Of a DNA stretch of 36,469 nt, positions 1-36,469 are shown in pieces. Numbering within the stretch: position 1 is the first letter of the stretch; each line of letters opens with the position of its first letter. Source of the stretch: an uncultured Bacilli bacterium (GTDB lineage Bacteria > Bacillota_I > Bacilli_A > RF39 > UBA660); contig CANQDB010000001.1 in assembly GCA_947591175.1 (NCBI GenBank), positions 1 to 36,469 on the forward strand, given 5' to 3'. Both the position numbers and the translations under genes were made by a program. Under the pieces are notes generated by a model. That model had not been told where the DNA came from and ran no database searches. It saw only the letters and a program-made list of their open reading frames with translations.

Positions 1-68
1 TAAAAGTTTCACTTTACGTGAAGTATATTTCCTTTTGTAATCTCCTCTAGTATATCTAGTATATATTC

Positions 69-100
69 ATTATAAGCCAAACATACCCCCCCCCAGTCAA
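69..100 (-). promoter_or_regulatory. Promoter P1 copy 1: TTGACT, 20-nt spacer with G9, TATAAT
   Basis: Minus strand reads TTGACT (95-100), GGGGGGGGG (86-94), TATGTTTGGCT, TATAAT (69-74). Confidence 0.5.
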
Positions 101-109
101 GCAAATCAG

Positions 110-137
110 CAAAAAACACCTGTCAAATTGACAAGTG
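110..137 (-). terminator. Intrinsic terminator after the 260-aa gene; part of the cassette
   Basis: Minus strand CACTTGTCAATTTGACAGGTG hairpin (117-137) followed by TTTTTT. Confidence 0.6.
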
Positions 138-163
138 CTTGATATTACTTTCTAAACTTTCTT

Positions 164-946
164 TTAAGCAAATAGTTTTGGTAAAACGTAAATTACAACT
201 ATAAGTGTAACTACTACAGCAGGTACATAAACTAATGCTAAACGGTTATGATCTAAGTTAGATGCTGCAACGATTCCTTGTAATAAGTAAATAGCATAGA
301 ACAAACTACCAACAAGAAGAACGATTAACATTAACCATCCGCTGATGTACATAAAGATTGTCGTAACTAACATAATGATAGTGTTGTAAACTGCTACTAC
401 ACCAACTAAAGCAAATGCTTTACGAATATCCATATCGCTTTTAAAGATTGCTCCAGCAAACACGTAAATCATAAGAGCCATCATTGCTAAAGTTGCCGCT
501 GAAGTTACGAATCCTTGTAAGAAAGTCTTTATAAAGTCAACTTGGAAACCAAATGCTGACAAACTAGAACTTGATAGTCCTCCTAAAGGAACTCCAGCCA
601 TGTCACCAACTGCTTTAATAATACTTACAGTACCTTCTGTTGCCAAGCAATATTGGAAAATTCCCATTACGATGCAGGCAATCACCATTGAAGCAATACC
701 TAAACCTAAGTTCTTACTAGTTGCATATTTCTTAATCGTATCAATTGGCTTAGTAAATAAACCTTTGATGATATCTAAATAAGAATTAGCATACCAATTG
801 AAATCAATTCCTGTTGCAGGAGCAGCCTCAGTTGCTACCGTTTTTCCCTCAGTTTTAGCAGCCTTTGCTCCAGTCTTTTTCTTTTCACAGTCACATACTT
901 GACCGTCTTCTAGTTTTTTACCACATTTTGTACAAAATTTTGCCAT
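164..946 (-). CDS. Zinc-ribbon domain membrane protein, Yip1-like multi-pass
   Basis: N-terminal CxxC...CxC (FCTKCGKKLEDGQVCDC) followed by about 5 hydrophobic helices. RBS GAGGAGGA lies upstream of the ATG. Confidence 0.7.
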   Translation of the reverse strand: MAKFCTKCGKKLEDGQVCDCEKKKTGAKAAKTEGKTVATEAAPATGIDFNWYANSYLDIIKGLFTKPIDTIKKYATSKNLGLGIASMVIACIVMGIFQYCLATEGTVSIIKAVGDMAGVPLGGLSSSSLSAFGFQVDFIKTFLQGFVTSAATLAMMALMIYVFAGAIFKSDMDIRKAFALVGVVAVYNTIIMLVTTIFMYISGWLMLIVLLVGSLFYAIYLLQGIVAASNLDHNRLALVYVPAVVVTLIVVIYVLPKLFA

Positions 947-1003
947 AATTTCCTCCTCATATTACCATTTTATTTCTTTATTTCATAAATATTATGACCA
1001 ATT

Positions 1004-2257
1004 TTAATAGAAATACGTTTCTGTATTACTCATATCATATAAATGATAAGCATTATCTAAGAAATCGTATGTCATAGTCGTATAGAAATAATCATTTGAA
1101 TCACGTGTTTGGACTTCACCACTATAGTTTTCATACGAAGTGCTATACTTATAATTTATAGTACAATAAATTTCGATTCTTCCTTCATCGTTTAATTCGA
1201 CAGAAGATAAGCGAACACTAGTTACATCGAACGCTGTAAGTTGACGATAACTACTATCTACGACATCATCGTAAAGATCCGTGTAAGTATCTTCGAAATC
1301 AGATAAGGTAACATCTCCGTATTGGTAACTACTCTTTACATCAGTCCAAGTCTTCTTAGCTAAGATATTTTGATATAAAGTGTTAACATCTGTTTTAATT
1401 TGGTCTTGTAAACCAGAAATTTGATCACTTGTAAGTTCATCTAACGAAAGTTCTGCTTCATAATCATCATATGATGAAGGTGTAACATCATCTTCGATAA
1501 CAAAACCATTAGCTAGAGAAACCTTAATAGGTGTCTCCATTGTGAAGATAACTGGAATCTTGTATACATCTTGTGATTCCGTAGAATCTTTTTTATCGAG
1601 ATATTTATCTGCTACATCGACTCCATCGATACTAATCTTTGCTCCTTTTGGAACTTTCATTTCGTAGTCTTTTACGACATAATCATCAGTATCCAAAGCC
1701 ACTTTCCATTGATCGAATAGTAATAACGCTTTACCATCCTTAACTAATTTTACATTAATTGAATCTTCTTCGCCAGTTTCTCTTAAAGCACATTTTACCG
1801 TAACCGTAGCATTCGTATTAGTTGATCCATAACGGACATTTGTTACTGTACAACCCGCAACATCAAGATCTTCTCCTTTGCTTTCTTCAGCGTGTTCTAC
1901 GAATTTGTCTTTCGATACGAAAGTTGTATCACTTCCTAAATTCAAATACGAATACAACCTATTAGCATCCTGATGAATTACCGCATCGACATATTCCAAT
2001 GCCACTGTATTAGGACTATACTGGTTACTTAAAACCATATAACCTGCTACTAAAACAACTAGAACAACACCACCTACGATAAGACCAATCTTTGTCTTTT
2101 TAGACATTGGTTTACGAGGTTCTTTTGGTGTAACTGGAGCAGTTTCTTGCTTTTCATCTTCTTCTTTTTTAGAATCTGCTTCAGGTACAGGTGCCCCACA
2201 TTCTTCACAGAATTGAGCGCCTTTTTTCAATTTGGCTCCACACTCGCCACAAAACAT
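1004..2257 (-). CDS. Zinc-ribbon anchored single-pass membrane protein with a large extracytoplasmic domain (TcaA-like architecture)
   Basis: MFCGECGAKLKKGAQFCEECG double CxxC, one TM helix (IGLIVGGVVLVVLVAGYMVL). The ATG at 2257 is preferred over the GTG at 2266 because AAGGAG lies 8 nt upstream. Confidence 0.7.
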   Translation of the reverse strand: MFCGECGAKLKKGAQFCEECGAPVPEADSKKEEDEKQETAPVTPKEPRKPMSKKTKIGLIVGGVVLVVLVAGYMVLSNQYSPNTVALEYVDAVIHQDANRLYSYLNLGSDTTFVSKDKFVEHAEESKGEDLDVAGCTVTNVRYGSTNTNATVTVKCALRETGEEDSINVKLVKDGKALLLFDQWKVALDTDDYVVKDYEMKVPKGAKISIDGVDVADKYLDKKDSTESQDVYKIPVIFTMETPIKVSLANGFVIEDDVTPSSYDDYEAELSLDELTSDQISGLQDQIKTDVNTLYQNILAKKTWTDVKSSYQYGDVTLSDFEDTYTDLYDDVVDSSYRQLTAFDVTSVRLSSVELNDEGRIEIYCTINYKYSTSYENYSGEVQTRDSNDYFYTTMTYDFLDNAYHLYDMSNTETYFY

Positions 2258-2327
2258 TACATTCACTCCTTTTCACTACTAAGTATAAGACAACTTACAA
2301 AAAAATACAACAGAAATCGACATCTTT

Positions 2328-3743
2328 TTATCGTTTCCGTTGTATTTTCTTTTTGATTATAGAAAAGACTTTTTTAATGAATGGCATGTTGTAAACTAAG
2401 AAGAGAATTGCCGCTAAAATGGCGCCTAAAATATAAAAATAAAGGTTTTTACTGTAGTAGCAGAAGACTATTATAACTCCATAGAATAAATATGTTAAAA
2501 ACATTTTATAATCTAATTTTATCTTCATGTATTTTCGAATATCGATATAACGATATATGGCCATCGTAAAATAGGCAACTAAAGTTGAAATTGATGCTGC
2601 ATATAAGCCGATAACCTTAATGAGGGCTAAATCGATAACAATATTTATTAACGCCGCAAATATCGAAGTTTTAGCCACTTCCTTAGTTCGCTTAAGAGCG
2701 ACATAAATGGATCCCAATAACGAAACTAAAACATTAAAGATAGTTGCAATTAGTAATATTGGTATTTGATAATACGCTCCACTATACCCTTCTCCAATAA
2801 TAAGGAAAGAAAATAAGAATGGCATAAACGCAATAAGACCTAAACACATCGAGACAAAGATACTCATAATAAAGTTAATCATTTTACTAAAGTACTCTGC
2901 ATGGTCATCATCATTAATATACATAGCTGCGGACTCTTGCCAAGTCATATTTAAAATACCAAACAAAGTGATACAAATACTTGAAATCTTATTAGCGGAA
3001 GAATAGACTCCATTTAAACCAATTCCTAATAAACATGTCACGATTATTCTATCCGAAGTATTTACTACCCACCACGATAACTGATTTGGAACAAGCGGAA
3101 TTGAGTATTTCCAAAGTTTCTTTCTCTCACTCTTAGAATAGGTTTTAAAGTCGATGTAACGATATAGTTTTTCTTTAAAGAAGACAAATATACATCCAGC
3201 GATATTTCCAAACAAAGTTGCAGCCAGCATTCCGTTGGCTCCCCAACCGAAGAAAGCAATTAAAATAACATTTAAGATAATAGTAAAACTTCCAGTTATA
3301 AGACTTCCAACAGAGTAAACTCCATTATGTCCAAAACCTCTTGCTATTTCCAAAAAGACATTAGATAATTCGGCAAATATTAAGTTAACTAGCAAAAAGT
3401 ATTGGTATTGGTTATGTATAAAAGGTGATATCAGTAAATAAATAATTGAAAAGATTAAAGTTTGAACTCCAGTCGTCATTAAAACAGTAGTAATTAAAGT
3501 TGTCTTTCTTTCTTCTTTTTTCCGTTCATCTATTAAAAAGCGAAATAATGCTTGATCAATCTGTAAAAATAGTAAAGGTAGCATAAGTGAAATCAAGGTG
3601 TTTAATAAATCGATAGTTCCATATTCTTCAGTAGATAGTAAAGCGGTATATAAAGGCAACAAAAAGAAACTAATAAAACGAGTCGCAATTTTACCTAAAG
3701 CCACGACCAGAGTATTTTTAGCTAGTTGTTTTTCGCGATTCAT
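2328..3743 (-). CDS. MOP-superfamily oligosaccharide/polysaccharide flippase (Wzx-like)
   Basis: 471 aa with about 12-14 TM helices. N-terminus LAKNTLVVALGKIATRFISFFLLPLYTALLSTEEYG is typical of the Polysacc_synt family. RBS AAGGAG. Confidence 0.75.
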   Translation of the reverse strand: MNREKQLAKNTLVVALGKIATRFISFFLLPLYTALLSTEEYGTIDLLNTLISLMLPLLFLQIDQALFRFLIDERKKEERKTTLITTVLMTTGVQTLIFSIIYLLISPFIHNQYQYFLLVNLIFAELSNVFLEIARGFGHNGVYSVGSLITGSFTIILNVILIAFFGWGANGMLAATLFGNIAGCIFVFFKEKLYRYIDFKTYSKSERKKLWKYSIPLVPNQLSWWVVNTSDRIIVTCLLGIGLNGVYSSANKISSICITLFGILNMTWQESAAMYINDDDHAEYFSKMINFIMSIFVSMCLGLIAFMPFLFSFLIIGEGYSGAYYQIPILLIATIFNVLVSLLGSIYVALKRTKEVAKTSIFAALINIVIDLALIKVIGLYAASISTLVAYFTMAIYRYIDIRKYMKIKLDYKMFLTYLFYGVIIVFCYYSKNLYFYILGAILAAILFLVYNMPFIKKVFSIIKKKIQRKR

Positions 3744-3808
3744 AGTTCCACTCCTTTCTACTTAAGAACATCTTTATTGTAATACTTTATTCGAGTTTTC
3801 ACAAGACG

Positions 3809-3839
3809 TAAAAAACCGTGTAGGTTTAGTTACACAGTT
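3809..3839 (-). terminator. Intrinsic terminator after paralog A
   Basis: Minus strand AACTGTGTA-loop-TACACGGTT (9 bp, one G-U) followed by TTTTT. Confidence 0.6.
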
Positions 3840-3858
3840 GGTTACATAAGATTTTAGA

Positions 3859-5859
3859 TTATGGAACCAAAACCAGGTGGAACGAGTTGGTGACGTTCGC
3901 ATCCCCAATGTAGTAGCCGAAGTCGAATACACCCGTACTAGAATTGTGATAGATGCCGCCGCGGCAGAACCAAGGTTGCGACGATTTCACGAAATATTGA
4001 TTGTCATTATACCATCCGGCTGTTTCCGATAAAGCATGTCCATAACATATTCCTTCTTCACATGCTAAAGAAGCAGACTCATCTTCAGGATTCGAACTTG
4101 TGTATAAATCATAATATTTTTCATTTGGAAAGTCTATTCCAACATTCGAACAATCTCCTGAACGACATGTTCCATTAAAGCCCGAATTAGCTACTAGTAA
4201 AAATCCGCTTCTTGGTTGTCCATCGTCATCAGCGAGAACTCCCATGACATATTCATCTGCTCCTCCTGACATATCATACACTCCTGTGATATTTCCAGTA
4301 GTCGAGGCTCCAGGGCCTGCTAATCCTTTTCCATCTTTTAAATCTGTCATATCATCATATTCATATTGTCCTTCTTGTCTAGAGTCTTCTTGAGATGGTG
4401 TTCCATTACTATTTCCCGTTATATAAGTAGTTGATTTATTTTGATATACTTCTTTATTGGCACCATTATATAAAGAATTTCCATACTTTCCATATGTACT
4501 TTGTGAAAGATATGCTATTGCTCCCCACTCACTATTCTTACTCATATGAGTATCTTCTATTCCACTAAATCCATACTCTTCTTTAAATTCATTTGCCATT
4601 TTTTGCGATACTGTAAAGGCTTTAGCCACTTGAATATGTCCCCAGGATACAACATTTGGCTTTATTTGTGGTTTTATTGTATCTACATTACAAGTTTCTT
4701 TACCACTACAAGATGTTTCAGGACTCGTTTCAAATTTTCCATACCAGAATCCTTCTAATTCTTCTTCTCCAAAAGTAAATGCTGGATGTAATTTATAATT
4801 TCCTCCACTTTCTCCTGCTGTTCCACTTAAAAACTGCACCTTTATTTCTCCTGGAGTTTCTTGTGAACCTCCTGCATATTCAGCAATATTTACATAATCA
4901 TACTCATATCTTGGTATCCATACCCACATCGTATTGATATATTGTTCATCAATTACAGTATTTTCTGTAGCCCGAGTCAATGTTTCTCTTTGTTCTTCGA
5001 CTACTGTTACGGCATTAGCCCATTCTTGATTACAATAATTATACCAACTATTATCTTTGTTATCTTTGTCTGCTACTACCCAATTTCCATCTTTATAAAC
5101 AACTGGAATCATTCCTTGGGCTAATTGTGGTGCATTTGGTGTTGGTAATTCTTCACAAGTATTTTGTGATTCATTTTTTGGTTCAAGTGGTGGAGGTAAT
5201 TCTTCATTACTTGCATACACATTAACATTTACTGTGAACGTCTTTCCACCATATACCCATGAACCATTCTCATCAAATTCACTGGCACTTTCATCTATCC
5301 ACATACGATATCTATATGTCTTTTTAAAGTCTTCTTGATTTTCTTCTACCTTATCTTGTTCTAATGTCTTACCATTTCCTTCTTCTATTACAGATGGTTC
5401 TTGGCTTATCCATAGTTTGTTATAGATATTTACTTCTTGATTTGTCCATTTGTTTTGGATTGGTGTTTCACTATCTACTTCTCCTACACTTGTTAAATAT
5501 GTATCTACTACTTTTTCTTCTAGGGTAGAGCCATCTTTCTTCGTTAAATAGATTCCATAGTAAATTGGTGAACCTAGGGTCGTTGCCCTTACTTCGAACT
5601 CAAACATTCCTTGTCCACTTTGAGTTTTTCCATCGTCTGTTGTCATTGGAAAAGCATTTTGAATATTGATACTATTACTTGGCTTTTCGCTTAACTCATC
5701 ATAGACAAAGTATAATCTACCTGTTGTTAAAACGTTTTCTTGTTGTCCTTGTCTAGTATAAGTATAAAATGCATATGTTCCGCCTATCGTTAAGAGAACT
5801 AAACCTAGTACTAAAACTAGTATTAATACTTTCTTTTTTTGATTGTTTTTTTCGTCCAT
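3859..5859 (-). CDS. Family paralog A: SipW-type signal + TasA-like N-module + Cys-rich FGE/C-type-lectin-like C-module (666 aa)
   Basis: KKKVLILVLVLGLVLLTIGGTYAFYTY signal. The N-module is shared with 12528-13979. The C-module motifs WVWIPRYEY, HPAFTFGEEELEGFWYGKFETS, TGNITGVYDMSGGADEY and CRGG are shared with 32097-35042. Confidence 0.85.
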   Translation of the reverse strand: MDEKNNQKKKVLILVLVLGLVLLTIGGTYAFYTYTRQGQQENVLTTGRLYFVYDELSEKPSNSINIQNAFPMTTDDGKTQSGQGMFEFEVRATTLGSPIYYGIYLTKKDGSTLEEKVVDTYLTSVGEVDSETPIQNKWTNQEVNIYNKLWISQEPSVIEEGNGKTLEQDKVEENQEDFKKTYRYRMWIDESASEFDENGSWVYGGKTFTVNVNVYASNEELPPPLEPKNESQNTCEELPTPNAPQLAQGMIPVVYKDGNWVVADKDNKDNSWYNYCNQEWANAVTVVEEQRETLTRATENTVIDEQYINTMWVWIPRYEYDYVNIAEYAGGSQETPGEIKVQFLSGTAGESGGNYKLHPAFTFGEEELEGFWYGKFETSPETSCSGKETCNVDTIKPQIKPNVVSWGHIQVAKAFTVSQKMANEFKEEYGFSGIEDTHMSKNSEWGAIAYLSQSTYGKYGNSLYNGANKEVYQNKSTTYITGNSNGTPSQEDSRQEGQYEYDDMTDLKDGKGLAGPGASTTGNITGVYDMSGGADEYVMGVLADDDGQPRSGFLLVANSGFNGTCRSGDCSNVGIDFPNEKYYDLYTSSNPEDESASLACEEGICYGHALSETAGWYNDNQYFVKSSQPWFCRGGIYHNSSTGVFDFGYYIGDANVTNSFHLVLVP

Positions 5860-5889
5860 AATAAAATCAACTCCCTCTATGTTAATTAC

Positions 5890-5921
5890 ATTATAAGCCT
5901 ATCATACCCCCCCCCAGTCAA
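5890..5921 (-). promoter_or_regulatory. Promoter P1 copy 2: TTGACT, 20-nt spacer with G9, TATAAT
   Basis: Minus strand TTGACT (5916-5921), G9 (5907-5915), TATGATAGGCT, TATAAT (5890-5895). This is the only promoter-like element between the parC terminator and the ATG at 5859. Confidence 0.55.
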
Positions 5922-5931
5922 GCAAATTAAC

Positions 5932-5958
5932 AAAAAACACCTGTCAAATTGACAAGTG
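5932..5958 (-). terminator. Intrinsic terminator after parC; part of the cassette
   Basis: CACTTGTCAATTTGACAGGTG hairpin followed by TTTTTT on the minus strand, 6 nt after the parC stop. Confidence 0.6.
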
Positions 5959-5963
5959 TAAAA

Positions 5964-8495
5964 TTAAATATCTAAGAAATCGTCGATTGTCATCAGACGA
6001 TCATCGATTTCTTTTAACGAGACCGTTTTCTTTACTGGCTCCTTTTGGGCTTCGTTACTTTCGATTTCCATTTCTTCTTTTTTCTCTAAATCCTTAACAA
6101 GGAAGGCATCGATTAATACTCCTTTATGAACTGTACTTCCAGTTGAATAACGATCCATAATTGGAAGTTCCGTTAATTTAATAGTATCGATTCCATCACC
6201 TTTGAAACCCAAATAGTTCTTAGTATCGACTACAAAGGTTCGTAAAACGTGATATGGATTAGTCTTCACTTCCCGGAATAGTAAAAGTCCACGTCTTGCT
6301 CTCGTTGATTTCTCAAAATCTGAAAGTTTAACTCGTTTACCAGTACCTTTATCGGTTACAACTGAAACATACTCGGTATTATTAGCATTGAAACAGGCAA
6401 CACTTACTACTTCGTCATCTTTCAAATTAATTCCTTTAACTCCACTAGTTTTAGTACCGACAAGTGGAATATCATCTCTATCGAACCATAAACCATAGCC
6501 ATTCTTAGTACCGATAAAGATATCGTTATAAGTCGTAAAGAAAGCATCCACGACATGATCTTTATCCTTTAACTTCATACAAGTAACAGGCTTAGTGTAT
6601 CTTGCAATCTTGAAGTCTTTTAAAGGGGTACGCTTAATCATACCACTAGCACTAGCAATCGTAATATCTTGGTTCGTTTCAAATGATGATACTGGAAGGG
6701 CTGCGACTAATTCTTCGGTTTCATCCATTTTGATAATATTACTTATGTGTTTACCTAAATCTTTCCATTTTAAATCAGGTAATTCGTGCACTGGCACAAA
6801 TAGATAATTTCCTAAGTTCGTAAATAATAACAAAGTATCCCAAGTATTAAGTTCAAAGCACCCTATTAGGTAATCGTTTTCTTTAAGACTCGTATCTTCA
6901 TTAGTTGCTTGGAAACTTCTAAAACTACTCCGTTTAACGTAACCATCTCTGGTAACAGTTACAATGACATCTTCTTTTGGAATCATAGCGGACGTATCGA
7001 TTGTAATCTCAGTTATTTCATCCTTGATTTCTGTTTTACGCAGAAGTCCATACTCTTTCTTAACTCGTCTTAATTCTTCTTTCATAACTTCTTTAAGTTT
7101 TTCTTCGTCCGATAGAATTTTTTCAAGGCCTGCTACGACGATTCTTAAATTCTTTAACTCTTCCTCTAGTAAAGTGACATCGGTATTCGTCAATTTATAA
7201 AGTTGTAAGTTGACGATAGCCTCGGCCTGTTCCATCGTAAATTCAAACTCTTTAACTAAGTTTTCTTTAGCATCGGTTTTATTTTTACTACCTCTAATAA
7301 CTCTGATAACTTCATCTAGAATTGAAAGGCACTTGATAAGTCCTTCGACGATATGAAGACGTTTCTTAGCCGTTGCTAAATCGAAATTAGTTCTTCGTAA
7401 AATTACTTCTTTTTGGTGACGGATATAAGCGTCTAACATTGGAATGAGGCCAAGTAAACGCGGTCTTCTATTCTCGATAGCCACCATGTTGTAGTTATAC
7501 GATATTTGTAAATCGGTATTCTTGTATAAATAATTGAGGACTAAATCACGATTACAATCTTTCTTTAAATCAATAGCAATACGTAAACCATCTCTATCTG
7601 ATTCATCACGGACTTCAATCATACCATCGATTTTCTTATCGATTCTAATTTCATCTATTTTACGAACTAATAAAGCCTTGTTTACTTCGAAAGGAATCTC
7701 ATCGATTACTAAGGTGAGTTTTCCTTTTTCTTCTTCGAACCGCGTTTTCGCCCTAACTACTACACGACCTCGACCTGTTTCATAGGCTTCTCTTATTCCG
7801 TCTTTTCCTTCGACAATTCCACCTGTTGGAAAATCAGGTCCTTTGACGATTTCTAATAACGTTTCAAGTCTGCAATTAGGGTTATCGATTCTATGAATCG
7901 TCGCTTGAATAACTTCATCTAAATTGTGAGGTGGAATATTAGTGGCATATCCTGCAGAAATTCCTGTCGTACCACTTACTAAAAGATTTGGGTACTTGGC
8001 AGGAAGTACCGTTGGCTCCATAATCGTATCATCGAAGTTAGGAGCAAACTGAACAGTATCTTTTTCGATATCTTTTAATAGTTCGTTACTAATCTTGGCA
8101 AGACGTGCTTCCGTATAACGGTAAGCAGCAGGGCTATCACCATCGATTGAACCGTTGTTACCATGCATATCGATATATGGATGACGACTCTTCCAATCTT
8201 GACTCATTCGAACCATTGCTTCATAAATAGAACTATCGCCATGCGGATGGAAATTACCGATAACATCTCCGACTGTTTTAGCACTCTTTCGATAGCCATG
8301 GTCGTAAGTGTTTTTTTCTCTAAACATCGAGTACAAAATACGTCTTTGAACAGGCTTTAATCCATCTCTCACATCGGGAATAGCCCTATCTTGAATGATA
8401 TACTTCGAGTAACTTCCAAATCTTTCACCCATTATCTCTTCGAGTGAATAATGATAAATCTTCTCGATAATTTCTTGTGTTTTTTGTTTCTTCAT
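5964..8495 (-). CDS. parC: DNA topoisomerase IV subunit A
   Basis: FGSYSKYIIQDRAIPDVRDGLKPVQRRILY and catalytic AAYRYTEARL. No GyrA-box after VTRDGYVKRSSFRSF. Sits downstream of parE. Confidence 0.9.
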   Translation of the reverse strand: MKKQKTQEIIEKIYHYSLEEIMGERFGSYSKYIIQDRAIPDVRDGLKPVQRRILYSMFREKNTYDHGYRKSAKTVGDVIGNFHPHGDSSIYEAMVRMSQDWKSRHPYIDMHGNNGSIDGDSPAAYRYTEARLAKISNELLKDIEKDTVQFAPNFDDTIMEPTVLPAKYPNLLVSGTTGISAGYATNIPPHNLDEVIQATIHRIDNPNCRLETLLEIVKGPDFPTGGIVEGKDGIREAYETGRGRVVVRAKTRFEEEKGKLTLVIDEIPFEVNKALLVRKIDEIRIDKKIDGMIEVRDESDRDGLRIAIDLKKDCNRDLVLNYLYKNTDLQISYNYNMVAIENRRPRLLGLIPMLDAYIRHQKEVILRRTNFDLATAKKRLHIVEGLIKCLSILDEVIRVIRGSKNKTDAKENLVKEFEFTMEQAEAIVNLQLYKLTNTDVTLLEEELKNLRIVVAGLEKILSDEEKLKEVMKEELRRVKKEYGLLRKTEIKDEITEITIDTSAMIPKEDVIVTVTRDGYVKRSSFRSFQATNEDTSLKENDYLIGCFELNTWDTLLLFTNLGNYLFVPVHELPDLKWKDLGKHISNIIKMDETEELVAALPVSSFETNQDITIASASGMIKRTPLKDFKIARYTKPVTCMKLKDKDHVVDAFFTTYNDIFIGTKNGYGLWFDRDDIPLVGTKTSGVKGINLKDDEVVSVACFNANNTEYVSVVTDKGTGKRVKLSDFEKSTRARRGLLLFREVKTNPYHVLRTFVVDTKNYLGFKGDGIDTIKLTELPIMDRYSTGSTVHKGVLIDAFLVKDLEKKEEMEIESNEAQKEPVKKTVSLKEIDDRLMTIDDFLDI

Positions 8496-8505
8496 GAAAA
8501 CACCC

Positions 8506-9057
8506 CTATTCTGTTATGGTTCGAATATAATATTTATTAATACTATGTAACATTTTTTGATCATTTACCTCTTGAATATTTGCTAAAACATCCTGAATTA
8601 CGTAACACTCGTTTTCAAGTTCTAAAAAGTCATTAGGATAATGTTTCTCAAAGTAACTTAGAACTTTTTGAAAATAATATAAGTCCATTGCTCTAGAGTA
8701 TTCTTTATTTTCAACTAATTGATTAGCTAACTCATCAGTTAAGGCCACATCTTTAATTGCTTGGAGATGCTTACATTGATCCAAATGCCTGTCTAGTAGT
8801 AGTTGAATACATCTTTTCTTTGTAAAGCGAGGTTTATAACTTTTCTTTATTCCTTTTTTATCGTAATTATTTAGTTGCTCTTGTATAAGTGTCAATTTTT
8901 TTAATCTCGTTTCTTTATCTTCGACTAAAAGAATTGATAATACACTGGAAATTGAAAAATTATCACTTGGAACTTGCTCCACTAAATAATCGATAACTGT
9001 ACCAAATGGTACAATTTTTTTAATGATGCTTTCTATTTCTTTTCTTGTTAATGCCAT
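8506..9057 (-). CDS. Hypothetical 183-aa protein wedged between parE and parC
   Basis: Full ORF with an ATG start, 17 nt after the parE stop and 10 nt before the parC start. No family recognised. Confidence 0.6.
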   Translation of the reverse strand: MALTRKEIESIIKKIVPFGTVIDYLVEQVPSDNFSISSVLSILLVEDKETRLKKLTLIQEQLNNYDKKGIKKSYKPRFTKKRCIQLLLDRHLDQCKHLQAIKDVALTDELANQLVENKEYSRAMDLYYFQKVLSYFEKHYPNDFLELENECYVIQDVLANIQEVNDQKMLHSINKYYIRTITE

Positions 9058-9074
9058 ATTTAAAGAGTTCCCTT

Positions 9075-10976
9075 CTATATAATGTAATCAGCTTCAAGTG
9101 AGAATTCGACATTCTCATTGATCCATTCTTTTCTTGGTTCAACCGCATCCCCCATTAAGACGCTTACTCTCTTTTCGGCTAGTAAAGCATCGTTTATATC
9201 GACTTGGATTAAGGTCCTAGTGGCGGGATTCATCGTGGTTTCGGCTAGTTGATCCGCATTCATTTCACCTAATCCTTTGTAACGTTGAACTTCACATTTT
9301 TTAGTGCCGATAATCTCTTTCATTTCTTCGGTTGTATAAGCGTAACGATGTTCTTTACCATCTTTAATCAAATATAATGGTGGCATCGCGATAAAGAGAT
9401 GTCCATGTTCGATTAAAGGCCGCATATAACGATAGAAGAACGTTAAAAGTAAGCACTGGATATGGGCTCCATCGACATCGGCATCGCTCATGATGATAAC
9501 TTTGTTGTACTCCGCTTCATCGATATTAAAGTCTGCTCCAATTCCCGCTCCTATCGTATAAATCATCGTATTGATTTCTTCGTTTTTAAAGATATCTTCA
9601 AGTTTTGCTTTCTCGGTATTGATAACTTTTCCACGTAGTGGAAGTACTGCTTGGAATTTACGATCTCGTCCTTGTTTCGCTGAACCTCCAGCGGAATCTC
9701 CCTCTACTAAAAAGAGTTCTTTTTTAGTTTTATCCTTTGTTTGAGCAGGCGTTAATTTACCAGATAAGGCTCGTTCTTTCGGATTCTTACTCTTGCCTTT
9801 ACGAGCCTCTTCTCTTGCTTTTCTAGCGGCTTCTCTTGCGGCTTTACTCCGTAACGACTTATCGATAATATCTTCGGCAATCTTCTTGTTTTCTTCCAAA
9901 TAGAAAGCAAGTTTTTCCGAAACTACCGCATCGACTGCTGTTCTTGCCTGAGGAGTACCTAATTTTCCTTTAGTCTGGCCTTCGAACTGTAAAATATTTT
10001 CTGGGATCTTCAAACTGATAATCGCTGTCAAACCTTCCCTGACATCGCTTCCTTCGAAAGCCTTTTCTTTGCCTTTGATAATTCCTCTTTCTTTACAATA
10101 GTCGTTAAATACTCTAGTTAAGGCTGTCTTAAACCCAACTTCGTGACTTCCGCCATCGATTGTCTTAACATTATTTACAAACGAAATAATATCTTCGTTA
10201 TAAGTATCTGTGTACTGCATCGCAATATCGACTTCAATTTTATCTTTGACACCTGTAAATAAAAGTGGTTTTTGCAAGGTAACTTTACCTTCGTTTAAGT
10301 ATTCGATATAGGCTTCAAGTCCATTTTCATAACAGTATTTGGCTTCTTTACCATCCTCTTCATCGATAATTTCGATAGTCAAACCTTTAAGTAAGAAGGC
10401 TGACTCTTGCATCCTTTCACATATCGTCGTGAAAGAAAAATTAGTCGACGAAAAAATCGAATCATCCGGTAAGAAACGCACAGTCGTTCCTGTCCGATTA
10501 GTCGTTCCAATTTGTTTTAAAGGAGAAGCAACCTTACCACCATCTTTAAACTTAATTTGATAGATTCCTTTATCTTTATGAATAGTTACTTCCATCCATT
10601 TTGATAACGCATTAACGACACTTCCTCCAACGCCGTGAAGTCCACCTGAAACTTTGTAACCACCACTTTCAAATTTTCCTCCAGCATGTAAAACTGTATA
10701 AATAACTTCTGGAGTACTTCTTCCTGTCGAGTGCATTCCGACTGGAATTCCACGTCCGTGGTCTTCCACTGAAATACTTCCATCTTTATGAATAATTATC
10801 TTGATATAATCGCCATAACCATTGATAACTTCATCGATTGAGTTGTCGACAATTTCCCATACTAAATGATGAAGTCCTCTTTTATCAGTTGAACCGATAT
10901 ACATTCCAGGGCGTTTTCTAACTGCCTCTAATCCTTCTAGAACTTTAATCGAATTCTCATTATATATGGTTGCCAT
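9075..10976 (-). CDS. parE: DNA topoisomerase IV subunit B
   Basis: GHKL N-terminus LEGLEAVRKRPGMYIGST and Toprim EGDSAGGSAKQGRDR. Assigned ParE rather than GyrB by its pairing with a ParC-type A subunit. Confidence 0.85.
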   Translation of the reverse strand: MATIYNENSIKVLEGLEAVRKRPGMYIGSTDKRGLHHLVWEIVDNSIDEVINGYGDYIKIIIHKDGSISVEDHGRGIPVGMHSTGRSTPEVIYTVLHAGGKFESGGYKVSGGLHGVGGSVVNALSKWMEVTIHKDKGIYQIKFKDGGKVASPLKQIGTTNRTGTTVRFLPDDSIFSSTNFSFTTICERMQESAFLLKGLTIEIIDEEDGKEAKYCYENGLEAYIEYLNEGKVTLQKPLLFTGVKDKIEVDIAMQYTDTYNEDIISFVNNVKTIDGGSHEVGFKTALTRVFNDYCKERGIIKGKEKAFEGSDVREGLTAIISLKIPENILQFEGQTKGKLGTPQARTAVDAVVSEKLAFYLEENKKIAEDIIDKSLRSKAAREAARKAREEARKGKSKNPKERALSGKLTPAQTKDKTKKELFLVEGDSAGGSAKQGRDRKFQAVLPLRGKVINTEKAKLEDIFKNEEINTMIYTIGAGIGADFNIDEAEYNKVIIMSDADVDGAHIQCLLLTFFYRYMRPLIEHGHLFIAMPPLYLIKDGKEHRYAYTTEEMKEIIGTKKCEVQRYKGLGEMNADQLAETTMNPATRTLIQVDINDALLAEKRVSVLMGDAVEPRKEWINENVEFSLEADYII

Positions 10977-11061
10977 ACAATCATCTCCTATCTAATTATA
11001 CCAAAGAAAAAAGGCAAAAAAAAGGAATAAGACACCCATTTGACAGTCCAATTCCTAAATT

Positions 11062-12447
11062 TTACTTATTTTTAGCAGCCACTAGTTGGTCAATTAGAGT
11101 TAAAAATTCATCCTGTAAAGTGTGAAGTAATTCTTCACTTTCTGCTTCGAATCTAATCGTCAAATTAGGTCCTGTATTACTAGCTCTAACTAAAACCCAA
11201 CCTTTTTCAAAATCACATCTAACACCATCGATATCATTTAAAGGGTATCCTTTTTCTTGGACATACTTCTTTATTTCATCAACTATTTGAAACTTGATTT
11301 CATCACTTACGGCTTTCTTTATCTCAGGAGTTGCATACATCTTAGGAATTCCCTCTAATAATTCACTCATCGTTTTATCAGTATTAGAAAGTAATTCAAC
11401 TAATCGAAGACCTGCGTAAATTCCTGAATCAAAGCCTGGGAATTTATCTCTAAAGTAGATATGCCCAGATAATTCTCCACCCATAATACAATCCCACTCT
11501 CTAGTATTTCTTTTGGTATATGAGTTACCTGTTTGAGAACAAAGTGGTGTTCCACCTAAACGTTTAATTTCATCAACTAAAGTCTTACTACATTTAATAT
11601 CATATAAAACACGTTTATTAGTACTCTTTGATAATAAATCACGAACCATTACAATCATATATTGATCCATCGAAATAAAGTTACCTTTTTCGTCGATTAC
11701 TCCTAAACGGTCTCCATCACCATCGAAAGCTAATCCCACATCCGCCTTAGTCTCCAAAACTTTTTCTTTTAAAGAAGTTAAATTACTTTCAATCGAAGGA
11801 TCTGGATGATGATTAGGAAAGTTACCATCACTTTCACCAAAAAGGATTTCACAATTAAATGGAAACTGTTCAAAGATTTGTTTTACAAAAAGCGAAGTTG
11901 TTCCATTTCCACAATCTAAAATAACTTTACGGGGCCTTGGCCCTAAAGTAATCGATTCCTTCATCAACTTAAAATATTCTTCATCGATTGAATATGTAGA
12001 AAGAGTTCCAGTTCCTTCATGAAAGTTTTGATTAAGTGTGTATTTAAGAAAATCTTGAATCGTCTTTCCACAAGCATTTCCCGTTTCATCAAAAGCAAAC
12101 TTAAAACCATTTTCATCCTTAGGATTATGACTAGCTGTTACCATTACACCACGTGGAACATTCAATTTAATACAAGCATAATAGTACATCGGTGTCGTCG
12201 TTAATCCTAAATTGATAACATCTACTCCACTATCCAAGATTCCTTTAATCAAAGCACTAGCAAGTTCTTCCGAAGATAAACGGTTATCTCTTGAAACGAC
12301 ACAATTCTTTTGTCCTAAATCAACAAGACGTGAACCAAAACTACGACCTACAGTATAGGCAACATCTTCATTTAAATCTTGAGGATACTTCCCCCTAATA
12401 TCGTACCCTCTAAAAATATAAGGATTAATCTCTTTAGTTAACTTCAT
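11062..12447 (-). CDS. Phosphomannomutase/phosphoglucomutase family protein
   Basis: Active-site TASHNPKDENGFK and metal loop FDGDGDR. The ATG at 12447 is preferred to the GTG at 12453. Confidence 0.85.
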   Translation of the reverse strand: MKLTKEINPYIFRGYDIRGKYPQDLNEDVAYTVGRSFGSRLVDLGQKNCVVSRDNRLSSEELASALIKGILDSGVDVINLGLTTTPMYYYACIKLNVPRGVMVTASHNPKDENGFKFAFDETGNACGKTIQDFLKYTLNQNFHEGTGTLSTYSIDEEYFKLMKESITLGPRPRKVILDCGNGTTSLFVKQIFEQFPFNCEILFGESDGNFPNHHPDPSIESNLTSLKEKVLETKADVGLAFDGDGDRLGVIDEKGNFISMDQYMIVMVRDLLSKSTNKRVLYDIKCSKTLVDEIKRLGGTPLCSQTGNSYTKRNTREWDCIMGGELSGHIYFRDKFPGFDSGIYAGLRLVELLSNTDKTMSELLEGIPKMYATPEIKKAVSDEIKFQIVDEIKKYVQEKGYPLNDIDGVRCDFEKGWVLVRASNTGPNLTIRFEAESEELLHTLQDEFLTLIDQLVAAKNK

Positions 12448-12527
12448 ATTCACACATCCATTCTACCAAAAGTATAGCACGAACCAACAAGTTATAGCAA
12501 AGAAAAAAGTATAGGGTCTTCTCTACT

Positions 12528-13979
12528 TTAGGGTTTGACTTGAACTACAGTTTCCGGATTATTAAGATTCATATCACTTGCATTATCAATAAACCATTGC
12601 TTTGTAGAATCATCTTTAACATAGATTGAGGTTAATTGACGACAATAAGCGAACATACCTGACATATCAGTTACGTTTGAAGTGTCCCACCCACTTAAAT
12701 CTAGAGTGGTTAATTGGATACATCCTTGGAACATACCATTCGTTTCTGAATATTCAGAAATTGACAACGTAACTTTAATAGACATTAATTTCAAACTTGA
12801 TGTATCCCAATTACTTAAGTTTAGTGAATTTAAACTACTACATGAGGCAAACATACCACCAGCATTTTCAATTAAACTTGCATTATAATTTGTAAAATCA
12901 ATTGATTTTAAACTCATGAAATAAGCAAAAGAGGAACTAGAATCAGGATTTCCATAGGTCTCTCCATTTGAAGCTATTACTAAATCATTACATTGTGTAG
13001 GAGTACCTTCTTCAAAAAAAGAATTATTACAAGTTACTCCTTCATCATTAGGAATCATGTAAGCCATAACACTTCCATCCTGTTTCTCAGATATATCCCA
13101 TTGATTATCTTTAGAAACACTTTCTGGAATTTCTATTTCGTTTTCGAAACGAATATTGCTTATAGAAACTATTTTATCCATTGTGTGAAAGTCAGTATTT
13201 GAATACATTTGACTAAGATCACCACTCATTAAACTATCAAAATTATAAGTCCAACTTTGCATTACTCCTACTGGGGTTGGAGAAGGTAGTTCTTCATTTG
13301 AGGCATAGACATTTACTTTAACCGTAAAACTCTTTCCTCCATATATCCATTCTCCTTTACCATTAACACCCTCGGCACTTTCATCTAGCCACATACGATA
13401 TCTAAATACCTTAGAGTATTCTTCATTATTAGTACTTGGTATTGTTTCTTGATATAATGATTTACCTTGTTGTCCTTCTTCCAATACTGGTACATGACTA
13501 TTCCATAAGAATTGATATTGGGTTACTCCATTATCTTTTGTCCATTTATTGTCCCAACTTAGTTTAACTAAAGTTTCAGCACTATTTTCTCCTTTTTTAC
13601 CAGTAGTAGTTAAATACGTATCTACTACTTTCTCTGGTAAAGTAGAGCTTTCATCTTTAGTTAAATAAATCTCATAGTTGATATCTGCTCCTTGAGTTTT
13701 GGCTCTTACTTCGAACTCAAACATTCCAGGTTTTTCTTGAACCATTCCCTTTTCATCACTTACTGGAAAGGCATTACCAATTGTAATTTTATTACTGTCT
13801 TCCACGTCTGGTAACTCATCATAAACAAAATATAAAGATCCTGTTGTTAAAACATGTTCCTCTACTCCTTGTCTAGAATAAGTAAAGAAGGCATAAGTAG
13901 TTCCTACTGTTAAGAGAACTAATCCTAATACTAAAACTAGTATCAATACTTTCTTCTTTTGATTTTTCTTTTCTGGCAT
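12528..13979 (-). CDS. Family paralog B: SipW-type signal + TasA-like N-module + DUF285/BspA-type LRR head (483 aa)
   Basis: Start taken at MPEKKNQKKK (ATG 13979, RBS AAGGAG); the upstream extension to 14027 looks spurious. C-terminal repeats MFASCSSLNSLNLSNWDTS and MFQGCIQLTTLDLSGWDTSNVTDMSGMFAYC. Confidence 0.85.
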   Translation of the reverse strand: MPEKKNQKKKVLILVLVLGLVLLTVGTTYAFFTYSRQGVEEHVLTTGSLYFVYDELPDVEDSNKITIGNAFPVSDEKGMVQEKPGMFEFEVRAKTQGADINYEIYLTKDESSTLPEKVVDTYLTTTGKKGENSAETLVKLSWDNKWTKDNGVTQYQFLWNSHVPVLEEGQQGKSLYQETIPSTNNEEYSKVFRYRMWLDESAEGVNGKGEWIYGGKSFTVKVNVYASNEELPSPTPVGVMQSWTYNFDSLMSGDLSQMYSNTDFHTMDKIVSISNIRFENEIEIPESVSKDNQWDISEKQDGSVMAYMIPNDEGVTCNNSFFEEGTPTQCNDLVIASNGETYGNPDSSSSFAYFMSLKSIDFTNYNASLIENAGGMFASCSSLNSLNLSNWDTSSLKLMSIKVTLSISEYSETNGMFQGCIQLTTLDLSGWDTSNVTDMSGMFAYCRQLTSIYVKDDSTKQWFIDNASDMNLNNPETVVQVKP

Positions 13980-14052
13980 AAATAAAAACACACTCCTTAC
14001 TACTTTAGTTTTTACAAAAGAAACCATTCTATACGCTACCTAGTATATTTTT

Positions 14053-14081
14053 AATATACCCGTTTTACGTGTATAAGTCAA
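14053..14081 (-). promoter_or_regulatory. Promoter P2 copy 3: TTGACT, 17 nt, TATATT
   Basis: Minus strand TTGACT (14076-14081), 17-nt spacer, TATATT (14053-14058), about 70 nt upstream of the ATG at 13979. Confidence 0.5.
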
Positions 14082-14164
14082 TTACACTTCAAAAATTTGA
14101 AACCATAAAAGTTTCACTTTACGTGATGTATATTTCCTTTTGTAAGTCCCTCTAGTATATATTA

Positions 14165-14195
14165 ATTATAAGCCAAACATACCCCCCCCAGTCAA
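14165..14195 (-). promoter_or_regulatory. Promoter P1 copy 3: TTGACT, 19-nt spacer with G8, TATAAT
   Basis: TTGACT (14190-14195), G8 (14182-14189), TATGTTTGGCT, TATAAT (14165-14170). Confidence 0.5.
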
Positions 14196-14202
14196 GAAAA
14201 TT

Positions 14203-14232
14203 CAAAAAAAGACCTGTCAAGTTGACAAGTGC
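14203..14232 (-). terminator. Intrinsic terminator after the 274-aa gene; part of the cassette
   Basis: ACTTGTCAA-C-TTGACAGGT hairpin followed by TTTTTTT on the minus strand. Confidence 0.55.
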
Positions 14233-14249
14233 ATTTTCATTCTAATTTC

Positions 14250-15074
14250 TTATCTATTTGTAGATGGAACTCTTTTTAGTAAAGTAAATGGTGGATATGA
14301 CTCTTCCTTTGGAAATGGATAATATGGAATATCTCGTGGAACTTTATCTACTCCTTTACGTAGAGGAATATTTAAAGAATTCAAATTAATCATAACATCC
14401 ATCGCTTGATCAATTGTATAACCTTCGACTTCCATTAAGAACGATAACCCATTTTTACCATTGATAACATTCTTTTCAGTATCTATCCATAACAACTCAC
14501 AATCAGTCTTCTCTTTTACTTTAGGACTAGCCACCATAAAATAAGTAGCAAACTCGTTGTCGTAACGAACTTCCACTGAAGTATTTGGTGAGACATAAAA
14601 TGGAGCCAGTGCCAGTAAAGATGACTCTTGTAAGACCTTTCTTCTTTCTTCAAAAGAATACTTGTCATCTCTTAAACGAGTCGTAAGTAAATCCTCAACA
14701 AATGGTTCTAACTCTTTATTTCTTATTTCACCTAAATGAATATATGGTCTAAATGAGGAATCCTCTTTCTTTAACTCATCAATTACTAAATTATAATAAC
14801 GACAGGCTTCTATAAAAAGAGGTACTTGAACTATTTCATCACAAGTCTCTTCTAGACAAGTATACTCGGCAAGTAGAATTTCTCTTAAAGCATTGTTTTG
14901 ATAAGGTCCGTTAGTTAAAAGAGCCCTTCTTACATTTTCCTTTTCAGCTAGTGGTACTCTTCCTTCTAACTTCCTATACAAGTTTCTTGCTCGGTACTCG
15001 GTAAGTGTTCTTCCTTTCTTATAAAGTCTACTTCCATTTTGATGATAAAATTCTTGGATTTCTTTTCTTTCCAT
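14250..15074 (-). CDS. Hypothetical protein (274 aa)
   Basis: Long ORF. The ATG at 15074 has AAAGGAG 8 nt upstream. No family recognised. Confidence 0.6.
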   Translation of the reverse strand: MERKEIQEFYHQNGSRLYKKGRTLTEYRARNLYRKLEGRVPLAEKENVRRALLTNGPYQNNALREILLAEYTCLEETCDEIVQVPLFIEACRYYNLVIDELKKEDSSFRPYIHLGEIRNKELEPFVEDLLTTRLRDDKYSFEERRKVLQESSLLALAPFYVSPNTSVEVRYDNEFATYFMVASPKVKEKTDCELLWIDTEKNVINGKNGLSFLMEVEGYTIDQAMDVMINLNSLNIPLRKGVDKVPRDIPYYPFPKEESYPPFTLLKRVPSTNR

Positions 15075-15125
15075 TTTCTTCACTCCTTTTCCAAAAAAAA
15101 GGAAAAATAGCGGTAATTAGAACAA

Positions 15126-15344
15126 TTACTGATATTTTTCCATTGTCTTCATCATTTGATTTATTTGTTTTTGTGATGGCTTTCTTCCCATTTGCATCAT
15201 AAGAGCTTTAATCATTTCTTCATTAATTGGTGGATTCTTCTTTAAATAACGTTTCATTAGATAACGAGCAACGAAGAAACCGATAACAAGACCAATAACT
15301 AGACCTAGAAGTAAATATAAGATATCGTTAAGACTAGCACTCAT
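15126..15344 (-). CDS. yneF: UPF0154/YneF family small membrane protein
   Basis: One TM helix followed by [34 protein letters not shown], the family signature. Confidence 0.85.
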
Positions 15345-15379
15345 GGTATCATCTCCTTACTAACATTCTACTATTTCTT

Positions 15380-15811
15380 TTAATTAATCGCAAGACTTTT
15401 TAACTGATTTAACCAAAAATAATCATTTGAAGAAAAGTCACAGACAAAATAATTATGATTTTTTTCTAATAAATATGGAAAGAACGAAGAAACATTTTGA
15501 TTAGACGTAATTAAAATATGACTGTTTTTAACCACTAAGATACTTACTTCGTCGCGATATAAATCGTTCATAATATGCTGTTGTCCACTTTTCGAATAAG
15601 GCATCTTTTTATGTAGTTCTATAAAAAGTCTCTTATCTAAAGAAGATTTACCAATTCGTTCCGTCAGCTGATTAAAAAGATTGAAAGCATAATCGATATC
15701 TCCTTCATGCATATAGTAAAGTTGTTTCATTATTTGAAAGAGTAATTCTGGTTGATCCTTATAAAGAGAAGCAAACTCTTCTTTCATTGAAAATATATAA
15801 TATACACGCAC
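15380..15811 (-). CDS. SirA/YneE-like protein (DUF2522, sporulation inhibitor of replication family)
   Basis: N-terminus YYIFSMKEEFASLY and C-terminus FVCDFSSNDYFWLNQLK resemble B. subtilis SirA as I recall it. The tkt-sirA-yneF neighbourhood matches B. subtilis. GTG start. Confidence 0.5.
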   Translation of the reverse strand: MRVYYIFSMKEEFASLYKDQPELLFQIMKQLYYMHEGDIDYAFNLFNQLTERIGKSSLDKRLFIELHKKMPYSKSGQQHIMNDLYRDEVSILVVKNSHILITSNQNVSSFFPYLLEKNHNYFVCDFSSNDYFWLNQLKSLAIN

Positions 15812-15877
15812 TATCCATCACCAAAAACAATATAGCAAGTTGGAATGCCATTTTTTGTCAAAAAAAGGAAACTCTAG

Positions 15878-17860
15878 TTAAAAAGTTCCCTTAATTTTTT
15901 TGACAATGGAATCTATATCCATCTGATAATTTTTTAAGATATCATCCCTCTTACCACTAGCTCCAAAAGAGTTAACAGTAATTAAGTATTTATCGTTATA
16001 GACAAAGGAATACCACGAGTAAGAAGAAGACGCTTCAATAACAAAAGTTTTAATGGTTGGTGGCAATACACTTTCTTGATACTCTTGTTTTTGTTTCCGA
16101 AAGCGTTCGATCGAAGGCATACTTACAACACGTAAGTCAATTCCTTGGTCTTTTAGTATTTGTCTTGCTTCGATTGCTAGAGCCAACTCTTCACCTGTCG
16201 CAATGATGACACCTTGTAAATATTGTTCTTCTGAAATAACTATATAGCCACCTTTATCAACTTCGTTAACATTAGTACATGGTTGAATTGGTACCTTATT
16301 CCGTCCTAAAATAATTGTGGCCGGTCCATCTTTCTTATTAAGAACTGTCTTGTAAGTACCTATTACTTCGTTAGCATCCGCAGGCCTGAATACTTCGAAA
16401 TTAGGAGTTGCTCGTAAAGAGATAAGTTGTTCAACTGGCTCGTGGGTTGGACCATCTTCCCCGACTGCAATAGAGTCATGAGTCAAAATATATATAACTG
16501 GCAAGTTCATTAAGGCACTCATTCTAAGTGCTGGTTTCAAATAATCCATAAACACTAAGAAAGTCGAGGCAAAAGGACGTAAGCCACAAAGACTCAAGCC
16601 ATTTGAGATAGCAGCCATTGCATGTTCTCTTACCCCATAACGAATATTTTTACCGTTTGGATGATCCTTCGTAAAGTCTTCGAACTCTTTTAAATATGTT
16701 TTGTTACTAGTTGCTAAATCGGCACTTCCGCCTAGAAAGAACGGAGTGGATTCCGCAATAGACTGTAACACTTTACCTGATGCGTCTCTTGTCGACTCCA
16801 TACCATCCTCAGGGGCTTCATAAGTAAGATTTATCTTTTTAAAGTCGATGTCTCTTTTCTCTAAAGATGTAAGAAGTGAAAGAGTCTCTTCGTCTAAACT
16901 TTCCTTTTTACTTTGCCAAGTTTTATAAACTGAATCAACTCGTTCATGAATTTGTTTTTGGAAGTCTTCCATTGCTTCTTTCGATATAGCAAAAGGTAAA
17001 TCGTGAAAATTTAATTTTTCTTTTATTTGCGAAATATCTTCTACATCTAATGGTGTACCATGAACAAGTGGAGTTCCTTCATTTTTAGAATACTTGCCAA
17101 TCGTCGTCTTCACTTCGATTAACGTAGGTCTTTTATCTTCTTGTTTGGCATCACTTATAGCCTTGTCGATTGCCCTTATATCTTCGCCATCTTCAACTAA
17201 GATATAGTTCCAGTTCATCGAAAGGAATCTATCTTTAATATTTTCTGTAAATGTCGTATCCGTCTTACTATCAAGAGACACTTTGTTAGAATCATATAAA
17301 ACAATTAAACGGTTTAAACCTAAAGTTCCAGCAAGAGAGGCGGCTTCGTAAGATACTCCTTCCATTAAATCACCATCACCACAAAGGACATAGGTGTAAT
17401 GATCGATTACTTTTTTCTTAAAAAAGGTGCGTAAGTACACTTCACCAATCGCTAACCCGACAGCACTTGCTATTCCTTGTCCTAAAGGTCCAGTTGATAA
17501 GTCAACACCAATTTTTTCATTTAATTCAGGGTGTCCTGGGGTCTTTGAACCAAATTGCCGAAAATCTTTTAAATCTTCAATTGTAAGAGGAAATCCTCCT
17601 AAAAACAAAGTTGCATAAAGCAAAGCTGACCCATGCCCTGCCGATAACACAAATCTATCTCTGTTAATCCAGGCTGGATCATTTGGATTTGCAACTAAAT
17701 GATGAGCATATAACGTATAAATAATAGGGGCTGCTCCTAGTACAATACCAGGATGCCCATTTCCTGCTTCGTTAATCATATCGAGTCCTAGGATACGTAA
17801 CTGATCAACTATTTTCTTTTCATTGATAGTATTTTCACTCTTACCGATAATTGGAAACAT
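15878..17860 (-). CDS. tkt: Transketolase
   Basis: 660 aa with GNGHPG, ThDP motif GDGDLMEG and HDSIAVGEDGPTHEP. Confidence 0.92.
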   Translation of the reverse strand: MFPIIGKSENTINEKKIVDQLRILGLDMINEAGNGHPGIVLGAAPIIYTLYAHHLVANPNDPAWINRDRFVLSAGHGSALLYATLFLGGFPLTIEDLKDFRQFGSKTPGHPELNEKIGVDLSTGPLGQGIASAVGLAIGEVYLRTFFKKKVIDHYTYVLCGDGDLMEGVSYEAASLAGTLGLNRLIVLYDSNKVSLDSKTDTTFTENIKDRFLSMNWNYILVEDGEDIRAIDKAISDAKQEDKRPTLIEVKTTIGKYSKNEGTPLVHGTPLDVEDISQIKEKLNFHDLPFAISKEAMEDFQKQIHERVDSVYKTWQSKKESLDEETLSLLTSLEKRDIDFKKINLTYEAPEDGMESTRDASGKVLQSIAESTPFFLGGSADLATSNKTYLKEFEDFTKDHPNGKNIRYGVREHAMAAISNGLSLCGLRPFASTFLVFMDYLKPALRMSALMNLPVIYILTHDSIAVGEDGPTHEPVEQLISLRATPNFEVFRPADANEVIGTYKTVLNKKDGPATIILGRNKVPIQPCTNVNEVDKGGYIVISEEQYLQGVIIATGEELALAIEARQILKDQGIDLRVVSMPSIERFRKQKQEYQESVLPPTIKTFVIEASSSYSWYSFVYNDKYLITVNSFGASGKRDDILKNYQMDIDSIVKKIKGTF

Positions 17861-17948
17861 CTAACCACTTCTTTCTACTATTTCTATTCTAACCTTATTA
17901 TAGCAAATGACAAAGTTCTACTCAAGATTCCTTGCCACAACTTGACAT

Positions 17949-17973
17949 AGAAAAAAGAGGAACCAATCCTCTT
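17949..17973 (-). terminator. Intrinsic terminator after the 449-aa surface-protein gene
   Basis: AAGAGGA-TTGGT-TCCTCTT followed by TTTT on the minus strand; overlaps the stop codon. Confidence 0.55.
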
Positions 17974-19321
17974 ACTTGTTTTCATCATCGAATAAATCTT
18001 CGATATCATTTAAAATATCCGAGCGATCGACAACAGGTGCTTCGATTGTTTTTTCTAAAAGATCTTCTTCGCTCATATTTTGACTTGCTAAAGGTGAAGT
18101 TTCAACTGTTTCAGTAGGCACTTCCTCTTGAACTTTCTCTATTTCACTTGGAGTAGATTCAACAGAATCTTCTTCGTCCTTTTTCTTCTTAGCTTCTTTT
18201 TTCTCTTTCTTAAGTCTAATTTTTTCTGGATCTCTTGATTTTATAAAGAAGAAGATACCAAGACCCAACATTAATAAAGCAAGTATTGCAAAAACAACAA
18301 TCATTATGTATTTGCCGAAATCATTTTCATCCGAAGAATCGGCTAATACATCTCCAGTACTAGTAATTGATGAAGTATTTGAAGTAGTTTCTTTCCACTC
18401 GCCTTCTTTTAAACGTAACACATTGATAGTATAATCTTGGGTTGCACCAGTTGAATAAGTAACTCTAACTGTTACTGTGTTTTCCCCTACTACTAAATTC
18501 TTATTATTGAGTACTTCAACTGAAGCATAAGGTGAATTAGCCATAGCTCTTACTGTAATTTCCTCTACTTCGTAAGGAATCTTAACCGTATAGTAATAAA
18601 CATCGCTTTGGAAAGCTTCTTCTAAGGCATAACCATCAACTTTTAAGGAATCTAGTTTTACATCAGGATTTTCTCTTGTCACAACAATCGTATACTCTTT
18701 TACTTTATCGTTAGTATCTTTTAATTTAGTCGACACCGTAAAGACGTTACGTCCATCTTTTAAAGTTTTAGTACCGATAGAATCTAAGTTAACAATCGAT
18801 GAATTTTCGTCAGGTGTGGCATTGATTTTAATAACCTTTGTTTCTGGTGGAACAGTTACTGAATAAGTAGTCGTATCCTTATTAAATGCTGGACTTAGTT
18901 TATAGTCATCTAGGGATAATGAAGAAAGATAACTACTTTCTGGAACTGGTTTTTGAGGTTCATTGGAAACCCATACTGCTTTTAAAGTTATATCTTCTGT
19001 CACTTCTTCTAAGAAAGTATAAGTTTTACCATTAAGTTGCCATTCTTTAAAGGTAAAGCCATCTTTCGTAGGATCTTCACTTGGTTTCGCAACTGTTTTA
19101 CCTTTTTCTACTTTTTGAGAATTAACACTACTTCCTCCATCTGTATCAAAAGTAACAGTAAATGTTTCAGTTTCAGGTTCTTCTGGTGAAGCACTAGGGC
19201 TTGGACTTGGATCAGGGGATTCTGTTTCACTTGGACTAGTTGTTGGTTCAGCTAAAACATTATATGGTAAAGTTAATCCTAATATAAGTAAGAAAACTAA
19301 TAAACATTTTAATTTTTTCAT
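17972..19321 (-). CDS. Surface protein: signal peptide, Listeria-Bacteroides (InlB B-type) repeat, two cadherin-like beta-sandwich domains, C-terminal TM and acidic tail
   Basis: TVTFDTDGGSSV...GKTVAKPSEDPTKDGFTFKEWQLNGKTYTF. Two repeats of the form LSSLSL...L.PAF...TTYSVTV. TM helix IMIVVFAILALLMLGLGIFFFI. No LPXTG motif. Confidence 0.75.
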   Translation of the reverse strand: MKKLKCLLVFLLILGLTLPYNVLAEPTTSPSETESPDPSPSPSASPEEPETETFTVTFDTDGGSSVNSQKVEKGKTVAKPSEDPTKDGFTFKEWQLNGKTYTFLEEVTEDITLKAVWVSNEPQKPVPESSYLSSLSLDDYKLSPAFNKDTTTYSVTVPPETKVIKINATPDENSSIVNLDSIGTKTLKDGRNVFTVSTKLKDTNDKVKEYTIVVTRENPDVKLDSLKVDGYALEEAFQSDVYYYTVKIPYEVEEITVRAMANSPYASVEVLNNKNLVVGENTVTVRVTYSTGATQDYTINVLRLKEGEWKETTSNTSSITSTGDVLADSSDENDFGKYIMIVVFAILALLMLGLGIFFFIKSRDPEKIRLKKEKKEAKKKKDEEDSVESTPSEIEKVQEEVPTETVETSPLASQNMSEEDLLEKTIEAPVVDRSDILNDIEDLFDDENK

Positions 19322-19435
19322 TTTACTTCCATCCTATCTTCTCTATTCTTTTTATGTAATTTAAATTATAGCACAAGACCTCTTAAAAGGAAAGATAGGT
19401 TTTGGGAAATTCATAGAAAAAATTATTTAAAATTA

Positions 19436-19464
19436 TTGAAATAAAATTTAGAATATGTTATTAT
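19436..19464 (+). promoter_or_regulatory. Promoter of the tRNA pair: TTGAAA, 17 nt, TGtTATTAT
   Basis: TTGAAA 19436-19441, 17-nt spacer, extended -10, TATTAT 19459-19464, 12 nt before the tRNA 5' end. Confidence 0.55.
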
Positions 19465-19475
19465 TAAAAAGCAAT

Positions 19476-19552
19476 GGACCCTTAGCTCAGTTGGTTAGAG
19501 CATTCGGCTCATAACCGAGCGGTCATAGGTTCGAGTCCTATAGGGTCCACCA
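19476..19552 (+). tRNA. tRNA with CAT anticodon, Met or lysidine-modified Ile2
   Basis: Cloverleaf GGACCCT/AGGGTCC acceptor, anticodon loop CTCATAA, TTCGAGT T-loop, encoded CCA. Not initiator-like. The body resembles Ile2(CAU) tRNAs. Confidence 0.9.
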
Positions 19553-19559
19553 CATATAT

Positions 19560-19643
19560 GCGGGTATGGCGGAACTGGCAGACGCACTAGACTTAGAATC
19601 TAGCGCCTATGGCGTGCAGGTTCAACTCCTGTTACCCGCACCA
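19560..19643 (+). tRNA. tRNA-Leu (TAG anticodon)
   Basis: GCGGGTA/TACCCGC acceptor, anticodon loop CTTAGAA, long variable arm, encoded CCA. Confidence 0.9.
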
Positions 19644-19654
19644 GATTGATTGAT

Positions 19655-19684
19655 ACTCGGACTTTTATAGTTCGAGTTTTATTG
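19655..19684 (+). terminator. Intrinsic terminator after the tRNA pair
   Basis: ACTCGGAC-TTTTATA-GTTCGAGT followed by TTTTATT. Confidence 0.6.
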
Positions 19685-19730
19685 TTTAATAATATTTGAT
19701 AAAATAATTTTAGTAATTAAGGGGGTAAAC

Positions 19731-20127
19731 ATGAAAAAAGAGTTAATCAAAACAGAAATAGATGTAAATAACAATAAAATAGGTATTTTAAGAATTGGTG
19801 ATACTGACTATATATCATTAACTTATTTAGTTAAGTATTCTAATACTAAAAATACACTAGATGAACAATAAAGGAACATTTGATTATATAAAATTATGTG
19901 AACAATTGAATAATGATTTTTTTAATTTAACGGGATTCCGTGAAATTAAAAACAATGAAGTTGTTTATCTATCATTTACTTTAAGTCCAAAAAAATGAAT
20001 TTATAGGACAAATGCCATAGAAATATATTCTAAAGTTGTAAAATATAGCATATGAACATTTGCCAATTTAGAAAACACATTTCATATTGCCAAGATTAAT
20101 GTATGGAGAATAGCAAATATATTTTAG
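19731..20127 (+). pseudogene. Decayed KilA-N domain gene
   Basis: RBS AAGGGGG + ATG gives ...IGILRIGDTDYISLTYLVKYS then stops at 19871. The homologous frame resumes at +1 (19861 on): FDYIKLCEQLNN...LSPKK*IYRTNAIEIYSK...*TFAN, with in-frame TGA at 19996 and 20053 and TAG at 20125. Confidence 0.65.
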
Positions 20128-20282
20128 CATGGTACACTAATACTGAGAAAGCAATAATTCTCATTCAAATGTGAATACGTAACAGAGATGTTATAACCTA
20201 TTAGAATCGTAAAATTAAATAATAAAAATTTCAAAGGTGTCGAATTCGACGCGTTTAAAAATGAAATTAGTAGTAATAAATT

Positions 20283-20306
20283 TCGGATTTTTTAATCCGA
20301 TTTTTT
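20283..20306 (+). terminator. Intrinsic terminator at the end of the decayed region
   Basis: TCGGATT-TTTT-AATCCGA followed by TTTTTT. Confidence 0.55.
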
Positions 20307-20396
20307 CTTGGTAAAAATTGGATAATATTTTTTTGAAATTTGTATTGACGAACATTCGTTTTATATTGTATGATGTTTTTGCAAAGGAGGTTTTGT

Positions 20397-21239
20397 ATGA
20401 ATCAAAACAAATTAGAAACTCTTTCAAATCTATTTGAAGGAAAAGAAATTAGAAGTATTTGGGATAGTGAAAAAGAAGATTACTATTTCAGTGTCGTGGA
20501 TGTTATTGCAGCTTTGACCGACAGTGTTGAGCCAAGAAAATACTGGTCTGTATTAAAGAATAGACTTAAAAAAGAAGGTAGTGAACTGACTACAAAATGT
20601 AGTCAGTTGAAAATGAAGGCACCAGATGGAAAGATAAGATTAAGAGATGCTTTAGACACTAAAGGAATACTAAGATTAATTGAATCCGTCCCTAGTCCTA
20701 AAGCAGAACCATTTAAATTATGGCTTGCTAATCTAGGAAGTGAAAGAATCGATGAAGTATTTGACCCTGAGATTGCTATCAAAAGAGCAATCAACTATTA
20801 TCGTAAAAGAGGCTACTCCGATAAATGGATTGAAGCAAGATTAAAAGGCATACTAGATAGAAATAAACTAACAGACGTTTGGAAAGATTGTGGCATCACT
20901 GAAAACTGTGAATTTGGAATTTTAACTAATGAAATATATAAAGAATGGTCTGGCATGAAGGCAAACGAATATAAAGAATTTAAAGGGCTTCACAAGGAAT
21001 CTTTAAGAGATAACATGTCAGATATTGAAATAGCACTTACCGATTTAGGTGAACTTGCAACTAGAGAACTTGCCAAAGAACATAAACCATTTGGCCTAGA
21101 ACAAAATAAAGAAATTGCCAAGATGGGTGGCAACGTTTCGAAAGTAGCAAGAGAAAACTTAGAAGAAAAACTTGGCAAATCTATAATCGACAACAAAAAC
21201 AAACTTAATTACCAATACCTAGAAGAAAAGAAAAAATAA
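20397..21239 (+). CDS. Bro-N domain protein (phage antirepressor / DinD-like family)
   Basis: FEGKEIRSIWDSEKEDYYFSVVDVIAALT is Bro-N-like. RBS AAGGAGG lies 6 nt before the ATG at 20397, and TTGACG/TATGAT promoter-like boxes lie at about 20344-20372. Confidence 0.75.
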   Translation: MNQNKLETLSNLFEGKEIRSIWDSEKEDYYFSVVDVIAALTDSVEPRKYWSVLKNRLKKEGSELTTKCSQLKMKAPDGKIRLRDALDTKGILRLIESVPSPKAEPFKLWLANLGSERIDEVFDPEIAIKRAINYYRKRGYSDKWIEARLKGILDRNKLTDVWKDCGITENCEFGILTNEIYKEWSGMKANEYKEFKGLHKESLRDNMSDIEIALTDLGELATRELAKEHKPFGLEQNKEIAKMGGNVSKVARENLEEKLGKSIIDNKNKLNYQYLEEKKK

Positions 21240-21246
21240 AAGGGAG

Positions 21247-23562
21247 TTACCAAGAACCCCCTCCTCCTCCACCGGAGCCACCGCCAGAAGAACCTCCTCC
21301 AGATGAACCGCCACCACTACTGGAATCACTAGATGGACTCGACATCATAGCTGCTTGAGCAGAAACAACTGTAGAATTCATAAACAAACCGAAAGATAGA
21401 ACATCAAAAGCATCTGGACTATCATACCAAGTTGGAGCTTCTAACGCTATAGTCTCAAACTTTTTAATCCAAGTATCTGAAACACCTAAGACATAAGTAT
21501 ATGGCAAGATATCATAAAAGTATGTAGGATTCTTGGTAACCATGGCCTCTAATTTATCTTTTTCAGCTGTTTCTAAGAAATTCTTAAAGCCACGTAATTT
21601 CCCTAATATTTTATTACCATATTTAGTTCGTTTGGAAATATTTATTAAGCAAAGAAGCATTCCAACAATACAACCAAGACCGATAATATAAAAATATAAA
21701 TAGAACAAATCTTGTAGTAAAGTTGGAAGAACAATAATTAACCATGGAATGCCACCGAACATTACTCCCCATAGGATTAAAAATATTTTTGTTATCTTCA
21801 AAGCTAGTGAACCAGCTCCAGAAGAAACTTTATATTGGCTACCAAATAAGCCTAAAAACATAATACCAAAACCAATACTTGGAAATAAAAGAGCAAAAAT
21901 AAGGCTTCCTGCAAAACCATAAGTCATAACTGGTGGAATAGTAATCAAACAATAAGAAGCGATCATCATCAAAATAATAAATATCGATTTACCTGTCGAA
22001 GATTTTTCGATTATTTTATTCTTATTCTCCTTAGTATTCATATTTGTTAAAATTTCTCTTACCGTAAGATAAAAACTATTGTGTAGTTCCGCTTGAGTAA
22101 CTGAAATTTCAGTATCATCGGACGAAGCTACATGATTTTTAAATAAGCCACTTAAAAATAATCTTTCACTAGCATTATCGCCATCGTAATCCTTTAACTT
22201 CGTTATTTTAAAGTCTTTAGCTTTAGAGAACAAATACTTCCCTTCTATTTCAGAAATCTTTATATATCCTTTGTTAGCTAAATAGATGAGCAAAGAGACA
22301 ACATCTTGACTGGTAGCATTTCCCTTATACAAAAAACCGACTTCTAAACTATTGAAACCTTTAGGTGGATAAAACTCGACTGTTTCGATAACATGATCAT
22401 CACGGCCGAACTTAAACCACAAGAAAATGGATATTAACAAAAACACGATAGGAACTAAAAACGGAAGATACTCCACTATATTGAATCTAAGTCCCGCATT
22501 AACGAAGTAGCCATCTTCAAGTTCCAAGCGGATAGTTACACCTTCGCCTACTCCAAGAATTCCGTCATAACTACCAGTTATAGTCTTGCCATTTACTTTA
22601 TATTTAACATTTTCATGAGAAGTAGAACCTACTAGTCCCGAAGAAAAACCTAATTTGGAAGAATCAATATCCATAGGCATCTTAATTGTAAAAGTTACAT
22701 TACCGATAACTGTATCCCAATCAGTACCGATGATATTGTAATATAACTCATCGTAGTCTGGCATAGGATCTTTTCCTAGATTATAAGTGTATTCGATAAC
22801 GTAAGTCTTTTCACCTGTTAAGGTTTCGCTAGCCGAACCTATTTTTATTTTGTAATTATCATTTTCCCTTGAGGTGGTATATTCTTCATTTACTTTCAAA
22901 TTATATATTTGAGTCCTATTTATAGATGAAGTACCATCGAGTCTCGTAATATTATTCTTCAAAGGAATAGTTCGATATATACCATGTTTAGGAGTATTAA
23001 AATAAGCAGTAATAGTCTCTTTTACATCTAAAGTGTTATTCAAATTAACAACTATATCTATATCATATTTATCGATAACGTAATCAAGAGATTGATACTG
23101 AGGATTTTCACTAGGAGGAACACTTTCATCAACTATTGAATCATATTCGACAATTAATCGATAATAAAGTATTTCGTCAACCTCACGACCATTTAAATCA
23201 CTAGAATTAGACATTATATTTAAGTCGTTTATTCCAACATTTGCCGAACTTGTACTAGATTTCTGAAGCATTAAATTATGGTTAGAGTCATAGTAATTTA
23301 TTGTTATTTTATAGTTGATTGTATCTTTACTTTCATTAACTGCTATACCAGTAATACCAAAAGTTTTTGTCGAAGTTAAAGAATAATTACTAAAAGCAAT
23401 ATTTAAAAATGATAAGTCTTCAACCACAAAGGAATAATTTCTACTATAAATATCAATATACGAAGATTGCTTCGACGCAGCTAAAACACTTTGAGGAGAA
23501 CTAAATAAAAATGATATTAAAAGTAAAACAATTAATACTATCCCCTTAATATACTTTTTCAT
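21247..23562 (-). CDS. DUF2207 domain membrane protein
   Basis: Signal peptide, large extracellular N-domain, central and C-terminal TM clusters, terminal Gly/Ser tail SSGGGSSGGGSSGGGSGGGGGGSW. Directly downstream of lemA. Confidence 0.8.
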   Translation of the reverse strand: MKKYIKGIVLIVLLLISFLFSSPQSVLAASKQSSYIDIYSRNYSFVVEDLSFLNIAFSNYSLTSTKTFGITGIAVNESKDTINYKITINYYDSNHNLMLQKSSTSSANVGINDLNIMSNSSDLNGREVDEILYYRLIVEYDSIVDESVPPSENPQYQSLDYVIDKYDIDIVVNLNNTLDVKETITAYFNTPKHGIYRTIPLKNNITRLDGTSSINRTQIYNLKVNEEYTTSRENDNYKIKIGSASETLTGEKTYVIEYTYNLGKDPMPDYDELYYNIIGTDWDTVIGNVTFTIKMPMDIDSSKLGFSSGLVGSTSHENVKYKVNGKTITGSYDGILGVGEGVTIRLELEDGYFVNAGLRFNIVEYLPFLVPIVFLLISIFLWFKFGRDDHVIETVEFYPPKGFNSLEVGFLYKGNATSQDVVSLLIYLANKGYIKISEIEGKYLFSKAKDFKITKLKDYDGDNASERLFLSGLFKNHVASSDDTEISVTQAELHNSFYLTVREILTNMNTKENKNKIIEKSSTGKSIFIILMMIASYCLITIPPVMTYGFAGSLIFALLFPSIGFGIMFLGLFGSQYKVSSGAGSLALKITKIFLILWGVMFGGIPWLIIVLPTLLQDLFYLYFYIIGLGCIVGMLLCLINISKRTKYGNKILGKLRGFKNFLETAEKDKLEAMVTKNPTYFYDILPYTYVLGVSDTWIKKFETIALEAPTWYDSPDAFDVLSFGLFMNSTVVSAQAAMMSSPSSDSSSGGGSSGGGSSGGGSGGGGGGSW

Positions 23563-23574
23563 GAATACCCTCCA

Positions 23575-24123
23575 TTACAATTTAACATCGACATTTTCGC
23601 GTTCGGCATTTTCAACTTGAAACATCGACTTCACTTTAAAACCAAACATTTTAGCTATGATATTACTAGGAAACATTTGAACTTTATTATTGTAGATACG
23701 AACTGTACCATTATAATATTTTCTAGCATTGGCAATATCTTCTTCGGCTTTTGATAGTTGGCTACTCAAGTCTTTAAAATTATCGCTAGCCTTTAAATCT
23801 GGATAAGCCTCGGATAGAGCCATTATTTTAGGAATACCAGAAGATAATTCGACGTTTGTTTTGATTTTTTCATCGTCCGACATTTTATCATAGACACTAT
23901 TGCGAAGTTCCGTAACTTTTTCGATTGTTTCCTTTTCATGCTTAGCATATCCTTTTACGACATCGACAATATTGGGAATTAAATCCCATCTTTTTTTCAA
24001 ATAGACGTCCATTGTCGAAAAAGCCTCTTTTACTCTATTATTCAATTGCACAAGTTTATTATAGGTAACAAATAAGAATACTAAAATAACGATAACAATA
24101 GCTAAAATTATATATAACCACAT
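23575..24123 (-). CDS. lemA: LemA family protein
   Basis: N-terminal TM helix, then YNKLVQLNNRVKEAFSTMDVYLKKRWDLIPN and ARKYYNGTVRIYNNKVQMFPSN. The ATG at 24123 has RBS GTGAGGTG. Confidence 0.88.
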   Translation of the reverse strand: MWLYIILAIVIVILVFLFVTYNKLVQLNNRVKEAFSTMDVYLKKRWDLIPNIVDVVKGYAKHEKETIEKVTELRNSVYDKMSDDEKIKTNVELSSGIPKIMALSEAYPDLKASDNFKDLSSQLSKAEEDIANARKYYNGTVRIYNNKVQMFPSNIIAKMFGFKVKSMFQVENAERENVDVKL

Positions 24124-24193
24124 GACGAACACCTCACTATTACAATGATATCATAACTTACCAAATTCTTTTTCATTTTTTTAAAAAAAGTCA

Positions 24194-24226
24194 CAAAAAA
24201 AAGCCTTAGTTCAGGCAACTAGGCTT
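24194..24226 (-). terminator. Intrinsic terminator after the 139-aa gene
   Basis: AGCCTAGTT-GCCTG-AACTAAGGCT followed by T8 on the minus strand. Confidence 0.65.
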
Positions 24227-24227
24227 C

Positions 24228-24647
24228 TTATTTTTGTAACATATTTAATAAATTAACTTTAAACATATCTTTTTCAGGATTACTCTTAGAAATCATGACA
24301 CCTTTATAAGTACTTAACTCAGCACGATGTCCTTCTTCTAAGATACCATCTGGCGTAATGTTCGTAAGTAAAATAATCTTCTTATCTTCGTAAACCGTAT
24401 AATGAAGAATAATTTCACCGTGAACTTTAGCAAACAACTCATCCGTTGGTAACTTTAATTCGTAAGACTTAGTATTCTCTTTCTTAGATACAGAAACTAA
24501 CTTACCTAAAAAAGTACCATTTCTTAACGAAGGATAGTATTCGAAAGTCAATTTCTTGTAGGCAAGCATATTGTACTTACGAACTGATCTTTCTTTCTTA
24601 CGGAAATCGTTTTCATTTAAATACTCGAATATATAAGATTGTTTCAT
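24228..24647 (-). CDS. Hypothetical protein (139 aa)
   Basis: ORF with the ATG at 24647, 9 nt after AAGAGG. It has its own consensus promoter and terminator. No family recognised. Confidence 0.6.
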   Translation of the reverse strand: MKQSYIFEYLNENDFRKKERSVRKYNMLAYKKLTFEYYPSLRNGTFLGKLVSVSKKENTKSYELKLPTDELFAKVHGEIILHYTVYEDKKIILLTNITPDGILEEGHRAELSTYKGVMISKSNPEKDMFKVNLLNMLQK

Positions 24648-24714
24648 ATTATTCAACCTCTTTCCCCTTCTTGATTAACCCCTATATTACCATCAAGTGT
24701 CTAAATTATAGCAT

Positions 24715-24743
24715 ATTTTTAAGAAAAAGTCAAATATTTTTTT
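24715..24743 (-). promoter_or_regulatory. Consensus sigma-A-type promoter: TTGACT, 17 nt, TATAAT
   Basis: Minus strand TTGACT (24738-24743), 17-nt spacer, TATAAT (24715-24720). Confidence 0.6.
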
Positions 24744-24809
24744 CATTCTATCATATGCATCTTTTAAATTATAATAACTAAAAATTTGAAAGAAAAAGAG
24801 GAAACTCCC

Positions 24810-26942
24810 CTAACGTTTGATTTCGACCATTTCAAACGATTCGATAACGTCTCCCTCTTTGATATCTTGATAGTTTTCGAAAGTGATTCCACAGTCCATG
24901 CCCGTACTAACTTCCTTAACTTGGTCTTTTTCACGTTGAATAGAACGGATTTTACCAGTATAGATAACGACACCATCTCGGATGATTCGGCATTCACTTC
25001 CATTTTTGATGGTACCATCGAAAACGTGACTTCCCGCAATATTTCCAACTTTCGAGAACTTGAATAACTGCCTAATCATAGCCGTACCTAAAATTTTCTC
25101 TTTGTAAAGTGGCTCGAGCATACCTTTCATAGCTAGTTCCATATCTTCGACTACTTTATAAATAATATTGTAAAGTCTTATTTCGACGTCGTTTTCTTTA
25201 GCCATTTCGAGGGTGGCATTACTAGGACGAACATTGAAACCGATAACGATAGCGTTACTTGCTTTAGCAAGGACGATATCACTTTCGGTAATATTACCAA
25301 CACCACTTCTAATAACGTTAACCTTAATATCTTCGACTTTGATCTTTTGAAGAGAATTCTTAACGGCTTCTTGACTACCATTAACGTCGGCTTTTAAAAC
25401 GACATTGATTTCTTTCGTACCATCTTGAATAGCTCCAAATAGTTCTTCTAAACTCATGCCCGACTTGTTCGTGTCTTTTTCTTTAGCTCTTAAACTTCTT
25501 TCTTCAGCGACACTTCTTGCTTGCTTTTCAGTTTCGAAAGCCATGAACTTATCTCCAGCACTTGGAACATGGTTAAGTCCTGTAATCTCGACCGGAGTTG
25601 AAGGTAAGGCTTCGACGATATTTTGTCCTTTATCGTTCTTTAACGACCTAATCTTACCATAACTAGTTCCTACTACTACTGGGTCTCCTAAACGAAGCGT
25701 TCCATTTTGAATAAGTAAGGAAACAACTGAACCAATCTGTTTATCTAAGCGAGATTCAATTACTGTTCCCATCGCATAACGTGATGGATTGGCTTTTAAG
25801 TTTTGCATCTCGGCAACTAGTAAAATCGTATCGAGTAAATCGTTTACCCCTTCACCCGTCTTAGCCGAAATCTTATTGACGATTGTATCTCCGCCCCAAT
25901 CTTCGGGAGTTAAGCCATTTTCAACTAATTCCGTTAAAATCTTATCGGGGTTAGCATTCGGTACATCGATTTTGTTAATAGCGACAATTATCGGCACCTT
26001 AGCGGCTTTCGCATGATCGATTGCTTCTTTTGTTTGTGGCATTACTCCGTCATCGGCCGCCACAATCAAAATGACGATATCAGTAACACTTGCACCTCTT
26101 GCTCGCATTTCGGTAAATGCTTCGTGACCTGGGGTATCGATAAAGGTAATTTTCTTATCGTTATAAGTAATCTGATAAGCACCAATCGCCTGCGTAATAC
26201 CACCTGCTTCACCACTTGCGACATTCGTCTTTCTAATATAATCTAGTAACGAAGTTTTACCATGGTCGACGTGTCCCATAATGGTGACAACTGGAGGACG
26301 TTCAATTAAATCTTTCTCGTTATCGATAATTTCGTACTGTTCAAAATTAGATATATCGACTGACTCTTCTTTCTTTAAAGTCTTGTTGTAATCGACTACT
26401 AACATCTCGGCCACATCGTATTGAATCGAATTATTTAAAGTAGCCATAATTCCTAAATTAAATAGTTTCTTGACGAGTTCCGAAGGATTTACCTTTAACT
26501 CACTAGCCAAATCGGAAACACTCATGCCTTCGTGATAGACGATAACATCTCCCACTTCTTCGGCATTAGTCATTAACTTTTCACGATGTTTATACATGTT
26601 CTTCTTATCTTTTAAGAAGTCTTTGTTTGCTTCAGGTCGAGTAACTGTCTTTTTAATCTTCGTCGTCTTCTCAACTGGCTCCTCCATATCGACCATCGAT
26701 GCTGCTAAACTTTCGGCTTTATCTTCAAGTTCCTCTTCTTGAAGACGTTCCATTTCAAGTTCGCTAGGAGTCTCTTCCTTATCTTCCTCTTCTCTTTGAA
26801 TTTCGTTATCTAATAACGTAATATCATCATCACTCAACATCGTCTCGTTATTTTCGATTTCGATATCTAAACGTTTGCAAAGATTAACGATCTCTTCAAC
26901 GGTTTTCCCTACATCTTCCGCATATTCTAAAACATTCATCAT
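24810..26942 (-). CDS. infB: Translation initiation factor IF-2
   Basis: G-domain GHVDHGKTSLLD, DTPGHEAF, NKID; 710 aa; nusA-ylxR context. Confidence 0.95.
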   Translation of the reverse strand: MMNVLEYAEDVGKTVEEIVNLCKRLDIEIENNETMLSDDDITLLDNEIQREEEDKEETPSELEMERLQEEELEDKAESLAASMVDMEEPVEKTTKIKKTVTRPEANKDFLKDKKNMYKHREKLMTNAEEVGDVIVYHEGMSVSDLASELKVNPSELVKKLFNLGIMATLNNSIQYDVAEMLVVDYNKTLKKEESVDISNFEQYEIIDNEKDLIERPPVVTIMGHVDHGKTSLLDYIRKTNVASGEAGGITQAIGAYQITYNDKKITFIDTPGHEAFTEMRARGASVTDIVILIVAADDGVMPQTKEAIDHAKAAKVPIIVAINKIDVPNANPDKILTELVENGLTPEDWGGDTIVNKISAKTGEGVNDLLDTILLVAEMQNLKANPSRYAMGTVIESRLDKQIGSVVSLLIQNGTLRLGDPVVVGTSYGKIRSLKNDKGQNIVEALPSTPVEITGLNHVPSAGDKFMAFETEKQARSVAEERSLRAKEKDTNKSGMSLEELFGAIQDGTKEINVVLKADVNGSQEAVKNSLQKIKVEDIKVNVIRSGVGNITESDIVLAKASNAIVIGFNVRPSNATLEMAKENDVEIRLYNIIYKVVEDMELAMKGMLEPLYKEKILGTAMIRQLFKFSKVGNIAGSHVFDGTIKNGSECRIIRDGVVIYTGKIRSIQREKDQVKEVSTGMDCGITFENYQDIKEGDVIESFEMVEIKR

Positions 26943-26970
26943 GACCTTCTCACCTACCCTTTCAACTTTT

Positions 26971-27471
26971 TTATTTACATTTTTCTAACTTGATAAGTCT
27001 CTTTTCAGGACTAAAATGGTCGATTGCAATACCACTTTCCTCGAGCATGGCCTTTGAATTCTCATCTAGATAGTCACCACTATAAACGATTCTCTTTAGT
27101 TCGCTATTGATAATCATTCTAGCACATATCGAGCAAGGGAAAGTCGTCACATAAATTGTGCCTCCCATAATTGAAACTCCTTGTTTCGCAGCTTGCACGA
27201 TGGCATTTTGTTCGGCATGTGCTGCTCGACAATACTCTTGTCTAGTGCCTGATGGAATACCATCTCTTTGACGCATGCAACCACCTAACTCACTACAGTG
27301 CTTTAAGCCTTGTGGTGCACCGTTGTAACCGATTGTTAACACTTCGTGATTCTTAACGATTACTGCTCCAACTTGTCGTCTACAAGTACTTCTCGTACAA
27401 GCAACTTCCGCCATCGTCATAAAGAATTCATCCCAATCAGGACGTAAATTCAAATTTTTAATCTTATCCAT
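26971..27471 (-). CDS. dCMP deaminase (ComEB/CDA-fold)
   Basis: Zinc motifs HAEQNA and PCSICARMI. The start lies 1 nt after the ylxR stop. Confidence 0.85.
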   Translation of the reverse strand: MDKIKNLNLRPDWDEFFMTMAEVACTRSTCRRQVGAVIVKNHEVLTIGYNGAPQGLKHCSELGGCMRQRDGIPSGTRQEYCRAAHAEQNAIVQAAKQGVSIMGGTIYVTTFPCSICARMIINSELKRIVYSGDYLDENSKAMLEESGIAIDHFSPEKRLIKLEKCK

Positions 27472-27472
27472 T

Positions 27473-27745
27473 CTAATCCCCCGCGATCATATTTTTTATT
27501 TCGTCGTATACTTGCTCCGTAATAGTTACCTCTAGTGCTCTATCTAAGGCCTTACTCTTTTTAGCTTTCTCTAAAACAGCTAGGTCCTTTTTAAGATATG
27601 CACCTCGGCCATTCTTTTTTCCAGTTAAATCGATTTCGACATTTCCTTCTGGCGTTCTTACAATTCTAAGTAAGTCCTTTTTCGGTAACTTTTCCCGACT
27701 TACACAACAGGTGCGTAAAGGTATCTTTTTCTGCAAAGAAATCAC
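27473..27745 (-). CDS. ylxR: YlxR/RnpM family RNA-binding protein (DUF448)
   Basis: IPLRTCCVSREKLPKKDLLRIV...GRGAYL. GTG start abuts the nusA stop. Confidence 0.85.
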   Translation of the reverse strand: MISLQKKIPLRTCCVSREKLPKKDLLRIVRTPEGNVEIDLTGKKNGRGAYLKKDLAVLEKAKKSKALDRALEVTITEQVYDEIKNMIAGD

Positions 27746-28888
27746 CTACTCACTTCTTAACCTGATGCCTGCTTCTTCTGCCTGTTTATAGTTTTTAATA
27801 TCGATTTTATAATGTGTCAAACGAGATGCAAGTCGAGCATTGTAGCCTTTCCGACCAATTGCCAACGAGAAATTATCGTCATCCGCTACGACGATAGCCT
27901 CTTCTTTCTTAGGATCCGTTATAAGAACACTCAAATTCTTAGCAGGACTCAAAGCATTGGCAATAAATACAGCAGGATCTTTATCGTACTTTACGATATC
28001 TAACTTTTCACCATTTAGTTCGTTGATAATTCGAGCAATTCTAGAACCCTTTTCCCCAATACAAGCCCCGATTGGGTCAACATTTGGGTTTTCCGAGTAA
28101 ACTGCCACTTTACTTCTAGTGCCAGCTTCTCGTGCGACACTATAAAGAAGAACTGTTCCATCGGCAAGTTCAGGAATCTCGTGTTCGAAAAGACGTTTTA
28201 CAAAACCATAATGTGTTCTCGATAAAAGAATTAAAATATTTTTGCCTTGGGTATTAACTTTACTTACGTAGACCTTAATCTGCTTACCCATTTCGATCTT
28301 TTCTCCAGGAATACAATCTTTCTTCGGTAAAATTCCGTTACTCCGACCGAGATTGACATAGTAATTATCCGTATCTTCTAACTCGACTGTACCAACTAAA
28401 AGTTCATCTTGCTTATCTTCGAAATCTTCGGCAATAGCACTTCTTTCACGTTCTCTAATCTTTTGAATCAACACTTGTTTAGCAGTAGATGTTGCCACCC
28501 GGCCAAAATCTTTAGGAGTTACTTCTGTATCGATCGTATCTCCTACTTCCTTTAACTTATCGATCTTACGAGCCTCACTTAACGTAATCTCTAATTCCGG
28601 ATCGAACTCTAACACTTCGATAGGATTACCCTCTTCATCGTATTCAGGATTCTCATTTAACTCATCGTAATCCATATCTTTCTTTTCGTCAGGTACAATT
28701 GTCAGATAAGAATAAACCTTAATATCTCCCGTATCCTTATTGATTACGACCTTACTATTTTGAATACCGTACTCTTTCTTATATGCAGCGGTTAATGCTT
28801 GCTCCATATACTCAAATATTTCATCCGCCGAAATTCCTTTTTCCTTTTCGACAGTTTTAACTGCCTCTAAAAACTCTTTACCATTCAT
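27746..28888 (-). CDS. nusA: Transcription termination/antitermination factor NusA
   Basis: N-terminal domain, S1 (VGTVELEDTDNYYVNLG) and two KH domains (IGACIGEKGSRI, LAIGRKGYNARLASRLT). The ATG at 28888 lies 8 nt after AAGGAGG. Confidence 0.92.
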   Translation of the reverse strand: MNGKEFLEAVKTVEKEKGISADEIFEYMEQALTAAYKKEYGIQNSKVVINKDTGDIKVYSYLTIVPDEKKDMDYDELNENPEYDEEGNPIEVLEFDPELEITLSEARKIDKLKEVGDTIDTEVTPKDFGRVATSTAKQVLIQKIRERERSAIAEDFEDKQDELLVGTVELEDTDNYYVNLGRSNGILPKKDCIPGEKIEMGKQIKVYVSKVNTQGKNILILLSRTHYGFVKRLFEHEIPELADGTVLLYSVAREAGTRSKVAVYSENPNVDPIGACIGEKGSRIARIINELNGEKLDIVKYDKDPAVFIANALSPAKNLSVLITDPKKEEAIVVADDDNFSLAIGRKGYNARLASRLTHYKIDIKNYKQAEEAGIRLRSE

Positions 28889-28889
28889 T

Positions 28890-29141
28890 TTAATTACCTC
28901 CTTTGGCTTTCGCATAGACATCTAAAATGTAACTTCCTTTAACTAAATCTTCTTCCTTATCCAACAAGGGATTGATAATCCTCGTGGCCATAACGACAGT
29001 ATTTAAGGGAATAATCTCATCCTTATCTAGAACAATTCGCAAAAAAGTTTGCCCATCCTCTTCTTCCACATAAGCATCATCCACCCAAACACCTAAAGAA
29101 TCCAGTTTGTCTCCGATGATTTTTACTATTTTTTCTTTCAT
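28890..29141 (-). CDS. rimP: RimP-like protein, N-terminal domain only (83 aa)
   Basis: Position upstream of nusA. MKEKIVKIIGDKLDSLGVWVDDAYVEEEDGQTFLRIVLDKD resembles the RimP N-domain. The ORF ends inside the nusA RBS at about half the usual length. Confidence 0.6.
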   Translation of the reverse strand: MKEKIVKIIGDKLDSLGVWVDDAYVEEEDGQTFLRIVLDKDEIIPLNTVVMATRIINPLLDKEEDLVKGSYILDVYAKAKGGN

Positions 29142-29164
29142 AAAATAATCCTCTCTACACTCCT

Positions 29165-29197
29165 CTAACAAAACGATAGGAGTGGTTTTCCCACTCC
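29165..29197 (-). promoter_or_regulatory. Leader hairpin + interrupted U-tract upstream of rimP; candidate attenuator
   Basis: Minus strand GGAGTGG-GAAAA-CCACTCC followed by TATCGTTTTGTT, between the predicted TSS and the rimP RBS. Confidence 0.4.
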
Positions 29198-29209
29198 AAA
29201 TGTACTTAT

Positions 29210-29237
29210 ATTATAACATAGAAAACTAAAAAGTCTA
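29210..29237 (-). promoter_or_regulatory. rimP-nusA operon promoter: TAGACT, 16 nt, TGtTATAAT
   Basis: Extended -10 TGTTATAAT (TATAAT at 29210-29215) and TAGACT at 29232-29237. Confidence 0.5.
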
Positions 29238-29273
29238 GTCTTTTTCCAAAATCTTTTTCCAAAATCTTTAGCC

Positions 29274-29302
29274 TTGTTTGAAAGATGACTTCATGATACA
29301 AT
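29274..29302 (+). promoter_or_regulatory. Cyclophilin gene promoter: TTGTTT, 17 nt, TGaTACAAT
   Basis: TTGTTT 29274-29279, 17-nt spacer, extended -10, TACAAT 29297-29302. Confidence 0.45.
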
Positions 29303-29325
29303 GAAGTGGTAGAAAGGAGATAAAA

Positions 29326-29937
29326 ATGAAAAAATTATTATCCTATGGCTTATGTTTGTTACTTTTAACATTAACACTTACGGCCTGTGGTGAAAAAGAA
29401 GAAAACAAAGATTTACTTACCGGCTTACATCACGCTCAAATAGAGGTACAAAACTATGGTTTAATCGAAGTCGAATTAGATGCTGATGTTGCTCCAATTA
29501 CTGTTACCAACTTTGTAAATCTAGCCAAAGAAGGATTCTACGATGGCTTGACTTTTCACCGGATCATCGATGGCTTCATGATTCAAGGAGGAGATCCTTT
29601 AGGTAATGGAACTGGTGGAAGCGAAGAAGAAATCGAAGGTGAGTTCTCGCTAAACGGACACACCAACAATATCTCACATACGAGAGGAACAATTTCGATG
29701 GCTAGACGTGGCGGAAACCCCGATACTAAAGAAACGATGAATTCGGCCTCAAGTCAATTCTTCATCATGCAAGAAGATACTCCTAGTCTAGATGGAAGTT
29801 ATGCTGCATTTGGTCACGTTACTAGTGGTATGGAAATAGTTGATGAGATTTGTAAAAATACTCCAGTCGAAGATAGTAACGGAACAGTTCTAAAAGAAAA
29901 TCAACCGATTATTCAAATGATTAGAATACTCGATTAA
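29326..29937 (+). CDS. Cyclophilin-type peptidyl-prolyl cis-trans isomerase, lipoprotein
   Basis: Lipobox LTLTAC, plus FHRIIDGFMIQGGDP and SASSQFFI motifs. Confidence 0.9.
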   Translation: MKKLLSYGLCLLLLTLTLTACGEKEENKDLLTGLHHAQIEVQNYGLIEVELDADVAPITVTNFVNLAKEGFYDGLTFHRIIDGFMIQGGDPLGNGTGGSEEEIEGEFSLNGHTNNISHTRGTISMARRGGNPDTKETMNSASSQFFIMQEDTPSLDGSYAAFGHVTSGMEIVDEICKNTPVEDSNGTVLKENQPIIQMIRILD

Positions 29938-29938
29938 A

Positions 29939-29972
29939 AAGGCTTAAGTTTTCTATACTTAAACCTTTTTTT
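29939..29972 (+). terminator. Intrinsic terminator after the cyclophilin gene
   Basis: AAGGCTTAAGT-TTTCTAT-ACTTAAACCTT followed by TTTTT. Confidence 0.65.
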
Positions 29973-30144
29973 ATGGTCGTAAAGCAGTAATTGGTAAAAG
30001 GTATATTCCTGTTTCCGGATCTTTTACAACCGCTTTAAAATTAGCAGTAATAACGCACATAAAGCGTGGCTTTTTTTTCATACTATCAGAGAATTTTAAT
30101 ATACATTTTTTAAGAATTAATTTTATTTTTAAAGACCTACTTAG

Positions 30145-30173
30145 TTGAAACATATTTTCCCTCATGCTATAAT
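30145..30173 (+). promoter_or_regulatory. Promoter: TTGAAA, 17 nt, TGcTATAAT
   Basis: TTGAAA 30145-30150, 17-nt spacer, extended -10, TATAAT 30168-30173; upstream of the CPBP gene. Confidence 0.55.
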
Positions 30174-30199
30174 AGAACTATATTAAAGGAGAATGAAAA

Positions 30200-31135
30200 A
30201 TGGCTTTACAAAATTTCTTAATAGCTTCTTTTGTTACTTTAAGTCCAATTCTTATATTGAAATACAAAGGTGGATTAAATAATAAAAACAATCTACTCTC
30301 TTTTATTATCGCTTATTTTTGGATGTTCTTTGCTATCGTCCTATCGACGATTTTAGTAAATGCTATGAACTATCGAAGAGTTTGGCACGTTTTAATTCCG
30401 ACTGTTCTAATCGAAAGTATTTATAATTTCTTCATCATTCGAGGCGACGTCGACTTAAAGAAATTACCAAAAAGTTTTTTTGTTTTTTGTCTTTTCTTCT
30501 TTTCATCTTTATTTGAACTAATTCCTATTAAGTTATTCCATCTATCATTTGAGACAATGAATCAAACGACAGCTTCTTTATTAACCTTATTTAGTGATGG
30601 AGTTGCCTTATTTATACTAGTGCTAGTCTACTTTAAAGATTTAAAAGAAGATCTCAAAAAGTTGAAAAAGAATTTCTATGGAATTATGGATACCGCAATA
30701 AAATACTGGTTCATAGGAATTGCTGTCATGGTTATATCAAACTTAATGATTCAATGGTTTGCTCCTCAAAGTGTCGCCGGTAATGAACAGGCTGTCCAAC
30801 AACTTTTGAACGAAACACCTTGGCTCACTTTTATTGCCGCCTCTTTCTTAGCCCCATTTATCGAAGAGTTAACTTTTAGAAAAGCCTTTAAAGATGTCTT
30901 TAAAAACAATATTCTCTTTTGTCTTACTTCAGGTCTCGTTTTCGGAGGTCTCCACGTAATCTTTACTATGACTTCACCTTGGGATTTATTATACATCATT
31001 CCATATGGTTCTTTAGGAGTAGCATTCGCCTACACCCTAGTAAAAACTGATAACGTCTATGCATCTATTATTATGCATCTCCTTCATAACACTGCTCTTA
31101 CTTCACTTTCTCTTTTAGGAATGGTGATACTATGA
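30200..31135 (+). CDS. CPBP family intramembrane glutamic endopeptidase (CAAX/Abi)
   Basis: Multi-pass membrane protein with EELTFRKAF, FGGLH and HLLHN motifs. Confidence 0.85.
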   Translation: MALQNFLIASFVTLSPILILKYKGGLNNKNNLLSFIIAYFWMFFAIVLSTILVNAMNYRRVWHVLIPTVLIESIYNFFIIRGDVDLKKLPKSFFVFCLFFFSSLFELIPIKLFHLSFETMNQTTASLLTLFSDGVALFILVLVYFKDLKEDLKKLKKNFYGIMDTAIKYWFIGIAVMVISNLMIQWFAPQSVAGNEQAVQQLLNETPWLTFIAASFLAPFIEELTFRKAFKDVFKNNILFCLTSGLVFGGLHVIFTMTSPWDLLYIIPYGSLGVAFAYTLVKTDNVYASIIMHLLHNTALTSLSLLGMVIL

Positions 31136-32058
31136 TGACTCGAAGTGAAAGAACTTTACAAAAAGAAAAAGAAGAACAAGATGCTCTAAAAAAAGAAAAA
31201 CGAAAAAAATATATAAAAAAATCTATCGCAATATGTCTTGTTCTTATCTTCATCATAACCGGTATTGTCTACTATAGCCGTTACATTGGTACAAGCGGAC
31301 TAATAGTTAAAGAATACAAAGTAGTTAACGAAAAGATACCAGAAGAGTTCTATGGTCTTAAAATAATTCAGTTTTCCGATCTCCACTATGGCTCAACTAT
31401 CGAAAAAAAGGAACTAGAAAATCTCGTCAAAAAGATAAACTCCCTTCATCCAGATTTGATATTTTTTACTGGCGACCTAATCGATAAAGATACCAAAGTA
31501 ACAGAAGATGTTGTCGAGGAAGTGACATCTTCCTTAAAAGAAATGAATGCTAAAATGGGTAAATACGCTGTAAGCGGTAATCACGATTATCTCTACGAAG
31601 GCTTTCAAAGCATTATGAAAAATAGTAATTTTAAATATCTAGATAACGACTATGACCTTGTCTATTATCAAGGTTATAATCCAATCCTAATCGTTGGTTC
31701 AAGTGATTCTGGTCAACATCAAGCCGATTTCGAAAAAAGTTATCGCTACTTCACAGAAGAAGGAAGTAACCCTGATATTTATACGATTGCCCTCTTTCAT
31801 GAACCAGATGATATCACGACAATTCGCACTAAACACGAAGTTGATTTAGCTCTTGCCGGACACTCGCACAACGGTCAAGTAAGACTTCCTTTCTTACCAC
31901 CTTTAAAAACAGTAAAAGGAGCAAGAAAATACAATGAACCTTATTATAAAGTAGGAACAACCGAGTTATACATTTCAAGTGGTTTAGGCACTAGCAATTA
32001 CAAATTTAGACTATTTAATAGACCGAGCATTAACTTTTATCGTTTAAGAAACCACTAA
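31132..32058 (+). CDS. Membrane-anchored metallophosphoesterase (YkuE-like)
   Basis: SDLHYG, GDLID, GNHDY, HEP and GHSHNGQ motifs with an N-terminal TM helix. ATGA overlap with the upstream gene. Confidence 0.88.
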   Translation: MMTRSERTLQKEKEEQDALKKEKRKKYIKKSIAICLVLIFIITGIVYYSRYIGTSGLIVKEYKVVNEKIPEEFYGLKIIQFSDLHYGSTIEKKELENLVKKINSLHPDLIFFTGDLIDKDTKVTEDVVEEVTSSLKEMNAKMGKYAVSGNHDYLYEGFQSIMKNSNFKYLDNDYDLVYYQGYNPILIVGSSDSGQHQADFEKSYRYFTEEGSNPDIYTIALFHEPDDITTIRTKHEVDLALAGHSHNGQVRLPFLPPLKTVKGARKYNEPYYKVGTTELYISSGLGTSNYKFRLFNRPSINFYRLRNH

Positions 32059-32088
32059 AAAGGAAATCCAAAAAAGATTTCCTTTTAT
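32057..32088. terminator. Bidirectional hairpin between convergent genes
   Basis: AAAAGGAAATC-CAAAAAA-GATTTCCTTTT. Confidence 0.6.
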
Positions 32089-32096
32089 GTTTATAC

Positions 32097-35042
32097 TTAT
32101 GATACTAATGCTATGCGAAAAGTATTTATATTTCGAGGGGCTCCACTTAATCTATGGGAATTGAAAAGTCCTGTATAATGAAAATCAGTTCTATCACCAT
32201 AGTAACCGCCTCTTTGTCGCCATGGTTCTGTTTTATATATTACCGCCTGTTGATTATTATTCCAAAAACTTACTTCAGATAAGGCATGTCCATAACATAT
32301 TCCGCCATTACACGCTTTATTAATGACGTCACTTGTATATAAATCATAGTATTTTTGTTCTGGACATGGAAGACCCAAATTATAATCTGTATTATCATTT
32401 AATTTACCGTTAAAACCCGAATTAGATGCGGTAGTATTTCCACTTCTTGGGTTCCCATTCTCATCGGCAAAAGCTCCCATTAAATATTCCCAAGATCCTC
32501 CGCTCATATCGTAAATACCATAGATATTTCCGGTTGTTGAGGCCTTTTTCCCAATTGGTGTTTCATATGTATTATTACAATTGGAACTTCCCGCAGCATT
32601 TACGGTATCACCAGCTATTCCTGTTTTAAATAAAGAACAATTATTTTTATATATTTCTTTTTCGGCTCCTTGATAATTAGGATTACCCTGCTTTCCAAAA
32701 TCACTTTGTGATAAATATACTACTGCTCCCCATTCGACATCTTTACTCATATGAATATCATAACTATTATTATTTGCAAAACCATAAAAAGCATAATTAT
32801 CAGTTTGCATTTTTCTAGAAGCATAAAAAGCATTGGAAACGTTTATAGACCTCCATGAAATAACACTTGGCTTTATAATTGGAGTCAACTCCGAAGTATT
32901 TGATTCTCCTTCGTTGGCAAATTTTTCTTCTCTATTACTTGTTTCGAATTTACCAAACCAAATACCTTCCAGTTCTTTATCACCGAATTTAAAGGCCGGA
33001 TGTACTTTATATGTTTTTTCGTCACTTGAAACATTTGTAACTCCAGCTAAAAAGTTTATTCCTATTGCTCCCGGTTGTTCTTGTGTTCCTCCTGCATATA
33101 AATTGCCTAAATTATCATATTTATATTCATATCTTGGAATCCAAGTCCACATTGTATTAATTACATCCATTGAAAGTGGTGTGTTATTTTTTATAGATTC
33201 ACCAACACTAAAATCTAAGTCTACAAGCAAATTAGTTTTATCGCTTAACTCTTTTCCTGCATATATATCTTTTACTTCTTGTTCAGTTAAGACTTGGTGA
33301 TATATTTGTGCTTTTGAATACGTGGCATTAGTATATTCTTGATGAGAAGGGGTAGCAAAATTAGGATTTGCCCCTAAATTAAATGGTGTACGTGATACTT
33401 TCATATTAAGAGGAGTAGACAAAGTATATAAATCAATTAAATTTCCATCTAAATATATTTTTATATCGCTTCCATCAAATACCATAGCAGCTTCATACCA
33501 CTTATTTGTTTCAAGTGTAAGGGAAGTAGTTTTTATAACATATTTTGTTCCATCATAAATACTATAAATAATATGTTCATCCGAGGTAATTGCTAAAAGG
33601 ATACCTGCACCATCGGCATTTCCTATAATATATCCGTTTCCAGATTTAGGAAAACTTTCTACTTTAAATCTAACTACTGTTGAAAAGGCTTGTCCAAAAT
33701 CATATTTTTCTAATCCTAAATCAATATAGTCATCTACTCCATCAGTTGTAGCACTACTTCCATTTGATTTAACATCAGGACTGTATTTGGCATGATTACC
33801 TTTTCCAGACATATCTCTTACCATTGTTTGATCAAGTGTTACAGCATTAGCCCACATTTGATTGTTATAATCAAACCACTTTCCATATTTGTTTGCTTTT
33901 CGCCATACAGCATTCTCTTCATCATAATATACTGGAATTAATCCATCTGTTAACTTAGGTCGATTGGCTCCTGTTGGATCTTCATAAACTTTTACATGGA
34001 TTGTTCTCGTATTACTTCCAATGTTTCCATCTTTATCTATAGCAAAATAATTTATAACATAATCTCCAAAACTTTCTATGTTATAACTTCCAATTGTTAT
34101 TACTGTTAGAGGTGTTCCTTGTTCATCTATAGCACTGGCCCCTTTATCTTCATAACTTTGACCGACATATAGATTTACTTCTCCTTCTCCATTTAAAGTA
34201 ACAACTGGAACAGTTTTGTTTACTTGTACTACATTTACTGTCCTTGCTGCTACTCCTTTGTTTCCTCTTGTATCTAATAATTCGTAGTAAATTATATAAA
34301 CTCCTTCTTGATTAGTATTTACTCCATCTACTACACTTGTACTTTCTCCGTTAAAATATTCGTATCTTTTAGTTACTTTGTTACTTGTTAAACTATCGAC
34401 ATTATCACTTACACTAGCTACTCCTGGATCACTAAACTCTTTTCCCTTTTCAACTGTCATTACTCTTTCGCCACTTAAAGTTATTGTTGGGGCTATATAA
34501 TCTTCAAAAGCATAGGCTTTAGATTCTTCGGCTACGACTTGAATTCTTCCTTTCCACGTCTTTCCCATTGCTTCGTTTCCTGTTTTCTCATCTAACCATA
34601 GCCTTAACTCATAAGTATCTTTTTGTAATCCATCTAGAGTTACGTTATCTTTTATAACAAGATCATTTAAATTACTGATTGTTCCTTCTTCTCCTTGTTT
34701 CTTTAACTCATATCTTAAACTACCTCTATTTAAAGTGTTACCTTCATCTTCTACTATACTTATTTGATATTTAGCCGAAATATTTCCTTTATTTTCGACA
34801 CTAAAAATAAAAGGCTCTAAGTTCTTTCCTTCGTCATCTTTCATGGGATAAGTATTCTTTAAAGAGATAGCTCCACTTTCCTCTTGAAAATTCACTTGAA
34901 AGATTCCTGTTGCCATACTATTTTGTTTTTTTCCTTCTTTCGAATAAACAAAAAAGGCATAACTTGTTCCAATTAATACAAGAAGAGAAAACATTATAGA
35001 AAGACACCATACAAATTTCTTTTTAGAACTTATTTCTTTCAT
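32097..35042 (-). CDS. Family paralog C: SipW-type signal + divergent TasA-like N-module + 2 Ig-like (DUF5011-type) + LamG + FGE/C-type-lectin-like module (981 aa)
   Basis: LLVLIGTSYAFFVYSKEG signal. Two PTITLSG/PVVTLNG Ig-like repeats. LamG-like block TTDGVDDYIDLG...WYEAAMVFDG..IKIYLDGNL. C-module motifs shared with paralog A. The ATG at 35042 lies 10 nt after AAGGAG. Confidence 0.85.
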   Translation of the reverse strand: MKEISSKKKFVWCLSIMFSLLVLIGTSYAFFVYSKEGKKQNSMATGIFQVNFQEESGAISLKNTYPMKDDEGKNLEPFIFSVENKGNISAKYQISIVEDEGNTLNRGSLRYELKKQGEEGTISNLNDLVIKDNVTLDGLQKDTYELRLWLDEKTGNEAMGKTWKGRIQVVAEESKAYAFEDYIAPTITLSGERVMTVEKGKEFSDPGVASVSDNVDSLTSNKVTKRYEYFNGESTSVVDGVNTNQEGVYIIYYELLDTRGNKGVAARTVNVVQVNKTVPVVTLNGEGEVNLYVGQSYEDKGASAIDEQGTPLTVITIGSYNIESFGDYVINYFAIDKDGNIGSNTRTIHVKVYEDPTGANRPKLTDGLIPVYYDEENAVWRKANKYGKWFDYNNQMWANAVTLDQTMVRDMSGKGNHAKYSPDVKSNGSSATTDGVDDYIDLGLEKYDFGQAFSTVVRFKVESFPKSGNGYIIGNADGAGILLAITSDEHIIYSIYDGTKYVIKTTSLTLETNKWYEAAMVFDGSDIKIYLDGNLIDLYTLSTPLNMKVSRTPFNLGANPNFATPSHQEYTNATYSKAQIYHQVLTEQEVKDIYAGKELSDKTNLLVDLDFSVGESIKNNTPLSMDVINTMWTWIPRYEYKYDNLGNLYAGGTQEQPGAIGINFLAGVTNVSSDEKTYKVHPAFKFGDKELEGIWFGKFETSNREEKFANEGESNTSELTPIIKPSVISWRSINVSNAFYASRKMQTDNYAFYGFANNNSYDIHMSKDVEWGAVVYLSQSDFGKQGNPNYQGAEKEIYKNNCSLFKTGIAGDTVNAAGSSNCNNTYETPIGKKASTTGNIYGIYDMSGGSWEYLMGAFADENGNPRSGNTTASNSGFNGKLNDNTDYNLGLPCPEQKYYDLYTSDVINKACNGGICYGHALSEVSFWNNNQQAVIYKTEPWRQRGGYYGDRTDFHYTGLFNSHRLSGAPRNINTFRIALVS

Positions 35043-35101
35043 AGTTATCAAACTCCTTACAACATTTAGTCTTTATCAAAAAGTCTTTATTATACAATTT
35101 A

Positions 35102-35130
35102 ATAATACTCACTTCTGGTGTATAAGTCAA
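35102..35130 (-). promoter_or_regulatory. Promoter P2 copy 4: TTGACT, 17 nt, TATTAT
   Basis: TTGACT 35125-35130, 17-nt spacer, TATTAT 35102-35107. The spacer sequence differs from copy 3 but its length is the same. Confidence 0.5.
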
Positions 35131-35212
35131 TTGCACTTCAAAATTTGAAACCCTTAAAGTTTCACTTTACGTGAAGTATATTTCCTTTTGCAACTCCCTC
35201 TAGTATATATTT

Positions 35213-35244
35213 ATTATAGCCCAAACATACCCCCCCCCAGTCAA
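35213..35244 (-). promoter_or_regulatory. Promoter P1 copy 4: TTGACT, 20-nt spacer with G9, TATAAT
   Basis: TTGACT 35239-35244, G9 35230-35238, TATGTTTGGGC, TATAAT 35213-35218. Confidence 0.5.
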
Positions 35245-35254
35245 GCATTTTTGC

Positions 35255-35281
35255 AAACAAAAAAAGGAGCAACGTCCTTTA
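35255..35281 (-). terminator. Intrinsic terminator after rpmA
   Basis: AAAGGA-CGTTGC-TCCTTT followed by TTTTTGTTTG on the minus strand; overlaps the stop codon. Confidence 0.55.
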
Positions 35282-35569
35282 TTCTCCTAATGGATAGCAA
35301 CTTGCTTGTTTCTTATCTCTACCAACACATTCGTATTTGACAATACCATCTACTGTTGTGAAAAGTGTATCATCTTTACCTTTACGAACATTTACACCAG
35401 GAAACACTTTTGTTCCTCTTTGACGATAAAGAATAGATCCAGCTGTGACAAATTCACCATCACTTGCTTTGGCACCTAATCTACGTCCAGCCGAATCACG
35501 ACCATTAGATGTAGATCCTTGTCCTTTATGATGGGCAAATAACTGAATATTTAACGCTAAAAATTTCAT
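35279..35569 (-). CDS. rpmA: 50S ribosomal protein L27 with cleavable N-terminal extension
   Basis: [12 protein letters not shown]|[20 protein letters not shown]. The extension is typical of Prp-processed L27. Confidence 0.95.
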
Positions 35570-35582
35570 GGAATATCCTCCT

Positions 35583-35885
35583 TTAACTTAGTTTTAAATT
35601 AGATGGGTAGTCCTTTTCTAAATCTTTAAGTAACTTTAACATATTTTGAATTAACATCTTTGTTATATTATCGTTCTTCTTAACTTTAACTACCACTTTA
35701 TCTTTTTCTTGAATTACCTCTAAAGAAGATTGATCAAACGACAAAATTCCATTAACTGTTGTTATCAATATACTACTAGCCGCAGCACATACGATATCTT
35801 TTCCATAATCATCATATAACGCATGACCTAAAAAAGTAATAGTATCTACCTTCTCTTCTTTATAAGTAACTTTAATCTTCAACAT
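35583..35885 (-). CDS. prp: Ribosomal-processing cysteine protease Prp
   Basis: 100 aa between rplU and rpmA, with the GHA...D and VCAAAS motifs. Confidence 0.88.
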
Positions 35886-35890
35886 AACTT

Positions 35891-36190
35891 TTACCCAATT
35901 TTTGTAATTTCTACTTTAGTGTAAGGTTGTCTATGACCTTGAGTCAAACGGTTACTTCTAGATTTTTGTTTGTACTTGTAAACACGAATCTTCTTTTGTT
36001 TCCCATGTTTAAGTACTTTACCTTCCACTTTAGCTCCCGAAACGTAAGGATTTCCTACTTTACTATCAAGCATTAAAACTTCAGAGAAAACTACCTTATC
36101 GCCTTCTTTGTTAGCTAACTTTTCCAAGTAAACAACATCACCAACAGATACGATATACTGTTTACCACCACTTTTGAAAACTGCTTTCAT
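35891..36190 (-). CDS. rplU: 50S ribosomal protein L21
   Basis: MKAVFKSGGKQYIVSVGDVVYLEKL...HRQPYTKVEI. Confidence 0.95.
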   Translation of the reverse strand: MKAVFKSGGKQYIVSVGDVVYLEKLANKEGDKVVFSEVLMLDSKVGNPYVSGAKVEGKVLKHGKQKKIRVYKYKQKSRSNRLTQGHRQPYTKVEITKIG

Positions 36191-36292
36191 ACTATACCTC
36201 CTTTAAAATATACTAGACTCGCTTTTTAAGGTGGAAACCATTGTTTCACTTAAACCTGTTCAATGCGGTTTGAGCACAAGAGGCTTCAAACA
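36191..36292 (-). ncRNA. Structured 5' leader of rplU, candidate L21-leader-type element
   Basis: Two hairpins on the minus strand: GUUUGA...UCAAAC, and an imperfect 12-bp hairpin UUUAAGUGAAAC-AAUG-GUUUCCACCUUAAA. They lie between the predicted promoter and the RBS. Confidence 0.4.
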
Positions 36293-36298
36293 TCTATG

Positions 36299-36327
36299 AG
36301 TCTACCACAAAAGTCTTATTTCGTCAA
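36299..36327 (-). promoter_or_regulatory. rplU promoter: TTGACG, 17 nt, TAGACT
   Basis: TTGACG 36322-36327, 17-nt spacer, TAGACT 36299-36304. Confidence 0.45.
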
Positions 36328-36469
36328 TTATTTTTTAACATAGGTGTATACCGAAATAGAATTTTGGGAATCTTTGAAATATTGATTTAAATAATTATTT
36401 CGAAAAGGCTCATCCGTAACACATTGTCTATCGCTAAAAATGCAGTAACTAGCACACTTCCCATCTTCC
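36328..36469 (-). CDS. 3' end of an unidentified gene, C-terminal 46 codons only
   Basis: Open frame running from the window edge, ...EDGKCASYCIFSDRQCVTDEPFRNNYLNQYFKDSQNSISVYTYVKK, to the TAA at 36328-36330. Not in the supplied ORF track because it has no start. Confidence 0.4.
   Translation of the reverse strand, partial: EDGKCASYCIFSDRQCVTDEPFRNNYLNQYFKDSQNSISVYTYVKK

Follow-up and report, generated by a model that had tools for sequence, protein, structure and literature searches.

The stretch of DNA analysed here (the window, 36,469 nucleotides from an uncultured Bacilli bacterium) carries three paralogous genes on its minus strand, whose products we call A, B, and C and which combine a common N-terminal module with different C-terminal heads. 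Paralog A (3859..5859 in the list of open reading frames) encodes 666 aa made up of a signal peptide, the N-terminal module, a Pro-rich linker, and a head of about 430 aa. Its signal region, residues 1-30 (5770..5859), has a Lys-rich n-region, an uncharged h-region, and a G-G-T-Y-A c-region with a proposed SipW-type cut after A30. The mature module, residues 31-224 (5188..5769), opens with a highly conserved and apparently flexible segment (residues 31-56), after which a jelly-roll beta-sandwich is predicted. Similarity between A and B ends in the junction and Pro-rich linker, PPLEPKNESQNTCEELPTPNAPQL (5116..5187), and the head (3862..5151) contains a short GMIPVVY..WANAVTV motif and a domain of about 370 aa that is also found in C. 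An exact-sequence look-up of protein A returned no record.

Paralog B (12528..13979) is 483 aa long when read from MPEKKNQ, the open reading frame itself running to 14027. Its signal peptide (13890-13979) and module (13278-13889) are followed by a head unlike that of A, in which positions 12570..12929 encode a DUF285/PARCEL (BspA-like leucine-rich) repeat region that scores well above the cut-offs of PF03382 (50.9 bits, cut-off 25) and TIGR02167 (86.7 bits, cut-off 30). Paralog C (32097..35051; 984 aa) begins with a signal peptide (about 34956-35051, with A32 as the last residue before the proposed cut) and a divergent module (about 34506-34955), continues through two Bact_surface_Ig-like domains and a Laminin_G_3 domain, and ends in an A-type head. 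All three match the HMM of the module family described below, A at E 7e-73, B at E 1.6e-71, and C at E 3.4e-34.

An earlier, sequence-only reading of this DNA had described A and B as starting almost identically, staying collinear for about 220 aa at roughly two-thirds identity, and parting at a sharp domain-swap junction. The near-identical start and the collinearity are borne out, but the identity measured by BLASTP is 60% (141/235 positions, 71% positives, E 2e-65). The aligned region spans residues 1-224 of A and 1-234 of B and stops exactly at NEELP(P/S)P, past which BLASTP returns only noise alignments between the two proteins; the junction is confirmed, at residue 224, which is window position 5188 and so slightly past the 5206 given before. 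At the DNA level most 60-nt blocks of the module are 57-85% identical, with two blocks near 52-58%, and the three blocks that follow codon 225 are 43-55% identical, after which identity drops to 20%; the DNA 5' of the two genes is unrelated at the same alignment level. The divergent but collinear module attributed to C is indeed present, with 25% identity to that of A (E 4e-12), and the C-terminal domain of about 370 aa that A and C share (45% identity, E 1e-92) is absent from B. Since the module of A matches B while its head matches C, shuffling is shown in both directions, and the heads of A, B, and C are demonstrably interchangeable between copies, as that reading had proposed. A weak match of the A/C head to FGE-sulfatase-like proteins appears in Pfam for the C copy only (E 0.0038), and this head has no sequence relative in the PDB.

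The same type of promoter cassette precedes all three genes. That of A (5890..5959, minus strand) comprises a terminator-like hairpin, TTGACT, a G9 tract, 11 nt, and TATAAT, giving a spacer of 20; that of B (14165..14230, minus strand) has G8 and a spacer of 19; and the promoter core of C (35213..35244, minus strand) again has G9. A fourth cassette at the left edge (69..138, minus strand; G9) faces a gene outside the window. Homopolymer tracts in the promoter spacer are a feature of phase-variable surface proteins such as those encoded by porA and opc in Neisseria and by vlp in Mycoplasma hyorhinis, and the G8-G9 tract between TTGACT and TATAAT 5' of every paralog is of this kind, as far as sequence alone can tell. 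The conservation of this cassette at each paralog suggests phase variation, and the poly-G tract probably switches each paralog on and off individually. An Rfam scan of the window returned two tRNAs and an L21 leader only, and nothing for the leader common to B and C.

The module is by no means peculiar to this locus. A profile search recovers 5759 clusters at E<=1e-3, always with the module at the N terminus (residues about 1-215) of proteins of 204-1781 aa. Among 77 loci from gut Bacilli/Tenericutes metagenome-assembled genomes (MAGs), many paralogs occur per MAG, with N-termini that are almost identical within one genome, and the hosts of these uncultured small-genome Bacilli include humans, mice, rabbits, chickens, and ruminants. 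This is a very large family of uncultured gut Bacilli, so far with no Pfam or NCBIfam model, and at minimum it deserves a profile model and annotation of its own. It comes in two forms. Tandem genes of a conserved operon encode proteins of about 200-230 aa that consist of the module only, and scattered genes encode the module followed by a Pro-rich linker and one of several interchangeable, adhesin-like heads (PARCEL/BspA leucine-rich repeats, cadherin-like, Ig-like, and LamG domains, and the A/C head). The module has its own motifs, NAFPMxD and RLRMWIDE, and its short members share a C-terminal tail, ECTDxxCxLNELY, with short PF12389-like proteins.

Across 170 aligned family members, the residues around the proposed cut are strikingly constrained. 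Position 30, the proposed -1 residue, is A, S, or T in 170/170, position 28 (proposed -3) is T, S, or A in 170/170, position 29 is aromatic, and G26 is present in 162/170; the uncharged stretch before the cut has a median of 21 residues and a range of 20-23. These are the sequence features of the SipW-cognate class, namely a basic n-region, a hydrophobic core, small residues at -3 and -1, and a c-region of the G-x-T-x-A type. The profile for that class, TIGR04088, which the earlier reading had invoked, matches none of the three paralogs at E<=1, and of 50 family members scanned it touches two, at E 2.5. This profile is insensitive, since it also finds only 3 of 19 PF12389/BsaA-like control proteins (best E 0.007). 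We infer from the cut-site geometry that A, B, and C are cleaved by a SipW-type peptidase.

A peptidase of this type would be expected in the same genome, usually next to the genes that it serves. The 36-kb window, searched with a motif regex, phmmer, and hmmsearch, encodes no signal peptidase. In the first 84 loci from relatives, a strict peptidase motif regex found 0, a looser one found 1 locus, and phmmer with hmmsearch found 10. The gene for a SipW-type peptidase comes immediately after 2-4 tandem module-only genes in 10 related MAG loci. In the conserved operon, which lies between tatD and rsmA, the peptidase gene is followed by those for a divergent short module and two small membrane proteins. 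The linked peptidase carries the motifs SxSMxP, THR, and KGDxNN, is of type S26B (SipW/archaeal-type), and matches both TIGR02228 (98.2 bits, cut-off 51.85) and the SipW model NF046067 (E 5e-27). A metagenome search seeded by the peptidase placed family genes upstream of it in about 47 of the 62 loci with enough 5' sequence, and a related group of peptidase loci has a head-bearing member of about 750 aa downstream instead. In the 80 metagenome peptidase loci, none of them from the window's own lineage, the modules are at most 34% identical to A or B; the window's own genome presumably carries a sipW as well. Export and SipW-like processing, as first proposed, are partly supported: the invariant cut-site geometry and the linkage to sipW in relatives speak in favor, and the missing TIGR04088 match and the lack of a peptidase in the window speak against.

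What lies behind the signal peptide is harder to place. The Pfam model for camelysin, PF12389 (Peptidase_M73), suggested earlier as a check, has no match in A, B, or C at E<=1. Two distant family members, P0021 and P0022, reach 13-15 bits, below the cut-off of 22.5, and a third protein, P0024, scores 42.8 bits with PF12389 and matches the family profile only at E 0.76. The family profile matched no TasA chain in the PDB, and nothing there was significant. Profile-to-profile comparison is more informative. When the family is aligned by hhalign to short PF12389-annotated proteins with signal region and tail included, the probability is 98.3% (E 2e-14), most of this signal arising in the signal-peptide region and in the tail that the two families have in common. 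With mature domains only, P is 5e-4 to 9e-4 at 24-32% probability over 99-130 collinear columns, compared with P 0.23 for a reversed control, and the alignment stays collinear between the P-x-D motif and the last strand, YxGKxF. The PF12389-like proteins that bridge the two families match the BsaA model in 16/19 cases and the TasA model in 12/19, and they reach TasA in the PDB at E 0.05. Profile comparison thus appears to link the module family to PF12389/BsaA/TasA-like proteins, strongly with the signal region included and weakly for the mature domain.

The AlphaFold2 (AF2) model of the mature A module is a beta-sandwich (pLDDT 87.6, pTM 0.84), in which mature residues 1-13 fall below 50 and residues 11-30 average 50-59, with every 10-residue block elsewhere at 87 or above. 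In a Foldseek search of the PDB with the full-length model, N-terminal helix included, the TasA fibre 8aur ranked 2nd, and both its probability (0.99) and its TM-score (0.35) were the highest in that search. With the mature-domain model TasA was not in the top 50, and the best matches were Eph ligand-binding domains, carbohydrate-binding modules (CBMs), and viral jelly rolls, with TM-scores <0.36. Taken together, the two runs place the module among jelly rolls without robustly favoring TasA: the fold proposed from sequence is in keeping with the predicted beta-sandwich, and a specific likeness to TasA shows only in the search with the helix, 8aur being absent from the mature-domain top 50.

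The module is best read as a new, diverged branch of the TasA superfamily that has become fused to interchangeable adhesin-like heads. We put a probability of roughly 60% on the view that residues ~1-30 of A, B, and C are a cleavable SipW-cognate signal of the TasA class and the next ~195 residues a strongly diverged TasA/camelysin jelly-roll domain, from which incorporation into a fibre would follow by inference. If the N-terminus were instead an uncleaved signal-anchor, the head-bearing proteins would be type II membrane proteins with the module as a membrane-proximal stalk, and SipW would serve only the short operon paralogs. An uncharged stretch of 20-23 residues is enough for a transmembrane helix, AF2 gives residues 2-37 as a single continuous helix, what weak NCBIfam matches there are fall mainly on proteins with an N-terminal anchor (FliL, EmrA, AmaP, RodZ), and the head-bearing genes lie scattered, with housekeeping genes and not sipW as their neighbors. 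We nevertheless consider this unlikely: the small -3/-1 residues and the motif that follows are equally strict in head-bearing and operon members, some sipW loci have a head-bearing member of ~750 aa directly downstream, and TasA itself has an uncharged stretch of equal length before its known cleavage site.

We also judge it improbable that the module has no kinship with TasA and is some other jelly-roll or carbohydrate-binding-type domain, sitting behind a lineage-specific secretion signal and resembling TasA only in its signal peptide and a common fold. The CBMs, Eph ligand-binding domains, and viral capsid jelly rolls that lead the mature-domain Foldseek search would fit such a domain, as would the mature-domain hhalign probability of only 24-32% and the failure of any TasA-type Pfam or NCBIfam model to match; but the Foldseek matches are all equally weak (TM-scores 0.2-0.36), the mature domains align collinearly with those of the PF12389-like family and better than a reversed control does, the C-terminal tail is common to both families, and an operon of small subunits, SipW-type peptidase, minor subunit, and membrane proteins fits TasA-superfamily loci. 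Such loci include signal peptidase and tip-adhesin genes (bioRxiv 10.64898/2026.01.04.697558). A type IV pilin-like, class III signal, in which prepilin peptidase cuts before a hydrophobic helix that then drives pilus assembly, was considered since archaeal pilins (6nav, 8tib) are the best PDB matches of the family profile, at a non-significant E of about 0.1, and T2SSF and prepilin-peptidase genes occur at 4-5 kb from the gene of one distant member. We rejected it as very improbable on motif position and peptidase type: there is neither a conserved G/A/S at the boundary of n-region and h-region nor an FTLxE-type motif, the conserved motif follows the hydrophobic stretch instead of preceding it, and the linked peptidase is S26B, not A24.

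If the module is indeed a TasA-superfamily domain, then A, B, and C would be exported by the Sec pathway and cut by the SipW-type peptidase on the C-terminal side of the invariant small residue (A30 in paralog A), freeing the conserved flexible N-terminal segment FYTYTRQGQQE..TTGRLYFVYDE. In TasA the mature protein starts at residue 28, and residues 28-38 form the donor strand and 48-61 a self-complementing strand (PMC9674648); the freed segment would be placed like these two strands. Through it, paralogs with heads could insert into fibres of module-only subunits, or could nucleate or decorate such fibres, and so display their variable heads. The only hints of donor-strand polymerisation, all of them indirect, are the low pLDDT and high conservation of the segment just after the proposed cut. 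We advance tentatively, and regard as doubtful in its full form, the possibility that the head-bearing paralogs are interchangeable and individually phase-variable adhesins that tip or decorate a shared TasA-like fibre. The module-only subunits encoded with sipW would polymerise into this fibre, and the adhesins would plug into it by donor-strand complementation.

Comparison with characterized systems shows where such a fibre would depart from precedent. TasA-type fibres are biofilm scaffolds in Bacillus and, as found more recently, in archaea. Like TasA of Bacillus subtilis and CalY of B. cereus (camelysin, PF12389), the family has a Lys-rich signal, about 21 uncharged residues, a G-x-T-aromatic-A cut site, a conserved segment straight after the cut, and (as predicted here) a jelly-roll sandwich, and its relatives recall the tapA-sipW-tasA operon in having a dedicated SipW-type peptidase beside several small subunits. 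Unlike TasA and CalY, it has no direct HMM match and resembles them only profile to profile, its module is about 195 aa long with motifs of its own, most members bear large C-terminal heads, and its genes are multi-copy and scattered over the genome. The BsaA family of Clostridium perfringens (TIGR04090, SipW-dependent biofilm matrix proteins) is close in that the bridging PF12389-like proteins mostly match it and that these proteins share the ECTDxxCxLNELY tail with short family members. The family itself differs, TIGR04090 being outside the 25 most frequent NCBIfam families among 50 members scanned, so that at most one or two of the 50 touch it. Intermolecular isopeptide bonds are reported for BsaA polymers (PMC11580942).

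TapA-type minor subunits nucleate, anchor, or tip TasA-superfamily fibres, and both TapA and the archaeal Tafi tip adhesins, so far predicted, are minor proteins with an N-terminal segment that resembles the donor strand of the major subunit (PMC9674648; bioRxiv 10.64898/2026.01.04.697558). The family described here differs in fusing a complete subunit-like module to many alternative heads, and in having dozens of head-bearing genes per genome, each with its own promoter. A subunit module would here serve universally as the N-terminal adaptor to which many different adhesin-like heads are joined. If this adaptor does insert into fibres, it would give Gram-positive commensals a new route to show a switchable repertoire of binding domains and supply a large set of hypothetical gut-metagenome proteins with a function; the complete model, if true, would be a Gram-positive, chaperone-free counterpart of the adhesin-tipped chaperone-usher pili, with combinatorial heads in uncultured gut Bacilli.

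Some minor observations concern the hosts and the closest module-only relatives. A wall-less, Mollicutes-type host is unlikely, as related contigs carry mraY, ftsW, murG, and murB. Of two close module-only relatives, neither of which lies near sipW, P0033 is an ortholog of B that is probably truncated, since an IS element lies directly 3' of it, and the gene for P0041 stands by itself within the dcw (cell division/cell wall) cluster.

Shuffling between the three minus-strand paralogs of the window, A (3859-5859, 666 aa), B (12528-13979, 483 aa counted from MPEKKNQ, in an ORF that continues to 14027) and C (32097-35051, 984 aa), is visible both ways. Residues 1-224 of A and 1-234 of B align at 60% identity (141/235, E 2e-65), similarity between the two ends at NEELP(P/S)P with no significant match beyond, and their DNA identity runs at 57-85% per 60-nt block over most of the module before dropping to 43-55% in three blocks past codon 225, and then lower. 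A and C have in common a C-terminal domain of about 370 aa (45% identity, E 1e-92) that B lacks, and their modules are 25% identical (E 4e-12). Since A resembles B in the module and C in the C-terminal domain, the junction is real and the shuffling shows in both directions. The sharp A/B junction and the divergent but collinear module of C described in the sequence-only reading are thus both upheld, with the end of the module, formerly put at 5206, moved slightly to residue 224 (window 5188).

The C-terminal heads were also said to be interchangeable, and the variety of domains in the 78 longer members of the family carrying this N-terminal module bears this out: cadherin-like (25), ALK/LTK glycine-rich (11), and DUF285 and LRR_5 (10 and 9) types are joined by Flg_new, LamG, Ig-like and others. 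By Pfam and NCBIfam, the head of B consists of DUF285/PARCEL repeats and that of C of two Bact_surface_Ig-like domains, Laminin_G_3 and a weak FGE-sulfatase match. The latter, in C's copy (E 0.004), is all that Pfam finds in the head common to A (3862-5151, minus strand) and C (32100-33180, minus strand), which has the motifs INTMWxWIPRYEY, HPAFxFG, GxWxGKFE and TTGNIxGxYDMSGG, has no sequence relative in the PDB and appears to be an uncharacterised domain. Proteins of 650-690 aa, the length class of A, recur among the closest MAG relatives. In one related locus (L085, 8001-9964), syntenic with window 12528-19321 through a cadherin-like protein, a transketolase and a SirA-like 143-aa protein, the B ortholog is a 232-aa protein consisting of the module only; because an IS element (rve transposase) directly follows the gene, its head has probably been lost.

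The module family is very large. Word-indexed searching recovered few relatives. An exhaustive profile search returned 5759 clusters at E<=1e-3, and at E<=1e-10 the number was 2760, with the module always at residues ~1-215 of proteins 204-1781 aa long. Genome matches are gut MAGs of uncultured organisms, obtained from rabbit, Hadza human and mouse samples. They carry the labels Bacilli, Tenericutes or Mycoplasmatota, with a few Muribaculaceae, Clostridia and Phocaeicola vulgatus, and include Clostridium sp. CAG:451; bovine metagenome contigs carry members as well. One MAG has at least 11 paralogs, paralogs of one genome are nearly identical over their first ~70 residues, and the closest match to A in the MAG collection is 48% identical. 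Peptidoglycan-synthesis genes on related contigs indicate that the host organisms are walled. No Pfam or NCBIfam model covers the N-module, and literature searches brought up no account of it in gut Bacilli.

Is the N-terminus a cleaved SipW-type signal? The NCBIfam model of that signal class, TIGR04088, leaves the N-modules of A, B and C unmatched at E<=1 and matches 2/50 family members at E 2.5, but this model is insensitive, since it detects only 3/19 clearly PF12389 (TasA/camelysin)- or BsaA-like control proteins. Type I signal peptidases obey a -3/-1 rule, and in a model-registered alignment of 170 family members (A numbering) residues 28 and 30, T/S/A and A/S/T respectively in 170/170, satisfy it for the proposed cleavage site, which is preceded by an uncharged stretch with a median of 21 residues. 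G26 is kept in 162/170, and F32, Y34, G38, N42, G47, F51, Y53 and E55 are each kept in 154-167 of the 170. Residues 21-50 of A rank high in conservation within the module, exceeded only by the RYRMWIDE block (181-190). In the main rival reading the segment is an uncleaved signal anchor and the module a stalk. AF2 models residues 2-37 of A as a helix. The 36,469-nt window encodes no signal peptidase.

Related genomes do encode such a peptidase. Locus L047 has a tandem of three module-only genes (206, 217 and 203 aa), and the very next gene downstream encodes a 266-aa protein that carries SPSMEP, THRIV and KGDNNNTED motifs and scores 98.2 bits against TIGR02228 (cut-off 51.85) and E 5e-27 against the Bacillus SipW model. 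By phmmer and hmmsearch, the same peptidase is found in ten MAG loci (L047, 1045-5531; also L037, L038, L040, L045, L048, L050, L052, L053 and L068), always just 3' of 2-4 module-only genes. This operon, syntenic in related MAGs and flanked by tatD and rsmA, runs from the module-only genes through sipW to a divergent 173-182-aa module and membrane proteins of ~230 and ~150 aa, which could be anchor or assembly factors. A metagenome scan seeded with the peptidase gave 80 loci, none from the window's own lineage and with modules at most 34% identical to A or B; family genes lie upstream of the peptidase in 47 of the 62 loci whose upstream sequence is 700 nt or longer, and a group among the remainder has a ~750-aa head-bearing member downstream of sipW.

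In a weaker rival reading, the module is a jelly-roll domain without relation to TasA, placed behind a signal peculiar to the lineage. Neither Pfam, PF12389 included, nor NCBIfam matches the N-modules of A, B and C at E<=1; the two libraries recognise only the heads. A first AF2 model of the A module, from a 50-sequence alignment, is confident (pLDDT 87.9), with a low-confidence segment at 38-59 between the helix and a beta-sandwich, and has only weak jelly-roll matches in the PDB by Foldseek; the TasA fibre 8aur is second, with the highest probability (0.99) and TM-score (0.35), and AbpA (7ueg) and CanA (9hdi) are lower down. For a model of the mature domain (pLDDT 87.6, pTM 0.84, first 13 residues <50), the top matches are Eph ligand-binding domains, CBMs and picornavirus capsid proteins, and TasA is absent from the top 50. 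As modelled, the N-module is a jelly roll, as is TasA (PMC9674648), and the structural comparison does not pick out TasA in particular.

Sequence profiles offer a bridge. P0024 is a weak match to the family profile (E 0.76) and belongs to PF12389 (42.8 bits). Its relatives, short proteins of ~207 aa annotated PF12389, match the BsaA model in 16/19 cases and the TasA model in 12/19; against the PDB they reach TasA chains with E 0.05. By hhalign, the window's family aligns with them over 198 columns (probability 98.3%, E 2e-14). Without the signal region and tail the probability is only 24-32% (P 5e-4 to 9e-4, against 0.23 for a reversed control), with the alignment collinear from the P-x-D motif through the final YxGKxF strand. 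Short members of both families end in a common ECTDxxCxLNELY tail. We read these comparisons as real but distant homology to PF12389/TasA-like proteins, best supported over the N-terminal 60 residues. In full, the tail is YxN-E(N/Y)TECTDxxC(S/A)LNELYxxI (P0007, P0013 and P0014 of the window's family; P0223 and relatives, PF12389-like; L005 7989-8624), with two Cys and a helix-like end; A, B and C lack it. Directly 3' of the PF12389-like gene of L005 is a 173-aa gene (8627-9148) whose product has an N-terminal hydrophobic stretch and then TTVYASYNYF, so that signal and motif recur there in variant form, and a sortase gene lies 2.5 kb upstream.

In the best-supported model, A, B and C would be exported via the Sec pathway and cut by a SipW-type peptidase after A30 (A32 in C), leaving a TasA-superfamily jelly-roll module as a common adaptor from which variable heads would be displayed outward. 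By analogy with TasA/TapA and with archaeal TasA-superfamily loci, whose gene sets include a signal peptidase, a tip adhesin and an anchor (bioRxiv 10.64898/2026.01.04.697558), we infer that head-bearing paralogs may nucleate fibres made of module-only subunits, or may tip or decorate them, via donor-strand complementation. In TasA, residues 28-38, immediately past the SipW cut, are the donor strand and residues 48-61 self-complement the monomer (PMC9674648); the counterpart of this region in the A model is the low-confidence part. The module can be placed in the recently defined TasA superfamily as a new variant that is fused to heads and massively expanded. A pilin-like reading of the family was rejected.

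Expression of each paralog looks like it is subject to slipped-strand phase variation, judging from promoter sequences. The window's only four G/C homopolymer tracts of at least 7 bases (86-94, 5907-5915, 14182-14189 and 35230-35238, minus strand) all lie inside a conserved ~95-nt cassette (~69-138, 5890-5959, 14165-14230 and 35213-35244, minus strand) consisting of a terminator-like hairpin, TTGACT, G8-9, 11 nt and TATAAT. Three cassettes are upstream of A, B and C, and the fourth, at the left edge, faces a gene off the window. Their TTGACT-TATAAT spacers of 19-20 nt are outside the promoter optimum of 16-18 nt. Across 1.74 Mb of related loci, 16/28 such tracts are upstream of family genes. 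Between the poly-G promoter and the start codon, B and C, and not A, have a conserved leader of ~130 nt (13980-14150 and 35052-35200, minus strand) that matches no Rfam family and holds the short hairpins TTCACGTAAAGTGAA and TTTCAAATTTTGAA and a second promoter-like site, TTGACT-17-TATATT (14081-14053).

The B region also encodes a surface protein of another type, anchored in a different way (17972-19321, minus strand, 449 aa). It combines an ordinary signal peptide and beta-sandwich repeats in tandem with a C-terminal transmembrane anchor that has an acidic tail, and the ortholog in L085 carries Flg_new and Cadherin-like annotations. Just downstream of A, two adjacent minus-strand genes (164-946 and 1004-2266), whose products have N-terminal zinc-ribbon-like CxxC...CxC motifs and then membrane segments, adjoin a Wzx/MATE-like flippase gene (2328-3743).

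Follow-up and report, generated by a model that had tools for sequence, protein, structure and literature searches.

The window analyzed here, a stretch of 36,469 nt from an uncultured Bacilli bacterium, contains a gene for a predicted surface protein of 666 amino acids (aa), and between the −35 and −10 hexamers of the promoter of this gene lies a run of nine G residues. This configuration raises the question of whether the G run acts as a slipped-strand phase switch, as the initial annotation proposed for this gene and for three further copies of the same arrangement, or whether it plays another role, such as that of a fixed regulatory element or of a joint at which mobile cassettes recombine.

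Poly-G promoter cassettes in the window

The promoter of the 666-aa gene, denoted P1 of cassette 2, reads TTGACT-GGGGGGGGG-TATGATAGGCT-TATAAT on the minus strand (5921..5890), where GGGGGGGGG is the G9 homopolymer. The −35 hexamer TTGACT occupies positions 5916..5921, the G9 tract, the candidate slipped-strand switch, positions 5907..5915, and the −10 hexamer TATAAT, at a distance of 20 nt from the −35 hexamer, positions 5890..5895; further downstream on the same strand, the ribosome-binding site GAGGGAG (5871..5877) precedes the ATG at 5859. All these elements were read on the minus strand as the initial annotation had described them. The terminator scan identified, after parC, an intrinsic terminator hairpin followed by a T-run (ACACTTGTCAA-T-TTGACAGGTGT; 5937..5959, minus strand), which delimits cassette 2 on its 5′ side and shields P1 against read-through, and a second terminator after the 666-aa gene (3839..3814, minus strand). 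Bracketed by these terminators, the gene is monocistronic, and P1 is its only plausible promoter. The other promoter-like match near the gene, TTAACA-16-TATTAT (5885..5858), overlaps the start codon and therefore cannot express it, so that the earlier statement that no other promoter is apparent after the parC terminator holds. On direct reading, an alternative −10 element just after the G tract (TATGAT/TATGTT) and an alternative −35 element at 17-nt spacing (ACTGGG) were both rejected as poor matches.

The same layout was found where it had been reported at three further loci, all on the minus strand. P1 of cassette 1 (69..100) reads TTGACT-G9-TATGTTTGGCT-TATAAT, with the tract at 86-94, a spacer of 20 nt, and a terminator hairpin at ~117-137; the downstream gene of this cassette falls beyond the window edge. 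P1 of cassette 3 (14165..14195) reads TTGACT-G8-TATGTTTGGCT-TATAAT, with the tract at 14182-14189, a spacer of 19 nt, and a terminator hairpin at 14212-14230, and P1 of cassette 4 (35213..35244) reads TTGACT-G9-TATGTTTGGGC-TATAAT, with the tract at 35230-35238 and a spacer of 20 nt. The core common to all four copies is CTTGACT-G8/9-TATG.T.GG..TATAAT, followed by TAGAGG. In cassettes 3 and 4, a second promoter, P2, lies between P1 and the gene on the minus strand, namely, TTGACT-17-TATATT at 14053..14081 and TTGACT-17-TATTAT at 35102..35130. The spacers of the four P1 promoters (20, 20, 19, and 20 nt) thus compare with 17 nt in the other good promoters of the window. The initial annotation listed seven promoters for this comparison, and the 17-nt spacing was found at 30145-30173, 19436-19464, 29274-29302, 36299-36327, and both P2 copies, but the segment at 24715-24743 is not bounded by hexamers.

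In a window with a G+C content of 33.9%, G runs of this length are highly unexpected. A search for G8 on both strands produced matches at the four cassette loci only, each between TTGACT and TATAAT. The 7 matches observed compare with a mean of 0.07 in 100 dinucleotide-preserving shuffles, none of which reached 7, and so the four tracts are indeed, as claimed, the only G/C runs of at least 8 nt in the window. Also as noted before, the tract length differs between the copies in the window (G8 versus G9), a difference among paralogs.

The similarity between the cassettes extends beyond the promoter. A palindromic terminator hairpin, CACTTGTCAA-T-TTGACAGGTG, precedes cassettes 1–3 in near-identical copies (117-137, 5937-5959, and 14212-14230, minus strand) and looks like a part of the duplicated module; in cassette 4, the rpmA terminator lies upstream in its place. 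Both arms of the shared hairpin include the motif TTGACA. In cassettes 1, 3, and 4, P1 is followed by an 85-nt leader that is 91–93% identical among the copies (1-68, 14082-14164, and 35131-35212, minus strand), whereas between P2 and the start codon the conservation is lower (74% identity). The leader of cassette 1 contains a 9-nt duplication (ATATACTAG). The leaders of cassettes 3 and 4 fold no better than shuffled sequences (z = −1.4 and −0.75), and the idea that they contain a riboswitch or an attenuator was therefore dropped. A search against Rfam gave no match within or close to the cassettes, and its only matches elsewhere in the window were two tRNAs and an L21 leader. The L21_leader match (36206-36280, minus strand) scored 36.2 bits, against a gathering score of 36; it is located upstream of the rplU-prp-rpmA operon and is preceded by the promoter TTGACG-17-TAGACT at 36327..36299.

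The products of the genes downstream of these promoters share domains in a modular fashion. The 666-aa protein of cassette 2 (3859..5859, minus strand) consists of a signal-anchor, an N-domain of ~220 aa, and a C-domain of ~370 aa. The gene of cassette 3 (12528..13979, minus strand) was listed as a 499-aa open reading frame (ORF) from 14027, with the likely start at ATG 13979, after AAGGAG, and that of cassette 4 (32097..35042, minus strand) as a 984-aa ORF from TTG 35051, with the likely start at ATG 35042. The N-terminal module of ~220 aa (signal-anchor and domain) is common to the 666-aa and 499-aa proteins (60% identity), and the C-terminal domain of ~370 aa is common to the 666-aa and 984-aa proteins (45% identity). 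In addition, the 499-aa protein carries C-terminal DUF285/PARCEL surface-protein repeats, and the 984-aa protein contains Bact_surface_Ig-like and Laminin_G_3 domains. Judging by their sequences, the products appear to be secreted or surface proteins of a large modular family, for which 4229 homologs were retrieved, overwhelmingly from human-gut metagenome assemblies; PF12389 is present in two of the homologs.

The 666-aa protein itself had no sequence match in Pfam, NCBIfam, or PDB, and in exact-protein look-ups neither this protein nor its NCBI-only homologs (P0002, P0004, and P0006) had a record. No lipobox Cys was found in the signal-anchor, after the hydrophobic stretch of the N-termini (MDEKNNQKKKVLILVLVLGLVLLTIGGTYAFY...), and a SipW-type signal peptide, considered as a candidate, had no statistical support (TIGR04088 matched only at E = 4.8). 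The AF2 model of the 666-aa protein is of low confidence (pLDDT 58.6), and therefore its best fold match in PDB, the TasA fibre (8aur_A; E = 8e-4, TM 0.35), is a hint only. The C-domain (residues ~300-666) displays the motifs MWVWIPRYEY, HPAF, GFWYGKFE, SEWGAVAYLSQSKYGK, GVYDMSGG, and RGG...SFRLVL, which may resemble those of the FGE-sulfatase/SUMF1-like fold.

Position and length of the tract in homologous promoters

The tract is retained in relatives of the window. A DNA-pattern scan of the GTDB representative genomes (TTGACTGG..GTATG...TATAAT) gave two chance matches, neither with a G tract. A profile-based scan of metagenome contigs yielded 80 loci, of which 57 had a readable upstream region, and a G run of at least 7 nt was found upstream of the family ORF in 19 of these 57 loci. 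Across 608 kb of homologous family loci, mostly from human-gut metagenomes (29.7% G+C), there are 39 G/C runs of at least 7 nt, compared to 4.8 expected from the composition, and 37 of the 39, all but those in L017 and L067, lie in the promoter region upstream of a family gene and on the same strand as that gene. The tract is placed between the −35 and −10 hexamers in more than 25 homologous promoters. Two relatives, L004 and L005, with 62% and 48% protein identity, keep G8 and G9, respectively, in a spacer that differs otherwise: TTGACT-G8-TTGATTTAAT-TATAAT in L004 (spacer 18 nt) and TTGACA-T-G9-TAGTTT-TATAAT in L005 (spacer 16 nt), where the tract is the sole G run of at least 7 nt in 22 kb.

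The distribution of the spacer lengths was compiled for those tract-bearing promoters in which the hexamers agree with the consensus at 10 or more of the 12 positions. The most common spacer is 19 nt, with ten metagenome cassettes (L026, L035, L040, L044, L054, L057, L086, L091, L093, and L095) and cassette 3 of the window, followed by 20 nt, with L029, L015, and the three remaining window cassettes. Shorter spacers are represented by 18 nt (L004), 17 nt (L055), 16 nt (L005, L030, L031, and L090), and 15 nt (L013 and L014), and at one locus with weaker boxes, the spacer reaches 22 nt. In the homologous cassettes lacking the tract, the spacer is exactly 17 nt, with the configurations TTGACA-17-TATAAT (L035 and L077, whose leader also occurs in the G9 cassette L055), TTGACT-17-TATAAT (L087), TTGACT-17-TATACT (L063 and L081), and TTGTAA-17-TATAAT (L006-L011). 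Thus, these are ordinary promoters of the housekeeping sigma factor with a natural optimum of 17 nt, and the tract shifts them off this optimum.

Two other features were observed among the homologous loci. In L063:1890-2022 and L081:1890-2022, an A8 run directly follows the −35 hexamer, at the position of the G tract (TTGACT-AAAAAAAA-CAATTATTA-TATACT, spacer 17 nt); this run is perhaps the equivalent of the G tract in A residues, or perhaps nothing more than AT-rich sequence. Furthermore, a second class of tracts, G9-G10, is located ~85-180 nt upstream of family ORFs and is not followed by a clear −10 hexamer (L018:1487, L022:228 and 2284, L070:2372, L021:2758, and L045:2552). L022 contains two tandem copies of this class, G9 and G10, and some of the leaders include a terminator-like hairpin (AAGAACAGGATA...TATCTTGTTCTTTTT). 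This second class may represent a different regulatory layout.

Comparison of tract lengths across related metagenomes, the check that had been suggested for the phase-switch proposal, revealed differences between contigs that are otherwise near-identical over ~2 kb. One orthologous locus, consisting of a radical-SAM gene, a 221-aa gene, the family gene, and recD2, was recovered from several independent samples. Contigs encoding the identical protein P0048 have G9 with a spacer of 18 nt (L097) or G11 with a spacer of 20 nt (L099 and L100), and L097 and L099 are identical at 45 of 45 positions upstream and 1933 of 1933 positions downstream of the tract; L098, another contig with P0048, starts within the tract. 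Likewise, L101 and L102, which encode the identical protein P0024, have G7AGG (spacer 19 nt) and G10AGG (spacer 22 nt), respectively, with 103 of 104 upstream and 1933 of 1933 downstream positions identical. Another contig of the same locus, L066, carries an interrupted tract, G5AG4, with a spacer of 18 nt. The spacers at the radical-SAM/recD2 locus span 18-22 nt; all these lengths are to be read with the reservation that short-read consensus lengths of G9-G13 runs carry some error. A tract length that is the only or nearly the only difference in ~2 kb is the signature of a hypermutable repeat. This polymorphism between near-identical sequences pertains to homologous loci, and the variation among the window's own tracts (G8 versus G9) is that of paralogs. 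Several contigs start or end in or beside the tract (L098:1, inside the tract; L100:1-18, L016:1-23, L022:2284-2303, L071:1424-1458, and L050:1). Such breaks are suggestive of length heterogeneity within samples, with which they are compatible; poor sequencing through G runs could contribute.

Probable slipped-strand switching and possible alternative roles of the tract

The tract probably makes P1 a slipped-strand switch like the promoters of porA, tp0126, and vlp, and the cassettes are probably self-contained modules that switch independently of each other. Under this model, each cassette would combine a terminator that blocks read-through, a SigA-type (sigma-70) promoter, a strong ribosome-binding site in a short leader, and a surface-protein gene. 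The G run would be a hot spot of slipped-strand mispairing, such that gain or loss of G residues during replication alters how far apart the −35 and −10 hexamers lie. A spacing of ~17-18 nt would be near-optimal and correspond to the ON state, whereas a spacing of 19-20 nt or more would leave the promoter weak or OFF. With its own switch, insulated by the upstream terminator, each family member would be switched stochastically, heritably, and independently.

By this arithmetic, with window spacers of 20, 20, 19, and 20 nt, a weak or OFF state is predicted for each of the four P1 promoters as assembled, and loss of 2-3 G residues (to G6-G7) would restore a spacing of 17-18 nt. Most of the spacers observed among the homologs are 19-20 nt as well, and hence few copies would be in the predicted ON state. 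We infer the start of transcription at this −10 hexamer, the assignment of tract lengths to ON and OFF, and reversible switching within a clonal population from these configurations. The phase-switch proposal of the initial annotation is strengthened by the polymorphism of the homologous loci, the conservation of the tract, and the 17-nt spacing of the tract-free homologs, but complete ON/OFF switching may not apply to cassettes 3 and 4. In these two cassettes, the tract-free P2 lies between P1 and the gene, so that P1 may modulate the genes rather than gate them.

Not all observations fit a freely drifting tract. G8 is the commonest length (16 of the 39 runs), and it prevails in cassette classes with fixed spacer parts that differ by 3 nt (8 nt or 11 nt, resulting in spacers of 16 nt and 19 nt). 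Moreover, about ten related cassettes with the configuration TTGACA-ACCT-G8-TGTTTTA-TATAAT all hold G8 and the 19-nt spacer despite substitutions in the flanks, although these copies are phylogenetically non-independent. The constancy of G8 could point to a conserved motif and not to a tract that drifts freely, although known contingency tracts typically have a modal length as well. These regularities are what would be expected if the G run were a fixed cis-element, either a regulator site or a structural spacer that makes 19 nt functional, and the promoters were regulated or constitutive but not stochastic. A precedent for the involvement of a regulator exists in the poly-G promoters of the Treponema pallidum tpr genes, where a CRP-like regulator acts together with the tract length (PMC7864442). 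However, a fixed element is difficult to reconcile with contigs from different samples that over ~2 kb differ solely or nearly solely in the tract (G9/G11 and G7AGG/G10AGG), with spacers that vary from 15 to 22 nt, with homologous promoters that dispense with the tract and have exactly 17 nt, or with the interrupted G5AG4 tract and 18-nt spacer in L066. Nor do the cassettes of the window have an associated regulator gene. We therefore consider a fixed cis-element unlikely.

A further possibility is that the tract serves mainly as a joint at which a mobile cassette recombines or inserts, for example through template switching or promoter swapping, and that its effect on the spacing is incidental. 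The genomic context provides some grounds for this scenario, because the cassettes are insertions with respect to a syntenic sister genome. In GCA_947629165.1, the closest genome found (ParC 84% identical), the gene order is the same as in the window (278 aa, PGM, parE, 188 aa, parC, Polysacc_synt, Zn-ribbon, and Yip1), but family genes are absent both after parC and before PGM, and the intergenic regions at the positions of the cassettes are only 50-100 nt long. The sites compared were 3814-5959, 12528-14230, and 1-137 in the window and 5986-6034, 12533-12633, and 16470-16528 in the sister genome (L103). In the sister genome, moreover, parC ends in a terminator unlike that of the window, the shared hairpin is missing from the region downstream of Yip1 (the position of cassette 1 in the window), and 22.5 kb contain no G run of at least 7 nt. 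The shared hairpin of the window stands where that genome has its native terminators. Thus, at least cassettes 2 and 3 are lineage-specific insertions between housekeeping genes, and the inserted unit consists of the terminator hairpin, the G-tract promoter, and the gene. (For cassette 4, the L27 look-up returned one 1.2-kb contig that ends before the cassette.)

The terminator hairpin at the 5′ edge that is common to cassettes 1-3 fits a mobile unit. Furthermore, the identical protein P0055 is preceded in different contigs (L013:1-120 and L014:1-109 versus L015:1040-1141) by unrelated upstream segments, TTGACA-ACATT in L013/L014 and TTGCAA-AAATCACTT in L015, that diverge exactly at the G11 tract. 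Either the promoters were swapped when the tract recombined, or unrelated sequences were joined in assembly across the homopolymer; the second possibility weakens the case for a joint. In the window, the cassettes are homologous well upstream of the tract, up to and including the −35 box and the terminator, so that the insertion boundary is not at the tract, and no recombinase or transposase adjoins the cassettes. A role in recombination also leaves unexplained why the tract constantly lies between consensus −35 and −10 hexamers. A joint as the main function of the tract is accordingly quite improbable.

The reading of the runs as artefacts of sequencing or assembly (two-color Illumina poly-G or homopolymer miscalls) is prompted by messy G-rich contig ends, such as that of L016, which begins with GGGTGAGAGAG-G13, and by the error-prone lengths of homopolymers, but it is effectively refuted for the existence of the tracts, albeit not for their exact lengths, because the runs are internal to long contigs with unique sequence on both flanks, recur at an identical place in the promoter across dozens of independently produced assemblies, which come from various projects and assemblers (NCBI MAG, ENA metaSPAdes, and MEGAHIT contigs), and are absent from the remaining ~600 kb.

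Slipped-strand switching thus remains the preferred explanation of the tracts. A broader version of it, which we put forward tentatively and regard as somewhat doubtful, is that the cassettes are portable, self-insulated modules of terminator, poly-G promoter, and export signal that have spread and diversified in uncultured human-gut Bacilli by insertion between housekeeping genes, with the tract doubling as a recombination joint at which promoter halves are exchanged, and that they constitute a multi-locus, repeat-driven phasome of a commensal Gram-positive lineage.

Comparison with known phase-variable promoters

Nearly all the work on phase variation driven by repeat tracts concerns pathogens, such as Neisseria, Haemophilus, Campylobacter, Treponema, and mycoplasmas. 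The switches known from gut commensals are mostly invertible promoters in Bacteroidales. According to a recent review, multi-locus, repeat-driven phasome repertoires are apparently restricted to pathogens (PMC11868660). The presence of at least four candidate switches in 36 kb of a gut Bacilli genome bears on whether multi-locus repeat-driven phase variation is indeed confined to pathogens (PMC11868660). The same promoter design occurs in many human-gut metagenome contigs and is polymorphic between samples, so that the proposal can be tested with existing metagenomic reads. There are also practical implications: assemblies of these organisms tend to fragment at the tracts, and the expression of a large, unannotated family of surface proteins would not be predictable from the presence of the genes alone.

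No earlier description of these poly-G cassettes was found in the literature searched; similar promoters are well characterized elsewhere. In porA of Neisseria meningitidis, a poly-G tract lies between the −35 hexamer and the −10 hexamer, and expression is set by the spacer length, with an optimum of 17 nt (PMC7864442). The shared feature is that a surface-protein gene has a sigma-70-type promoter with a G homopolymer in its spacer. However, porA is a single-copy porin gene of a Gram-negative pathogen, whereas the cassettes described here drive a multigene family of unrelated proteins in uncultured gut Bacilli. In addition, the known non-optimal spacers of porA are shorter than 17 nt, but those found here mostly exceed the optimum.

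In T. pallidum, tp0126 likewise has a poly-G tract between the −35 and −10 hexamers and is optimally expressed with a 17-nt spacer (PMC7864442). Together with tprE, tprG, tprJ, and tprL, it belongs to several genes for putative surface proteins with promoter poly-G tracts of 7-12 nt (PMC7864442). The lengths of these tracts vary within and between isolates, and the output of reporters depends on the length (PMC7864442). T. pallidum is a spirochaete pathogen in which some of the tracts lie just upstream of the transcription start and a CRP-like co-regulator is involved, and its gene family is unrelated to the present one.

In Bordetella pertussis, a poly-C tract in the promoters of fim2 and fim3 alters the spacing of promoter elements and thereby causes phase variation of genes for surface structures. 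There, the tract sets the distance between the BvgA site and the −10 hexamer, and there is no good −35 hexamer, whereas in the cassettes of the window both hexamers are near the consensus and no activator is implied.

In Mycoplasma hyorhinis, every gene of the vlp system has a conserved promoter with poly-A in its spacer and encodes a conserved export signal at the N-terminus, and the genes are turned ON and OFF independently, in a combinatorial manner. This system, which is referenced in PMC11868660, is the closest analogue in overall design: a multigene surface family with a homopolymer in each promoter spacer. The differences are that the vlp tract is poly-A rather than poly-G, that the Vlp proteins are lipoproteins with a lipobox and do not belong to the present family, in which no Cys lipobox is found, and that mycoplasmas are wall-less pathogens, whereas the relatives analyzed here have cell-wall genes (murB and murG in L005). 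The proposed mechanism is already known; here its setting would be an uncultured and unstudied commensal Gram-positive lineage of gut Bacilli.

Follow-up and report, generated by a model that had tools for sequence, protein, structure and literature searches.

A candidate tandem-promoter cassette upstream of putatively phase-variable surface-protein genes in an uncultured Bacilli bacterium

Phase variation of surface-protein families by promoter tracts is textbook knowledge in mycoplasmas and a few mucosal pathogens. In Neisseria meningitidis porA and opc and in Haemophilus influenzae hif, the switches are repeats in the promoter spacer. The vsa genes of Mycoplasma pulmonis, vsp genes of M. 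bovis and vpma genes of M. agalactiae are clustered, with inverted recombination sites in the 5' UTR, an adjacent recombinase and a single promoter. In the vlp family of M. hyorhinis, a poly(A) tract is present in every vlp promoter, according to the work of Citti & Wise (1995) as cited in PMC10502178, and Vmm of M. mycoides has TA repeats in the promoter spacer (PMC10502178). The BspA-like/DUF285 family of Ca. Mycoplasma girerdii comprises at least 28 copies and undergoes phase variation by simple-sequence repeats (SSR), the variable repeats being mostly intragenic dinucleotide repeats that act by frameshift (PMC5476646); for the drp family of M. agalactiae, phase variation was judged unlikely (PMC2824730). 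The leader of H. influenzae hmw1A and hmw2A depends on a repeat and contains a 5'-UTR hairpin that RNase III processes (PMC12721329). In the literature searched, no description of phase variation of surface-protein families by promoter tracts was found for uncultured, spore-forming gut Bacilli.

The window analysed here is a 36,469-nt (36 kb) stretch of contig CANQDB010000001.1 from an uncultured Bacilli bacterium. The host lineage is apparently spore-forming, with SirA encoded in the window and YabP and YqfD at the related locus L001. The window contains four minus-strand cassettes, all with the promoter TTGACT-G8/9-N11-TATAAT (P1). Three of the four (copies 1, 3 and 4) have a long form, and copy 2 has a short form, with the terminator and P1 as in copy 1 but without the conserved segment and the second predicted promoter (P2). 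Copy 1 is truncated by the contig end, so that two of the three long copies examined are complete. The cassettes and their genes are listed below.

1..137, minus strand: copy 1, long form; segment (1-68) cut by the contig end; P1 tract G9 at 86-94; terminator 117-137
3859-5859, minus strand: gene of copy 2
5860..5958, minus strand: copy 2, short form, behind parC; P1 tract G9 at 5907-5915, 20-nt spacer; then TAGAGGGAGTTGATTTTATT-ATG
12528..13979, minus strand: gene of copy 3; predicted 483-aa surface protein with the family N-terminal domain and PARCEL/DUF285 (BspA-like LRR) repeats
14053-14232, minus strand: copy 3, long form; terminator, P1, conserved segment, P2
32097-35042, minus strand: gene of copy 4; Ig-like and LamG domains
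35102..35244, minus strand: copy 4, long form, directly behind rpmA; P1 -35 at 35239-35244, G9 at 35230-35238, -10 at 35213-35218
35131-35212, minus strand: segment of copy 4
35102-35130, minus strand: P2 of copy 4 (TTGACT-17-TATTAT)

For copy 3, the first-pass annotation had described a terminator, P1 with its hexamers and G8 tract, a dyad-bearing segment and P2 on the minus strand, and every one of these elements was recovered where it had been placed. The parts of copy 3 are arranged as follows.

14204..14230, minus strand: intrinsic terminator of the upstream gene; stem-loop ACTTGTCAACTTGACAGGT at 14212-14230, T7 at 14204-14210
14165..14195, minus strand: P1; -35 TTGACT at 14190-14195, G8 at 14182-14189, TATGTTTGGCT, -10 TATAAT at 14165-14170
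14082..14164, minus strand: conserved segment; leader of any P1 transcript and upstream region of P2
14147..14153, minus strand: RBS-like block AGAGGGA, in copy 2 a working RBS 12 nt before the ATG
14082..14130, minus strand: imperfect palindrome or predicted hairpin (~48 nt) adjoining the P2 -35; RNA dG -10 kcal/mol, z = -1.9
14114-14126, minus strand: dyad TCAC-N5-GTGA
14098-14116, minus strand: core dyad TGAAAC-N7-GTTTCA
14091-14098, minus strand: AT-rich AAATTTTT
14053..14081, minus strand: P2; -35 TTGACT at 14076-14081, 17-nt spacer TATACACGTAAAACGGG, -10 TATATT at 14053-14058
13993..13998, minus strand: long-form RBS AAGGAG, 13 nt before the ATG at 13977-13979

The hairpin of the copy 3 terminator recurs at 117-137 and 5938-5958. 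Thus, the proposal that each cassette carries its own terminator holds for copies 1-3, which have one common hairpin, but not for copy 4, where a different hairpin lies directly after rpmA. On the other hand, the description of the cassette as a portable unit is well founded. Between the P1 and P2 -35 hexamers, identity is 90% before genes that are only 65% identical, and the upstream genes are unrelated, so the unit behaves independently of both its gene and its flanks.

The genes downstream of the cassettes are all paralogues of a single family, in which an N-terminus of ~220 aa is conserved and the C-termini vary. The family proteins have an N-terminal signal-anchor-like segment followed by PARCEL/DUF285, Ig-like or LamG domains, and judging from these predicted features, the controlled genes appear to belong to a surface-exposed variable multigene family. 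The copy 3 gene matches TIGR02167 with 86.7 bits (cut-off 30) and PF03382 with 50.9 bits (cut-off 25); the PARCEL/DUF285 domain is missing from the genes of copies 2 and 4. A family search returned 3653 relatives. Close paralogues number at least 12 from NCBI contigs and ~22 in one related MAG, and related rabbit-gut Bacilli MAGs hold ~20 or more, nearly every one with poly-G in the promoter spacer. By its architecture, the overall arrangement would belong to an established class, that of surface-protein multigene families with phase variation by homopolymer tracts, of the M. hyorhinis vlp type. The first-pass annotation was silent on this class membership and on the spacing of P1 described below.

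The homopolymer tract lies between the -35 and -10 hexamers in all four window cassettes and in the relatives. Within the window, the TTGACTGGGGGG motif occurs four times (0.03 expected), and the four P1 tracts are the only G/C runs of at least 6. With 19 nt in copy 3 (G8) and 20 nt in the other three, which have G9, the P1 spacer exceeds the canonical range of 16-18 nt used in the consensus scan by one to two steps. Because of this excess, P1 was not called when the leaders were scanned, and it is predicted to be weak or OFF in the sequenced state. On inspection, no alternative -35/-10 pairing gives P1 a 17-nt spacer at G8 or G9. The relatives were compared in a table of 27 family promoters, comprising 26 paralogue loci and the rpmA locus captured a second time in another sample. 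Their spacers contain G6-G10, mostly as TTGACN-T-G9-TAGTTT-TATAAT with 16 nt, and measure 16 nt (G9), 17 nt (G10) and 14 nt (G6); the L008 promoter matches at 12/12 positions. Near-identical paralogous cassettes vary in tract length (G8 in L022, G6 in L025, and G10 in L007, L017 and L005), and orthologous loci of two related MAGs all have G9.

Downstream of P1 in the long form, no promoter match other than the P2 sites at 14081-14053 and 35130-35102 combines canonical spacing with a position conserved in both leaders. Two -35/-10 pairs of the same orientation stand upstream of one gene, as would be expected of tandem sigma-A promoters. P2 of copy 3 is homologous to L012:2395-2423, where a paralogue from a related MAG has its only promoter. 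Local alignments of the P2 promoter and 5' UTR with L012 score 65 and 59, which none of 500 shuffles reaches (0/500), and 25/27 nt match across the promoter. The P2 spacer is 17 nt in copy 3, copy 4 and L012, with substitutions only and no indels, whereas the UTR downstream of P2 is full of indels. Since the -35 and the 17-nt spacer are kept in copies 3 and 4 and in the stand-alone promoter of another species, P2 is very likely a real promoter as far as sequence conservation can tell, and the earlier argument for its function from the shared spacing of two copies is strengthened.

Based on the results presented above, the long form is probably, with considerable room for doubt, a version of the cassette with two promoters in tandem, placed 5' of the genes of a phase-variable surface-protein family. 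Slipped-strand changes in G-tract length would alter the P1 spacer, and each paralogue would be switched or graded independently; P1 would fire only at G6-G7. P2, ~110 nt downstream of P1, would be the older, gene-linked promoter with a fixed 17-nt spacer, from which transcription would start independently of the G tract, with an RBS of its own and a leader as short as ~65 nt. Consequently, the long-form genes would have basal or regulated expression plus a switchable component, and the short-form gene would be purely switchable. The 83-nt segment would be the leader of P1 transcripts and, as DNA, the region upstream of P2; within it lie an AT-rich, UP-like stretch and a palindrome whose centre falls at about -61 relative to the predicted P2 start. 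It is doubtful, though conceivable, that a family-wide regulator (e.g. of the XRE type, as beside L012) binds the palindrome and silences or activates P2 in all long copies, with the G tract letting individual copies escape stochastically. Some points may speak against the tandem-promoter reading as a whole. The orthologous loci of the two related MAGs are uniformly G9, and three copies are at least two slippage steps away from an 18-nt spacer, an unusual distance for a functional contingency locus; in the lineage of the window, P1 may be on its way to decay, or it may use an unpredictable geometry.

The ~90% identity that had been estimated by eye for the segment is accurate: copy 3 (14082-14164) and copy 4 (35131-35212) agree at 75/83 positions (90%), and copy 3 is 93% identical to window positions 1-55 of copy 1 over 55 nt. 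The bounds of the high-identity block are exactly the P1 -35 and the P2 -35. Between copies 3 and 4, identity is 90% from the P1 -35 through TTGACTTATACAC and 64% from the P2 spacer to the ATG, and over the first 150 nt of coding sequence, copy 3 is 65% identical to copy 4 and 79% identical to copy 2. It is thus correct that the copies diverge past P2 and that non-coding identity exceeds coding identity; to read this conservation as a sign of function, however, is unsupported. The syntenic rpmA-linked leader of L008 is only ~50% identical to that of copy 4, compared with 84% (nucleotide) for rpmA itself, and for this reason the 90% identity appears to come mainly from concerted evolution, with gene conversion acting on the stretch bounded by the P1 and P2 -35 hexamers. 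The segment is missing from the short form and from every related locus compared, and on this comparison it is lineage-specific. Relatives also have long forms, but of different sequence; for most pairs, the similarity between the window long insert and the long inserts of the Lapin MAGs is non-significant (15 to 500 of 500 shuffles reach the score). The practical lesson is that concerted evolution can give high non-coding identity in paralogous leaders, and such identity is no evidence of a riboswitch.

In the long forms, the AGAGGGA block lacks a start codon downstream, and nowhere does the segment vary more than here, with 4/6 of the variable columns inside an 11-nt RBS-like stretch (P=0.012, post hoc). 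The block is probably a vestigial, decaying RBS, and beside it a 35-nt core of the segment is nearly invariant. A leader peptide was considered and rejected; the open frame of copy 3 lacks a start codon, and that of copy 4 is broken by a stop and a 1-nt indel. By blastn, no match pointed to a mobile element, plasmid or phage as source of the module. The exact P1 pattern gave 0 matches in 185,579 species genomes, and the P1 and segment patterns gave 0 matches each in JGI metagenomes, the source genome being in neither collection.

The palindromic part of the segment (14082-14130) may need an explanation of its own. The three dyads reported earlier are indeed present in the copies, with a TTCAAA..TTTGAA gap of 2 nt in copy 3 and 1 nt in copy 4. 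TCACGTAAAGTGA occurs exactly three times in the window, always in cassettes, and six times when up to two mismatches are allowed (shuffle mean 1.2); TGAAAC-N7-GTTTCA occurs twice (shuffle mean 0.19). The arms of the palindrome do not vary, and each of the five positions at which copies 3 and 4 differ is unpaired (P=0.004), a test that is partly circular because the structure was predicted from the same two sequences. Plain hitchhiking does not account for such arm-sparing differences. One possibility, which we regard as unlikely but by no means far-fetched, is that a transcription factor common to the whole family controls P2 by binding the palindrome as its operator or activator site; this overlaps with the tandem-promoter reading and differs in making protein binding the reason for the segment. 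The 19-bp core dyad has perfect arms in both complete copies around a spacer that differs, its centre would lie some 61 nt upstream of the P2 start expected from the coordinates, and the dyads are found nowhere else in the window. In addition, the homologous L012 promoter adjoins a divergently transcribed HTH_3/XRE regulator gene, and a constitutive P2 would defeat phase variation, blunting it for three genes out of four, an argument for a P2 that is either regulated or weak. However, the segment is absent upstream of the L012 promoter as at the other related loci, the window holds no regulator gene (tblastn found no XRE regulator in it), short dyads are common at 34% G+C, gene conversion accounts for the identity, and the complete copies are just two. 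That the segment acts as RNA, with a hairpin in the P1 5' UTR controlling stability, processing (e.g. by RNase III) or translation, seems distinctly improbable. A 15-pair hairpin is predicted in both copies (dG -10 and -11.4 kcal/mol; z -1.9 and -2.5), folding of the sense strand is 2-4 kcal/mol more favourable than that of the antisense strand by virtue of G-U pairs, the copy differences avoid the stems, and SSR-dependent phase variation of hmw1A needs a 5'-UTR hairpin (PMC12721329). Nevertheless, the whole leader reaches only z = -0.9, compensatory pairs between the copies are absent from the predicted structure, the element would be transcribed only with P1 ON, no anti-Shine-Dalgarno was found in the segment, and the long forms of the relatives, for which anti-Shine-Dalgarno pairing was likewise considered and rejected, fold with only -1.8 kcal/mol and no conserved structure. 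The inner hairpin has two G-C pairs followed by AAUUUUUG and is not a terminator, since no U-tract follows it. A terminator or attenuator between P1 and P2 was sought by scanning the copy 3 leader and rejected, the scan finding only the upstream one at 14212-14230. The Rfam comparison that the first-pass annotation had suggested gave nothing at the gathering score over the whole window and, at 13900-14300 with E up to 10, only far-sub-threshold scores of 12-20 bits to unrelated families. With no known riboswitch matched and the segment missing from the relatives, the idea of a long structured 5' UTR or riboswitch is not sustained.

It is also possible, though improbable, that the long form is functionally equal to the short form and arose as a by-product of unequal recombination, with P1 or P2 redundant and the segment neutral, gene-converted DNA. 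RBS-like GGAGTTG repeats lie on both sides of the long-specific insert, ATATACTAG follows both -10 boxes, and the copy 1 segment has an extra 9-nt tandem duplication of ATATACTAG. Furthermore, the long forms of the relatives differ in sequence, as noted above, at orthologous positions the cassette can be short in one species and long in another (L031 vs L028), and the pattern of concerted evolution fits here too. An origin of P2 as a tandem duplicate of P1 was examined by colinear alignment and rejected; the similarity of the two units is non-significant (score 27 vs 21.6 +/- 3.6; 101/1000 shuffles reach it), and this counts against recombination as the whole story. Moreover, a P2 spacer free of indels in three diverged copies, upstream of an indel-rich UTR, and a nearly invariant 35-nt core next to a varying vestigial RBS are not what neutral DNA would lead one to expect.

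If the tandem-promoter reading and its regulator are true, a surface repertoire of 12-25 genes in a gut commensal would be under a two-layer switch, one layer deterministic and the other bet-hedging, and gene conversion would spread and homogenise the control module among loci. This raises the question of what a fixed promoter behind a slippage-controlled one does to the switching of contingency genes. Several MAGs from rabbit, chicken and human gut have dozens of paralogues per genome with promoter poly-G, which suggests that combinatorial surface variation is a common strategy of such commensals against host immunity or phages.

Compared with the systems described above, the window family is most similar to vlp. 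Both are variable surface-protein multigene families in which each gene has its own highly conserved 5' region with a promoter homopolymer, and because each gene has its own tract, the copies could switch independently and the expressed set would be combinatorial. The tract is poly-G in the window and poly-A in vlp; the window comes from an apparently spore-forming, uncultured gut Bacilli lineage, vlp from a wall-less mycoplasma; and the window genes are scattered behind housekeeping genes, whereas the vlp genes are clustered. In addition, three of the four window copies have a second, fixed-spacer promoter downstream, and switching in the window is deduced from sequence. Like Vmm, porA, opc and hif, P1 has a repeat between the -35 and -10 whose length sets the spacer and hence, as predicted for P1, promoter strength. 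Those are single loci with tracts within one step of the optimum, whereas the window has a family-wide device with spacers of 19-20 nt (16 nt in the relatives). The girerdii and drp families resemble the window family in the PARCEL/DUF285 repeat class of one window gene, in the many paralogues and in gene-associated simple-sequence repeats; the window repeat, however, is a homopolymer in the promoter, and what the window genes share is the N-terminal domain and not the LRR part. The hmw genes are likewise phase-variable adhesin genes with a long, hairpin-bearing leader besides the repeat, but the hmw repeat is transcribed and forms the hairpin, whereas the window G tract lies in the P1 spacer and the hairpin is separate and weak; we know of no processing of the latter. 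Site-specific inversion of the vsa, vsp and vpma kind was rejected from copy orientation and gene content, for the four cassettes lie on the same strand with the essential genes parC, parE, infB and rpmA between them, each has its own promoter, and no recombinase domain was found in the window. In general, the cassette is a fresh example of a known strategy of immune or phage evasion rather than a new kind of regulator.

When the four G-tract promoter cassettes of the window were aligned and their identities recomputed, the elements and figures of the first-pass annotation held, and copy 3, the feature under study, proved to be real and accurately described. Its parts are arranged as follows.

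Anatomy of the copy 3 cassette (P1, poly-G-spacer promoter; P2, second promoter of fixed spacing)
14250-15083, minus strand: upstream gene, 277 aa, without a family match
14212-14230, minus strand: terminator stem-loop (21-nt hairpin at 14211-14231), with T7 at 14204-14210
14165-14195, minus strand: P1, consisting of TTGACT (14190-14195), G8 (14182-14189), TATGTTTGGCT and TATAAT (14165-14170)
14082-14164, minus strand: conserved segment, 83 nt
14081-14053, minus strand: P2, TTGACT-17 nt-TATATT
About 65 nt after P2, minus strand: leader with AAGGAG (13993-13998) and ATG (13977-13979)

In the window cassettes, the P1 spacer measures 19 nt where the tract is G8 and 20 nt where it is G9. Since this lies outside the 16-18 nt range of the consensus promoter scan, P2 was called and P1 was not in both long copies examined (3 and 4); matches of P2 quality number 31 in the 73 kb of strand of the window, about one per 2.4 kb. 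The motif TTGACTGGGGGG is found 4 times in the window, where 0.03 occurrences would be expected, and no G or C run of 6 or more exists in its 36.5 kb (34% G+C) outside the four cassette tracts.

The four cassettes of the window and the identity between them (long form, P1, segment and P2; short form, P1 followed by the gene start)
1-137, minus strand: copy 1, long form
5860-5958, minus strand: copy 2, short form, P1 then directly TAGAGGGAGTTGATTTTATT-ATG
13980-14232, minus strand: copy 3, long form
35043-35244, minus strand: copy 4, long form
P1, copy 3 against copy 4: 29/32 identical
Segment, copy 3 against copy 4: 75/83 identical (90%)
P2 spacer to ATG, copy 3 against copy 4: 63/99 identical (64%)
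First 150 coding nt: 65% identity for copy 3 against copy 4, 79% for copy 3 against copy 2

The same 21-nt hairpin, CACTTGTCAA-N-TTGACAGGTG, stands at 117-137, 5938-5958 and 14211-14231 behind mutually unrelated genes (Yip1/zinc-ribbon, parC and the 277-aa ORF), so the terminator moves with the cassette and is not a property of the upstream gene. The proposal that every cassette has its own terminator is thereby upheld for copies 1-3 and fails for copy 4, which lies directly behind the rpmA terminator. Copy 1 contains a 9-nt tandem duplication, ATATACTAG-ATATACTAG, at about 55-72; the window is a complete NCBI contig of 36,469 bp that starts within the copy 1 segment (1-68), and the gene of this copy is missing, a break that fits a repeat with more copies than the window shows.

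Every downstream gene begins with a basic stretch, a hydrophobic segment and GGTYAFFTY, followed by a conserved domain some 220 aa long and a variable C-terminus.

Genes driven by the cassettes and their C-terminal domains
12528-13979: PARCEL/DUF285 (BspA-like LRR) repeats (TIGR02167, 86.7 bits; PF03382, 50.9 bits)
32097-35042: Ig-like and LamG domains
3859-5859: domain of about 400 aa without a family match

The database search returned 3653 family relatives, the closest of which (45-73% identity, present only in NCBI, each on a contig of its own) seem to be additional paralogues from the window's own assembly. Another surface protein of the window (17972-19321, 449 aa, with Listeria-Bacteroides repeat and cadherin-like domains) has neither the family N-terminus nor a G-tract cassette. 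Two tRNA genes (19476-19549 and 19560-19640) and, after them, a BRO-N domain gene on the plus strand (20370-21239) sit in an otherwise minus-strand housekeeping region; this stretch, 19476-21239, is possibly what is left of a prophage or island at a tRNA site. The Rfam L21_leader match upstream of rplU-prp-rpmA (36206-36280; 36.2 bits, gathering score 36) is an ordinary ribosomal leader.

The equal spacing of P2 in copies 3 and 4 had been read as a sign of function, and a homologue outside the window strengthens this reading. In L012, a paralogue locus of the rabbit-gut genome Lapin-032__bin119 without a G-tract promoter, the sole promoter is TTGACT-TATACACGGAAAACGAG-TATCAT, which matches copy 3 P2 at 25 of 27 positions, and the homology extends along the 5' UTR up to the ribosome-binding site. 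Local alignment to L012 scores 65 for copy 3 and 59 for copy 4, and 0 of 500 dinucleotide shuffles reach either. Copy 3, copy 4 and L012 have the same -35 and a -10 of the form TAT..T, and their spacer is kept at 17 nt with substitutions only, beside a UTR that is rich in indels just downstream, as would be expected if the promoter works. Judged by these alignments, P2 is probably an old promoter, linked to its gene. Divergent from the P2-type promoter of L012 (region 2120-2423) lies a gene for a 79-aa HTH_3/XRE regulator (Pfam E=6e-9), a candidate regulator of such promoters, of which no homologue was found in the window.

The 90% identity of the segment has a different explanation. Between copies 3 and 4, the high-identity block has sharp edges, running from the P1 -35 to seven bases past the P2 -35, TTGACTTATACAC, and its flanks are unrelated or only about 64% identical. 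At the rpmA-linked locus of a relative (L008), RpmA is 92% identical to that of the window in protein and 84% in nucleotides, and the leaders have only the P1 core in common, with about 50% identity. Paralogous leaders inside the window are thus 90% identical against about 50% for the rpmA-linked orthologous leaders, and this excess of paralogue over orthologue likeness is the mark that concerted evolution through gene conversion leaves. No related locus has the segment, and it is also missing from the JGI metagenomes and plasmid and phage collections searched. Because of this absence and the concerted evolution, its conservation is not by itself evidence of function.

Some constraint within the segment is nevertheless suggested. 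Of the 6 columns that vary among the three copies, 4 lie inside the 11-nt block GAGGGAGTTGC (P=0.012, post hoc), which is the working ribosome-binding site of the short form and is not followed by a start codon in the long form; just one change occurs in the next 35 nt, AAAAGGAAATATAC-N-TCACGTAAAGTGAAACTTT. In its 3' half, the segment forms an imperfect palindrome adjoining the P2 -35. The dyads, already described in the first-pass annotation, are real and, within the window, restricted to the cassettes. As RNA, the palindrome is predicted to fold with dG of -10.0 and -11.4 kcal/mol (z -1.9 and -2.5), 2-4 kcal/mol better on the sense strand than on the antisense strand, and all 5 differences between copies 3 and 4 fall in its 17 unpaired columns (P=0.004), a test with some circularity, the structure having been predicted from the same two sequences. 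Neither a long structured 5' UTR made from P1 nor a riboswitch is supported: the full leader has a z of -0.9, nothing covaries, no Rfam family matches, and the hairpin has no U-tract after it. The alternative, an operator controlling P2, would draw on two features of the DNA. The dyad at the core, TGAAAC-N7-GTTTCA (14098-14116), has its centre some 61 nt before the expected P2 start, and the AT-rich tract AAATTTTT lies between this dyad and the P2 -35. This layout is compatible with a putative activator or operator site plus an UP-like element, and the small constraint signal of the palindrome makes the operator reading worth testing.

Related promoters were collected with a profile of the N-terminal domain, which detected 57 loci in species-representative genomes, mostly rabbit-gut MAGs labelled 'uncultured Bacilli bacterium' (about 22 paralogues in Lapin-030__bin56, others in Lapin-032__bin119 and BRZ_CH__bin90). 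The 27 G-tract promoters tabulated comprise 26 paralogue loci and L001, which is the L008 rpmA locus captured again in another sample; in a few further paralogues (e.g. L004, L012, L018 and L030), the place where a tract would be expected lacks an intact one. The typical promoter is TTGACN-T-G9-TAGTTT-TATAAT with a 16-nt spacer; L008 matches the consensus at 12/12 positions and L017 at 11/12 with a 17-nt spacer. The tract is G9 in 22 of the 27, G10 in 3, G8 in L022 and G6 in L025, the last two in otherwise near-identical cassettes. Tracts at orthologous loci of two related MAGs are all G9, and more distant MAGs have G9-G12 at equivalent positions. At L040, in a more distant MAG, G11 stands at 2477-2487 within the 5' coding region (..AAAAACCATG11ACTTTATAC..), where a switch would act via frameshift and not promoter spacing. 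In BRZ_CH__bin90 (2440-2500 in both loci), L005 reads TTGCAA-N9-G10-TATAAT, and its paralogue L004, with an interrupted tract, GGAGGAGGG, and a spacer of 18 nt, appears to be a phase-locked version. The second family gene of L011 (4722-4760) has a window-like P1, GCTTGACT-G9-TTAACTTTATTATAAT, with overlapping -10 boxes, TATTAT giving a spacer of 16 nt and TATAAT one of 19 nt, so a usable spacer is possible at more than one tract length.

Both forms recur among the 27 promoters, 18 short and 9 long, and a long-form paralogue lies directly behind rplU-prp-rpmA in L008 and L001, as does window copy 4. The long insert of the relatives (about 75 nt) is unlike the window segment, homology between the two was not demonstrable, and neither a second promoter of canonical spacing nor conserved structure (-1.8 kcal/mol, no compensatory pairs) was found in it. 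At orthologous positions behind the same upstream gene in two Lapin MAGs, L028 is long and L031 short; L026 and L006, and L024 and L027, were also compared. In comparisons of this type the downstream N-termini differ too, and cassette and gene 5' end appear to have been exchanged via recombination. Lapin cassettes (L002-L031) also have a conserved stretch about 70 nt upstream of each P1, ..TTTTGTCCAAAAATGTCAAGTTTACA..TGTAAAAAATTAACAAAAAG-TTGAC, whose near-palindrome TGTCAAGTTTACA is similar to TTGTCAA-N-TTGACA, the stem of the terminator hairpin common to window copies 1-3.

Based on these results, we infer that P1 may be a slipped-strand contingency promoter common to the entire family. At G8 or G9 it would be out of register, predicted weak or OFF, and contraction to G6-G7 would bring the spacer back to 17-18 nt; the short-form gene would for this reason be wholly tract-dependent. 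Long-form genes also have P2, whose geometry is correct whatever the tract and which would give either basal expression boosted once P1 turns on or control by a regulator acting at the palindrome. The weak points of this scheme are the uniform G9 at the orthologous loci of the two MAGs and the one to three contractions that separate the window P1 promoters from an active state. Poly-G tracts of Campylobacter jejuni also cluster at G9, from mutational bias; on that basis, a modal G9 need not count against mutability.

Among known systems, inversion systems (vsa, vsp and vpma) are ruled out by copy orientation and window gene content. The nearest known parallel is the vlp family of M. hyorhinis, where the conserved promoter region of every gene contains a homopolymer tract and each gene switches on its own (PMC10502178). 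Similarly, promoter-spacer repeats control expression of M. mycoides Vmm (PMC10502178), the repeat lying in the spacer as in window P1. BspA-like/DUF285 families with simple-repeat phase variation are described in Ca. M. girerdii (PMC5476646), and the drp genes of M. agalactiae form a DUF285 family whose switching is unproven (PMC2824730). The hmw leader of H. influenzae shows that a hairpin in the 5' UTR can be important where switching depends on a repeat (PMC12721329); there, unlike in the window leader, the repeat itself forms the hairpin. The cassettes are, in our reading, promoter-tract phase variation of a surface-protein family, a known strategy in an unusual host group, and the tandem fixed promoter P2 is a local elaboration of the tract-promoter cassette.
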